Shown here piece after piece: positions 1 to 64,000 of a stretch of 64,000 nt of DNA. The notes beneath the pieces were generated by a model. That model saw only the letters and a program-made list of their open reading frames with translations. It was not told the origin of the DNA and did no database searches. The DNA is from Spirochaetota bacterium. Lineage in GTDB: Bacteria > Spirochaetota > Spirochaetia > Treponematales > Rectinemataceae. A program made the translations under genes and the position numbers. Location of the stretch: assembly GCA_022711355.1 (NCBI GenBank), contig JAKLFE010000007.1, positions 17,776 to 81,775 of the forward strand, written 5' to 3'. Numbering within the stretch: position 1 is the stretch's first letter; each line of letters opens with the position of its first letter.

Positions 1-2
1 AG

Positions 3-359
3 GTGCGCGGCGACTGGGAGCGGGGCATGGCCGCGAAGGTGGCCGCGGAGGCCCTGGCCCGGGATCCCGGCATCAACGTCTTCTACGGCCTGTCCGACGA
101 GATGGCGCTCGGCGCCCTCGACGCGGTGAGGAAGATCGGCAAGCGCGACGTCGTCATCCTCGGCATCGACGGCAACCGGAGCGCGATCCAGAGCATCCTG
201 GAGGGCGGGATGACCGCGACGCTCAACACGAACCGAGACCTCATCGGGAAGGAGTCCATCAATTCCGTCATCAAGGCGATCAGGCGGGAGGGCTCGAGCA
301 AGATAATCACGATCGAGACCTTCATCATCGACCGCGGAAACGCCCATTCCTTCTACTGA
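3..359 (+). CDS. C-terminal fragment of a periplasmic sugar-binding protein (LacI/RbsB-type ABC substrate-binding domain). The 5' end lies outside the window.
   Basis: ORF runs from the window edge. Translation (…VFYGLSDEMALGALDAVRKIGKRDVVILGIDGN…) resembles the type-I periplasmic binding fold of ribose/xylose-binding proteins. Confidence 0.5.
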   Translation: MRGDWERGMAAKVAAEALARDPGINVFYGLSDEMALGALDAVRKIGKRDVVILGIDGNRSAIQSILEGGMTATLNTNRDLIGKESINSVIKAIRREGSSKIITIETFIIDRGNAHSFY

Positions 360-487
360 CGAGCGCCATCTTCCCGTCCAACCCCGCCACGCGAGAGCCG
401 GAAAGCCCCTGGAGGCCCCGGTCCTCCGCGCGATGGCGCGGCCGCGCCCCGGGTGCTATACTAGCCCCCCGCCGAAGGAGGGACGCG

Positions 488-1687
488 ATGCACGAAGCCG
501 CCGCGAAAAGGGCGCTTGACCTAACCCGGAGGATCATCGACCGGACCGGCCCCCGGCTCGCCGGGAGCGAGCCCTGCAAGGCGGGGGCGGCCCTCCTGGC
601 CGAGGCCGCGAAGCCGGTCTGCGACTCGGTCGCCGCGGAATCCTTCGTCCTCCATCCGGGCTCCTTCCTCGGCTTCATCCGGGTCCTCGTCGGGATCTAC
701 GCCCTCTCCCTGCCCCTCCTCGCCGTCGCGCCCTGGGCCGCCGCGGCCCTGGGGAGCGCCGGGGTCGCCATCCTCGTCCTCGGCTTCTTCCTCTATCGGA
801 AGGTCCTCGACCCCTTCTACCCGGCTCTCGAGGGCCGGAACCTGGTCGGCCGGCTCGAGCCGCGGGGCGAGGCCAGGCGCCAGGTCATCGTCTCGGGTCA
901 CCACGACTCGGCGCGTATATTCAATTTCTTCGTCGACCGCCCCGAGCTCTACTCACGCCGTCTCTTCGGCGGGATGGGGGCCTTCGCCGCCCTCTGGCTC
1001 GCCTCCTTCCCCCTCGCAGCGGCCGCCGGCCCGGGACCGCGCATCGCGGCCGCGACCGCCTTCGCTCTCGCCCTCCCCCTCGTCCTCCCCCTATGGAACT
1101 TCGCCTCGAAGGAGGGCACGCCCGGGGCCGGGGACAACCTGGCCTCCTCGGCGACGGCCCTCGAGATAGCCCGGGTCTTCCGCGAGCGGCGCGACGCGGG
1201 GAAGGGCCTGGAGTCCACGCGCCTGGTCTTCGTCAGCTTCGACGCCGAGGAGGCCGGCCTCCGCGGGGCGAGGGCCTTCGCCGAGGCCCACCGCGCCGAG
1301 CTCGAGGCCCTCCCCAGCTTCGCCTTCAACATGGACTGCGTCTACCAGCGGGACAAGCTCAGGCTCCTCCTCACGGACCTCAACGGCTTCGTGAAGCTCG
1401 ACGCCCGGGCGGCCGAGCTCATCGCGGCCAAGGGGGCCTCCGAGGGCCTTCAGGTGGAGCGCCTGCCCATCGCCTTCCTCACCGGCGGCACCGACGCGGC
1501 CGAGCTCGCCAAGGCGGGGGTCCGCGCCGCGAGCCTCATGGGCATGGACTGGTCCAACGAGGCGCGCTGCTCGGCCTACCACACCCCGCGGGATACGGTC
1601 GACGCGATCGAGCCCGGCGCCGTCGAGGCGGCCATCGGGCTCGGCGTCGGTTTCGTCGAGGCCGTGGAGGCCGGGGAGCTCGACTAG
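488..1687 (+). CDS. M28-family zinc metallopeptidase with internal hydrophobic (membrane) segments
   Basis: Motifs SGHHDS, TPGAGDNLAS and FDAEEAGLRGA are typical of the M28 aminopeptidase fold. Strong RBS GAAGGAGGG precedes the ATG. Hydrophobic stretches lie near residues 60-100 and 160-210. Confidence 0.6.
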   Translation: MHEAAAKRALDLTRRIIDRTGPRLAGSEPCKAGAALLAEAAKPVCDSVAAESFVLHPGSFLGFIRVLVGIYALSLPLLAVAPWAAAALGSAGVAILVLGFFLYRKVLDPFYPALEGRNLVGRLEPRGEARRQVIVSGHHDSARIFNFFVDRPELYSRRLFGGMGAFAALWLASFPLAAAAGPGPRIAAATAFALALPLVLPLWNFASKEGTPGAGDNLASSATALEIARVFRERRDAGKGLESTRLVFVSFDAEEAGLRGARAFAEAHRAELEALPSFAFNMDCVYQRDKLRLLLTDLNGFVKLDARAAELIAAKGASEGLQVERLPIAFLTGGTDAAELAKAGVRAASLMGMDWSNEARCSAYHTPRDTVDAIEPGAVEAAIGLGVGFVEAVEAGELD

Positions 1688-1794
1688 GTCCGCGCCGGGG
1701 CCCCAGTCGCGAGGGCGCCGAATCCGCGCCGAGGCCCTCGCCCTCCCCCGGCCATGACAATCCCGCCCCGGCCCGCTATACTGTCCCATCGCCC

Positions 1795-1824
1795 TTGACC
1801 GAGGCCGGTCGCGGCGGCTATAGT
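1795..1824 (+). promoter_or_regulatory. Candidate sigma-70 promoter for the aro operon (TTGACC-18-TATAGT)
   Basis: Read directly: TTGACC at 1795-1800 and TATAGT at 1819-1824, about 70 nt upstream of the DAHP synthase ATG. Confidence 0.3.
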
Positions 1825-1896
1825 GCCAAGCTACTATAAATAGAAGCGCCCAAGGAGCGATATCCGCCCCCGGGGAGCGGGGACGGGGGATCCATC

Positions 1897-2712
1897 ATGA
1901 AGAACTTGAAGCTGTCCGCATCGAGGCCAGACGGGGCGCGGACGGTCATCGACGTGGGCGGGGTCAAGCTCGGCGGCGATTTCGTCGTCATAGCCGGGCC
2001 CTGCTCGGTCGAGTCCGAGGAGCAGACCTTGAGGACGGCCGAGGCGGTGGCCGCGGCCGGGGCCAAGATGCTCCGCGGCGGGGCCTTCAAGCCCCGCACC
2101 TCCCCCTACGCCTTCCAGGGCCTCGGCCTCAAGGGCCTCAAGATCCTCGAGAAGGCGCGGCGCGAGACGGGCCTGCCCGTGGTCACCGAGGTGGTGGACA
2201 CCCGCGACGTCTCCTGGGTCGGCGAGTACGCCGACGTCCTCCAGATCGGCGCGCGGAACATGCAGAACTTCTCCCTCCTCCGCGAGGCGGGGCGGTCGGG
2301 CAAGCCCATCCTCCTCAAGCGCGGCATGCACTCCACCCTCGAGGAGTGGCTCAACTGCGCCGAGTACATCCTCGCCGAGGGCAACGGCCAGGTCTTCCTC
2401 TGCGAGCGGGGCATCCGCACCTTCGAGACCTACACGCGCAACACCCTCGACCTCTCCATGGTGCCGGCGGTCAAGGCCGAGAGCCACCTCCCGGTCTTCG
2501 TCGATCCCTCCCACGGCACGGGCATCCTGGGCATGATCGAGCCCATGAGCCTCGCCGCCGTGGCGGCCGGGGCCGACGGCCTCGAGATCGAGGTCCACTG
2601 CGACCCGAGCTCGGCCCTGAGCGACAAGGACCAGCAGCTGACCCCCGCGGCCTTCGCCCTGCTCATGGACAAGCTCCGCAGGCTCCGGGCCTTCATGGGC
2701 GAGCTGGGCTGA
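1897..2712 (+). CDS. aroF: 3-deoxy-7-phosphoheptulonate (DAHP) synthase, KDO8PS-like type I-beta
   Basis: 271 aa. GPCSVES…[10 protein letters not shown]…KRG…VDPSHG motifs match the DAHPS/KDO8PS family. It is the first gene of the aro operon. Confidence 0.85.
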
Positions 2713-2717
2713 AGGCG

Positions 2718-3797
2718 ATGCCCGATCTCGGGTTAGGCGCTTCCGGCCTGGTCCTGGCCGGGCTCGGCCGCCTCGCCGGCGCCCTCGATCCGTCGGCCTC
2801 GGTCCTCGTCACCGACGCCGAGCTGCGCCGCCTCTACGGTTCCGAGCTCCCGCCCTGCCCCCTCGTCGAGGTGCCCCGCGGCGAGGCGGCCAAGGACCTG
2901 GCCGTCCTCGAGGGGCTCTACGCCGAGCTCGCGCGGCTCGGGCTGGACCGGGGCGGCACGATAGCCGCCGTAGGCGGCGGCTCGGTCTCCGACCTCGCGG
3001 GCTTCGCGGCGGCGACCTGGCTCCGGGGAGTAGACTTCTGCGTCGCCCCGACCACCCTCCTGGCCATGGTCGACGCGGCCCTGGGCGGCAAGAACGGGAT
3101 CGACTTCGGCGGGCGCAAGAACCTCGTCGGCACCTTCCGCATGCCCCGCCTCGTGCTCTGCGACGTCGGCCTCCTCCCGAGCCTGCCGGACCTCGAGTTC
3201 GCCTCGGGCATGGCCGAGGCCATCAAGCACGGGGTCATCGAGGGCGGGGAGCACTTCGAGTTCCTCGAGTCGGAGTGCCGCTCCCGGGCTTCCCTCGACC
3301 GCCCCCGCCTCGAGCGCCTCGTCGGGCTCTCGCAGGCGCTCAAGCTCGGCATCGTCGCCCGCGACCCCCGGGAATCGGGGGAGCGGCGCCTCCTGAACCT
3401 CGGGCACACGATCGGCCACGCGGTCGAGTCCGCGACGGGCCTGCCCCACGGGCACGCGGTCGCCGCCGGCCTCGCCTCGGCCTTCCGCCTCGCGGGGCGC
3501 CGGGGCGGGGGGAGGCGCGCGGCGGCCGGCGCCGAGCGGGTCTCCTCCCTCCTCGGCTCCTGGGGCCTGCCCGCCTCCCTGGAGGAAGCCCGGCTGGCGG
3601 CGCTGTCGCGCAACGCGCCCTCCGAGACGCTCTCCGAGCTTCCCGCCTTCCGCGCCGCGGTCGCCGCCGCCCTCGTATCGGACAAGAAGCGCTCCGCCGG
3701 GGAGATCCGCTTCGCCCTCCCCCGCGCCGTCGGAGAGGTCCTCGTCGAGGCCATCCCCCTGGCCGAGCTCGAGGCTTTCGTCAAGGAGGCCCCATGA
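2718..3797 (+). CDS. aroB: 3-dehydroquinate synthase
   Basis: ATG at 2718 is in frame with the long ORF and sits 6 nt after the aroF stop. GGGSVSDLAGF…LGGKNGIDF…NLGHTIGHAVE is the AroB NAD/metal-binding signature. Confidence 0.85.
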   Translation: MPDLGLGASGLVLAGLGRLAGALDPSASVLVTDAELRRLYGSELPPCPLVEVPRGEAAKDLAVLEGLYAELARLGLDRGGTIAAVGGGSVSDLAGFAAATWLRGVDFCVAPTTLLAMVDAALGGKNGIDFGGRKNLVGTFRMPRLVLCDVGLLPSLPDLEFASGMAEAIKHGVIEGGEHFEFLESECRSRASLDRPRLERLVGLSQALKLGIVARDPRESGERRLLNLGHTIGHAVESATGLPHGHAVAAGLASAFRLAGRRGGGRRAAAGAERVSSLLGSWGLPASLEEARLAALSRNAPSETLSELPAFRAAVAAALVSDKKRSAGEIRFALPRAVGEVLVEAIPLAELEAFVKEAP

Positions 3798-4783
3798 ACT
3801 CCTTCGGCAGGCTCTTCCGCGTCGAGCTCTTCGGCGAGTCCCACGGCCCGGCCCTCGGCTGCCTCGTCGACGGCTGCCCCTGCGGCCTGCCCCTCGCGGC
3901 CGAGGACTTCGAGGCCGACCTCGCCCGGCGGCGGGCCGGGGCGAGCGGCACCACGCCCCGGCGCGAGGCCGACCTCCCCGAGCTCGCGAGCGGGGTCTAC
4001 GAGGGCAGGACCTCGGGCGCGCCCCTCTGCGTCCTCTTCCGCAACGGGGACGCGCGCTCCGGGGACTACGAGCTCTTCGCCCGGGTGCCCCGGCCCGGCC
4101 ACGCCGACTTCACCGCCTCGGCCAAGTACCGCGGCTTCAACGATCCCCGCGGGTCGGGCCACTTCTCCGGCCGCCTCACCCTCCCCCTCGTGGCCGCGGG
4201 GGTCGTCGCCAAGAAGCTCCTCCCCGCCCTCCGCTTCGAGACCCGCCTCGTCGAGGCGGGAGGGCGCGAGGACGCGGCGGCCGCGATCGCCGAGGCGGCG
4301 GCGGCGGGCGACTCGGTTGGCGGCCTCGTCGAGATCAGGGTCGAGGGCCTGGGAGCCGGCCTCGGCGAGCCCTTCTTCGACTCCCTCGAGGGCCTCGTCG
4401 CCCACGCGGCCTTCGCCGTCCCGGGGGTCCGCGGCATCGAGTTCGGCGACGGCTTCCGCGCCGCCGCCATGCGGGGCTCGGAGCACAACGACCGCTTCGT
4501 CGGGGCCTACGGCCTCACGGCGACGAACCACGCGGGCGGGGTCAACGGCGGGATCTCGAACGGCTCTCCCCTCGTGCTCCGCGTCGCGATGAAGCCCACC
4601 TCGACCATCGCGGCGAGCCAAGCCACCTTCGACCTCGCCTCCGGCGCCATGACCGAGCTCTCGGCCCCTGGCCGCCACGACGCCTGCATAGCCCTGCGCG
4701 GCGCGGTCGCCCTCGAGGCCGCCGTGGCCGTCGCGTTAGCCGACCTTAGCTTGATCGCACGCTCACAGGAGGGCAGCGCATGA
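3794..4783 (+). CDS. aroC: Chorismate synthase
   Basis: Start ATG at 3794 overlaps the aroB stop (ATGA). MNSFGRLFRVELFGESHGPALGCLVDG… is the canonical AroC N-terminus. Confidence 0.85.
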   Translation: MNSFGRLFRVELFGESHGPALGCLVDGCPCGLPLAAEDFEADLARRRAGASGTTPRREADLPELASGVYEGRTSGAPLCVLFRNGDARSGDYELFARVPRPGHADFTASAKYRGFNDPRGSGHFSGRLTLPLVAAGVVAKKLLPALRFETRLVEAGGREDAAAAIAEAAAAGDSVGGLVEIRVEGLGAGLGEPFFDSLEGLVAHAAFAVPGVRGIEFGDGFRAAAMRGSEHNDRFVGAYGLTATNHAGGVNGGISNGSPLVLRVAMKPTSTIAASQATFDLASGAMTELSAPGRHDACIALRGAVALEAAVAVALADLSLIARSQEGSA

Positions 4784-5838
4784 ACCTCGAGGATCTCAGG
4801 AAGGACATCGACGGCCTGGACGCCCGTATCCTCGCCCTCTTGAACGAGCGCATGGAGAAGGCCATCCTGACCCGACGCTTCAAGGACGCCCTCGCCGACC
4901 CCGGCCGCGAGGCCGCCGTGATCGAGAAGGTCCGCCGCCAGTCGCGCTGCCTCATCGACCCGGAGTTCTCGACGGGCCTGTACCGCTCGATCATCGAGCA
5001 GAGCAAGGCCCTCCAGGCCAAGGGCCTGCGCACGATCGGCTTCCAGGGCGAGCACGGGGCCTACAGCGAGATGGCCGCCCGCTCCTGGGGCCCCGACGCC
5101 GCGGCCATACCCTGCCGCGAGTTCGTCGACGTCTTCGACGCGGTCGAGTCGGGCCTCTTCGACTTCGGCATCGTGCCCGTCGAGAACACCCTGGGCGGGC
5201 TCGTGGGCCCGGTCAACTCGATCCTCGTGTACACGGGCCTGCGCATCGTCGCCGCCGTCGACATGGGCATCTCGCACTGCCTCCTCGCCGTGCCCGGCTC
5301 GGACCACCGCGAGATCAGGACCGTCATCTCCCACTCCCAGGCCCTGGCCCAGTGCCGCCGCTTCCTCGCCCGCAACAAGCTCGATCCCGAGCCCTTCTAC
5401 GACACCGCCGGGGCCGCGCGCGAGCTCTCCCAGACGAGGGCCAAGGGCACGGCCGCCATCGCGAGCCGCTTCGCCGCCGAGCTCTACGACCTCGAGATCA
5501 TCAAGGAGGCCATCCAGGACTCCGAGAACAACCGCACCCGCTTCTTCGTCCTCGCCCGCGACGGCGCAGCCTCGCAGGAGGGCTCGAAAGGCTCGGCGGT
5601 CTTCTCCGCCGAGGGCGACAAGGCCGGGGCCCTCTACGGGGTCCTCGAGATCTTCGCCCGCAGGGGCATCAACCTGACGCGCATCGAGTCGGTGCCGGAC
5701 AAGCCCGGGGACTACGCCATCTTCATCGACTTCGAGGGCTCGCGGGGCGATGCCCGCGTCGTCGAGGCCCTCGCGGAGGCGCAGAGGACGGCGCGGGACT
5801 TCCGGCTCCTGGGCTTCTACGACGAGGCGAGGGTCTAG
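4780..5838 (+). CDS. pheA: Bifunctional chorismate mutase / prephenate dehydratase (P-protein)
   Basis: N-terminal CM_2 domain (LRKDIDGLDARILALLNERM), PDT domain (GFQGEHGAYSEMAA), C-terminal ACT-like region. Overlaps the aroC stop. Confidence 0.85.
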   Translation: MNLEDLRKDIDGLDARILALLNERMEKAILTRRFKDALADPGREAAVIEKVRRQSRCLIDPEFSTGLYRSIIEQSKALQAKGLRTIGFQGEHGAYSEMAARSWGPDAAAIPCREFVDVFDAVESGLFDFGIVPVENTLGGLVGPVNSILVYTGLRIVAAVDMGISHCLLAVPGSDHREIRTVISHSQALAQCRRFLARNKLDPEPFYDTAGAARELSQTRAKGTAAIASRFAAELYDLEIIKEAIQDSENNRTRFFVLARDGAASQEGSKGSAVFSAEGDKAGALYGVLEIFARRGINLTRIESVPDKPGDYAIFIDFEGSRGDARVVEALAEAQRTARDFRLLGFYDEARV

Positions 5839-5841
5839 GCC

Positions 5842-6636
5842 ATGCGCGTCTTCATCATGGGCGCCGGCCGCATGGGTGCCTGGCTCACCGAGGAGCTGTG
5901 CTGGGACCACGAGGTCTGCGTCTACGACGCCGATCCCCGGAGGCTGAAGTACTTCATCAAGGTGCGCCGGGCCCTCGACCTCGCCGAGCTCTCCGACTTC
6001 GATCCCGAGCTCCTGATCAACTGCGTCACCCTGGGCGACACCGTCGCCGCCTTCGAGGCCGCCCTCCCCCGCCTGGGCCCCGACTGCATCCTGGCGGACA
6101 TCGCCTCGGTGAAGAGCGGCCTGGCCGACTACTACCGCGAGTCCGGGCGGCCCTTCGTCTCGAGCCACCCCATGTTCGGCCCCACCTTCGCGAACATCCG
6201 CGACCTCCGCGACGAGAGCGCGGTCATCATCTCGGAGTCCTGCGAGAAGGGCAAGGCATTCTTCCGGGATTTCTACGCGCGCCTGGGCGTGCGCATCTTC
6301 GAGTACGACTTCGCCGGCCACGACGAGACCGTGGCCTACTCCCTCGCGACGCCCTTCGCCTCGACCATGGTCTTCGCCGCCTGCATGAAGCACCAGAAGG
6401 CCCCCGGCACGACCTTCAAGAAGCACATGGCCATCGCCAAGGGACTCCTCGCCGAGGACGACCGCCTCCTCGCGGAGACCATGTTCAACCCGCGGACGGT
6501 CAGGCAGCTCGAGCTCATCGGCTCCAAGCTGGCCTACCTCAAGCACATCATCGACCAGAAGGACTACGAGGAGATGCGGCGCTTCCTCGCCGCGCTGCGG
6601 AGCAACATAGCGGACCCGGCTATCGAGGGGAGCTGA
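5842..6636 (+). CDS. tyrA: Prephenate dehydrogenase
   Basis: MRVFIMGAGRMGAWL Rossmann N-terminus with a PDH-like fold. Sits immediately downstream of pheA. Confidence 0.75.
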   Translation: MRVFIMGAGRMGAWLTEELCWDHEVCVYDADPRRLKYFIKVRRALDLAELSDFDPELLINCVTLGDTVAAFEAALPRLGPDCILADIASVKSGLADYYRESGRPFVSSHPMFGPTFANIRDLRDESAVIISESCEKGKAFFRDFYARLGVRIFEYDFAGHDETVAYSLATPFASTMVFAACMKHQKAPGTTFKKHMAIAKGLLAEDDRLLAETMFNPRTVRQLELIGSKLAYLKHIIDQKDYEEMRRFLAALRSNIADPAIEGS

Positions 6637-7924
6637 CCGAGCCGAGGTCCTCGAAGAAGGAGGGCCAGGACTTCGAGACGCAGTCCGCCCCGTCTATCCC
6701 GACGGCCCCGAGGCCGGCGAGGGCGTGGACGGCGGCGGCCATCGCGATGCGGTGGTCCCCGTGCGAGTCGACCCGGGCCTCCTCGACGGTCCCCTGGCGG
6801 CGGGCCGCGCCCTCGACGCGCATGACGTCCCCGTCCACCGTCGCCTCGACCCCGAGCTTGGCGAACTCGAGCGAGAGGGCGGCCGCCCGGTCCGACTCCT
6901 TGTCCCGCAGCCGCGAGACGCCCCGGATGGAGCTCCGGCCCTCGCAGCGGGCCGCGAGGGCGACCAGGGGGGGGAAGAGGTCGGGCCGGTCGCGGGCGTC
7001 GAAGGAGAAGGCGCGCAGCTCCCCCTCGGCCGGCCCTACGCGGATCGAGCGCTCCGAGGCCTCGACGCGGGCCCCGGCGTCGCGCAGGGCCTCGAGGATG
7101 CCGCGGTCGGGCTGGGAGGAGCCGAGGGAGAGGCCCTCGACGGAGAGGCCCGCGCCCCCCGGCCGGCCGGCTATCGCGCCGGCGACCAGGAGGAAGGCCG
7201 CCCCGCTCCAGTCCCCCTCGACCTCGAAGTCAGCCGCGGCGTAGCGCCGGCGCCCCTCGATCCGGAACGAGGGCCCCCGCTCCCCGGCGGAGCGCTCGAC
7301 CTCGACGCCGAAGGCGCGCATCGTGTCCAAGGTCAGCTCGACGTAGCCTCCCGAGGCCAGGCCCCCGACCTCGAGGATCGAGTCCCCGGGCGCGAGGGGC
7401 AGGGCGACGAGGAGGCCCGTGAGGAACTGGGAGCTCGCGCTCGCGTCCACGAGGGCGCGGCCGCCGCGCAGGGGGCCCTCGATCCGCAAGGGCGGGAGGC
7501 CGTTCTGCGTCGCGCAACGCGCCCCGAGGGCCTCGAGGGGGCCCGCGGCCATGCCGACCGGCCGCCGCGCGAGGGAGCCGCGGGCCGCGAGCTCGGTCCT
7601 CCCCGGCCTCAGGGCGGCGATGGACGAGAACATGCGGATGCACAGGCCCGACTCGCCGCAGGGGAGCGAAAGCTCGCCAGAGCCCGACAGGAGGGCGCCG
7701 GGGGCGCCCCCGACGCGGACGGCGCCGGGCCCCGACTCCACGCGGGCTCCCAAGGCCCGCGCGACCTCGAGGGCCGCCAGGCAGTCGGCGCTCAGGCTCG
7801 GCGAGCGCAGGGCCGATTCGCCCTCGGCCAGGAGAGCGCAGGCCACCGCCCGCTGCATGGAGCTCTTGGATGCCGGGGCGCGGATCGATCCGCTCGCCAC
7901 GGCCGGCTGCATCGTCCTCGTCAC
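6620..7924 (-). CDS. aroA: 3-phosphoshikimate 1-carboxyvinyltransferase (EPSP synthase)
   Basis: 434 aa on the minus strand. …SGSIRAPASKSSMQRA… and the EPSPS-like repeats are present. Convergent with tyrA; the two overlap by 17 nt. Confidence 0.8.
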   Translation of the reverse strand: MTRTMQPAVASGSIRAPASKSSMQRAVACALLAEGESALRSPSLSADCLAALEVARALGARVESGPGAVRVGGAPGALLSGSGELSLPCGESGLCIRMFSSIAALRPGRTELAARGSLARRPVGMAAGPLEALGARCATQNGLPPLRIEGPLRGGRALVDASASSQFLTGLLVALPLAPGDSILEVGGLASGGYVELTLDTMRAFGVEVERSAGERGPSFRIEGRRRYAAADFEVEGDWSGAAFLLVAGAIAGRPGGAGLSVEGLSLGSSQPDRGILEALRDAGARVEASERSIRVGPAEGELRAFSFDARDRPDLFPPLVALAARCEGRSSIRGVSRLRDKESDRAAALSLEFAKLGVEATVDGDVMRVEGAARRQGTVEEARVDSHGDHRIAMAAAVHALAGLGAVGIDGADCVSKSWPSFFEDLGSVSSPR

Positions 7925-8059
7925 GCTCGGCCCTCCACGATCAGGTATCTCGGACTATAGAGCCCCGGGGCCGGGAAGCGGAAGGGGCCCGCGCGGGGGC
8001 TTCCGCGCTTTGACAGGAGCCCGGGCGCCGTGCTACTGTCGCGCGGGTAAAGGGGAGCG

Positions 8060-8614
8060 ATGGAAACGAAGGGCATATACCTCGTCGGCTTCAGCGGGAC
8101 GGGCAAGTCCACGATAGCCCGGCCCCTCGGCCTCGGCCTCGGCTGGCCGGTCTTCGACCTCGACGCCTGCATCGTCGAGCGCTGCGGCATGGCTATCCCC
8201 GAGATCTTCGCCCAGGAGGGCGAGGCCGGCTTCCGCGCGAGGGAGGCGGCCGCCCTCCGGGAGATCCCCGAGTCCGGGCCCTTCGTCATGGCCACCGGAG
8301 GGGGGGCCTTCGTCGCCGCCGAGAACCGCGCCCTTATGGCCAGCAGGGGCTGGGCCTTCGCCCTCGAGGCCAGGCCCGAGACGATCTACGCGAGGATCGA
8401 GCGCCAGCGGCGCCTCGCGGAGCCCGGCGCCGCCCGGCCTCTCCTCGAGGCCGGGGACCCGATCGAGCGGATCCGCTCGCTCAAGGCCCTCCGCCAGGGC
8501 GCCTACGCCCTCGCCGACTGGACCGTGCACACCGACCGCCTCTGCGTTGAGCAGGTCGTGGGGGAGATCCTCCGCGGCCGCGAGCTCCTCGAGGCGGCCA
8601 AGGAGGTCGTATGA
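8060..8614 (+). CDS. aroK: Shikimate kinase
   Basis: [21 protein letters not shown]-loop with an SK fold. A candidate TTGACA…TACTGT promoter lies at about 8009-8039. Confidence 0.8.
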
Positions 8615-9057
8615 GGCGGGTACTCGTCCTTCACGGGCCCAACCTGAACTGGCTGGGCAAGCGCGAGCCCAAGGTCTACGGACACTTCACGCTGGATGAG
8701 GTCAACCAGGCCCTCGAGGAGCTCGCGGCCGAGCTGGGGATGGAGCTGAAGATCATGCAGACGAACTGGGAGGGCCAGATCGTCGACTGGATCCAGGCGG
8801 AGTCCGAGTGGGCCCAGGGCATCCTGATCAATCCCGGGGCCTTCACGCACTACTGCTACTCGCTCAGGGACGCGATCGCCTCGGTCAGCCTCCCCGCCGT
8901 CGAGGTCCACTGCACCAACATCCACGCCCGCGAGGCATTCAGGCACGAGTCCGTCGTCGTGCCCGTCTGCGTCGGCCAGATCTCGGGCTTCGGCCTGAAC
9001 AGCTACCTGCTCGGGCTCAGGGCCCTCAACCACTACATCGAGGCCCGGATCGACTGA
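8611..9057 (+). CDS. aroQ: Type II 3-dehydroquinate dehydratase
   Basis: [24 protein letters not shown]… is the classic type-II DHQase N-terminus. Overlaps the aroK stop. Confidence 0.85.
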
Positions 9058-9088
9058 GGCCGGGCCGCCGGCCGATGGCGGCCGGGGC

Positions 9089-9121
9089 AAAAAAGAAGGG
9101 GCCGCCCTCGGGCGGCCCCTT
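9089..9121. terminator. Rho-independent terminator between convergent aroQ and gdhA. It is best formed on the minus strand, for gdhA.
   Basis: AAAAAAGAA-GGGGCCGCC-CTCG-GGCGGCCCC-TT: a perfect 9-bp GC stem. On the minus strand the stem is followed by TTCTTTTTT. Confidence 0.5.
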
Positions 9122-9167
9122 CACGCTCGCCGCCGGCCGGAGCCGGCGGCGCGTTAGGCGAAATGGA

Positions 9168-10637
<1,470 letters not shown>

Positions 10638-10658
10638 TCACATTCTAAAACACTTGGC

Positions 10659-10704
10659 GGCAAAAAGCCCGTGAAACTGTTCTGGAACAGGGGTTCTTTT
10701 TGCC
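10659..10704. terminator. Inverted repeat (GGCAAAAAG…CTTTTTGCC, with an inner CTGTTC/GAACAG hairpin) downstream of the TPR gene. Possible weak terminator.
   Basis: The 9-bp arms are exact reverse complements. The element lies between the stop of the minus-strand TPR gene and the gdhA promoter. Confidence 0.3.
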
Positions 10705-10758
10705 TCGGCGAGGCTCTGCGCGCGCGAGATTATCCGAGGGATGGAATGGGCTCCCGCC

Positions 10759-12795
10759 CTAGCGCATCTTCCGCACGAGGTTGAAGAGGCCCGGCCACTC
10801 GCTCCGGCGCTCGGGAATCGCGGGCGCCTCCGGCTTCGCCGCGGCGCCGGCTTGCGGCGCCGGCTTGGGCGCCGGCAGTACCTCGTCCCCGACGTTGACC
10901 GCGTCGAAGAAGCCGGCCCGCTTGAGCCTGCCCTCGGAGGCCTCCTCGCCGACGCGCTCGAGCTCGATCTCGCCCAGGAGGGCCTCGGGCGCGTAGGCCT
11001 GCCCCAGGCCCTCGGGCCTCACCGCGAGGCTCCCCTTCTTGAGGACGAGGAGCTTGTCCCCCGGCGCGAGGCCCTCGGCCTTGCCGAGGTCGACGAGGAC
11101 CCGATCCTGGCCCCGTTTGACGATGACGCCGCGGGGGGCCAGGGAGGAGACGAGGGAGTCGCAGATCCTGGAGGCCGCGCTCTTGAGCCGGTCGTTGCCC
11201 GAGCGGTAGGCCTCGACGCTCGCCGCGGGGCTGCCCGTGCGGGCGACGCGGAGCTCGAGGGAGATGGAGAGCTCGCGCTCGCTCTCCCTGATCCTCGCGA
11301 TCGCGAAGTAGTCGACCTCCGCCTCCCTCGCCCTGCGGAAGGCCTCGGCGTAGGTGGGGGCGGCCGGGGGCACCTCGGCGACGGAGAGGCGGGGCGATGA
11401 GGAGAGGATGTCCTTGAGGTAGCCCAGGACGGCGGCCTCGGCCCCGGCGTGGACGCAGGCGTCGGGCGAGCTCTCGTACATGAGGGCCAGGGAGTAGTGC
11501 CGCTTCGGGAGGGACTCCTCCTCGACCGACCAGGCCCGGCCCAGGTCCTCCGCGAGGAGGGACTCGTAGATCTCGATCGCGTCGAGGACCTCGCGGGAGG
11601 CGCGGCCGTTGTCCTTCAGGAAGCGGAGCTCGGAGAGGTACTTGCCCGGATAGCCCCGCGACTTGAGGAGCTCCGCGTAGAGGAGCCGCCCCGAGCCCGA
11701 GTAGGGGTAGATGCGCAGGCCCCGGCGGTACTCGAAGAGGGCGGGATCGTAGAGGCTCCGCTCCGCGAGCTCGCGGCCCCGCTGGAAATGCCACTCGGCG
11801 TAGGCCTCGCGCGACTGGTCCTCGGCCGGCGAGTCCTCCATCACGATGAGCTCGAGGGCGACGCGGGCGAGCTCGTCGTCGGGCCTGAGGGAGGTCGCGG
11901 TCCTGAGGCTGTAGACCGCGTCGGCGCGCTTGCCGGCCGCGGCCTGGGCCGCGCCGAGGGTGTACCAGGCCATGCCGTCCCTGCGGTCGCGGGCCACCGC
12001 CTCGCGCATGAGGGCGACGGCCTCGGCGTAGGAGCCCGAGCGGAACATGAGCTGGGCGAGGAGGAGGCGGGCCTCGGCGTAGCCGGGCTTGATGCCGAGG
12101 GCGGCGCGGGCGTGGAAGGCCGCGCCCGCGGCGTCGCCCGCGTAGTCGGCGACCTGGGCCGCCACGTACTGGGTGCGGCTCTCGCCGCCGTGGTAGCGCA
12201 GGGCCCGCTCCACCAGGGCGCGGGCCTCCTCGGCCCTGCCCTGCTCCCGCGCGAGGAGGGCGAGGGAAAGAAGGGCGCGGCCGTTCTGCGGGGAAAGCCG
12301 GAGGCTGTCCTCGAGGCGGGCGCGGGCCTCGGTGCGCCTGCCCTCGGCCAGGTCGAGGACGGCGAGGCCGAATCTGGCGTCGAGGTCGTTGGGCGCCCGG
12401 CCGATCACGAGCCCGAAGGACTTCTTCGCGCCGGCCAGGTCGCCGAGGGCGGCGAGGACGAAGCCCTCGAGGTTGGCCAGGGCGTTGTCCCCCTTGCGGA
12501 GGGCCAGGGCCCGCCTCGCGTAGGAGAGGGCCTGGTCGTACTCGCCCAGGCCGTAGTAGGACTCGGCGAGGCCGGCGAGGGCCTCGCCGTAGGAGGGATT
12601 GCGGGCGATGGCCGCGAGGTAGGCCTCGATGGCCCCGTACCAATCCTCGGCGAAGCGCAGCTCCTCGGCCGCGGCGAAGGATTCCCTGGCCGTGGCGGCC
12701 GGCGGGACGGCCTGGGCGGCCGCGGACAGGGCGGCCGCGGCGAGCAGGAGCGCGGCGGCCGCGGCGCGCGGGAGCGATGAGGACCTCGATGCCAT
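10759..12795 (-). CDS. Secreted tetratricopeptide-repeat (TPR) protein
   Basis: Signal-peptide-like N-terminus (AAAALLLAAAALSAAAQA). Repeated A-x-x-Y/ALxLxP TPR-like units span the N-terminal 330 aa. It is the last gene of the phoH-ybeY-corC operon. Confidence 0.6.
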   Translation of the reverse strand: MASRSSSLPRAAAAALLLAAAALSAAAQAVPPAATARESFAAAEELRFAEDWYGAIEAYLAAIARNPSYGEALAGLAESYYGLGEYDQALSYARRALALRKGDNALANLEGFVLAALGDLAGAKKSFGLVIGRAPNDLDARFGLAVLDLAEGRRTEARARLEDSLRLSPQNGRALLSLALLAREQGRAEEARALVERALRYHGGESRTQYVAAQVADYAGDAAGAAFHARAALGIKPGYAEARLLLAQLMFRSGSYAEAVALMREAVARDRRDGMAWYTLGAAQAAAGKRADAVYSLRTATSLRPDDELARVALELIVMEDSPAEDQSREAYAEWHFQRGRELAERSLYDPALFEYRRGLRIYPYSGSGRLLYAELLKSRGYPGKYLSELRFLKDNGRASREVLDAIEIYESLLAEDLGRAWSVEEESLPKRHYSLALMYESSPDACVHAGAEAAVLGYLKDILSSSPRLSVAEVPPAAPTYAEAFRRAREAEVDYFAIARIRESERELSISLELRVARTGSPAASVEAYRSGNDRLKSAASRICDSLVSSLAPRGVIVKRGQDRVLVDLGKAEGLAPGDKLLVLKKGSLAVRPEGLGQAYAPEALLGEIELERVGEEASEGRLKRAGFFDAVNVGDEVLPAPKPAPQAGAAAKPEAPAIPERRSEWPGLFNLVRKMR

Positions 12796-12798
12796 GCC

Positions 12799-13644
12799 TT
12801 ACTCCTCGCCCTCCGCGGCGCCGCCCGGGGCGGGGCGCCGCGAGATCTTCACCGACGTTATGCGATGCCCCTCGATGTCCTGGACCGTGAAGTCCAGGCC
12901 TCCGGCGCTCACCCGCTCGTAGCGGGCGGGGATCTTGCCGAAGAGGGCGAAGACGTAGCCCCCGAGGGTCTCGAACTCGCCCGAGGGGAGCTCGGCCCCG
13001 ATCTCCCTGCCCAGGTCCTCGAGGTCGGCCCGCGCGTCGCAGAGCCAGGCGCCCTCGCCGAGGCGGACCACGTCCTCGCGCTCCTCGTCGAACTCGTCCT
13101 GGATCTCGCCGACGATCTCCTCGATGATGTCCTCGAGGCAGACGATCCCCGAGACGCCGCCGTACTCGTCCACCGCGATGGCGATGTGCACGTGGCGGCG
13201 GCGGAACTCGCGCAGGAGCGAGTCGATGCGCTTGGACTCGGGGACGAAGTAGGGCTTGCGCAGGATGTCGGCGAGGGCGAAGTCCCCGCCCTTGACGAGG
13301 GCCCGCAGGAGGTCCTTGGCGTAGAGGACCCCGACTATCTCGTCTATCGTCTCCCGGTAGACGGGGATCCGGGAATGGCCGCTCGAGACGACCGCCTCGA
13401 GGAGCTCCTCGCGGCCGGCGTCCAAGGGGAGGAACACGGCGTCGATGCGGGGCACGAGGACCTCGCGGACCGTGGTCTCCGAGAGCTCCTTGACCCCCTC
13501 GATCATCTCGCGGCGCTCGCTGGCGGCGAGCTCCTCGCGGGCGCGGTCCTCGCCGGCGGGAGCGCCTCCCGGGGCGCCGTCCCGGGTCCCCGCCCCGCGG
13601 CGGCCGAGCATCCGCCCGAGGAGGGCCGAGAGCGAGGCGCTCAC
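12799..13644 (-). CDS. corC: CBS-pair plus CorC/HlyC domain protein (CorC/TlyC family Mg/Co efflux-associated)
   Basis: Tandem CBS motifs and a C-terminal transporter-associated domain. The position after ybeY is conserved in many bacteria. Confidence 0.75.
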   Translation of the reverse strand: MSASLSALLGRMLGRRGAGTRDGAPGGAPAGEDRAREELAASERREMIEGVKELSETTVREVLVPRIDAVFLPLDAGREELLEAVVSSGHSRIPVYRETIDEIVGVLYAKDLLRALVKGGDFALADILRKPYFVPESKRIDSLLREFRRRHVHIAIAVDEYGGVSGIVCLEDIIEEIVGEIQDEFDEEREDVVRLGEGAWLCDARADLEDLGREIGAELPSGEFETLGGYVFALFGKIPARYERVSAGGLDFTVQDIEGHRITSVKISRRPAPGGAAEGEE

Positions 13645-14180
13645 CGGCCCTCCCCCCCGCCGGCCTCCGCCCGGCCGGGTCGGGCGAGGCGCCGGAGCAG
13701 CTCCTCCTGGAGGGAGAGCATCGGGTTGGATAGGTCGTTGTCGGCGTGGTCCATGCCGGCGAGGTGGAGGATGCCGTGGAGCACGAGGCGCCTGAGCTCC
13801 TCGCCGCGGTCGATCCCGCCCTCGTCCGCGTTGCGCGAGAGGCTATCGAGGGAGATCACGATGTCGCCCGCGAGGTAGCGCTCGGCGCCCGAGGGATCCC
13901 GGTAGCTCGCCCCCTGCTCGAAGGAGAGGACGTCGGTCGGCTCGTCCTTGTCGCGGTACTGCAGGTTCAGGCCCCGGATGAAGCGATCGTCGCACAGGAG
14001 GATGGAGAGGTCCCAGCCCTCCTTCCCGAGCTCGGCGAGGGCCGAGAGGGCGAAGCCGCGGGCCAGCTCGAGCCACTCGGGGGTCCCCACGCCCTCGACG
14101 GAGATCTCCACCTCGTTCCGCGGCGCCGCGCTCCGCGGTTCCGCCTTCGCCGGCTTCTCGTTCCGCGGCCCCTCGCTCAT
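13641..14180 (-). CDS. ybeY: rRNA maturation endoribonuclease YbeY
   Basis: HGILHLAGMDH is the zinc-binding H-x-x-x-H-x-x-x-x-x-H motif of YbeY/UPF0054. Confidence 0.85.
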   Translation of the reverse strand: MSEGPRNEKPAKAEPRSAAPRNEVEISVEGVGTPEWLELARGFALSALAELGKEGWDLSILLCDDRFIRGLNLQYRDKDEPTDVLSFEQGASYRDPSGAERYLAGDIVISLDSLSRNADEGGIDRGEELRRLVLHGILHLAGMDHADNDLSNPMLSLQEELLRRLARPGRAEAGGGEGR

Positions 14181-16438
14181 CTGGCTTGCTCCCGCCCGAC
14201 CTTCGGGTACTCGATCCGCGAGTGGAAGTGGCCGGCGAGGATGCGGGTGAAGCTGTCGCGTATCGCGTCGATATCCTTGAAGGTGAGGTCGCAGCGGTCG
14301 AGCTGTCCCTGCTTCACCTTGTCCATGACTATCTCCCGGATGAACTCCTCGAGCCGGGGCATCGTCGGGCGCTTGAGGCTGCGCGTCGCCGCCTCGACCG
14401 AGTCCGCCAGCATGACGACCGCCGCCTCCTTCGACGCGGGAGGCTGGCCGGGATAGGAGAAGTCCTCCGGGTTCGCCTCGGGCTCGGACTTGCGCGCCTC
14501 GGCCAGGAACCAGGCTATCGCCGCGTTGCCATGGTGCTGGGCGACGATGTCGACCACCGCGTCCGGCAGGCCGAGGGCCCGGGCCTTCTCGGCGCCGATC
14601 TTGACGTGGCTCCGGATCACCGTGGCGGATAGGCGCGGGGAGAGCTCGTCGTGCTTGTTGTAGCCCGACTGGTTCTCGACGAAGTACTCCGGCTGCTCGA
14701 TCTTGCCGATGTCGTGGTAGTAGGCCCCGACCCGCGCGAGCAGGGGATCGGCGCCGATCTCGCGGCAGGCCGACTCGGCGAGGTGGGCCACGGTGACCGA
14801 GTGGCTGTAGGTGCCCGGCGCCACGGTGAGCAGGCGCTTGAGGATCGGCGAGTTGAGGTCGGAGAGCTCCATGAGGCGGAAGCGCGTCGGCGCGTTGAGC
14901 GCCTGCTCCAGCACCGGCAGGAGGGCTAGGGCGAGGAGGGCGCAGGCGAAGCCGTTGCCGGCCCCCCAGAGCGCGGCCCAGAGCACGGCCCCGGAGCCCG
15001 AGGCGCCCGGGGCGGCGAGGAAGGCGGCCGCGGCACCCTCGAGGAAGGCCAGGAGGGCGCCGGCGCGCACGAGCTCGATGCGCGAGGAGGCCGAGCGGAC
15101 CGCGAAGGTCCCCGCCGCGCTCGACAGCGAGCAGAAGACCAGGAGGCGCGCGTCCAGGCCAGCGGCCGCCTGGGCCAGGAGGGCGAGTATCATGCCGTAG
15201 AGGGCCGAGTAGCGGGGGCCGGCGAGTACCGAGGTGAGCATGGCCAGGAGGGCCGTGGGCAGGAGGAAGCCGACGGACATGGGCTCGTCGGCGAGGAGCC
15301 GCGCGACGAGGAGGGCGGCGATGAAGTAGGCGAAGGCCGCCGCGCCGAGGAGGTAGTCGTGGGACCTCCGCTGCCTCGAGCCGGCGACGCCGGGGCCGAG
15401 GACGAAGAGGCCGAGCGCGATGGTGGCCGCGAGGAGGCCGACGCCGCCCAGGCCGGCGCCCCAGTCGACGCGGGATAGCTCGTCGCGGGCGTCGGCCAGC
15501 TTGGCGGCGTCGGCGGCGGAGACGACGGCGCCCTTGCGCAGGATATGCTCGCCCTTGGCGATGGTGCGCCGCACCGGCTCGACCCGGGAGCGCACGGCGT
15601 CGAGGCGGCGCTCGCTCTGCTCCGCGTCGAAGAAGGCGTTCTCGACCGCGAAGGAGCGCACGAGGCCCCCGGCCAGGGCCGCCACGGGGCGGCCGATCCT
15701 CCGGACCGCGGCCTCCTCGTCGATCGCCGATCCGAGATTCTTGAAGGTGAGGAGGCGGCCGCGGGGTATCTCCTCGGCGGCCGCCTTCCCCTCCGAGACG
15801 CGCCGGAGCTCGACGTAGTCGCCGTTGTAGCGCTCGAGGCCCTGGGCGGGCAGGGCGGCGATGCCCCGGTCGAGGAGCCGCCTGAGCATGGCCTCGGCCT
15901 GGGAGAGGGCCTGGGCGCGGTAGGGCGAGCGGGCGACGGAGAGGACCTCTTCCCGGGACAGGAGGCCGGGGAACTGGCTCTGAATGGAGAGGTAGAGCGT
16001 GTCGTCGGCGGTCTTGCGCGCGACGAGCTCGGCGACGAGGAGCTGGAAGGAGCGGTAGCGGTCGAGGGCGCGGGCGGCGGGCTTGTCGTCGATCACGAAG
16101 ACGGGCAGGACGAGCCGCTCCTCGGCGGCGATCCGGAGCGCGGTCGCCGCCTCGTCGACGTAGCTGAGCTCCCGCTCGGCCACGAAGTCGCGGTCGGCGA
16201 CCAGCCCCACCTCGATCGCGGGGAGCTCGTGGCGCGAGGCCGCCGAGCCCGGCCCGAAGAGGAGGAGGAGGAGGACGGAGGCGGCGGCCGCGAGGGCGAG
16301 GGCCGCCGCGGCCGGCTTGTCGATCCGCCGCGCGAGCTCGGAGGCGCGGGAGGAGGCCCCGGCGCGGATCGCGCGGAGGAAGAAGGACGGGGCCGATCCC
16401 GAAGGCTGGGTCCCGGCTTGCGGCTTATTCCGATTCAT
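14177..16438 (-). CDS. 7TM receptor with intracellular HD-GYP-like HD hydrolase domain (YqfF/7TMR-HD family)
   Basis: Signal/TM N-terminus, large extracellular region, multi-TM block (residues ~330-520) and a C-terminal HD domain (YYHDIGK…HH). Its position between phoH and ybeY is conserved. Confidence 0.75.
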   Translation of the reverse strand: MNRNKPQAGTQPSGSAPSFFLRAIRAGASSRASELARRIDKPAAAALALAAAASVLLLLLFGPGSAASRHELPAIEVGLVADRDFVAERELSYVDEAATALRIAAEERLVLPVFVIDDKPAARALDRYRSFQLLVAELVARKTADDTLYLSIQSQFPGLLSREEVLSVARSPYRAQALSQAEAMLRRLLDRGIAALPAQGLERYNGDYVELRRVSEGKAAAEEIPRGRLLTFKNLGSAIDEEAAVRRIGRPVAALAGGLVRSFAVENAFFDAEQSERRLDAVRSRVEPVRRTIAKGEHILRKGAVVSAADAAKLADARDELSRVDWGAGLGGVGLLAATIALGLFVLGPGVAGSRQRRSHDYLLGAAAFAYFIAALLVARLLADEPMSVGFLLPTALLAMLTSVLAGPRYSALYGMILALLAQAAAGLDARLLVFCSLSSAAGTFAVRSASSRIELVRAGALLAFLEGAAAAFLAAPGASGSGAVLWAALWGAGNGFACALLALALLPVLEQALNAPTRFRLMELSDLNSPILKRLLTVAPGTYSHSVTVAHLAESACREIGADPLLARVGAYYHDIGKIEQPEYFVENQSGYNKHDELSPRLSATVIRSHVKIGAEKARALGLPDAVVDIVAQHHGNAAIAWFLAEARKSEPEANPEDFSYPGQPPASKEAAVVMLADSVEAATRSLKRPTMPRLEEFIREIVMDKVKQGQLDRCDLTFKDIDAIRDSFTRILAGHFHSRIEYPKVGREQAR

Positions 16439-17381
16439 AGGCTTCGATGATCCTTCGGACGAGCCCCGAGCGGACTACGTCCCGCGAGTCCAGCCGGCAC
16501 ACGAAGATATCCTCCACGCGCGAGAGCACCTGGAGGGCGTGCACGAGGCCGGACTCGCCCTTGCGGGGCAGGTCGATCTGCGTGACGTCGCCCGTGACCA
16601 CGGCGCGCGAGTTCTCGCCGAGCCGGGTGAGGAACATCTTCATCTGCTCCTTGGTCGTGTTCTGGGCCTCGTCGAGTATGACGACGCAGTTCGAGAGGCT
16701 GCGCCCCCGCATGTAGGCCAGGGGGGCAATCTCTATGGCCCGGGACTCCTCGAGGCGGCGCACGACCTCGAAGGGGACGAGGGCCTCCATGGAATCGTAG
16801 AGGGGGCGGAGGTAGGGGCTGATCTTCTGGGCCAGGTCCCCGGGCAGGAAGCCCAGGCTCTCGCCGGCCTCGACCACCGGGCGGGTGAGCACGAGCTTGC
16901 GCTTGGACTTGGTCAGGAGCTCGCGGAGGGCCCAAGCCACGGCGAGATAGGTCTTGCCCGTGCCCGCGGGGCCGACGGCGAAGCTCAGGTCGTGGGAGGC
17001 GAGCCCCTTGAGGTAGAGGGCCTGGCTGCGGCTGCGAGGGAAGACCTTCCCGAAGCCGCCGGGTATCTGGACGCAGGAGTCGAGGAAATCGCCGCAGGAG
17101 CCCCTCGGCTCGCCCTCGGGCGTGAGGTCGGCGTAGATCGCTATGATGAGGTCGGGGGTCGGGGGCAGGCCCTCCGCCATGGACTCCAGGAGGCGCTCTA
17201 CCAGGGAGCGGAACAGGCTCCGCGCCGGCTCCTCGTCGGACTCGAGGAAGAGCTCGTTGCCGCGGCAGAATATCCTCGAGCCGACCAGGCGCTCCATGAC
17301 GCGGAGGTTGTAGTCGTTCGCCCCGCAGACCTCCGCGAGCGCGCTGGTATCGTCCAAGACTATGCCGACCGTGGCGTCCAA
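16425..17381 (-). CDS. ybeZ: PhoH-like ATPase
   Basis: GPAGTGKTYLAVA Walker A and DEAQN Walker B within a PhoH fold. First gene of the ybeZ-HD-ybeY-corC unit. Confidence 0.85.
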   Translation of the reverse strand: MDATVGIVLDDTSALAEVCGANDYNLRVMERLVGSRIFCRGNELFLESDEEPARSLFRSLVERLLESMAEGLPPTPDLIIAIYADLTPEGEPRGSCGDFLDSCVQIPGGFGKVFPRSRSQALYLKGLASHDLSFAVGPAGTGKTYLAVAWALRELLTKSKRKLVLTRPVVEAGESLGFLPGDLAQKISPYLRPLYDSMEALVPFEVVRRLEESRAIEIAPLAYMRGRSLSNCVVILDEAQNTTKEQMKMFLTRLGENSRAVVTGDVTQIDLPRKGESGLVHALQVLSRVEDIFVCRLDSRDVVRSGLVRRIIEAYESE

Positions 17382-17443
17382 ATCCGCTCCTAGGGCCCTA
17401 CTCTACCCGCGCGGGCCTAAAAAAGCAACACGGGCGCGCCGCC

Positions 17444-20400
17444 TCAGTACGCGAAGCCATCCTCGTCGTAGACGGCCTTGGTCTTGACCTCCGTGATGTC
17501 CCGCCACTGGAGGAGGATGGTCAGGGAGGGCTCGATGACGTACTTCTTGAGCTCGGTCTTGAGCTCGGGAGTGGCCGTCACCTCCATGGAGAGGTCCCAA
17601 TCGTGGAGGTCGTGCTTGAGCGCGAAGGAAAGGCTCTTGAGCTTGAACAGGCCCCGCTCGAGGGCCTCGCTGTCCCAGAAGGAGAGGGAGTCCCAGACGT
17701 CGGCGAGGAAGCTCCGCTTGTAGGCATCGGGCCAGCCGGGAAGGGAGGAGGGGGCGCTGAAGAGCTCGGGGTAGTAGCGCCAGGCCGAGGAATTCTGCGA
17801 GGTGGTGGAGAAGCTGAGCTCGATGAACTCGCTCAGCTTGAAGCCGGCCGTGAGGCCGAAGGTGATCGAGGACTCCGAGAAGCGCAGGAGGCTCTGGGAG
17901 AGGGAGGCGTTGGCGTCTATGGACCAGGTCGCGCGGCTCTCGGGCCTCGACTTCAGGCCCTCCTTCAGGGTCATGGAGAAGCTGCTCGCCCGGAAGGACT
18001 CCCCGGATATGGCTACCCAGCCGGAGCCGAGCACGGGCTCGTAGGCGATGGCCCGCTTGGCCGTGAGCGAGGCCGAGAAGGGCCCCCAGGAGAAGGTCGA
18101 GACGTTGGAGACCGGATAGCCTTCCTCGGTGTCGTAGACGAAGGTGTCCGAGAGGCTCGGCCAGGGAGCGAGGGCGAAGGAGAGCGTCGAGGTCAGGGGA
18201 TCGAAGGAGAAATCCTCGCCCTCGGAGGCCCGGTAGATCCGCTCCTGGACGCTGAGGTCGAGGGGGCCGCCGTCGAGGCTGAGCTTGGCGCTGTAGGACT
18301 CGATCAGGGGCGGGAGGCTCATCGTGAGGCCGAGGCTCTGCTGGAGGTTCCGGGGCCGGAGGGCCAGGGTGAGGCCGGCGCTGTGGCTCGTCACGCTCGT
18401 GTCGTCCCAGGAGAAGAAGCTCTCGTCGTAGAGGGGCTCCTCGTCGACGAGCTCGGAGTACTTGTAGGAGTAGAGGGTGCCGGCGAGGCTGTAGTTCAGG
18501 GAGGTGGCTGACCAGAGCCAGGAGGAGGCGAAGGGCCGCGAGCTCAGGTTGAGGCTGCTCGTCAGCTTGCGGGACTTGTACTGGTAATCGGCCAGGAGGA
18601 GTGAGGCGGCCTTGTCGATATAGGGATCCTCGTCGTAGAGGTAGCTCCGATACTGGTCCTGGTCGGCGTAGGCGAAGCTCAGGGCGGCCGTCGCGGAGGC
18701 CGGCGCGAGGGAAGCCTTGGCGTCGAGGCCGGCGGATAGGCGGTAGGAGAGGAGGGAATACAGGCGGGAGAAGTCTATGTCGTCGGGCTCCGTCAGCTCT
18801 TTGTTTCGGTAGCTGTCCTCGAGGTAGGCGGAGGGCGAGAGGCTCCAGCCGATCGACGCGCTCCAGGGCTCCGATGTCGCGGCGCCCGAGGAGGCCGGGA
18901 AGCTCGGGGCGAGGGCGGGCAGCCTGAAGGAGGGCTCGGCGGAGCCCGCGGCCGCCTGGCCCGACGCTCCGGCGCCGTCTCCGGCGGGGGCCGCGGGCTC
19001 GCCCTCCCCTCCGTCTCCGGCCGCCCCCTCGGCCGCCCAGGGGCTCCGCAGCTCGGGGCCCGCCGGGGCGGAGGGCGCTCCCGCCTCGGTCGCGCCCCGG
19101 CCCTTCGTGTCGAGGAGGCTGCCCTTGATGCTCATCGCCAGGTCGAGGGGCCGGAGGAGGCTCGGATAGAAGAACTGCCGGGCGGGATCGACGTAGTAGA
19201 GGGTCGTCGACTCGGGATACGAGGAGACAGGCAGGGTCATGGAGAGCCAGCTCATCGAGGCGCCGACCTTGGTCAGGTCGATGGAGCTGATCCAGGGAGC
19301 GAGGGCCTTCGGCGCCAGGCTGAGGGAGAGGCTCAGGGATTGGGCGAGGCTGGTCGTCGTGGAGATGGTGGTCGTCGTTTCCTCGCTCGACTTGAGGAAG
19401 CTGAACCAATCCATGTCCTCGGACCTATCCTTGAAGTCCTGGTTGAAGTAGGGATCCGAGAGGAGGGGCAGGGAGAAGCTGGCCGAGACGGGGCCCGCCT
19501 TCAGCGAGCCGGCGAGCTCGAGGCCGAAGCGCAGGGGAAGGCCGAGGCCGAGGAACTCGGAGCGGTTCCAGACGCTCTCCCAGTCCCCCGCGCTCACGTA
19601 GGGCGAGTAGTTGGCGGTGCCCACGTCGAAGAGGGAGCGCGAGAGGCCGAGGCCGAGGGAGAAGTCGAGCTTCGTGAAGGGCCCGGCCGAGGGGAAGGAG
19701 CCCTGGAGCCCGGCGAAGCCCCCCAGGCCCGAATAGACGTCGAGCATGGCCTTGAGCATGCCCTCGTCCTTGGGAGCCTGGCCGGGAACGCGGCGGAGGA
19801 AGAGCCCCTTGAGCTCGGTGCGGCCGGACCCGGTCCCGCCCTGGTCGACGAGCTTGAAGATGCTCGTCGTCTCGGCCTTCTTGGGCTTCTGGCCGAGGAG
19901 GTAGGTCGTCGTCTGGACGAAGCGGCCCTCGCGGGAGCGGAAGCCGAAGACGGGGTTGAAGACCAGCTCGTCCCCCGGGTAATAGAAGAAGGGCAGCCAG
20001 AGCACCGGCACGTTCCCCACGGAGAAGAGGGCGTTGGCTATCGCGATCTCCTTGTCGCCGAGGAGCCAGACCTTGCCCGCGCGGATGGAGTAGTGGGGAT
20101 CGTCGGCCTCGCAGGAGCTGATGACCCCCTTCTCGAGGATGAGCACGTCGCCCGAGCGCTTGACCATGGTCTGGGCGGACATGGCTAGGCCGCGATCGCC
20201 TTCCTTGGCTCCCTCGCCCGCCCGCCTGACCTTGCCGTCGAGGAAGACGCCGGACCAGTCGTCGAGGCTCGCGCTCAGGGCCTCGCCGATGAAGGTCTCG
20301 GTGACGGTGCCCGTCGTGCGGACGTACTTGACCGAGCCGCGTGCGGTCACCGAGCCGTGCTCGCGGTCGTAGGCGAGCTCGTCGGCCTCGACCCGGTGGC

Positions 20401-20875
20401 TCGCGCCGCCCTCCTCAGTCACGGAGAGGAGGACCCCGCCCGAGGCGCGGACCACTCCGCCCTCCCCCTCCTCCGCCTTGAAGTAGCGGGCTCGGGCCGC
20501 GCGCTCGATCCTCACCGTCCGCTTGGCCGAGGGCGAGGGAGGAGGGGCCGAGACGCCGTAATGGGCGTAGAGCCGGGCGCGGAGCTCCTCGGCCGAGCCG
20601 GCCTCCGAGAGGCCGATCGAGCGGGCCCAGGCGACGAGCTCGTAGTAGGATGCCGTGGATATGTCGGCGGGCAGCGTGGCGAGGAAGATGCTCTCCTCGG
20701 CCGGCCCGGCCGCGGCGGGAGCCGCCGGCTCATCCGCGGGGGCGCCGGCTCCGGGGCTCGCCTCCTGAGCCCGAGCCTCGGCGGCCGCGCCTTGGGCGGA
20801 AGCCGGCCGGAGCGCGGCGCCGAGGCAGGCCGCGAGGATGAGCGGGGGAAGCGTCCGCCCGAGCCAAGGTCGCAT
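17444..20875 (-). CDS. lptD: Very large outer-membrane protein with an LptD/OstA-like core (putative LPS-assembly protein)
   Basis: Signal peptide present. The segment …SSCEADDPHYSIRAGKVWL…ANALFSVGNVPVLWLPFFYYPGDELVFNPVFGFRSREGRF… parallels the conserved E. coli LptD region (…TSC…W…ARFKVGPVPIFYSPY…P.GD.RRSGFL.P). C-terminus ends …DGFAY, an aromatic beta-barrel signature. At 1143 aa it is about 40% longer than E. coli LptD. Confidence 0.55.
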   Translation of the reverse strand: MRPWLGRTLPPLILAACLGAALRPASAQGAAAEARAQEASPGAGAPADEPAAPAAAGPAEESIFLATLPADISTASYYELVAWARSIGLSEAGSAEELRARLYAHYGVSAPPPSPSAKRTVRIERAARARYFKAEEGEGGVVRASGGVLLSVTEEGGASHRVEADELAYDREHGSVTARGSVKYVRTTGTVTETFIGEALSASLDDWSGVFLDGKVRRAGEGAKEGDRGLAMSAQTMVKRSGDVLILEKGVISSCEADDPHYSIRAGKVWLLGDKEIAIANALFSVGNVPVLWLPFFYYPGDELVFNPVFGFRSREGRFVQTTTYLLGQKPKKAETTSIFKLVDQGGTGSGRTELKGLFLRRVPGQAPKDEGMLKAMLDVYSGLGGFAGLQGSFPSAGPFTKLDFSLGLGLSRSLFDVGTANYSPYVSAGDWESVWNRSEFLGLGLPLRFGLELAGSLKAGPVSASFSLPLLSDPYFNQDFKDRSEDMDWFSFLKSSEETTTTISTTTSLAQSLSLSLSLAPKALAPWISSIDLTKVGASMSWLSMTLPVSSYPESTTLYYVDPARQFFYPSLLRPLDLAMSIKGSLLDTKGRGATEAGAPSAPAGPELRSPWAAEGAAGDGGEGEPAAPAGDGAGASGQAAAGSAEPSFRLPALAPSFPASSGAATSEPWSASIGWSLSPSAYLEDSYRNKELTEPDDIDFSRLYSLLSYRLSAGLDAKASLAPASATAALSFAYADQDQYRSYLYDEDPYIDKAASLLLADYQYKSRKLTSSLNLSSRPFASSWLWSATSLNYSLAGTLYSYKYSELVDEEPLYDESFFSWDDTSVTSHSAGLTLALRPRNLQQSLGLTMSLPPLIESYSAKLSLDGGPLDLSVQERIYRASEGEDFSFDPLTSTLSFALAPWPSLSDTFVYDTEEGYPVSNVSTFSWGPFSASLTAKRAIAYEPVLGSGWVAISGESFRASSFSMTLKEGLKSRPESRATWSIDANASLSQSLLRFSESSITFGLTAGFKLSEFIELSFSTTSQNSSAWRYYPELFSAPSSLPGWPDAYKRSFLADVWDSLSFWDSEALERGLFKLKSLSFALKHDLHDWDLSMEVTATPELKTELKKYVIEPSLTILLQWRDITEVKTKAVYDEDGFAY

Positions 20876-20933
20876 CGCCGCTATAGTAGCCGGCGCGGCG
20901 GGGCGCGTAAAGGCCGGGCCGTCGCGTGGCCGC

Positions 20934-23777
20934 CTAGCTGAGCGCCTCCCGGAGGTACTTCGCCGTGTACGAGCCCTTCGCCCTCGCGACCTCCTCCGGC
21001 CGGCCCTGGGCGACGATCTCGCCGCCGCGGAGGCCTCCCTCGGGCCCGAGGTCGACGATCCAGTCGGCCTGCTTGATCACGTCGAGGTTGTGCTCGATCA
21101 TCACGACCGAGTTGCCGGCCTCGACCAGGCGCTGGATCACCTCCAGGAGCTGCTTCACGTCGACGAAGTGGAGGCCCGTGGTCGGCTCGTCCATGAAGTA
21201 CAGGGTCTTGCCGGTGCTCGGCCTCGCGAGCTCGAGGGCGAGCTTCACGCGCTGGGCCTCACCCCCCGAGAGGGTCAGGGCCGATTGGCCGAGCTTGATG
21301 TAGCCCAGGCCCACCGAGAGGAGGGTATCCATGTGATGGGCGATCCTGGGCACGTGCTCGAAGAACTTGGCCGCCTCCTCGATCGTCATGTCGAGGACCT
21401 CGGCGATGTTCCTGCCCTTGTAGCGGGCCTCAAGGGTGTCGGCGTTGAATCGCTTGCCGTGGCAGACCTCGCAGGTGACGTAGACGTCGGCGAGGAAGTT
21501 CATCTCGATCTTGATCGTCCCGTCGCCCTGGCAGTTCTCGCACCTGCCGCCCCGGACGTTGAAGGAGAAGCGCCCGGGCTTCCAGCCGCGGGCCTTGGAC
21601 TCGGGCAGGGAGGCGAAGAGGTCGCGGATCAGGGTGAAGACCCCGACGTAGGTGGCCGGATTAGAGCGCGGCGTGCGGCCGATGGGGCTCTGGTCTATGT
21701 TGATGATCTTGTCGATCGCCTCGAGCCCCTCGACCCCCTCGTATTCGCCCTCGGGCCAGGAGGTGCCCATGACCGCGTTGGAGATCACCGGGTAGAGCAG
21801 GTCGGTCAGGAGGGTCGACTTGCCCGAGCCCGAGACCCCCGTGATGACGGTGAAGGCCCCGAGGGGGAGGGAGACGTCGATGCCCTTGAGGTTGTGCTCG
21901 CGGCAGCCCCGGATGGTTATACGGTTCCCGTTGCCCTTCCGGCGCTCGGCGGGGATCGGGATGGTGATGGCCCCGGCGAGGTACTGGCCGGTGAGGCTCT
22001 TCTTGTTGCGCATCACCTCCTCGGGCCGGCCCTGGGCCACGACGTGGCCGCCGTGGACCCCCGCCCCGGGCCCGAGGTCCACGATCCAGTCCGCGGTGCG
22101 CAGGGTCTGCTCGTCGTGCTCGACGACGACGAGGGTGTTGCCGATGTCGCGGAGGAAGGTCAGCGTGTCGATGAGCTTCTGGTTGTCGCGCTGGTGGAGG
22201 CCGATGGAGGGCTCGTCGAGTATGTACAGGACCCCGATGAGGGCCGACCCGATCTGCGTCGCGAGCCTGATCCGCTGGGCCTCCCCCCCCGACAGGGTCG
22301 AGGCCTTCCGCTCGAGGGTCAGGTACTCGAGCCCGACGTTGCGCATGAAGGTGAGCCGGGCGCCGATCTCCTTGAGGATCTGCTTGGCGATCTGGGCCTT
22401 GGTGTCCCCGAGCTCGAGCTTCGCGAAGAAGTCGAGCGAGCCCTCGACCGACAGGGCGGAGAGGTCGTGGATCGAGGCGCCGCCCACCGTCACCGCGAGG
22501 GCCTCGGGCCGGAGCCGCCTGCCCCCGCAGGCCTCGCAGGGCTTCTCGAGCATGAAGCGCTCGAGCCACTGCTTGATCCCCTCGCTCTGGGTCTCCAGGT
22601 AGCGGCGCTTCAGGTCCGCGAGGATGCCGGGGAAGCGGGACTCGTACTCGAAGTGGCCCGTGCCCTCGCGGTTCTCGTAGCGGATGCGGATCTCCTCGTC
22701 CGAGCCGTAGAGGATGGCGTCCATGACCTTCTTGGGCAGCTTCGCGAAGGGGGCGTCGAGCTTGAACTTGAAGTGCTTGGCCAGGGCCTCGAAGCGGCTC
22801 CGGTGCCAGGCCGAGTCGGGATTGTAGGGGACGCAGCCGCCCTCCTCGAAGGAGAGGGAGCGGTCCGGGATGACGAGCTCCGGCGAGAACTCGAGCTTGA
22901 CCCCGAGCCCCGAGCACTCGGGGCAGGCGCCCTGCGGGGCGTTGAACGAGAAGAGCCGGGGCTCCATCTCCGGGAGGGAGATGCCGCACTCGGGGCAGGC
23001 GCCGCGCTGGCTGAAGAATTCCTCCGCCTCGCCCGAGCCCTCCTCGCGCAGCACGACGACGAGGCCCTCCGCGATGTCCAGGGCGGTCTCGATCGACTCG
23101 GCGAGCCGCTTGCGGGAGTCGGCCGAGAGCTTGAGCCGGTCCACGACGATGTCGATCGAGTGCTTGCGCTTCTTGTCGAGCTGGAAGTCCCAGCCCCCGC
23201 CCTCGGCCCCTCCCTGGGGTATCTCGCGCATCTCGCCGTCTACCCGGGCCCGGGCGAAGCCCTGCTTCGAGGCGTCCTCGAGGATCTTCTTGTGCTCGCC
23301 CTTCATGGCCCTGACCACGGGGGCGAGGACCTGGAGCTTCGCGCCCGAGGGCCAGGAGAGGATGGTGTCGAGGATCTGGTCGACGCCCTGCTCGCGGATC
23401 TCCCGGCCGCACTTCGGGCAATGGGGCAGGCCGACGCGGGCGTAGAGGAGGCGGTAATAGTCGTAGATCTCCGTCACCGTGCCCACGGTGGAGCGCGGGT
23501 TGCGGTGGGTCGTCTTCTGCTCGATCGAGATGGCGGGGGACAGGCCCTCGATGTAGTCCACGTCGGGCTTGTCCATGCGGCCGAGGAACTGCCGCGCGTA
23601 GGCGGAGAGGGACTCGACGTAGCGTCGCTGGCCCTCGGCGAAGATCGTGTCGAAGGCGAGGGAGCTCTTGCCCGAGCCCGAGAGGCCCGAGATGACGATC
23701 AGCTTGTCCCGGGGCAGCTCGAGGTCGATGTTCTTGAGGTTGTGCTCCCTCGCGCCCTTGATTATCAGTTTGTCCAT
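20934..23777 (-). CDS. uvrA: Excinuclease ABC subunit A
   Basis: [53 protein letters not shown]… is the canonical UvrA, with two ABC ATPase modules and zinc fingers. The start is trimmed to the conserved Met. Confidence 0.95.
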
Positions 23778-23866
23778 GACGGCGAAAGGATAGCGCCCGG
23801 GCGGCAGGCCAGACAAGGGGGTTCCGCTTAATACCTGTATAGCAATAAAGCCGTGGCCGAGCCCCG

Positions 23867-25861
23867 GTGGGGGACGGCGAGCTGGTTCCCGGGCCGCCGC
23901 GAGGGTATCATCGGCCCCGGGGGAGCCCCGAAGGGCGCCTCCCCGGGGGGCAGTGCGTGGGAGAGCGTCGGATCGAGGGCGGCAAGGATTACGTGGAACG
24001 GAGCTTCAGGCGCTGCGAGGCTCTCGGCGTGGAGCCCGACCGGGTCTACTCAAAGCGCATCCTCGGGGAGGCCGAGCTCAGGGAGAGGCTCGCGGCCAAG
24101 CGGGACCTCGTGGCCGCCGCCGAGCCCTTCATAGCGGCGCTCTACGACTTCGTCAGGGGCTCGGGCTTCTTCTCCATGCTGACCGACGAGGAGGGATGCA
24201 TCCTCTCCGTCATGGGCGACGCATCCATCCTAGAGCGGGCCTTCGCCCTCCGCATGGTGCCCGGCGCCTTCATGGACGAGGCCAGCATCGGCACGAACGC
24301 CATGGGCACGGCCCTCGCCGAGGGCAGGCCCGTGCAAGTCTCCGGCAAGGAGCACTACATCGAGGCCTACCATCGGTGGACCTGCTCCGGGGCGCCGATC
24401 CGCGACGCCGAGGGCCGCCTGATCGGCGCCCTCGACCTGACCGGAGACATCGCGGATGTGCACCAGCACACCCTCGGCATGGTCGTAGCCGCCGTCCAGG
24501 CCATCGAGAAGATCCTCGTCCTCGACGCTCGGAACCGAGCCCTCGACGAGAGCCGCCGCTTCGTGGAGGCCCTCCTCGACTCGATTACCGCGGGCATCGT
24601 CTCGGCCGACCTCGAGGGCCGGATCCTCACGGTCAACAAGCAGGCGCCCGAGCTCTTCGGCTGCGGCCGCGAGGAGCTCCTCGGATCGCGCATGGGGAGG
24701 CTCCTCCCCCGCTGGGAGGATATCCGTTCCGCCTGCCTCACGGGATCGGAGCTGCAGAACGAGGACGTCCTCGTCGAGTCGCGGACGAACAGGCTCTACC
24801 TCAACTTGGCCGTCTACCCCATCCTCGGGCCCGCCGGGGCGGGCGGCCCGCCCTCGGCCCTGATCCTCGTCTTCAAGGACGTGAAGAAGGTCAGGCGCCA
24901 CGCGAACGAGATCCTCGGCCGCCGGGCCGTCTACACCTTCGACAAGATCGTGGGCGGCTCCCGGGGGCTCCGCGAGGCCGTGGAGTTCGCCAAGAAGGTG
25001 GCCGACAGCCGCTCCACCATCCTCATCACCGGCGAGTCGGGCACGGGCAAGGAGCTATTCGCCCAGGCCATCCAGAACGCCAGCTCGCGCAGGGACGAGT
25101 CCTTCGTGGTCCTCAACTGCGGGGCCATCCCGCGCACCCTCATCGAGTCGGAGCTCTTCGGCTACGCCGAGGGCGCCTTCACCGGCGCCAAGCGGGGCGG
25201 GCATCCAGGCAAGTTCGAGATAGCCGACGGGGGCACCCTCTTCCTCGACGAGATCGGGGAGATGCCCCTCGAGATGCAAACCCGCCTCTTGCGCGTCATC
25301 GAGGAGGGGACGGTGATGCGCGTGGGCGACAGCCGCGAGATCCCCGTGGACGTGCGCATCATCGCGGCGACGAACAAGGACCTGGCGGCCGAGGTCGAGC
25401 GCGGCAACTTCCGCATGGACCTCTACTACAGGCTCAACGTCCTGCCCATACGCATCCCCGCCCTCCGGGAACGGCCCGAGGACATCCCCCTCCTCGTCGC
25501 CTACTACATGGAAAAGATATCCCGAAAGCTCAACAAGCGGCCCGTGGAGATCGGTCCCGAATACCTGAACGACCTCGTGGCCAACCCTTGGCCCGGCAAC
25601 ATCCGCGAGCTGGAGAACCTCATCGAGCTCATGATCAACAGCGAGCGCCTCCCGCCCCTGACAGGCGCCTCGCCGAAGGACGAGGGGAGCGCGGAGGGCC
25701 GCGTGCCCGTCACCTCCCTGGAGGAGGCCGAGGCCGAGCATATCCGCCGCGTCCTAGCGGACTGCGGTAACAATGTCTCCCTAGCCGCGCGGCGCCTCGG
25801 TATCGGTCGAACCACCCTGTATCGGAAGATTGCACCGAATCGAAGCAGTGTTTTAGTATAA
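23867..25861 (+). CDS. Sigma-54-dependent transcriptional activator with GAF and PAS sensor domains (AcoR/NifA-like)
   Basis: GAF-like N-terminus and PAS (…[26 protein letters not shown]…). AAA+ sigma-54 interaction domain ([11 protein letters not shown]…GAFTGA…ESELFGY). C-terminal Fis-type HTH ([20 protein letters not shown]). An alternative GTG start is possible at 23957. Confidence 0.8.
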
Positions 25862-26032
25862 GACGATTCTCATATGGCGCCTGCACTATTTTGAAACAGC
25901 TCGTCGATTCTGCATGAACCAGCACCAAAAGACTCCTGTTTTCGTTGCTACAGGCCCCTTTCTACGCCGCGTTTGACAACGTTTTATCGCCTTTGCCACA
26001 ATATTCCGCATCAAAGCGATCCACACCTCCCC

Positions 26033-26048
26033 TGGCACGGTAGTTGCT
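26033..26048 (+). promoter_or_regulatory. Sigma-54 (-24/-12) promoter for aor
   Basis: TGGCACG-gtag-TTGCT matches the consensus TGGCACG-N4-TTGCW exactly. It lies 33 nt upstream of the AGGAGG RBS and the aor ATG, directly downstream of the sigma-54 activator gene. Confidence 0.6.
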
Positions 26049-26080
26049 TTAGATACAACAACGTCGCTTTAGGAGGCACC

Positions 26081-27816
26081 ATGGACAGCATTCTGCGCAT
26101 CGATCTCGGAGCCAAGGACGGTCCTGCGATACATAAAGAGCCGGCCGGAGCCTATGCGGGCATGGGTGGCCGCGGCCTGACCTCGACCCTCGTCGCCAAG
26201 GAAGTCCCCCCCTCTGCCACGCCCTCGGCCCGGAGAACAAGCTCGTCATCGCCCCCGGCCTCCTCTCGGGGACCCCGGCCAGCCAGTCAGGCCGCCTTTC
26301 CATCGGCTGCAAGAGTCCCCTCACCGGCGGCATCAAGGAGTCCAACGCGGGCGGCCAGGCAGCCCAGGTCCTGGCTCGCTTAGGCTACGCCGCGATCGTC
26401 CTCGAGGGGATCCCGGCCGGCGCTCCCACCTACCTGATCCGCGTGAGCAAGGACGGGGCGGCCATCGAGGACGACCCGAGCCTCAAGGGCCTGGGCAACT
26501 ACGATCTTATCGAGGTCGTGAAGAAGCGCTGGGGCGAGAAGGTGGCCTGCATCTCCATCGGGCCGGCGGGCGAGATGCGCCTCGCCGCGGCCTCCATCGC
26601 CTGCACGGACATGGAGATGCACCCCACGCGCCACGCCGGCCGCGGCGGGGTCGGGGCGGTCATGGGCTCCAAGGGAGTCAAGCTCATCGTCCTCGACGAC
26701 GAGGGCTGCAAGGTCCGCGAGCCCAAGGAGCCTGAAAAGCTCAAGGCCGCCAACAAGGTCTGGGTCGAGGGCCTGAAGAAGCACCCCGTCACCGGAGGCG
26801 GCCTGCCGAATTACGGCACCAACGTCCTCACCAACATCATCAACGAGTCCGGCGGCTTCCCGACCTTCAACTTCCAGCGGGGCCAGTTCGAGGGCGCCTC
26901 CAAGATCTCCGGCGAGACCTGCGCCGCCCTCGAGACCCAGCGCGGAGGCCTGGCCACCCACGGCTGCCACCGCGGCTGCGTGATCCAGTGCTCGGGCATC
27001 TACAACGACGCGAAGGGGAACTACGTCTCAAAGCAGCCCGAGTACGAGACCGTCTGGGCCCACGGCGCCAACTGCGGCATCGACGACATGGACGCGATCG
27101 CCCTCCTCGACCGCCTCGACGACGACATCGGCCTGGACACCATCGACATGGGCGCGGCCATCGGAGTGGCCATGGAGGCCGGCCTCATCAAGTTCGGCGA
27201 CAAGGAGGGCGCCATCGACCTGGTCAGGCAGGTCGGCAAGGGCACGCCCCTGGGCCGGATCATCGGATCGGGCGCCGCCACCGTCGCCAAGGTCTTCGGC
27301 GTCGAGCGGGCCCCCGTGGTCAAGGGCCAGGCCCTGCCCGCCTACGATCCCCGCGCGATCATGGGCATCGGCGTCACCTACGCCACCACGCCCATGGGAG
27401 CCGACCACACAGCCGGCTACGCCATCGCGACCAACATCCTCAAGTGCGGCGGCTTCGTCGATCCCCTCAAGCCCGAGGGCCAGATCGAGCTGTCCCGCAA
27501 CCTCCAGATCGCGACCGCGGCGATAGACGCCACCGGCATGTGCCTCTTCATCGCCTTCGCCGTGCTCGACCAGCCCGAGACCTTCCAGGCCCTCATCGAC
27601 ATGATCAACGCCTTCTACGGCCTCTCCCTCACGGGCGACGACGTGACCGCCCTCGGCAAGTCCATACTCAAGACGGAGCGCGACTTCAACAAGGCCGCCG
27701 GCTTCACCAAGGAGATGGACAGGCTGCCTAACTACTTCAAGCGCGAGGCGGTGGCGCCGCACAACGTGACCTTCCAGGTCAAGGACGAGGACCTCGACCG
27801 GGTCTTCAACTGGTAG
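26081..27816 (+). CDS. aor: Tungsten-containing aldehyde:ferredoxin oxidoreductase (AOR family). Its reading frame is interrupted by an apparent 1-nt deletion in a C7 homopolymer at 26206-26212.
   Basis: N-terminus MDSILRIDLGAK…GGRGLTS (26081 onward) and the main ORF 26443-27816 (…GCHRGCVIQCS…) are both AOR. The AOR reading frame continues without a stop in the +1 frame from about 26213 (LCHALGPENKLVIAPGLLSGTPASQSGRLSIGCKSPLTGG…). An eighth C would restore a single ORF of about 578 aa. Confidence 0.75.
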
Positions 27817-27818
27817 CC

Positions 27819-28478
27819 GTGGCGGGCACCGCGGAGGGCCGCGCCGCCTCGGCGCGGCCCCTCACCATCGAGCTCGCCGATGGCGATCCGGCCTGGGGCC
27901 GGGCCGACGCCCTCCTCCAGGCCGGCTTCCTCCTCGAGACCAGGCCGGGAGCCAGCGCGCGGGAGTTCATGCGCGAGGCCATCGGCCTCGAGGAGGACTA
28001 CATCGAGGGCGTGGTGAGCACGGTCTTCATAGACGCCGAGCCGGTGGACGACATCGACGCCGCGACCTTGAGGCCCGATTCGCTCATCGCGCTCTCAGCG
28101 GCCATGCCGGGGCTGGCCGGGGCGGTCATGAGGCGCAAGAGCCCCTACGCCTCCTTCCGCGAGGCCATCAGCTACGCGGCGCGGGCCGGCGCCGGGCCGC
28201 GCGAGGAGGCCGCCTCGGGCGCGGGCATGCGCGCCGGCGGGAGCTCTTCGGATGCCCGGACCGCGGGGACGACCGCGCTCGTGCGGGTCAAGCTCTTCAA
28301 CTCGGTCATGCGCGACCGGGGCCGCGCGACCCTGGCCCGCGGCGTCCTCGCCGAGCCCGGGTCGGCCGCGGGAATCTGCGCCGGCCAACCCGGGGCGGCT
28401 GCTGCGGTGCTCGCGGCCGCTGCCGCGGGGAATCTCCTCCGTCTGCGCGTCCTCGCCGCAGCGGGAGGCAGGAGATGA
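27819..28478 (+). CDS. Hypothetical protein (219 aa, GTG start). Operon partner of aor and the moaD-like gene.
   Basis: GTG at 27819 falls 2 nt after the aor stop, and the ORF's 3' end overlaps the moaD-like start by 4 nt (ATGA). No recognisable family. Ala/Gly-rich C-terminus. The call rests on operon context only. Confidence 0.35.
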   Translation: MAGTAEGRAASARPLTIELADGDPAWGRADALLQAGFLLETRPGASAREFMREAIGLEEDYIEGVVSTVFIDAEPVDDIDAATLRPDSLIALSAAMPGLAGAVMRRKSPYASFREAISYAARAGAGPREEAASGAGMRAGGSSSDARTAGTTALVRVKLFNSVMRDRGRATLARGVLAEPGSAAGICAGQPGAAAAVLAAAAAGNLLRLRVLAAAGGRR

Positions 28479-28699
28479 AGGTCACCATCAAGCTCTTCGC
28501 CTCGCTCAGGGCGGGCCGCTTCGATTCGGAGCAGAGGGAGCTTCCCGCGGGCTCGGACCTGGCCGCGGCCATCACCGCTGCGGGCGTGGAGGCGAGGGAG
28601 GCCGCCGTCGTCTTCGTCAATTCGCGGCACGCCGAACCTGCTCGGCCTCTCGCCGAAGGGGACGTGGTCGCGATTTTCCCCCCGGTGGGCGGCGGCTGA
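28475..28699 (+). CDS. MoaD/ThiS-family sulfur-carrier protein (C-terminal Gly-Gly)
   Basis: 74 aa ending …FPPVGGG, a ubiquitin-like beta-grasp length. Immediately upstream of an E1-like MoeB/ThiF gene. Confidence 0.65.
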   Translation: MKVTIKLFASLRAGRFDSEQRELPAGSDLAAAITAAGVEAREAAVVFVNSRHAEPARPLAEGDVVAIFPPVGGG

Positions 28700-29517
28700 T
28701 GGGAGCGGGGCTCGCCGAGTTCCTCGCGGCCTCGGCCCGGGGCGGCCTCCTGCCCTGGCAGGCCGAGCAAGAGGCCGCCGCGCGCTACGGGGCGGGGGCG
28801 CGCGAGGTCGAGGCGGCGGCACTCGGCTCGGGGCTCATGCCCTCCCGCTACGCGCGCAACGCCGGCACGATCGGCCTGGCCGGCCAGGCCAGGCTCCACG
28901 CCGCGACGGTCGTCGTGGCGGGCTGCGGGGGCCTGGGCGGCTACCTCGTCGAGCTCCTGGCCCGCCTTGGCGTCGGCGCGATAGTGGCCGTCGACCCCGA
29001 CTCCTTCGAGGAGAGCAACCTCAACCGTCAGCTCCTGGCCACGGTCTCTAGCCTCGGCCTGCCCAAGGCCGAGGCCGCCGCTAGGAGGATTCGCGAGATC
29101 AACCCGGCGGTCATCGCGCGGCCCGTGCGGGCCATCCTGGATTCGCGCAACGCGCCGGCGATCCTCGAGGGCGCCGACGCGGTCGCCGACGGGCTGGACC
29201 GCATCGAGTCCAGGCGGGATGTCGCATCGGCCTGCGCCGCCCTGGGCGTCCCCTTCGTCCACGCGGCCGTGGCCGGTTGGTACGCCCAGGCCACGGTCCA
29301 GGCCCCGGGCTCGCGGGCGGTCGAGGAGCTCTACGGCCCGAGGGAGGGCGCGGGCGTCGAGTCGGACCTCGGCAATCCCGCCTTCGCCCCCGCCCTCGCC
29401 GCGGCCATCGAGGCGGCGGAGACATGCAAGCTCCTCCTCGGCCTAGGCCGAGGCCTGGCCGGCAGGCTGCTCTCGGTGGACCTCCTGGCCATGGAGTCGG
29501 CCGAGTTCCCCCTCTAG
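28699..29517 (+). CDS. MoeB/ThiF/HesA-family E1-like adenylyltransferase (pterin cofactor sulfur-transfer)
   Basis: Start ATG overlaps the moaD stop (TGATG). VVVAGCGGLGGYLVELLARLGVGAIVAVDPDSFEESNLNRQ is the ThiF/MoeB nucleotide-binding signature. Confidence 0.75.
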   Translation: MGAGLAEFLAASARGGLLPWQAEQEAAARYGAGAREVEAAALGSGLMPSRYARNAGTIGLAGQARLHAATVVVAGCGGLGGYLVELLARLGVGAIVAVDPDSFEESNLNRQLLATVSSLGLPKAEAAARRIREINPAVIARPVRAILDSRNAPAILEGADAVADGLDRIESRRDVASACAALGVPFVHAAVAGWYAQATVQAPGSRAVEELYGPREGAGVESDLGNPAFAPALAAAIEAAETCKLLLGLGRGLAGRLLSVDLLAMESAEFPL

Positions 29518-29525
29518 GCCGCGGA

Positions 29526-30848
29526 TCAGAACATGCAGCGGAAGAGGCCCGTGCACCAGAGGCAGGCGGCGCAGGGCTCGGCGTTCATATGGCAGTCCTG
29601 CTCGAATTCGGGGAGCTGGACGTAGTCGCAGAGCGCGAGGTTGCAGTTCAGGCAGTAAGGATACTCGTAGCGCAGGACGTTGGCGCGGAAGGCGGCGAAG
29701 GCGCGCTCGTTCCAGAGCTCGAGTATGCCTTTCTCGGCCAGGGAGCCGAAGCTCCGCGGCGCGACGCGCTTCTCGAAGCCGCCGGCGAAGCAGTCGTAGC
29801 GGTGCCAGAGGAAGTAGCAGGGGTGTATCTCCCCCGAGCGCGAGACGAAGGCAGAGCCCCCCTCGACGAACTCGCACTCGCGCGCGCTCCTCGGCGCGAC
29901 CGCGGGCAGGGAGATATCGAGGCCGCGGGCGGCGGCCTCCTCGGCCGCCGCGCCGAAGGCCGCGCGGGCGCGCTCCGCGAGTCCGGGATCGAGCCGCAGG
30001 AGGCGCTCGACGTTGAGCGATATGCCCCTAGCCTGGGCTTCGTCCTGCATCCGCGTTACCAGGCTCACTATCTCCCGCTCCTCGGGGTCCTTGTCGTAGC
30101 GCATGAAGACCTCGGGATATCGGCCTATGTCGACGCCGCGCGCCTGGCCCTCGGCCCGGTAGCGCCCGAGCAGCTCGCGGGCGAGGTCGAGGCTCGCGTC
30201 GTAGGCCGCCTCGGCGAGGGCCTCCCGGCCGTAGGGCAGGAGCTGGCTCACGACGACGAAGCGCGCCCCCTTCATGGCGGCCCAGCGAACGAGGTCAGGC
30301 AGCTCCTCGAGGTTGCTCTTCCGCGCGACGACCTCGATGCCGAGGAAGAAGTCCCCCCTGCCCGCATCCCTCGCCGCGCGGCCCAGGGCCTCGACCGAGG
30401 CCGAGGCCGCACCGAGCTCTCCTCCCGCCCGAATGCCGCGAAAGAGCTCGGGATCAAGCGAGTCGAGGGAGACGCAGGCGCGGTCGAGGCCGGCGTCGAG
30501 GAGGCCGAGGGCTCGTTCCCGGTCTACGAGGAGGCCGTTCGTCTGGAAGCCGATCTGGCCCGAGGCGGGCATCGAACGCCGCGCCAGGCGAATGAAGAGC
30601 TCGAGCCCCGGATGAAGGAGGGGCTCGCCCAGGCCGCTCAGGACGAGGGAATCGAGGTGGGGGAAGGCTGGCTCGAGGGCGCGGAAGACATCCTCGCCCA
30701 TGTCTCCCCAGTCCCCGCTGGCCATGCCCTCGCTCTGCCGCGGACAGGCGGCGCAGGCGAGGTTGCAGCGCGTCGTGGTCTCGACGACGAGGCGGGAGGG
30801 ATAGGCGAGGAGGGCCTTCTCGCCCATCCCGGGGCCTTCTCGAACCAT
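29526..30848 (-). CDS. Radical SAM / SPASM-domain protein, Cmo-like (MoaA/PqqE-related) 'cofactor-modifying' enzyme adjacent to aor
   Basis: CNLACAACP (CX3CX2C) radical-SAM cluster motif. Cys-rich C-terminal SPASM-like region (…CYFLWH…CLNCNLALCDY…CAACLWC…). The start is uncertain: ATG at 30848 or 30827, and the ORF extends to 30992. Confidence 0.7.
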   Translation of the reverse strand: MVREGPGMGEKALLAYPSRLVVETTTRCNLACAACPRQSEGMASGDWGDMGEDVFRALEPAFPHLDSLVLSGLGEPLLHPGLELFIRLARRSMPASGQIGFQTNGLLVDRERALGLLDAGLDRACVSLDSLDPELFRGIRAGGELGAASASVEALGRAARDAGRGDFFLGIEVVARKSNLEELPDLVRWAAMKGARFVVVSQLLPYGREALAEAAYDASLDLARELLGRYRAEGQARGVDIGRYPEVFMRYDKDPEEREIVSLVTRMQDEAQARGISLNVERLLRLDPGLAERARAAFGAAAEEAAARGLDISLPAVAPRSARECEFVEGGSAFVSRSGEIHPCYFLWHRYDCFAGGFEKRVAPRSFGSLAEKGILELWNERAFAAFRANVLRYEYPYCLNCNLALCDYVQLPEFEQDCHMNAEPCAACLWCTGLFRCMF

Positions 30849-30989
30849 GTGCGAAGCTTCCGGCAGACCGCCCCGCCTTGTCAATATCGCGAGTCCGACG
30901 ATAGCGCCTGCCCGGCTCGCCGAGATGCACGATGTCCCGGAGCAGGGCTCCAGGGGCTCTTCAGCGTAGCCGCGCTTTAGGACTTGACA

Positions 30990-31020
30990 CATTGTACTAG
31001 TTCAATCATCATTGTACTAG
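30990..31020 (+). repeat. Two copies of an 11-bp direct repeat (CATTGTACTAG) spaced 20 bp apart. Candidate GntR/YtrA operator overlapping the promoter.
   Basis: Exact repeats at 30990-31000 and 31010-31020. TTGACA lies at 30984-30989. The region is AT-rich relative to the surroundings. Confidence 0.4.
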
Positions 31021-31032
31021 ATGAATAGGACA

Positions 31033-31419
31033 ATGATCGATCGGGACTTCCGCGTCGCCCTGGACGCCTCGGGCGGGGTTCCCTTCTACCGCCAGATCAT
31101 CCAGCAGATCGAGCACGCGATCCTCGCGCGGAAGCTCGAGCCGGGGGACCGGCTCCCGACCATCCGCGCCCTCGCCATCGAGCTCAAGATCAACCCGAAC
31201 ACCATAGCCCGGGCCTACGGGGAGCTCGAGATCAGGGGGATCGTCGTCACCCAGGTGGGCAGCGGCACCTACGTCTCGAACCGCCCCGTGGACTCGGCCC
31301 GGGCCGAGCTCGAGAGCAGGATCGAGGCGAAGGTCGCCGCCTTCGTCCGCGACATGGAGGCCCTCGGGCTGGACCGGGAGCGGGCCATCGGGCTCATCCG
31401 CGATTACGAGGAGGATTGA
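31033..31419 (+). CDS. GntR-family transcriptional regulator, short YtrA-like subfamily
   Basis: Winged-HTH (PGDRLPTIRALAIELKINPNTIARAYGEL) plus a short C-terminal helical domain, about 130 aa in total. Start is chosen at the Met preceded by AGGA. An upstream ATG at 31021 is also in frame. Confidence 0.7.
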   Translation: MIDRDFRVALDASGGVPFYRQIIQQIEHAILARKLEPGDRLPTIRALAIELKINPNTIARAYGELEIRGIVVTQVGSGTYVSNRPVDSARAELESRIEAKVAAFVRDMEALGLDRERAIGLIRDYEED

Positions 31420-31420
31420 T

Positions 31421-32581
31421 ATGTGGTTCCCCAGAAAAGCCGAGGAGCAGCCCCTGATCAAGAACGCCCGGAGGGAGGGCCGGCGGCGGGACTTCGGCTT
31501 GAGCGCCGTCGGGCTCGGCCTCCTCGCCCTCCTCGCGGCCTTCGGAATAGCCGCGCGGCTCCTCGCGGGGCCGGCGCCCTCGGCCCTGGACTTCGGCCTC
31601 CTCCTCGGGGCGCCCCTGGCCTCCGCGGCCGCGATGACCCTTTTCCCGCGCTGGAGCGCGGCCCTGAAATTCCTCATCCTGGCGGCCTGCGCCGCCGCGG
31701 CCTGGAAGCTCTCGCGGGGCGGGGGCGGGGCCCCGGGCCTCTCGCTCGCCTTCGCGACGACGGGGACCCTCGCCGCCCCCATGGTCCAGAAGCTGGAGGA
31801 GTGGGAGCGGGCCATCGTCCTGCGCTTCGGGAAGTTCCTCCGCGTGCGGGGGCCGGGGCTCTTCCTCATCGCGCCCCTCGCGGACCGGGTCGCGCGCGTG
31901 GTGGACCTCCGCATCCGCGTGACGGATTTCTCCGCGGAGACGACCCTGACCCGCGACTCGGTGACGGTGACGGTCGACGCCCTCTGCTTCTGGCTCGTTT
32001 GGGACGCGGAAAAGGCGGTCTGCGAGGTCCAGGACTTCGAGGAGGCCGTCGTCCTCTCCTCCAAGACCGCCCTCCGCAACGCGATCAGCAAGAACGACCT
32101 CTCCGCCTTCCTCGAGCGCGGGGACGAGATCGAGGAGCAGATCAGGGACGAGGTGGACAAGAAGACCACCGAGTGGGGCATCACGGTCCAGCACATCGAG
32201 ATCACCGACATCCAGATACCCGAGGTCCTCCAGGACTCCTTGAGCCGCCTCGCCCAGGCCGAGCGGGAGAAGAAGGGCCGGATACTCCTGGCCGAGGCCG
32301 AGATCGAGATCGCCCGCCGCCTCGAGGAGGCGGCGCGGATCTACGACGCGCACGAGACGGCCATGAAGCTCAAGAGCCTGTCCATCCTGAACGAGGGCCT
32401 CAAGGCCGGGAACTCCATGATGCTCGTGCCCAACTCCATCACCGAGGAGCTCAAGTCGAAGGACCTCTTCGGCCTCCAGGCCCTCGGCGAGGCGAGGCGG
32501 CGCGAGGCCGGGACGGACCCGGGCGTAGGGCGAGGGGCCTCGGGGAAAGGGGACGGGGCTCCCGAGGGAGGGCGGCCATGA
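31421..32581 (+). CDS. SPFH/band-7 (stomatin/prohibitin-like) membrane protein with an extended multi-TM N-terminus
   Basis: SPFH core (…IVLRFGKFLRVRGPGLFLIAPLADRV…VDLR…) and a C-terminal coiled coil (AEAEIEIARRLEEAAR). About 120 aa of hydrophobic N-terminus. Confidence 0.7.
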   Translation: MWFPRKAEEQPLIKNARREGRRRDFGLSAVGLGLLALLAAFGIAARLLAGPAPSALDFGLLLGAPLASAAAMTLFPRWSAALKFLILAACAAAAWKLSRGGGGAPGLSLAFATTGTLAAPMVQKLEEWERAIVLRFGKFLRVRGPGLFLIAPLADRVARVVDLRIRVTDFSAETTLTRDSVTVTVDALCFWLVWDAEKAVCEVQDFEEAVVLSSKTALRNAISKNDLSAFLERGDEIEEQIRDEVDKKTTEWGITVQHIEITDIQIPEVLQDSLSRLAQAEREKKGRILLAEAEIEIARRLEEAARIYDAHETAMKLKSLSILNEGLKAGNSMMLVPNSITEELKSKDLFGLQALGEARRREAGTDPGVGRGASGKGDGAPEGGRP

Positions 32582-33261
32582 AGGTCGTGGAGACGGCCGG
32601 CCTGTCCAAGGACTACTCGCTCAACGGCATCACCGTGAGCGCGCTCCGGGGCGTGAGCCTGGCCTTCGAGAGCGGGGAGTTCGCGGCGGTCGCGGGTCCC
32701 TCGGGGAGCGGCAAGTCGACCTTCCTCCACCTCGTCGGCTGCCTCGACGCGCCGAGCGCCGGCTCGGTCTCCATCGCCGGGACCGACGTCGCATCCCTCT
32801 CGCGCAGGGAGCTCGCCCTCCTCCGCCGCGGCAGCATCGGCTTCGTGTTCCAGGCCTACAACCTCATTCCCGTCCTCAGCGCGGCGGAGAACGTGTCCCT
32901 GCCCCTCACCCTCCTCGGCGTCCCGGCGGCAGAGGCGCGCGAGCGCGCCGGGCGCGCCCTCGAAGAGGTGGGGCTCGCGGAGCTGGGCAAGCGGAGGCCC
33001 AAGGAGATGTCGGGGGGCCAGCAGCAGCGCGTCGCGATAGCCCGGGCCCTGGTCAAGAAGCCCGCCCTCATCCTCGCCGACGAGCCCACCGCTAACCTCG
33101 ACTCGAAGACGGGCCGCGAGATCCTCGAGCTCATGCTCGCCCTCAATAGGAGCGAGGGCACGACCTTCATCTTCTCCACACACGACGCCATGGTCATGGA
33201 GTACGCGAGGAGGCTCGTCCTCCTCCGGGACGGGCTCGTCGAGACGGAGCGGACGAGATGA
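32578..33261 (+). CDS. ABC transporter ATP-binding protein, MacB/LolD/FtsE-type
   Basis: Walker A GPSGSGKST, signature LSGGQQQRVAIARAL, Walker B ILADEPT. ATG overlaps the SPFH stop (ATGA). Confidence 0.85.
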   Translation: MKVVETAGLSKDYSLNGITVSALRGVSLAFESGEFAAVAGPSGSGKSTFLHLVGCLDAPSAGSVSIAGTDVASLSRRELALLRRGSIGFVFQAYNLIPVLSAAENVSLPLTLLGVPAAEARERAGRALEEVGLAELGKRRPKEMSGGQQQRVAIARALVKKPALILADEPTANLDSKTGREILELMLALNRSEGTTFIFSTHDAMVMEYARRLVLLRDGLVETERTR

Positions 33262-34772
33262 GCGCGGCGGGGGCGCGCGACATCGCGGCCATGGCGCTGC
33301 GCAACCTCTCCCGGCACAAGGCCAAGACCGCCATCACCGCGGTCGCCGTCGCCGTGAGCGTCTCCCTCTACATCTTCATGGACGGCTGGCTCCTGGGCAT
33401 GAACCTCGACTCGAGGCGGAACATCGTCTCCTACGAGATCGGGGCCGCGAAGGTCCAGGCTGCGGCCTACTTCGAGAAGAAGGACGAGCTGCCGATGCAC
33501 GAGTCCTTCGCGGGCTGGAAGCCCCTGGCCGAGAGCCTGGAGCGCGCGGGCTACGCGGTCGCCCCGCGCTTCGTCTTCTCCGGCACCCTGTACTCGCGCT
33601 CGGGCTCGGCTCCCCTCGTCATCGACGCCGTGGACGTCGGCCTCGAGGGCCGGGTCCTGCGCTATCCCTCCTCGCTCGAGGCGGGGCGCTTCCCCGCCCC
33701 GGGCCGGCTCGAGCTGGCCATCGGCTCCATGGCCGCGGAGAAGCTCCGCGTCGGCATACCCTCCCGTCCGACGCCCGAGGAGCTCGAGGAGCTCGCCGGG
33801 GCGGCCCGGGACGCCGAGGAGGAGGCCTTCGTGCGCGGCCTCTACGGCCCCGCCCCCGAGGACGAGGCCGCAGCCGCCCTCGAGGCCCGCAAGCTCGCCC
33901 TGAAGCCCGGGGCCTCGGAGGCCGAGCTCGCGAGGCTCTGGGAGATACTCTCGGCCTCGGGGCGGATGGACGTCCGCATCTCGACGGTCATCGACCAGAA
34001 GGCCGAAGACGGCTCGGGCAGGATCCTCCACGTCAACCAGCTCATCGACGCATCCGTCGTCGGCGTGATCAACTCGCCCAACCCCAAGACCAACGGCAAC
34101 GTGGCCTTCATGCCCCTCGACAGCCTCCAGGACGAGGCGGGCCTCATGCTCGGGGGCAAGGTGACGGAGCTCCTCGTGCGCCGCTCGGGCGCGAGCGACG
34201 CCGAGCTCCCGGGCAGGGACGAGAGCGCGGCCGCCGTCAGGGAGGCCCTCGGCCCCGCCCTGCCCCCGGGCCTCGAGGTCCACGGCTGGCTGGACTACGT
34301 CGACGACTACATCGCCGCCTCGCGGGGCGACCAGGTCTCGACGCGGATCATGATCCTCATGCTCTTCGTCCTCTCCTTCATCGGGATAGCCAACACCATG
34401 CTCATGGCCATCCTCGAGCGCACCAAGGAGACGGGCATGCTCAGGGCCCTGGGCATGACCGACGGCCAGGTGGTCGCCGCCTACATGATCGAGGCGGCCT
34501 GCATCGGGGCGATGGGCTCCCTCGCCGGCATCGCGATCGGATGCCTCATCAACGTCCCGATGGTGGCCCACGGGCTGGACTACTCGGCGATGGCCGAGCA
34601 GATCGGGGGCGACTACGGCTACCGCATCACCGCCCTCTTCCGCTCCGCCTGGAACCCGCCCGTCATCGTCCTATCGGGCATCGTCGCCACCGCGCTCTCC
34701 GCCGCGGCGGCCCTCCTCCCGAGCCTGCGGGCGCTCAGGATGCCGGTGACCGAGAGCCTGCGCTTCGAGTGA
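33258..34772 (+). CDS. ABC transporter permease, FtsX/MacB-like (LolC/E-like), with a large periplasmic domain
   Basis: N-terminal TM, about 250-aa periplasmic domain, then a 3-TM FtsX core (MILMLFVLSFIGIANTML…). Confidence 0.75.
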   Translation: MSAAGARDIAAMALRNLSRHKAKTAITAVAVAVSVSLYIFMDGWLLGMNLDSRRNIVSYEIGAAKVQAAAYFEKKDELPMHESFAGWKPLAESLERAGYAVAPRFVFSGTLYSRSGSAPLVIDAVDVGLEGRVLRYPSSLEAGRFPAPGRLELAIGSMAAEKLRVGIPSRPTPEELEELAGAARDAEEEAFVRGLYGPAPEDEAAAALEARKLALKPGASEAELARLWEILSASGRMDVRISTVIDQKAEDGSGRILHVNQLIDASVVGVINSPNPKTNGNVAFMPLDSLQDEAGLMLGGKVTELLVRRSGASDAELPGRDESAAAVREALGPALPPGLEVHGWLDYVDDYIAASRGDQVSTRIMILMLFVLSFIGIANTMLMAILERTKETGMLRALGMTDGQVVAAYMIEAACIGAMGSLAGIAIGCLINVPMVAHGLDYSAMAEQIGGDYGYRITALFRSAWNPPVIVLSGIVATALSAAAALLPSLRALRMPVTESLRFE

Positions 34773-34783
34773 GGAGGAAGGCC

Positions 34784-36058
34784 ATGGAGGGGCGGATGGA
34801 AGGGACAGGCGGCCTCGGGGCGCTCGCCACGATCGCGTACCGCAACATCTGGCGGAACGGGAGGCGCACGGCCCTCTGCGTCGTCGCCGTCGCGATCGCG
34901 GTCTTCTTCAACATCTTCATGCAGTCCTGGATCGACGGCATGATGGACAGCATCGAGGAGGTCGTGCGCACCTTCGAGACGGGCCACGTCAACGTCGTCT
35001 CCTCGGGCTTCGAGGCGGAGCGGGAGTACTGCCCGGTCCAGTACCCCATCGCCGAGGGCCGGAGCGCCGACGAGCTCGCCGACGAGATCGAGGCCCTGCC
35101 GGGGGTCCGCGCGGCCCTGCCGCGGATCACGGCCTACGCGACCCTCTTCGACTCCACCGTCAAGCACGCCCTCCTCTGGGGCGTGCGCCCCGCGCGCGAG
35201 CTGGCGATCAACCACTGGAACCTCACCGACCGCGACGATGGCCTCGTCGCGGGCCGCTTCCCCGGGGAGGGAGCCAACGAGTGCGCCATCGGCGCGGCCC
35301 TCGCCCGCAAGACCGGGCTCGGGATCGGCGACAAGCTGCCCCTCAAGACGGTCTCCGCGCAGTTCTCGGACAAGTACTGGAGCCCGACCATCGTCGGCGT
35401 CTTCGAGTTCGACTACGCGAGGTACGACGAGGGGGTCATCCTCGTCTCCTTCGAGCGCCTCGGGCGCATCCTCGGCCTCGGGGGCGCGACGCAGCAGCTC
35501 TTCGTCTACGCCGAGGAGGCCGGGCGCAGCGCCGAGCTCAGGGACGAGGTCGCGCGCCTGCTCGGCCCGGGCCACGTCGTCCGCGAGTGGGCCGACAATT
35601 ACTGGGTCGCCGTCATGCGCCAGAGCTCCTTCCTCTACGTCATCGTCTTCGCCGTGTTCCAGGTGGTGGCGAGCTTCCTCATCGTCAACACGGTCCTCAT
35701 GGTGATCCACGAGCGGATCAAGGAGATCGGCATGATGGGCGCCCTCGGGATGACCAGGCGCGAGATCGTGCTGGTCTTCTTCTTCGAGGCCTTGATCCTG
35801 AGCGTCATCGGCGCCCTCGCGGGCTGCCTCCTCGGGGGCCTCGTCACCAAGGTCGGCTCCCTCTTCCCCATCGACACGGAGGTCTTCACGGGAGGCGGCA
35901 TGAAGGACCTGCCTTTCTCCGGGACCATCTTCATCGCATTCTCCCCGGCGAACATCGCGAGGGGATTCGCCTTCGGCGTGGCCGTCTCGGCGGCCTGCAC
36001 CATCCTGCCCTCGCTGAAGAGCGCCTTCGTGGAGCCCGTCGAGGCACTCCGGCGCTAG
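34784..36058 (+). CDS. ABC transporter permease, FtsX/MacB-like (second copy)
   Basis: Same architecture as the preceding gene. RBS GAGGAGGAAGG precedes the ATG at 34784. Confidence 0.75.
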   Translation: MEGRMEGTGGLGALATIAYRNIWRNGRRTALCVVAVAIAVFFNIFMQSWIDGMMDSIEEVVRTFETGHVNVVSSGFEAEREYCPVQYPIAEGRSADELADEIEALPGVRAALPRITAYATLFDSTVKHALLWGVRPARELAINHWNLTDRDDGLVAGRFPGEGANECAIGAALARKTGLGIGDKLPLKTVSAQFSDKYWSPTIVGVFEFDYARYDEGVILVSFERLGRILGLGGATQQLFVYAEEAGRSAELRDEVARLLGPGHVVREWADNYWVAVMRQSSFLYVIVFAVFQVVASFLIVNTVLMVIHERIKEIGMMGALGMTRREIVLVFFFEALILSVIGALAGCLLGGLVTKVGSLFPIDTEVFTGGGMKDLPFSGTIFIAFSPANIARGFAFGVAVSAACTILPSLKSAFVEPVEALRR

Positions 36059-36079
36059 GTCCGGGAAAAGGAGCGCGTT

Positions 36080-36829
36080 ATGCGAACTAAATACTTCCGG
36101 GCGGCCCTCGCCGCCCTCGCCCTCGCCTCGGCCGGCGCCGCGGCGGCAGCCGCCCCGAGCGCCGCCTCGCTCCTCGAGCGCGTGGACGCGAACGAGGTCT
36201 ACGCCTCGATCAGCTACGAGGGCGAGATGGTCATCGAGTACCAGGGCAAGCGCTACGTGAAGACCTTCGCCGCCTCGGCGAAGGGCTCGGCCAACAGCTA
36301 CGTGGAATTCACGAACCCCGAGGACCGAGGCACCAAGTACCTGAAGAAGGAAGGCCGGCTCTACGTCTACTCGCCGGACGCCGAGGAGGTGATGCTCATC
36401 TCGGGCCACCTGCTCAAGGAGTCGATGATGGGCTCGGACCTCTCCTACGAGGACACGATCGACAACGAGACCCTCTCGGCCCGCTACGTCCCGACCCTCG
36501 CGGGCGAGGAGGAGGCCGGGGGAAGGAGGGCCTGGGTCCTCGACCTCGCCGCCAAGAGGAGGACCGAGAGCTACCCGAGGCAGAAGCTCTGGATCGACGC
36601 CGAGACGGGGGACCTCCTCCGCTACGAGCTCTACGCCCTCTCGGGGGCCAAGCTCAAGGAGTACCGCCTCATCAAGGCCGAGCCCATCGGGGACCGGCGC
36701 TTCCCCGTCGAGGGAGAGATGCGCGACCTCCTGCGCAAGGGCAGCCGGACGGTATTCAAGATGAGGAAGGTCGTCCTCGACGCCCCGATCCCCGATTCCC
36801 TGTTCAGCATGAAGAGCCTCGAACGATGA
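36080..36829 (+). CDS. LolA-like periplasmic protein ('outer membrane lipoprotein-sorting protein' fold)
   Basis: Signal peptide with an Ala-rich cleavage region. About 220-aa mature domain with the LolA-like beta-barrel pattern (…VEFTNPEDRGTKYLKKEGRLYVYSPD…KLWIDAETGDLLRYELY…). Confidence 0.6.
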   Translation: MRTKYFRAALAALALASAGAAAAAAPSAASLLERVDANEVYASISYEGEMVIEYQGKRYVKTFAASAKGSANSYVEFTNPEDRGTKYLKKEGRLYVYSPDAEEVMLISGHLLKESMMGSDLSYEDTIDNETLSARYVPTLAGEEEAGGRRAWVLDLAAKRRTESYPRQKLWIDAETGDLLRYELYALSGAKLKEYRLIKAEPIGDRRFPVEGEMRDLLRKGSRTVFKMRKVVLDAPIPDSLFSMKSLER

Positions 36830-38115
36830 GCGCGCGGCGCCTCGAGAAGCGCGCGGGAAGCCGCGCGCGGCGCGCCCTCGGCCGCCTATCGCGCCTGGCC
36901 CTGGCCCTCCTCTGCGCGGCCCCGCGGGCCTTCGCCGAGCCCGAGCTCTCGGGCTCCATCGAGTCGGGCCTGTCGGGCTCGGCGGGGACAGGGGGAGCCG
37001 CCGCCTTCTCCTGCGGCTTCGAGGAATTCGCCAACCTCAGGCTGAGGACGAGGGTCGGGGAGGCGGGGACGGTCTACGCGGCGATCAACCTGGTCGCGGC
37101 CTCGGGCGAGGCGGCGCGGAGGGCCGCCCTCCTCGAGGCCGCCGCGCCGGGCCCCCTCGCGGCCTCCTCCTTCGCCGCGGGCTCGGGCTACGCCGCGGCC
37201 CTCGAGCTCGAGCGCCTCTACTTCCGCCTCGAGGGCGAGGGCGCCGACCTCCAGGCCGGCCTCCAGCGCCTGGCCTTCGGCTACGGCCAGGCCTTCAGCC
37301 CCTCGGACTTCCTCAGCCCGCCCAATCCCCTCCACCCCGAGGCCCGGCCCCGGGGGCGCCTGGGCCTCGCGGCCTCGGCCTACCCCGCGGACTCGGCCAA
37401 GCTCGGGGCCTTCGCCTTCGCGGGGACCGATCCCCTCGAGGCCGACGGGGGCGGGACCCTCCTCGGCGCCCAGGCGGAGCTCCACGGCGCGGCGGCGAGC
37501 ATCCAGGCCCTCTACGCCTTCGAGGCGCCGGGCCCGGAGGCGGAGCTCGGCCTCCACCGCGCCGGCCTCTCGCTCAAGCTCGAGGCCGGGGCGGGCATAG
37601 CGCTCGACCTGCTGTACAGCTACGACGCCGAGGATCCCGCGGGCCTCGCCGGCCTCGAGGCGAGCCTCGGCGCCGACTACTCATTCCTGGACGGCGACCT
37701 CTACGTCCTGGGCCAGTACCTCTACAACGGGCCCGGCCCCCTCGACCCGGAGGACGAGATCGGAGAGCTCTACGCCGAGGCAGGCTGGTACGAGACCGCC
37801 CCCCTCGAGCGGCTCCCGGCCGCGGAGGGGCTACGCGAACTCAACCGGAGGAACTACCTCTACGCCTCGCTCGCCTATCGCGTCGATGACTACACGAGCG
37901 CGACGCTCTCCTGCCTGGCCGGCCTCGACGACCTCTCCTTCTCGCCCGCGCTGGAGCTGGAGCACGAGCCCTTCCAGGGCATGGTTCTGAGCTGCCGCTG
38001 CCGCCTCCCCCTGGACCCGCGGAGCTTCTCCTCGGGCGGGGAGCGGGGCGAGCTCGGCCCCGACAACTCGGGCAGCCTGGCCTCGGTGGAGCTCAAGGCG
38101 AAGCTGCGCTTCTAG
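36826..38115 (+). CDS. Predicted outer-membrane beta-barrel protein
   Basis: Signal peptide, alternating amphipathic segments, C-terminal …ELKAKLRF (terminal Phe). Start overlaps the LolA-like stop (ATGA). Confidence 0.5.
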   Translation: MSARRLEKRAGSRARRALGRLSRLALALLCAAPRAFAEPELSGSIESGLSGSAGTGGAAAFSCGFEEFANLRLRTRVGEAGTVYAAINLVAASGEAARRAALLEAAAPGPLAASSFAAGSGYAAALELERLYFRLEGEGADLQAGLQRLAFGYGQAFSPSDFLSPPNPLHPEARPRGRLGLAASAYPADSAKLGAFAFAGTDPLEADGGGTLLGAQAELHGAAASIQALYAFEAPGPEAELGLHRAGLSLKLEAGAGIALDLLYSYDAEDPAGLAGLEASLGADYSFLDGDLYVLGQYLYNGPGPLDPEDEIGELYAEAGWYETAPLERLPAAEGLRELNRRNYLYASLAYRVDDYTSATLSCLAGLDDLSFSPALELEHEPFQGMVLSCRCRLPLDPRSFSSGGERGELGPDNSGSLASVELKAKLRF

Positions 38116-38149
38116 ACGGCCGGGGAGCGTCCGGGATGGGGACTCAACA

Positions 38150-39253
38150 TCAAAGATTAAACTTGAAGAAAATAACGTCCCCGTCCTGGACGACGTACTC
38201 GCGGCCCTCCTGGCGGAGCTTGCCGGCGGCCTTGATGGCGTGCTCGGAGCCGAGGGCCTCGAGGTCGGCGTAGCGGTAGACCTCGGCCTTGATGAAGCCC
38301 TTCTCGAAGTCGGTGTGGATGACGCCCGCGGCCGCCGGGGCCTTGTCCCCGGCCTTGATCGTCCAGGCCCGGCACTCGTCCTCCCCCGCCGTGAAGAAGG
38401 TCCGCAGCCCCAGGAGATGGTAGGCCGCGTGGATCAGGGCGGAGAGGCCCGACTCCTCCAGGCCGAGCTCGGAGAGGAAGTCGCGCTTCTCCTCCTCGCT
38501 CTCGAGGTCGGCGAGCTCGGCCTCGAACTTGCCGCAGATGACCACGCACTCGGCGCCCTCGGCGGCGGCGATCCCCTTGACCGCCTCGATATGCGCGTTG
38601 CCCGACCTCACTCCCTCCTCGTCCGCGTTGCAGACGTAGATCTCGCGCTTGACCGTGATGAGGAAGGAGCGCTTGAGGGCCTCGGCCTCCTCGGCGTCGA
38701 GGGCCACGGATCGGGCGGGCCGGCCCTCCTGGAGGGCGGGGCGGATCTTGTCGAAGGCCGCGAGCTCGCGCTCGGCCTCCTTCTTCTTGGCCTGGTCCTT
38801 GAGCTCCTTCTGGAGCTTCTCGGCCCGCTTGTCGATGGTCTCGAGGTCGGCCAGGGCGAGCTCGAGGTGGAGCATCTCGATGTCGTCGGCCGGGCTGACC
38901 TTGTTGGAGACATGGGGCACCTCGGGGTCCTCGAAGCAGCGCACGACGTGGACCATGAGGGCCGAGTCCCGGATGTGGGAGAGCATCTGGTTGGTGGCGC
39001 CCTCCTTCTTGGAGGCGGCGGAGGCGAGGCCCGCGATATCCACGAACTCGACGGTGGCTGGCACGCGGCGCTTGGGCTTGAAGAGCTCGGTCAGCTTGTC
39101 CAGGCGGACGTCGGGCACGGCGACGATGCCGAGGTTGGGATTCTTCGAGCCCGAGGAGAAGCTCGAGGTCTCGGCCTTCACCCTCGTCAGGGCGGTGAAG
39201 ATGGTGGTCTTGCCCACGGTGGGCAGGCCGATGATTCCGCAGTTAAGGGGCAT
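38150..39253 (-). CDS. ychF: Ribosome-binding ATPase YchF (Obg-like)
   Basis: MPLNCGIIGLPTVGKTTIFTALT G1 motif, TGS C-terminal domain, 367 aa. Confidence 0.9.
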   Translation of the reverse strand: MPLNCGIIGLPTVGKTTIFTALTRVKAETSSFSSGSKNPNLGIVAVPDVRLDKLTELFKPKRRVPATVEFVDIAGLASAASKKEGATNQMLSHIRDSALMVHVVRCFEDPEVPHVSNKVSPADDIEMLHLELALADLETIDKRAEKLQKELKDQAKKKEAERELAAFDKIRPALQEGRPARSVALDAEEAEALKRSFLITVKREIYVCNADEEGVRSGNAHIEAVKGIAAAEGAECVVICGKFEAELADLESEEEKRDFLSELGLEESGLSALIHAAYHLLGLRTFFTAGEDECRAWTIKAGDKAPAAAGVIHTDFEKGFIKAEVYRYADLEALGSEHAIKAAGKLRQEGREYVVQDGDVIFFKFNL

Positions 39254-39478
39254 GGATGACCTCGCGCTTCATGTCGTATACGCCACTGTAGCCCGTATCC
39301 GGCCCACGGGTCAACGAAGGCCCGGGGGCGAGCGGAGGTCGATGATTTCATATATCGAAACATGCGCTTTAGAAATTGATCCGGTCCCCTTTACGGCTCG
39401 GCGGAAGGGGTGTACCATGGGCTTCGCCCCGCGGGCGAGCGACTCGCGCGGGGCCCACAGACCGACGAGGAGCCGCCC

Positions 39479-40753
39479 ATGCTCGATCTCGATTCCCTCT
39501 ACTCCAAGAACGCCAACAACATGAAAAAATCCGTCATCCGCGAGCTCTTGAAGCTCACCCAGCAGCCGGACATCATCTCCTTCGCCGGCGGCCTCCCGGC
39601 GCCGGAGCTCTTCCCGGTCGAGGAGCTCCGCCAGGCCGCCGACCGTGTCTTCACCGGCAGCCCGAAGAAGGCCCTCCAGTACGGGACCACCGAGGGCGAG
39701 AGCGAGCTCAAGGCCGAGCTCATCAAATTCGAGGAGCGCCAGGGCGTCAAGCTCGGCAAGGACAACCTCCTCGTCGTCTCGGCGAGCCAGCAAGCCCTCG
39801 ACATGGTCCCGAAGATCTTCATGGACCCCGGCGACTACTGCATAGCCGGGAGCCCGACCTACGTCGGCACCATCCAGGCCGTCCAGTCCTACCAGGGCCG
39901 CGTCCTGGGCGTGCCATTCAGCCCCGAGAACGACGGCTTCGACCTGGTCGAGCTCGAGAAGCGCTACGCCCGGGCCCTGCGCGACGGCAAGCGGGTCAAG
40001 TTCGTCTACGTGATCCCGGATTTCCAGAACCCGACGGGCATCTGCTGGAGCCTCGAGAAGCGCAAGGCCCTCCTCGCCTTCGCGTATAGGCACGACCTCC
40101 TCATCGTCGAGGACTCGCCCTACCGCGAGATCCGCTTCCTCGGCGAGACCCTCCCCTCGATCTACCAGCTCGACCAGCAGTCCGAGGACCGGCAGATCGT
40201 CGTCAACCTCAAGACCTTCTCCAAGATCCTCATCCCCGGCGCGCGCGTCGGCTGGATCATGGCCAGGCCGGAGATCATCGCCAAGTTCGTCATCGCCAAG
40301 CAGGCCATGGACCTCTGCACCAACGTGTTCGCGCAGATGTGGCTCGCCGAGTACCTCAAGACCGGCAAGATCTACGACCACGTCAAGGAGATCAACGCGA
40401 ACTACCGCGAGAAGCGGAACTTCATGGTCGAGATGCTCGAGAAGTACATGCCCAAGCGCTTCGACCTCGGCTGGACGAGGCCCGAGGGCGGCCTGTTCCT
40501 CTGGATCAGCCTCCCCTCGTACATCGACACCGAGAAGCTGCTGCCCAAGGCCCTCGAGCAGAAGGTGGCCTACGTCATCGGCTCGGCCTTCTACTTCGAC
40601 GAGCCCGAGCACAACGCGATGCGCCTCAACTTCTCCTACGCGTCGCGCGAGCAGATCGAGGCGGGCGTCCAGAGGCTCGCCAAGGTCATCTCCGACGAGA
40701 TAGCCCTCCACGACTCGGGGCCCCGCGGCCAGACGAGTCCCGAGGGGCTCTAG
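39479..40753 (+). CDS. PLP-dependent aminotransferase, class I/II (2-aminoadipate/aromatic aminotransferase-like)
   Basis: …TFSKILIPGARVGW… is the PLP-lysine region within a fold-type I pattern. Start is taken at the ATG (39479) after an in-frame upstream extension from 39410. Confidence 0.75.
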   Translation: MLDLDSLYSKNANNMKKSVIRELLKLTQQPDIISFAGGLPAPELFPVEELRQAADRVFTGSPKKALQYGTTEGESELKAELIKFEERQGVKLGKDNLLVVSASQQALDMVPKIFMDPGDYCIAGSPTYVGTIQAVQSYQGRVLGVPFSPENDGFDLVELEKRYARALRDGKRVKFVYVIPDFQNPTGICWSLEKRKALLAFAYRHDLLIVEDSPYREIRFLGETLPSIYQLDQQSEDRQIVVNLKTFSKILIPGARVGWIMARPEIIAKFVIAKQAMDLCTNVFAQMWLAEYLKTGKIYDHVKEINANYREKRNFMVEMLEKYMPKRFDLGWTRPEGGLFLWISLPSYIDTEKLLPKALEQKVAYVIGSAFYFDEPEHNAMRLNFSYASREQIEAGVQRLAKVISDEIALHDSGPRGQTSPEGL

Positions 40754-40768
40754 CCTCCGCGGCGGGGC

Positions 40769-42562
40769 CTAGCCTTTCGGGGCCGCGGGGGGGACGGCGA
40801 CGACGAAGCGCTCCCCGCCGAGGGCCGAGGCCTCGCGGCGGAGCTCCCCGCCGAGCTGGGCGGCGAGGGCGCGGGCTATGCCGAGGCCGAGCCCCTCCCG
40901 CGGCGGGCCCTCCCCCGCGCCGCGCCCGTCGTCCTCCACCGAGAGCTCGAAGCCGAGCTCGGCCGAGCCCGCGGCCCGCGCGACGACGAGGCCCCTGCGG
41001 CGCCCCTCGAAGGCGTGCTCGTAGCAGTTGGCCAGGAGCTCGGTGGCGGCCAGGCAGGCGGGCAGGGCCTTGTCGGCGGGCAGCACGAGCCCGCCCCCGT
41101 CGATGCGCGTCTCCACGTCCAGGCCGGCCCGCCTCCTGCCCTGCTCCGCGTCGGCCGCGATGCCCTCGAGGCAGGAGCCCAGGTCGACCTCGACGAGCGA
41201 GGCGCCCTTGTACAGCTCGTCGTGGACGAGGGCCATGCCGTGGACCCTAGCCCTCGTCGCGGCGAGGGCCGAGGAGACCGCCGCGTCCCCGCTCTCGGAG
41301 ATCTGGAGGCTGACGAGGCTGGCGATCACCTGCAGGTTGTTCTTGACGCGGTGGTGCACCTCGCGCAGGAGCTCCTCCTTCTCGGCGAGGGAGGAGCTGA
41401 GCTCCTCGTTGCGCTCCGTTATGGTCCTCACCATGCCGGCCACCCCCTGGGCGATGGCGTCGATCTCGTCGCCGCCGCCGCCCAGGCCCTCGGCCAGGGG
41501 GCCGAAATCGCCTATCGCGATGCGCGACATCGAGGCCTCGAGCCGCTCGACGCGGCCCGCCACGTCGCGGTCCAGGAAGTGCTTGGCCAGGCGGAAGGCG
41601 GCTACGGAGGAAAGGAGGCAGGCCGCCGCCGCCGCGAGCCCGACGAGGACGCGGAAGCGCTCGATCGGGCGCAGGTCCACCGCGAGGACGGCGAAGCGCG
41701 ACTCCCGGGCTATGTCGCTCCCGGGGGATCCGTCCTCCACATGGAGGACGAGGGTCTCCGTCCGGCCCTGGACCGAGCTCGCCTTCCCGGCGGCGCGGGC
41801 GGCCGAGACCAGGGGCAGGAGGGCGGGCCGGGCCACGCCCTCGCGGGCGAAGGACCAGACCCAGCCCCCGGCGAGGCCGACGAGGTCGTCGATGCGCACC
41901 AGGGGCGGCGTGCCGGCCGAGGGCGCGGGGCCGCCCAGGACGAGGCCGAGGAAGGCGGCGTAGCCGCCGGGGTAGGAGGCGTCTATGGAGTCGCGCAGGC
42001 TCGTCGAGGCCTCGACGATGACCTCGCTGTCGGCGGGGGAGTGGTAGTGGTAGCTCGCGGCGAGGCCCGTGCGCGCCGAGTGGGAGAGCCCCTGGTGGGC
42101 CATCTTCCCGCTGCCGTAGAGGGCGCGGAGGGCGGCGGCCGACTTCTTGCCCGCGGCGAGGATGTCGAGGCCGAAATCGGGGGCGAAGGAGGTGGCGAGG
42201 ATGTGGCCGTCGGGGCCGACGAGGTAGATCTCGCTCACGCCCAGCTCCTCGGCGGCGGCCCGGAGCTCCGCGGCGCTCGCCCGGCCGATCGCCGCAACGT
42301 CGGGGTAGCGCCGGCCGAGCTCGCGGAGGGCGGCCTCCGAGGAGGCCCTGTTCAGCCGCTCCTGCCCGGCCACGATGAAGTCGTAGATCGCGAAGCGGGC
42401 CCGGGCCTCGGCGAGGCTCGACTCCCGGGCCGCGGCGTAAGCCTCGCGGAAGAGGAGCTCCCCGACGGAGATGACGACGAGGGCCGTGGCCAGGCCGCAA
42501 CCCAAGACGGCCGCCACCAGGCTCCTATAGATGCTGAAGCGCAGTACTTTCTTCTTGCCCAT
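40769..42562 (-). CDS. Sensor histidine kinase, HisKA_2/HWE-type, with periplasmic sensor domain
   Basis: N-terminal TM, about 250-aa periplasmic region, second TM. H-box EVHHRVKNNLQVIASL is typical of HisKA_2. No adjacent response regulator. Confidence 0.75.
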   Translation of the reverse strand: MGKKKVLRFSIYRSLVAAVLGCGLATALVVISVGELLFREAYAAARESSLAEARARFAIYDFIVAGQERLNRASSEAALRELGRRYPDVAAIGRASAAELRAAAEELGVSEIYLVGPDGHILATSFAPDFGLDILAAGKKSAAALRALYGSGKMAHQGLSHSARTGLAASYHYHSPADSEVIVEASTSLRDSIDASYPGGYAAFLGLVLGGPAPSAGTPPLVRIDDLVGLAGGWVWSFAREGVARPALLPLVSAARAAGKASSVQGRTETLVLHVEDGSPGSDIARESRFAVLAVDLRPIERFRVLVGLAAAAACLLSSVAAFRLAKHFLDRDVAGRVERLEASMSRIAIGDFGPLAEGLGGGGDEIDAIAQGVAGMVRTITERNEELSSSLAEKEELLREVHHRVKNNLQVIASLVSLQISESGDAAVSSALAATRARVHGMALVHDELYKGASLVEVDLGSCLEGIAADAEQGRRRAGLDVETRIDGGGLVLPADKALPACLAATELLANCYEHAFEGRRRGLVVARAAGSAELGFELSVEDDGRGAGEGPPREGLGLGIARALAAQLGGELRREASALGGERFVVAVPPAAPKG

Positions 42563-42632
42563 ACGAGACCGGGAGCCAGCCTAGCCCTCCCGCGGGGAAA
42601 TAGCAAGCCGCGGCGCCGCGCCGGCGGCGGAC

Positions 42633-43436
42633 CTAGGCCCGGCCAGCTATTAAGGCTATGCCCTCGAGCGCGAGGTCGGGCACGAAGCGCCCGAGCCGGG
42701 TCCGCGAGAGCATGGCCTCGCCTATGGCCTCGCCGGTCCCGATCACGGGGATCGCCTCCGCGGGCGCGCCGGCGGAGGCTATCTCCTCGCGCATGAGCTG
42801 GACCAGCCGCGCCACGAGGCCTTCGTAGCCGAGGACCACCCCCGCCTGCACCGACTGGGAGGTGTTCTTCCCGATCGCGCGCCTGGGGATCTCGAGCCTG
42901 ACCTCGGGAAGCTGGGCCGCGGCCGCGCGCAGAGCGTGGGCCGCCGACTCGAGGCCCGGCGCGATCGCCGCGCCGAGGAAGTCGCCCGAGGCGTCGATCG
43001 CCGAGACCGTGAGCACCGCGCCGAAGTCCACGACGACGCAGGCCCCGCCGGCCAGCTCCCGCGCGGCCGCGGCCGCGCAGACCAGGTCGCTCCCGACCTC
43101 GGAGGGGTTGTCGGTCCTGATCCGCACGCCGCTCTTGACGCCGGGCCCGACGATGGAGGCCTTTACGCCGAAGGCGGTCTCGGCGGCCGCGGCGAGCTTC
43201 TGGGTCAGGGCGGGCACCACGCTCGAGATCCAGGCCTCGCCCACGAGGCCGCCTTCCGCCGCGAAGACGCCCGGGGCCGAGCCCGAGGCCTCGGCCGCGG
43301 CGAGGCAGAGGAGGTGGGCGTACTCGTCGGGGCTCCGGTCGTGGTAGGCGCCGAAGGCCCGCAGGGCCTTCCAGCCCCCCGCGTCGCGGAAGCCCACCCG
43401 CACCGCCCGATTCCGGGCGTCTATCGCGAGGAGCAT
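42633..43436 (-). CDS. coaX: Type III pantothenate kinase
   Basis: MLLAIDARNRAVRVGF… is the canonical CoaX N-terminus (ASKHA fold). The start is trimmed from the longer ORF. Confidence 0.85.
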   Translation of the reverse strand: MLLAIDARNRAVRVGFRDAGGWKALRAFGAYHDRSPDEYAHLLCLAAAEASGSAPGVFAAEGGLVGEAWISSVVPALTQKLAAAAETAFGVKASIVGPGVKSGVRIRTDNPSEVGSDLVCAAAAARELAGGACVVVDFGAVLTVSAIDASGDFLGAAIAPGLESAAHALRAAAAQLPEVRLEIPRRAIGKNTSQSVQAGVVLGYEGLVARLVQLMREEIASAGAPAEAIPVIGTGEAIGEAMLSRTRLGRFVPDLALEGIALIAGRA

Positions 43437-43437
43437 C

Positions 43438-44016
43438 TCACTCGCCTTCCTCGTCGGCGAGGCGCGAGCGCCCCCGCGCGCCTGCGACGCCCTTCCAGGC
43501 CGAGACCACGGCCGCGGTGAGGACCGCGGCGGCGGCCGCCTCGACGGGGCCGTTCGCGACGAAGACACCGGCCGCCGCGGCCGGGGGAAGGGCGCCGAGG
43601 AGGCAGAGGGCGCCGAGCACGAGGAAGGAGTGGGCCAGGGAGCCGACAGCCCCCGCGACCGCCGCCGCGGCCGCGGCGGCCTTGCCCCTGAAGGCGCGGA
43701 AGGCGAGCCAGGCGACCAGGGGGAAGGCCAGCCTCGGCAGGACCGAGACCAGGGGGTTCACGAAGAAGGGATCGACCGGCCCGTTGGGCGCCACCGACGC
43801 CCGCACGAGGGCGGCGACCCCGAAGATGCCCCCCGTCACCGCGCCGACCCAGGGCCCGCCCAGGACGGCGCCGACGATGGCGGGCACGTGCATGGTCGTG
43901 AGCGAGGCGCCCGCGAACCAGGGGATCATCCCCAGCGGCGTGAGGATGAGGACGATCGAGACGGCGCCGAGGGCGCCGGCCATCACCACCTTGCCGACGG
44001 AAGTAGGAACGCTCAT
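43438..44016 (-). CDS. ECF-transporter substrate-specific (S) component, likely for pantothenate (PanT-like) given the coaX linkage
   Basis: About 190 aa, 5-6 TM helices, located between ecfT and coaX. The 3' end is 1 nt before the coaX start. Confidence 0.55.
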   Translation of the reverse strand: MSVPTSVGKVVMAGALGAVSIVLILTPLGMIPWFAGASLTTMHVPAIVGAVLGGPWVGAVTGGIFGVAALVRASVAPNGPVDPFFVNPLVSVLPRLAFPLVAWLAFRAFRGKAAAAAAAVAGAVGSLAHSFLVLGALCLLGALPPAAAAGVFVANGPVEAAAAAVLTAAVVSAWKGVAGARGRSRLADEEGE

Positions 44017-44047
44017 CGTAGACCTCCCGCGCGCCGGGCGCGCATCG

Positions 44048-44881
44048 TCAAATCCTAAGCAGGGATCCCGCGGCGAAGGCCGCGGCGCAGGAAAGGAGGA
44101 GGGCGGCCCTGACGGCCGCCTCCCCGCGCGGGCGGGGGTAGCGCGCATACCGCGTGCGCCCCTCGCCGGTGTAGCAGCGGGCCTCCATGGCCTCGGCCAG
44201 GGCCTCGGCCCGCTCGAGGGCCCGTATCGTCACGGGGGCGAAGAGGGGGAGGTAGGCCCGCGCCTTCGCGATCGGCCCTCCCCTCCCCGTCCCGAAATCG
44301 CCCCCGCGCGAGGCCTGGGCCTTGACGACGGCCTCGAGCTCGCCGGCGACGAGGGGCACGAAGCGGAAGGCCGTGGTCGCGGCTAGGGCGAGGCGGTGGG
44401 CCGGGAAGCCGAGCCTGGCCGCCGGGGCAAGGACGTCCTCGAGGCCGTGGGCCATCTCGACCTCGGTGGAGACGGAGGTGAAGAGCCCGATCGCCGCGAC
44501 GAGGGCGAAGCAGCGCCCCATCGCGACGAGGACCAGCCTGAGCTCGAAGGCGGTCAGGGCGACGGGGCCGAGGGAAAGCAGGCGGGGGCTCCCGTCCCCG
44601 GGCCAGCCGAAGAGGAACTGCAGGATGGCCGTGAGGGCGAAGAAGGGCAGGGCGGGGACGAGGCCCCGGAGGAGGAAGCCCGGCCTGAGGCCCGCGGCCT
44701 TCCCGAGGGCGAGGGCGAGGGCCAGGGCGAGGGCCAGGCCGGCCGGGCCGGCGGCGAGGGCGGGGGCGGCCAGGCAGGCGAGGCCCAGGTACTTCGTCGC
44801 GGGCCGCTGCCGGTGGACGGGGGAGTCGCCGGCGAGGTACTGCCCGATGGAGAGGTTGCGGGAGAACTCCAGGCTCCTCAT
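44048..44881 (-). CDS. ecfT: Energy-coupling factor transporter transmembrane (T) component (CbiQ family)
   Basis: 277-aa polytopic protein. The ATG at 44881 overlaps the ecfA stop (ATGA). An Arg-rich coupling-helix region (…AQASRGGDF…) is present. Confidence 0.75.
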   Translation of the reverse strand: MRSLEFSRNLSIGQYLAGDSPVHRQRPATKYLGLACLAAPALAAGPAGLALALALALALGKAAGLRPGFLLRGLVPALPFFALTAILQFLFGWPGDGSPRLLSLGPVALTAFELRLVLVAMGRCFALVAAIGLFTSVSTEVEMAHGLEDVLAPAARLGFPAHRLALAATTAFRFVPLVAGELEAVVKAQASRGGDFGTGRGGPIAKARAYLPLFAPVTIRALERAEALAEAMEARCYTGEGRTRYARYPRPRGEAAVRAALLLSCAAAFAAGSLLRI

Positions 44882-46587
44882 GCCCTCCCTCCCCCGGCCC
44901 GGAGGGCCGCCGCGACCTCGGCCGCGTTCAGGGGCCTGGCCTCGAGGACCCTGCCGCCCAGGGCCAGGGCCAGCTCGCAGGCGTAGGGCCTGGCCAGGCC
45001 CCAGGCCTCGTCGTAGGCCTCGTAGAAGAGCTCGCGGGGCGGGGCGCAGGCGGCGACGCGGCCGGCCGCCAGCACGGCGACGAGGTCGGCCGAGGCGGCC
45101 TCCTCCATAGAGTGGGTAGCGAAGGCCAGGGTCCTGCCCGAGCTCCGCTGGGTCTCGACGAGAGCGAGGACTGCCTCGCGCGCCGCGGGGTCGAGGGAGG
45201 AGGTCGGCTCGTCGAGGAGGAGGGCCTCGGGCTCGAGGGCGAGGACCCCGGCCAGGGCGAGCCTCCGGGCCTCGCCTCCCGAGAGGGAGCGGGACGGGCG
45301 GTCGCGGAATTCCTCGTAGGGGAGCCCCACCGAGTCCATCGCCGCCCGGACCCGCGCGGCGAGCTCCTTGCCCGCGAGGCCGAGGTTGCGCGGGCCGTAG
45401 GCCACGTCGTCGCCGGCGTAGAACTCGAAGAGGGCCGACTCGGGCCTTTGGATGGAGAGCGGGGCCCGGGTCCTGAGGGCGCGCAGGTCGGCCTCCCGCG
45501 AGAGGGTGTCGACGCCCAGGGAGAGGACGCGCCCTGCCGAGGGGAAGGCCAGGGCGTCGAGGAGCTGGAGGAGGCTGGACTTCCCGGAGCCGGTCCGGCC
45601 GACCAGGGCGACCGAGGCGCCCCTGGGCAGGGAGAGGGTGGCCCCGTCGAGGGCCGGGCGCCCGTCCGCGCCGCCGGCGAGGTAGGAGAAGGAGGCCTCC
45701 TCGACGCGGAAGGCCGGCTCCGGGCCGAGGCGCCTCGGGGCCGCGCCGGCCGCCGGAGCGGCGGAGGATGACGCGTTGCGCGACTTCATCGACCGGCGGA
45801 TCCTCCCGGCGAGGCTCGCGGCCCCCTCGCCCGGCTCGGGCTCGAGGCCGCAGGCCCGGGCTATGGCCGCCGAGGGGGGCAGGGAGAGCCCGAGGCCGGG
45901 CGCGGCGCGGAGGAGCTCCGCGGGGCTCCCGTCGAAGGCCAGGCGGCCGCGGTCCAGCGCGAGGACCCGGTCGGCCCGCGCCGCCTCCTCCAGGTCGTGG
46001 GTCACGTGGAGGAGGCCGACGCCCCGCGCGGAGAGCCCGTCCATCGCCGCGAGGATCGAGGCGCGGCCGGCTGGATCGAGCATGGCGGTGGCCTCGTCGA
46101 AGCCGATGAAGCGCCCCTCCATCGCGAGGGCCCCCGCTATGGCGAGGCGCTGCTGCTGGCCGGGGGAGAGGAAGCGCGGGGACCTGCGCCGCTCGGCCTC
46201 GAGGCCCACGGCGGCGAGGGCCGCGTCGACCCGGCGGCCGATCTCGGCGCGGGGCAGGCCGAGGTTCTCCGGCCCGAAGGCCACGTCCTCCTCCGCGACG
46301 GTCGACACGATCTGGTCCGCCGGGGACTGGAACACCAGGCCGAGGACCGAGCGCAGGGCCCGCGCGTTGGCCGCCGCCGAGGCGTCGAGGCCGGCGACGC
46401 GGACCGATCCGGAGGAGGGCCGGCGCAGGCCGGCCATGAGCCGCAGGAGGCTGCTCTTCCCCGAGCCGTTGGGGCCGACGAGGGCCACGTACTCGCCCTC
46501 GCCGATCGCTAGGGAGACCCGGTCCAGGGCGGGACGGTCCTGGCCCTCGTAGGAGAAGGAGGCCGATTCGAGCTCTATCAGGGGCAT
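44878..46587 (-). CDS. ecfA: Fused tandem ABC ATPase of an ECF transporter (EcfA1-EcfA2 fusion)
   Basis: Two complete ABC modules (GPNGSGKSS…LSPGQQQRLAIAGALA… and GRTGSGKSS…LSGGEARRLALAGVLA…). Start is taken at MPLIELESASFSY. Confidence 0.8.
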   Translation of the reverse strand: MPLIELESASFSYEGQDRPALDRVSLAIGEGEYVALVGPNGSGKSSLLRLMAGLRRPSSGSVRVAGLDASAAANARALRSVLGLVFQSPADQIVSTVAEEDVAFGPENLGLPRAEIGRRVDAALAAVGLEAERRRSPRFLSPGQQQRLAIAGALAMEGRFIGFDEATAMLDPAGRASILAAMDGLSARGVGLLHVTHDLEEAARADRVLALDRGRLAFDGSPAELLRAAPGLGLSLPPSAAIARACGLEPEPGEGAASLAGRIRRSMKSRNASSSAAPAAGAAPRRLGPEPAFRVEEASFSYLAGGADGRPALDGATLSLPRGASVALVGRTGSGKSSLLQLLDALAFPSAGRVLSLGVDTLSREADLRALRTRAPLSIQRPESALFEFYAGDDVAYGPRNLGLAGKELAARVRAAMDSVGLPYEEFRDRPSRSLSGGEARRLALAGVLALEPEALLLDEPTSSLDPAAREAVLALVETQRSSGRTLAFATHSMEEAASADLVAVLAAGRVAACAPPRELFYEAYDEAWGLARPYACELALALGGRVLEARPLNAAEVAAALRAGGGRA

Positions 46588-46776
46588 GCATGGTCCCGGC
46601 GAGCGGGAGCGAAGGATGGGATGCGCATCGTCACCTCGCGTCTCGGCGGCATCGAGGCCGTCCAAGCGCTACGCCGAATGTAGTGAGGGCGGCGGGGGAT
46701 GTCAAGCCGAGGGCTCAGGCGGCGGCCCCGCGAGCCGCGCCGGCGCGCGCGGAAGCCCCGTCCGAGGGGCGGAAGC

Positions 46777-46805
46777 TTGCGCCTCCCGGTCCTCCCGCAT
46801 ATAAT
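46777..46805 (+). promoter_or_regulatory. Candidate sigma-70 promoter (TTGCGC-17-TATAAT) for the PrpR-like activator gene
   Basis: Read directly, 26 nt upstream of the GTG start at 46831. Confidence 0.35.
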
Positions 46806-46830
46806 CCTGTCTCCCACGGGAGGAGCGAGC

Positions 46831-48894
<2,064 letters not shown>

Positions 48895-49097
48895 GCCAGA
48901 AGGCCCCTGAAGCGCTCTCGCCATCGCACGAAATGATCAGCTATTTCTTTATATAGATACTAAAAACCAGATTCCATGGTATAGGTTTCTCAACCAATAA
49001 TCCCATTGTGCACTATAATCATCCCATATATCCCAATACGCCCTCGCATCGCATCGCGCTGCCTAGAAAAGTGCTGCAGAAAGCGGCAAGGGCTGGC

Positions 49098-49113
49098 TGG
49101 CATGATTTCTGCA
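49098..49113 (+). promoter_or_regulatory. Sigma-54 (-24/-12) promoter for the iorAB-acd-aminotransferase operon
   Basis: TGGCATG-attt-CTGCA has two mismatches to TGGCACG-N4-TTGCA. It lies about 30 nt upstream of the RBS GGAGGAGG and the ATG at 49143, within an AT-rich 250-bp intergenic region downstream of the sigma-54 activator. Confidence 0.6.
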
Positions 49114-49142
49114 ATAGAAGATCGGTCCTAGGAGGAGGTAGT

Positions 49143-50738
49143 ATGCCCTTCGAGAATTTGATGGGAGACGAGGCCATTGCCCTCGGAGCCCTGCACGCCG
49201 GCCTGTCGGCCGCCTTCGCCTATCCGGGAACGCCCTCGACCGAGATCATGGAGTACTACCTCGACCATGCCGAGGGAGGGGGGAGCGGGCCCGTCGTCGC
49301 CCAATGGTGCTCGAACGAGAAGACCGCCTACGAGGCCGCCCTCGGCGCCTCCTTCGCGGGGCGCCGGAGCTCGGTCTCGATGAAGCACGTCGGCCTCAAC
49401 GTGGCCGCCGACCCCTTCGTCAACTCCGCCCTGCTGAAGATCAAGGGCGGCCTCCTCGTCGTCGTGGCCGACGACCCGGGCATGCACTCCTCCCAGGACG
49501 AGCAGGACTCCCGGGTCTTCGCCGACTTCGCCCGCATCCCCTGCCTCGAGCCGGCGGACCAGCAGGAGGCCTACGACATGGCCCGCGAGGCCTTCGAGCT
49601 CTCGGAGCGCATCATGGCGCCGGTCCTCCTCCGCGTCACGACCCGCCTGGCCCACAGCCGGGCGGCCGTCGAGACCCGGGCGCCCCGCGCCCAGAACCCG
49701 GTAGCCAAGGTCGAGGACCGCTGGGGCTGGACCCTGATGCCCCAGGCCGCGCGGGAGCGGTGGAAGCGCGCCCTCGTCGGCTACGAGGCGGTGCGCTCCG
49801 AGATCGAGGCGGCCGCCCGCGTCGAGCCGGGGGACTGCGACCTCGGCGTGGTCACGACGGGCCTCGGCCTCGAGTACTACCGGGAGAACGAGGCCGAGCT
49901 CGGCCGCAGGCCCTGGCGGCTCCACGTCGGCCGCTACCCCATGCCCTACGCCGCGTTGCGCGAACTGGCATCGAAGGTCAGCCGCGTCCTCGTCATCGAG
50001 GAGGGCTATCCCTTCGTCGAGCGGGAGCTCCGGGGCGTCCTGCCTTCCGCCGTGGCCATCGAGGGCAAGGAGACGGGCCAGATCCCCCTGGACGGGGAGC
50101 TCTCGCCCGACAACGTCCGCCCCGCCCTGGGCCTCCCCCCGCGCCCGGGCCTCTCGCGGGCGGCGGGCGCGCCGGAGCTGCCCAGGCGCCCCCCCCAGCT
50201 CTGCCCCGGCTGCCCCCACGCGGACAGCTACGCCTTCCTGAAGGAGGCCCTCGCGGGCTACCCGAGCCGCGTGGTCACCGGCGACATCGGCTGCTACACC
50301 CTCGGGGCCCTGCCCCCCTTCGAGGCCATCGAGACCTGCGTCGACATGGGCGCCTCGATCGGCATGGCCCGAGGCGCGGCCGAGGCCGGCCTCGTCCCCG
50401 CGGTCGCCGTCATCGGCGACTCGACCTTCTACCACTCGGGCCTCCCGAACCTCGTCGACGCGGTATCGCACAACTCGAACCTGACGGTCCTCATCCTCGA
50501 CAACTCGACGACCGGCATGACGGGGGCCCAGCCGACCATCCTGCCCTCGGAGCGGCTCAAAGCCGTCGCCCTCGCCGTCGGCGTCGGGCCCGAGCACGTC
50601 CACCTCCTCTCCGCCCACAAGGGCGACCACGGGCGGAACGTCGAGATCATGAGGCGGGAGCTCGCCTACGAGGGGCCCTCGGTCCTCATCTCGGAGCGCG
50701 GCTGCCTCGAGGCCATCAAGAAAGCGAGGAAGGCATGA
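49143..50738 (+). CDS. iorA: Indolepyruvate:ferredoxin oxidoreductase alpha subunit (TPP-dependent 2-oxoacid:Fd oxidoreductase)
   Basis: MPFENLMGDEAIALGALHAGL…; the C-terminal TPP-binding domain carries CPGCPH and GDIGCYTLG motifs. Start is chosen at the ATG after the RBS, although the ORF extends upstream to 49008. Confidence 0.8.
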   Translation: MPFENLMGDEAIALGALHAGLSAAFAYPGTPSTEIMEYYLDHAEGGGSGPVVAQWCSNEKTAYEAALGASFAGRRSSVSMKHVGLNVAADPFVNSALLKIKGGLLVVVADDPGMHSSQDEQDSRVFADFARIPCLEPADQQEAYDMAREAFELSERIMAPVLLRVTTRLAHSRAAVETRAPRAQNPVAKVEDRWGWTLMPQAARERWKRALVGYEAVRSEIEAAARVEPGDCDLGVVTTGLGLEYYRENEAELGRRPWRLHVGRYPMPYAALRELASKVSRVLVIEEGYPFVERELRGVLPSAVAIEGKETGQIPLDGELSPDNVRPALGLPPRPGLSRAAGAPELPRRPPQLCPGCPHADSYAFLKEALAGYPSRVVTGDIGCYTLGALPPFEAIETCVDMGASIGMARGAAEAGLVPAVAVIGDSTFYHSGLPNLVDAVSHNSNLTVLILDNSTTGMTGAQPTILPSERLKAVALAVGVGPEHVHLLSAHKGDHGRNVEIMRRELAYEGPSVLISERGCLEAIKKARKA

Positions 50739-51307
50739 AGTACGACATCGTGCTCTGCGGCGTGGGAGGCCAAGGGGGCATCTCCGTCTCGGTGCTCATC
50801 GCCCGGGCGGCCATGGACGCGGGGCTCGCGGCGAAGCAGTCCGAGGTCCACGGCATGGCCCAGCGCGGGGGCGAGGTCCTCGCCCACCTCCGCCTCGCCG
50901 ACGGACCCATCGCGAGCCCCACGATCCCCCGGGGGAGCGCGAGCCTCCTTCTGGCCTTCGAGCCCCTCGAGGCCCTCCGCTACCTGGGCTGGCTCTCTCC
51001 GAGCGCGCGCATCGTCTCCGCCTCGAGCCCGGTGCGCAACATCCCGAGCTACCCGGAGATCGAGGGCGTCCTCGCCGAGCTCCGCTCCGTCCCGGGCAGC
51101 CTCGCCCTCGACGCCGAGGCCCTGGCCAGGGAGGCGGGCAACCCGAAGGCCGCCAACATGGTCCTCCTGGGCGCCGCCGCCGCCTACCTCCCCTTCCCGC
51201 CCGAGCTCCTCGCGCGGGCTATCGAGCTCGGCTTCGCCCGCAAGGGCGAGGCCGTCGTCGCCGCCAACCTGAGGGCCTTCGAGCATGGACGCGCAGCGAA
51301 TAGCTAG
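50735..51307 (+). CDS. iorB: Indolepyruvate:ferredoxin oxidoreductase beta subunit
   Basis: MKYDIVLCGVGGQGGISVS… is the POR-gamma-like IorB signature. ATG overlaps the iorA stop (ATGA). Confidence 0.8.
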   Translation: MKYDIVLCGVGGQGGISVSVLIARAAMDAGLAAKQSEVHGMAQRGGEVLAHLRLADGPIASPTIPRGSASLLLAFEPLEALRYLGWLSPSARIVSASSPVRNIPSYPEIEGVLAELRSVPGSLALDAEALAREAGNPKAANMVLLGAAAAYLPFPPELLARAIELGFARKGEAVVAANLRAFEHGRAANS

Positions 51308-60489: not shown

Positions 60490-60981
60490 TTAATTCCTCT
60501 TTGGCGGGACGGCCCCAGGGCTGGCATCGGCCTCGCGATTCGAGACAAGGGGATTCTTGCCAAGCCTCGTCTTAAGCTTGCAGGCGCATTGGCCGGAGAG
60601 CTCGTAAGAAGGATCCTTCCGCAGCGGCAAGCCCTCCGCGTCCCAGTCTATCATGCCGCCCGAGAGCTTCGCGACGTTCGCATACCCCGCGCCGGCGAGG
60701 AGCCTCGCCGCTTCGCGGCAGTAGATGCCGGCGGCGTCGGCGAGTATCAAGGGCCGGTCGCGCGGGAGGGCTCGGTACGAAGACGGGAAGCGGGACCAGG
60801 GGACATACAGCGCCTCCTCGACGTCGAAGACGCGGAAGCCGGTCTCGTAAGCCTCGCGAAGATCGACGAGGATCGCCCCCCGCGACAGGTACGCCAGGGC
60901 CTCGGCCGGCGAGAGATTGAGGACGCCCTCGACGCGAGGGAGGGTGCCGGGACACAAGGCGAAATCGATTCCCCCATCCAT
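60490..60981 (-). CDS. Rhodanese-domain protein (single-domain sulfurtransferase/Cdc25-like). Possible ars-associated reductase.
   Basis: Rhodanese fold with catalytic Cys in …AAGIYCREAARL…. Additional C-terminal CxC (SGQCACK). Sits between arsC and ACR3. Confidence 0.55.
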   Translation of the reverse strand: MDGGIDFALCPGTLPRVEGVLNLSPAEALAYLSRGAILVDLREAYETGFRVFDVEEALYVPWSRFPSSYRALPRDRPLILADAAGIYCREAARLLAGAGYANVAKLSGGMIDWDAEGLPLRKDPSYELSGQCACKLKTRLGKNPLVSNREADASPGAVPPKRN

Positions 60982-61005
60982 CGGCGAGCTCCTTCCGGGG
61001 GCCGC

Positions 61006-62097
61006 TCAGCCCCCGGTCCGGGATGGCGCCGCCGCGGGCGAGGGCTCGGCCGCGGCGGGGAACCTCGACCTGGTCGCCCGCGCGATCTTGACGAGGCTCA
61101 GCATCACCGGCACCTCGACGAGGACGCCGACGACGGTGGCGAGGGCGGCTCCCGAGGAGAGCCCGAAGAGGCTCACCGCGACGGCCACGGCGAGCTCGAA
61201 GAAGTTCGAGGCGCCGATCATGCCGGCGGGCGCTGCCACCTCGTAGGGAACCTTCCAGGCCTTGGCCCATCCGTAGCCGATGAAGAATATGAAGTACGTC
61301 TGAATGACGAGCGGAATGGCGATGAGCACGATGGCTAGGGGATTTGCGAGGATTACGCGGCCCTGGAAGGCGAAGAGGATGACGAGGGTCAGGAGCAACC
61401 CAGCCTCCGTTATGCCGTCGAACTTCTTGAGGAAGACGCCCTCGAACCACTCCTTGCCTCGGCGCTTAATCAAGCGAGAGCGGGTGATCGCCCCGAAGCC
61501 GAGGGGAATGACGACGAAAAGCGCGACGGACAGGAGCAGGGTGTTCCAGGGGACGCGCACATCGCTGACGCCCAGGAGGAAGGCGACGATGGGCGTGAAG
61601 GCGAAGAGGATGACGAGGTCGTTCACCGCGACCTGGACTACCGTGTAGCCGGCGTCGCCATCCGAGAGATAGGACCAGACGAAGACCATGGCGGTGCAGG
61701 GAGCGGCGCCGAGAAGGACGGCGCCCGCAAGATACTCGGTGGAAAGCTCCCCCGGTATCAGGGCTTTGAAGACGGCCTTCAAGAAGAAGGCGGCGATGAG
61801 GTACATCGTGAAGGGCTTGATGAGCCAGTTCACCGCGAGGGTGATGACGAGGCCCTTGGGCTTGCGGCCCGCGTTCTTTACGCTCGTGAAGTCCACCTTG
61901 AGCATCATGGGGTAGATCATGAGCCAGATGAGGATCGCCACCGGGATGGAGACCTTGGCATATTCAAACCGACCGAGGAAGGCCGGCACGCCGGGCAGGA
62001 AATAGCCGATGGCCACGCCGAGGGCGATGCAGAGAGCGACCCATAATGACAGGTACTTGGCGAAAAAACCGATGCCGGGCTTCTGGCTCTCACTCAT
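61006..62097 (-). CDS. arsB: Arsenite efflux transporter, ACR3 family
   Basis: …YPMMLKVDF… and the 10-TM BART-superfamily pattern, 363 aa. Confidence 0.85.
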
Positions 62098-62164
62098 GGA
62101 AGCTCCTTTCTACTCGTTGACAGGAAGGCGGTCAGCCGCTATATTATTGGCGTTATGACCAAGT

Positions 62165-62572
62165 ATGTCAAGCTATTATTGGTGCTTCCGCCAACAAGTC
62201 GCCCTGGCGGGACGAATGACGGAAGGCGATAGGCAGAGACTGGCGCGGAGGGCCGCCATGCTCAAGTCGCTGGCCCACCCTTCCCGCCTGCTCATCATCG
62301 AGATGCTCGAAGAGGCGCCTCGCTGCGTCGGCGAGCTGACGGAAGCTATCGGAGCGGATATCACCACCGTCTCGAAGCACCTCGCCGTCTTGAAGCGCGC
62401 GGGGCTCGTGCGTGACGAGAAGCATGGCACCTATAGCGAGTACACCTTAGTCTGCGACTGCGTATCGCACATGATCGACTGCATAGAAGGCGGCATGGGT
62501 TCGGGAGATGCCGGGCCTATGAAAGGCGAAACCGTTCCGAGGCGAAAGAAAGCCTGTAAGGCTTCCCGATAA
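62165..62572 (+). CDS. arsR: ArsR/SmtB-family metalloregulator (C-terminal Cys cluster type)
   Basis: HTH …LAHPSRLLIIEML…CVGELTEAIG…VSKHLAVLKRAGLV… and C-terminal Cys cluster LVCDCVSHMIDC. The true start may be the Met at 62216 (MTEGDRQRLA…). Confidence 0.7.
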   Translation: MSSYYWCFRQQVALAGRMTEGDRQRLARRAAMLKSLAHPSRLLIIEMLEEAPRCVGELTEAIGADITTVSKHLAVLKRAGLVRDEKHGTYSEYTLVCDCVSHMIDCIEGGMGSGDAGPMKGETVPRRKKACKASR

Positions 62573-62638
62573 GGCGTCCAGCCATCGCTGCGCCACCGGG
62601 GTTGCGCTCGATCCTCGCGCTCAAGAGCGGGGCCCGGG

Positions 62639-63337
62639 TTATAGCAGCTGCGCGATCCCCGCGACTGCGACGATCGCTCCCATCAGCCTTTTAAACCAAA
62701 CGGCCGCGAGGCCTGTCCCCCTCTTGCGGAGCATGGCCCCGACGAAATCTCCGAGTCCTCCGGCCGCGACGATAGCCGTCGTGTGACCGACCGCGTAAAG
62801 AGCCATGAGAGAAGCGCCATAGGCTACCTCTGCGGTACCCGCAGCGAAGACGAAACCGAGCATAGGCGCCAGGAAGGCGAAGGAGCAGGGGCCCAAGACG
62901 ACACCGTAGACGAGGCCGAGGACGAGCGCGCCCAACGGGCCTCGGCGCACGCCCTGCTTCACCGAGAAGGAAGGCGTTAGGCGGGATAGGGGCGGGATGT
63001 CCATGAGCCATAGACCGCACAGGATAAGGAAAATCGCTACGCTGATGCGGGCCGCAGGGCCGATATCGCCTAGGATCCGCCCCGCGAGGCTCGTCGCGAC
63101 GCCGATGATGGCGAGCATGACGAGAAGACCTATCGCAAAAATGAAGGAATAGCCGAAGGCCCTCCTCCGGTCAGGCCGCTCTCCATTGTTGATGTAGGCT
63201 ACGATTAGCGGGATGGAACCGAGGTGACAGGGGCTCAAGAGCACGCTCAGGAGCCCCCAGAGCGCCGCGGCGCCGAAGGCAGGCGCGGAAGGCCGCGAGA
63301 AGGCCGCGCTGATCGACGCGACGAGGGAGTCGATCAC
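62639..63337 (-). CDS. ccdA: CcdA/DsbD-family transmembrane thiol-disulfide electron transporter
   Basis: 6-TM protein with the two conserved Cys in TM1 (LSPCHLGSIP) and TM4 (LGPCSFAF). Overlaps the upstream thioredoxin-like gene. Confidence 0.7.
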   Translation of the reverse strand: MIDSLVASISAAFSRPSAPAFGAAALWGLLSVLLSPCHLGSIPLIVAYINNGERPDRRRAFGYSFIFAIGLLVMLAIIGVATSLAGRILGDIGPAARISVAIFLILCGLWLMDIPPLSRLTPSFSVKQGVRRGPLGALVLGLVYGVVLGPCSFAFLAPMLGFVFAAGTAEVAYGASLMALYAVGHTTAIVAAGGLGDFVGAMLRKRGTGLAAVWFKRLMGAIVAVAGIAQLL

Positions 63338-63708
63338 GGCTTGACTCCGCCCTTCGCGAGAACCTTAACCAGCTCCTCTTCGGGGAAGAATCCCTCGTGC
63401 CGGTAGTACTCTTTGCCGTCCTTATCCAGGAATACCTGGGTCGGTATGACCCTGATGCGGTACTGCTGGCCGTAGGGCGCCCCCTCCTTGGTCCAGACGT
63501 CGTAGAACAGAACGCTGACCTGGTCGGGGTACTTCTTTCGGATGGATTCCATGACGGGCTGCATGGCCTTGCAGGGGATGCAGTTCACCGAGCCGAGCTC
63601 GATGAAGGTGACGACGGGCTTAGCCGGAGCGGAGGGATTTCCCCAGGCCCCGCTCGCGGCCAGGCAGGCCAGGACGACCGCCGCGAGATATGTCCTGATG
63701 CCGCTCAA
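63334..63708 (-). CDS. Periplasmic thioredoxin-family protein (CxxC = CIPC) with signal peptide
   Basis: Signal peptide (…VLACLAASGAWG), then a thioredoxin fold with …SVNCIPCKAM…. Confidence 0.7.
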   Translation of the reverse strand: MSGIRTYLAAVVLACLAASGAWGNPSAPAKPVVTFIELGSVNCIPCKAMQPVMESIRKKYPDQVSVLFYDVWTKEGAPYGQQYRIRVIPTQVFLDKDGKEYYRHEGFFPEEELVKVLAKGGVKP

Positions 63709-63741
63709 GGTGTCCTCCTCTTTTTCGCGAGAGAATAAGCG

Positions 63742-64000
63742 TTAGGCGATTGCGCCGAAGGCCAGGCCGGCGCAGGCCGAGAGGACGACGACGAGGCCGA
63801 CGTAGACGAGGGTCTTCCTCCAGCCGAGCTCGCCGGCGATCACGAGGATCGAGGGCAGCGAGAGGCTCGGCCCCGCCAGGAGAAGGGCCAGGGCCGGGCC
63901 CTGCCCCATGCCCGCGCCCAGGAGCCCCTGGACGATGGGTATTTCAGTCAACGTCGCGAAGTACATCAGGGCTCCCGCGAGGGAGGCGACGAAGTTCGCG
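63742..64000 (-). CDS. C-terminal part of a second DUF318/ArsP-like permease. The gene continues beyond the window end.
   Basis: The minus-strand ORF is open to the window edge. Its C-terminal TM segment (…LLAGPSLSLPSILVIAGELGWRKTL…) resembles the C-terminus of the 58981 permease. Confidence 0.4.
   Translation of the reverse strand, partial: ANFVASLAGALMYFATLTEIPIVQGLLGAGMGQGPALALLLAGPSLSLPSILVIAGELGWRKTLVYVGLVVVLSACAGLAFGAIA

Follow-up and report, generated by a model that had tools for sequence, protein, structure and literature searches.

A repressor-fronted seven-gene operon of spirochetes as a candidate Lol-like trans-envelope export route ending in an outer-membrane barrel

LolB is missing from spirochetes, and canonical BB0346-type LolA homologues have been reported from 150 diverse members of the group, including Treponemataceae and environmental lineages (PMC11326224). 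A second arrangement is found in Borrelia burgdorferi, where the lp38 cluster BBJ23-BBJ29, described in silico only, combines an ABC ATPase, an FtsX protein, a PF17131 LolA-like protein and a barrel, and has been proposed to export a non-polar ligand (PMC13078400). In proteobacteria, a cofit cluster unites DUF1302, DUF1329, BNR and RND (COG1033) proteins (bioRxiv 10.1101/072470); for the DUF1302 barrels, a further preprint reports 18 strands in one passage and 16 elsewhere (bioRxiv 10.64898/2026.03.07.710327). The DUF1302/DUF1329 genes of P. putida are required for growth on Tween 20, fatty esters and butyl stearate, a role that could mean uptake or processing and that we counted against export for the locus described here (bioRxiv 10.1101/2020.07.04.188060).

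We analysed a seven-gene operon that, with a probability of roughly 0.55, we consider to be a self-contained, normally repressed, accessory Lol-like trans-envelope machine exporting a hydrophobic cargo. If this reading holds, a LolCDE-like machine, a LolA-like carrier and a previously unnamed barrel would together form an uncharacterised, inducible route from the inner to the outer membrane.

The seven genes lie on the + strand at positions 31021 to 38115 of the window (the whole 64-kb stretch of DNA that was analysed, from a Spirochaetales MAG), all in the same direction, and their GC content by codon position is coding-like, with GC3 values of 0.94-0.98 in all seven. ATGA overlaps join the SPFH and ABC genes (32578-32581), the ABC and FtsX1 genes (33258-33261) and the LolA-like and barrel genes (36826-36829). 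The gaps measure 1 nt between the gntR stop (31419) and the SPFH start (31421), 11 nt between FtsX1 (stop 34772) and FtsX2 (start 34784), with a GGAGGA inside, and 21 nt between FtsX2 (stop 36058) and the LolA-like gene (start 36080). The genes are thereby confirmed as real and in place, tightly packed as the sequence-only reading had described them. That reading had opened the operon at 30984; the span 31021-38115 stood and this start did not, since a TTGACA −35 box and no codon is found there, the gntR ATG being at 31021. A second small correction sets the FtsX2 start at 34784. Its domain calls were upheld by Pfam and NCBIfam (GntR, Band_7, ABC_tran, FtsX, FtsX with MacB_PCD, and LolA_like, in gene order).

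We found the five-gene core (ABC, FtsX1, FtsX2, LolA-like, barrel) in 27/27 spirochete loci, these being the non-redundant ones with enough upstream sequence, and all seven genes in 22 of the 27. GntR and SPFH were both missing from the other five, meaning that they are not obligatory parts. The seven-gene order recurs in Sediminispirochaeta and Treponema between unrelated flanks; together with these counts, this places the arrangement far beyond chance. The core was also found outside spirochetes, in Ca. Coatesbacteria and on other MAG contigs. In three of the four non-spirochete core loci with upstream sequence it stands directly behind another one-component regulator (TetR, MmpR5/MarR-type or HTH_34), and inducible exporters typically show this pattern of differing regulators directly upstream. 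As a module, the five-gene core is ancient and extends beyond spirochetes, and the GntR and SPFH front end is a spirochete-specific control unit.

Within positions 30800-38400, the only promoter-like site was the one at 30984, a near-consensus sigma-70-type promoter (TTGACA, 17-nt spacer, CATCAT; 30984-31012, + strand) whose TTGACA-17-TAnnAT layout is kept in 28 loci. It belongs to a promoter-operator block of 50 bp that is nearly base-for-base identical in 28 genomes ranging from 39 to 71% GC, and conservation points to two putative operators within it. O1 (30993-31004) lies between the −35 and −10 boxes; its near-palindromic sequence, TGTACTAGTtCA, is kept as (T)TGTACTAGTnCA across these genomes. 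The exact word TTGTACTAG occurs in the window at O1 only, and when up to one mismatch was allowed we counted 7 matches in the window against 0.9 expected. O2 (31012-31033), the inverted repeat TTGTACTA-N6-TAGgACAA, spans the gntR ATG, and its consensus TTGTACTAGATGAATAGTACAA is nearly invariant over 28 loci. As the final base of the −10 box is also the first of O2, the gntR mRNA is probably leaderless or carries a very short leader. O1 would presumably be bound by the GntR protein itself.

The gntR product (31021-31419, + strand, 132 aa) matched PF00392 over residues 23-85 (E 3e-17, Pfam) and aligned over its full length with short structures of the YtrA type, 125-134 aa long (4r1h, 4ham, 3by6, 3neu and 2du9); its best NCBIfam matches, Rv1152 and PmtR, were both under cut-off. 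Members of the YtrA subfamily consist of a winged helix and a short C-terminal dimerisation region of about 50-60 aa, making about 120-135 aa in all. The regulator has this size, it is encoded by the first gene of an ABC operon, and its own promoter carries the conserved predicted operators O1 and O2; the earlier assignment to the YtrA type therefore holds. The next gene (31421-32581, + strand, 386 aa) encodes an SPFH protein with a Band_7 domain at residues 125-296 (E 2e-34, Pfam). It is closest to stomatin (7e-36) and QmcA (4.6e-28) in the PDB and not to HflK/C, HflK reaching just 5e-7. No NfeD partner gene was found in the operon; the SPFH protein has an N-terminal multi-TM extension of its own, with 2-4 TM segments in the orthologs.

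The ABC ATPase (32578-33261, + strand, 227 aa; ABC_tran, E 1.8e-32, Pfam) is of the LolD/MacB type and had LolD (TIGR02211) as its best NCBIfam match, at 216.6 bits under a cut-off of 307.75, followed by DarD, FtsE, DevA and MacB. Two different permeases follow. FtsX1 (33258-34772, + strand, 504 aa), which carries an FtsX domain, has TM1 at residues 28-46, a periplasmic domain at 47-363 and then three C-terminal TMs, and many of its orthologs also match MacB_PCD. Its profile ranked LolF, YtrF and LolE (7e-11) above LolC (9e-7) in the PDB, and its AF2 model (pLDDT 82.7) had the LolE chains of LolCDE-lipoprotein complexes as top Foldseek matches (E 2e-18). FtsX2 (34784-36058, + strand, 424 aa) contains MacB_PCD and FtsX domains (Pfam) and is nearest in sequence to LolC (2.3e-12), then LolF (8e-11) and LolE (8.5e-7). 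FtsX1 is thus closest to LolE by profile and fold, and FtsX2 closest to LolC by sequence. Against the lolCE model TIGR02212 (cut-off 362.45), FtsX2 scored 98.9 bits and the other permease 47.1, so that none of the three proteins reached the Lol equivalog thresholds of NCBIfam. The operon has the Lol arrangement of one ATPase and a heterodimer of 4-TM FtsX permeases whose periplasmic domains are of the MacB type, in agreement with the type VII (MacB/Lol) ABC transporter first proposed.

A regulator of the YtrA type, to which those repressing B. subtilis ytrABCDEF and S. aureus pmt also belong, and the presence of YtrF among the structural relatives of FtsX1 also fit a BceAB/YtrBCDEF-like system of stress or antimicrobial defence. 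The ABC mechanotransducer would then free or shield a target or activate a periplasmic partner, with the LolA-like protein and the barrel remaining static. Firmicutes envelope-stress regulons include SPFH/flotillin genes, and here an SPFH gene is co-transcribed with the ABC operon; the ATGA overlap of carrier and barrel genes, which suggests a fixed complex, was counted on the same side. We nonetheless hold defence to be unlikely: systems of the Bce and Ytr kind lack an outer-membrane component, BceB is a more distant relative than LolC and LolE, and a soluble LolA-fold protein and a barrel are strictly co-inherited with the ABC in every lineage, for which a hand-over chain is the simplest explanation.

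The carrier (36080-36829, + strand, 249 aa; TP_0789-like) matched PF17131 (LolA_like) with an E value of 4.7e-45 and MucB_RseB weakly, and gave no match to PF03548, LolA proper, even at E up to 1 (Pfam); one distant carrier also exceeded the DUF1329 cut-off. Its profile retrieved 4z48 (3e-27), 3buu of the LolA superfamily (3.5e-25), 9tp6 and 3bk5. Its signal peptide is of type I, and a lipobox is absent in 70 of 71 orthologs. By its sequence, the predicted LolA-type carrier is soluble, periplasmic and non-lipidated.

The operon might simply be the housekeeping Lol system of these spirochetes, made up of LolD, LolE, LolC, a LolA that has diverged and, in place of the missing LolB, the barrel as outer-membrane acceptor. 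LolC and LolE are the nearest solved structures of the permeases, LolD is the best family of the ATPase, the 64-kb window contains no further Lol genes, and spirochetes are without LolB (PMC11326224). This nevertheless seems to us quite improbable, as the scores are far under the equivalog cut-offs (47 and 99 against 362, 217 against 308 bits), the carrier belongs to PF17131 and not to PF03548, and the operon has a dedicated repressor gene and two predicted operators. Moreover, the barrel family was found in just 117 species-level genomes, all Spirochaetota, the 80 listed loci include none from Borrelia, Leptospira or Brachyspira, and some genomes have two copies of the locus (L053, L071). Repressor control, patchy distribution, sub-cut-off LolCDE scores, a PF17131 carrier and the survey of canonical LolA in 150 diverse spirochetes (PMC11326224) give indirect support to an accessory role.

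The last protein (36826-38115, + strand, 429 aa), taken at the outset for an outer-membrane barrel, was indeed modelled as an 18-stranded beta-barrel (pLDDT 87); it carries a signal peptide, and its C-terminal Phe is invariant. It had no family match in Pfam or NCBIfam, PF06980 (DUF1302) included, which was matched weakly by 3 of 27 distant members. The spirochete barrel profile (A1) was linked to a second profile (A2) with 100% probability, and A2 to the bona fide DUF1302 protein P0385 with 97.3% (E 2.7e-11); A1 compared directly with P0385 was not significant. By this transitive link of profiles only, the barrel would be a remote DUF1302 homologue, and the LolA-like/barrel pair would parallel the proteobacterial DUF1329/DUF1302 pair. 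In fold, the barrel comes closest to channels for substrate uptake (OprD/Occ, ChiP and maltoporin). Many spirochetes need exogenous lipids. The barrel might admit exogenous nutrients of a hydrophobic kind (fatty acids, esters or sterols, for example), the LolA-like protein ferry them inward and the ABC drive their insertion into the inner membrane or their processing, a direction also suggested by P. putida, in which growth on butyl stearate and Tween 20 requires the homologous pair (bioRxiv 10.1101/2020.07.04.188060). We regard uptake as rather improbable, since type VII (MacB/Lol/FtsEX) ABC systems lack a substrate path through the membrane and none of them is known to import (PMC5985334), the permeases are similar to LolCDE, an extractor, and TetR, MarR or YtrA repressors upstream are typical of exporters.

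For the preferred reading, in which an inducible accessory machine extracts and exports the cargo, we infer the direction, the cargo and the physical interactions as follows. The repressor would keep a strong promoter silent until it is released by a signal that is hydrophobic or comes from the envelope. The cargo may be a lipid-like molecule, a lipopeptide or a specialised lipoprotein, which the LolC-like subunit would pass to the LolA-like shuttle. The shuttle would dock on the dedicated barrel, and this barrel, replacing LolB (or MFP-TolC), could insert the cargo or release it, whether at the outer membrane or at the cell surface. As an oligomer, the SPFH protein would probably confine or stabilise the ABC machine within a membrane microdomain.

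Like E. coli LolCDE-LolA-LolB, the operon encodes a soluble periplasmic LolA-superfamily protein and a type VII ABC in which a single ATPase gene is accompanied by a LolC-like and a LolE-like permease, distinct 4-TM FtsX proteins that each carry a MacB-type periplasmic domain. It differs in that all its scores are under the Lol cut-offs, in its PF17131 carrier (PF03548 in E. coli), in a FtsX1 periplasmic domain that is about 90 residues larger and has a helical insert, and in being repressor-controlled, patchily distributed and equipped with an SPFH gene. The E. coli acceptor is a LolB-type lipoprotein, whereas the outer-membrane partner here is a predicted 18-stranded barrel, and none of the operon's proteins has a conserved lipobox. 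BBJ23-BBJ29 is likewise a spirochete cluster uniting ABC, FtsX, PF17131 and an outer-membrane barrel, but its type is marked by an Omp85-family barrel and two TPR proteins, which the operon lacks. The DUF1302/DUF1329 cluster also places an 18-stranded barrel and a LolA/LolB-like periplasmic protein in adjacent genes with an inner-membrane energiser. That energiser is an RND protein and here a type VII ABC, RND (COG1033) and BNR-repeat proteins being absent from all loci examined; DUF1302 is about 150 residues longer than the operon's barrel, which does not match the Pfam model of that family, and the operon's carrier belongs to PF17131.

MacAB-TolC resembles the operon in its MacB-superfamily ABC engine, frequent repressor control and periplasmic or outer-leaflet substrates. 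In the operon, however, the permeases are heterodimeric and separate from the ATPase, no HlyD-family adaptor or TolC-family factor domain was found in it or its conserved relatives, and the trimeric TolC-type duct is replaced by a barrel predicted to be monomeric and 18-stranded. Finally, B. subtilis ytrABCDEF and S. aureus pmtR-pmtABCD also begin an ABC exporter operon with a short YtrA-type GntR gene, and YtrF is an FtsX/MacB_PCD permease; these systems are monoderm, without periplasmic carrier or outer-membrane protein, whereas the operon described here has both.

At about 70% G+C, the window carries long spurious ORFs on both strands because of its base composition, and codon-position GC separated the real genes cleanly from these. 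Each of the seven plus-strand ORFs between 31021 and 38115 had a GC3 of 0.94–0.98 together with a GC2 of 0.42–0.54. Antisense ORFs of 400–596 aa also run across the operon on the minus strand (31009–32211, 32856–34571 and 34619–36409); they lack the GC1/GC2/GC3 coding pattern of the plus-strand genes and are by-products of the 70% G+C. The sequence-only reading had described seven co-directional genes joined by ATGA overlaps or small gaps, and the plus-strand junctions matched this account: a 1-nt gap between gntR and the SPFH gene, ATGA overlaps at SPFH/ABC (where the SPFH stop overlaps the ATPase start), ABC/FtsX1 and LolA-like/OMP, an 11-nt gap with GGAGGA between FtsX1 and FtsX2 (true FtsX2 start, 34784), and a 21-nt gap between FtsX2 and the LolA-like gene. 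The start coordinate it gave, 30984, is the TTGACA −35 box and no codon; the first codon is the ATG at 31021. Six of its seven annotations agreed with Pfam and NCBIfam (GntR; Band_7; ABC_tran; FtsX; MacB_PCD+FtsX; LolA_like PF17131), the carrier matching PF17131 at E 4.7e-45 and being called "TP_0789-like" in precomputed annotations.

We then looked at the conservation of the operon. The identical seven-gene order was found between unrelated flanks in Sediminispirochaeta bajacaliforniensis and in a termite-gut Treponema. A scan with the barrel alignment, using one genome per species, recovered 117 barrel relatives, all Spirochaetota (Treponema, Breznakiella, Brucepastera, Sediminispirochaeta and MAGs). 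When 27 non-redundant spirochete loci with at least 7.8 kb of upstream sequence were compared, the ABC, FtsX1, FtsX2, LolA-like and OMP genes were present in all 27, and GntR and SPFH, always either both present or both absent, in 22. Two copies of the cluster were seen on two contigs of Treponema sp. Kf353_bin129 (L053 and L071). Spirochaetia bacterium MS495-79 (BNUT01000001.1) also carries two, apparently identical and in opposite orientation, with starts about 30 kb apart (L009 and L010), which may reflect either a true inverted duplication or a fault of the assembly.

When 1.84 billion representatives were searched by profile, 705 barrel relatives came up, 100 of them at E ≤1e-30. A divergent barrel branch, A2, which takes in proteins from Ca. 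Coatesbacteria and from a MAG labelled Firmicutes/Bacillota, is clearly homologous to the spirochete barrel (hhalign probability 100%, E 3.7e-51), and all five A2 contexts examined contained the ABC-FtsX-FtsX-PF17131-barrel core without GntR or SPFH. The FtsX-FtsX-LolA-like-OMP arrangement, for which the sequence-only reading had suggested a synteny search, recurs beyond the window, and the five-gene core is older than the spirochetes. Another small regulator lies directly upstream of the core in three of the four non-spirochete loci with upstream sequence: L087 has a TetR gene there, L088 one for an MmpR5/MarR-type regulator and L089 one for an HTH_34/HTH_5 regulator. The TetR gene of L085 stands further upstream, and none of L085, L087, L088 and L089 has an SPFH gene. 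One-component repressors swapped in front of a constant transporter core suggest an inducible exporter, of which such exchange is the usual mark.

Exactly one promoter-like site was detected in 7.6 kb, upstream of gntR (TTGACA, 17 nt, CATCAT). When the upstream regions of 28 loci (L002–L077) were aligned on the −35 box, the consensus was TTGACAtATTGTACTAGTnCAttTAnnATTGTACTAGATGAATAGTACAA, and the promoter-operator block of about 50 bp (30984–31035 in the window) was kept nearly base for base in 28 genomes ranging from 39 to 71% G+C. This block contains two putative operators. O1, between the −35 and −10 sequences, is the palindrome TGTACTAGTACA; O2, running from the end of the −10 box across the gntR ATG, is the inverted repeat TTGTACTA-N6-TAGTACAA. 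Within the window the exact TTGTACTAG word occurs at O1 and O2 only. Half of O2 is made up by codons 1–4 of gntR (ATG AAT AGT ACA), which keeps them fixed. The gntR mRNA is probably leaderless, since its ATG lies 8 nt past the −10 hexamer and has no Shine-Dalgarno sequence. As for the regulator itself, its size (132 aa) and its full-length alignment with short YtrA-family structures confirmed the YtrA-type assignment; its best NCBIfam matches, both under cut-off, were Rv1152 and PmtR, which represses the PSM exporter of S. aureus. A dedicated repressor, predicted to be autoregulated, is thus well supported by sequence evidence.

The ABC machine was compared with the known type VII systems. In the NCBIfam ranking of the ATPase, LolD came first, under its cut-off, followed by DarD, FtsE, DevA and MacB. 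The nearest relative of FtsX2 was E. coli LolC (2.3e-12), then LolF, then LolE (8.5e-7), and the FtsX1 ortholog profile placed LolF, YtrF and LolE (7e-11) ahead of LolC (9e-7). The top structural matches of the FtsX1 model (pLDDT 82.7) were LolE chains from lipoprotein-bound LolCDE (E 2e-18). Of the solved systems, LolCDE, the lipoprotein extractor, is therefore the one that the engine most resembles. The engine falls far short of the Lol equivalog thresholds. A reading of this machine as a mechanotransducer for stress or defence we consider unlikely. The periplasmic domain measures about 317 residues in FtsX1, with a helical insert at about residues 165–235, and about 226 in FtsX2. The length of the insert varies among spirochetes (proteins of about 500–600 aa, some orthologs reaching at least 580 aa), and the insert is missing from the non-spirochete orthologs (about 411–420 aa).

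The SPFH identity of the second gene product was borne out by its Band_7 domain and by stomatin/QmcA-type matches (stomatin 7e-36, QmcA 4.6e-28, HflK only 5e-7). It has two to four N-terminal TM segments after a basic N-terminus, a topology that most likely puts the SPFH domain on the cytoplasmic face, and it could plausibly act as a scaffold or corral for the ABC complex. The gene is dispensable, as it is missing from 5 of the 27 spirochete loci and from all non-spirochete loci examined.

The LolA fold of the carrier, on which the sequence-only reading depended, was supported by homology and not by modelling: a profile of eight diverse orthologs gave full-length matches to four solved LolA-superfamily structures (4z48, 3e-27; 3buu, 3.5e-25; 9tp6; 3bk5). 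As 70 of 71 carrier orthologs carry a type I signal peptide but lack a lipobox, the protein is predicted to be soluble and periplasmic here; T. pallidum TP0789, the PF17131 namesake, is a predicted, abundant lipoprotein (PMC5015957). Residues 107–123 of the carrier, ISGH(L/M)L..(S/G).MGSD.SYED, are invariant in spirochete and non-spirochete cluster orthologs. An esterase function was considered from the Ser, His and Asp of this motif and rejected: all four solved PF17131 structures have another residue in place of the His, so that a catalytic triad is unsupported and the motif marks a carrier subfamily. In the window the carrier and barrel genes share an ATGA overlap, and genes called with an equal 4-nt overlap occur in distant lineages, which suggests a stoichiometric pair.

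The seventh gene product had no Pfam or NCBIfam family match and no PDB sequence match, and its sequence shows 100% identity with that of a hypothetical protein from a Spirochaetales MAG. Its assignment as an outer-membrane beta-barrel is supported by a signal peptide, an invariant C-terminal Phe and a confident AlphaFold2 model built with 49 homologues (pLDDT 87.2, pTM 0.81), in which 18 antiparallel strands are predicted with short periplasmic turns and long external loops. The most conserved segment is loop L3 (residues 148–177, FGYGQxWxPSDFLNPxNPLxPDARPRG). This barrel family, which has no Pfam entry, is new. A link to DUF1302 came from P0385, a metagenomic protein that is a bona fide DUF1302 member (PF06980 at 74.9 bits) and matched A2 over 248 columns, L3 motif included (hhalign probability 97.3%, E 2.7e-11). 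The direct comparison of the spirochete barrel profile with P0385 was not significant, so the homology of the spirochete barrel to DUF1302 is only transitive. Among 27 distant barrel members, weak matches were to DUF1302 (3/27) and Wzi (4/27), and one distant carrier exceeded the DUF1329 threshold as well as that of PF17131. The N-terminus of P0385 (589 aa) also bears an AMIN domain, which associates with peptidoglycan and is known from secretins and amidases.

Directly upstream of the operon (23867–30992) lie genes for a sigma-54 activator (GAF/PAS), an aldehyde:ferredoxin oxidoreductase (AFOR), a family-less 219-aa ORF, a ThiF/MoeB-like protein and a divergent radical-SAM/SPASM protein, a set that is not kept beside the operon elsewhere and resembles a cluster for tungsten- or molybdopterin-AOR maturation. 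The divergent radical-SAM/SPASM gene (29526–30992, minus strand) and the DarD-like score of the ATPase had raised the possibility of RiPP or peptide export, which was discarded because radical-SAM/SPASM, ThiF, AFOR and YchF genes adjoin the cluster in none of 89 related loci; the unit is therefore self-contained. The remainder of the window is ordinary chromosomal housekeeping (shikimate pathway, GDH, UvrA, PhoH-YbeY-CorC, YchF, aminotransferases, sigma-54 activators). A 1143-aa ORF at 17444–20875 (minus strand) has a coding-like GC3 (0.94), and at E up to 1e-3 nothing in Pfam matches it.

Taken together, these results support the sequence-only reading as to architecture, homology and regulation. 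What we favour, with a probability of roughly 0.55, is that the operon encodes an accessory route, inducible and Lol-like, which extracts a hydrophobic cargo and delivers it to a dedicated barrel related to DUF1302. Among the scanned genes of the 64-kb window there was no further Lol-like gene, canonical Lol included. The canonical LolA of the BB0346 type is separate and essential in Borrelia, with homologues in 150 diverse spirochetes (PMC11326224), which speaks for the PF17131 system as a further route; that the operon is the housekeeping Lol system is very unlikely. Spirochetes and many other diderms outside the model organisms have no LolB, which raises the question of how hydrophobic molecules reach their outer membrane and cell surface and by what conduit surface lipoproteins and glycolipids travel. 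For this the operon offers a compact, self-contained candidate route, with a defined regulator and putative operator, a purifiable soluble carrier and a new barrel family, and its presence in the cultivable Breznakiella homolactica, Brucepastera parasyntrophica, Treponema primitia and Sediminispirochaeta makes the question directly testable. On the bolder "receiver" reading set out below, the ABC-coupled version of the module in spirochetes, Coatesbacteria and others would be a distinct class of inducible trans-envelope exporter, which would use a soluble shuttle and not an MFP-TolC duct. The cargo brought to the cell surface could then be lipids, lipopeptides or surface lipoproteins, in bacteria without LolB and, for treponemes, without LPS as well.

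The literature searched reported no experiments on this cluster. [quoted passage not shown] It has the ABC/FtsX/PF17131 trio in common with the operon but differs in barrel type and accessory genes. The operon has a barrel family without a Pfam entry and an unusually conserved promoter-operator. In Proteobacteria, DUF1302 and DUF1329 genes are adjacent and show cofitness with those for an RND transporter and a BNR protein; export of an envelope component was the function proposed for them (bioRxiv 10.1101/072470), and DUF1302/DUF1329 are needed by P. putida for growth on Tween 20 and fatty esters (bioRxiv 10.1101/2020.07.04.188060). Uptake as the function of the operon we hold to be quite unlikely. 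The operon looks like the same outer-membrane pair placed on a different engine. We suggest, tentatively and at less than even odds, that a LolA-like carrier and a DUF1302-type 18-stranded barrel form a new, general outer-membrane "receiver" module with interchangeable engines, type VII ABC or RND. If so, it could be driven by either of two inner-membrane engines that are not related to each other, a type VII ABC in this operon and an RND transporter in Proteobacteria. The link to DUF1302/DUF1329 also lends a mechanistic frame to a widespread proteobacterial pair known by its fitness phenotypes.
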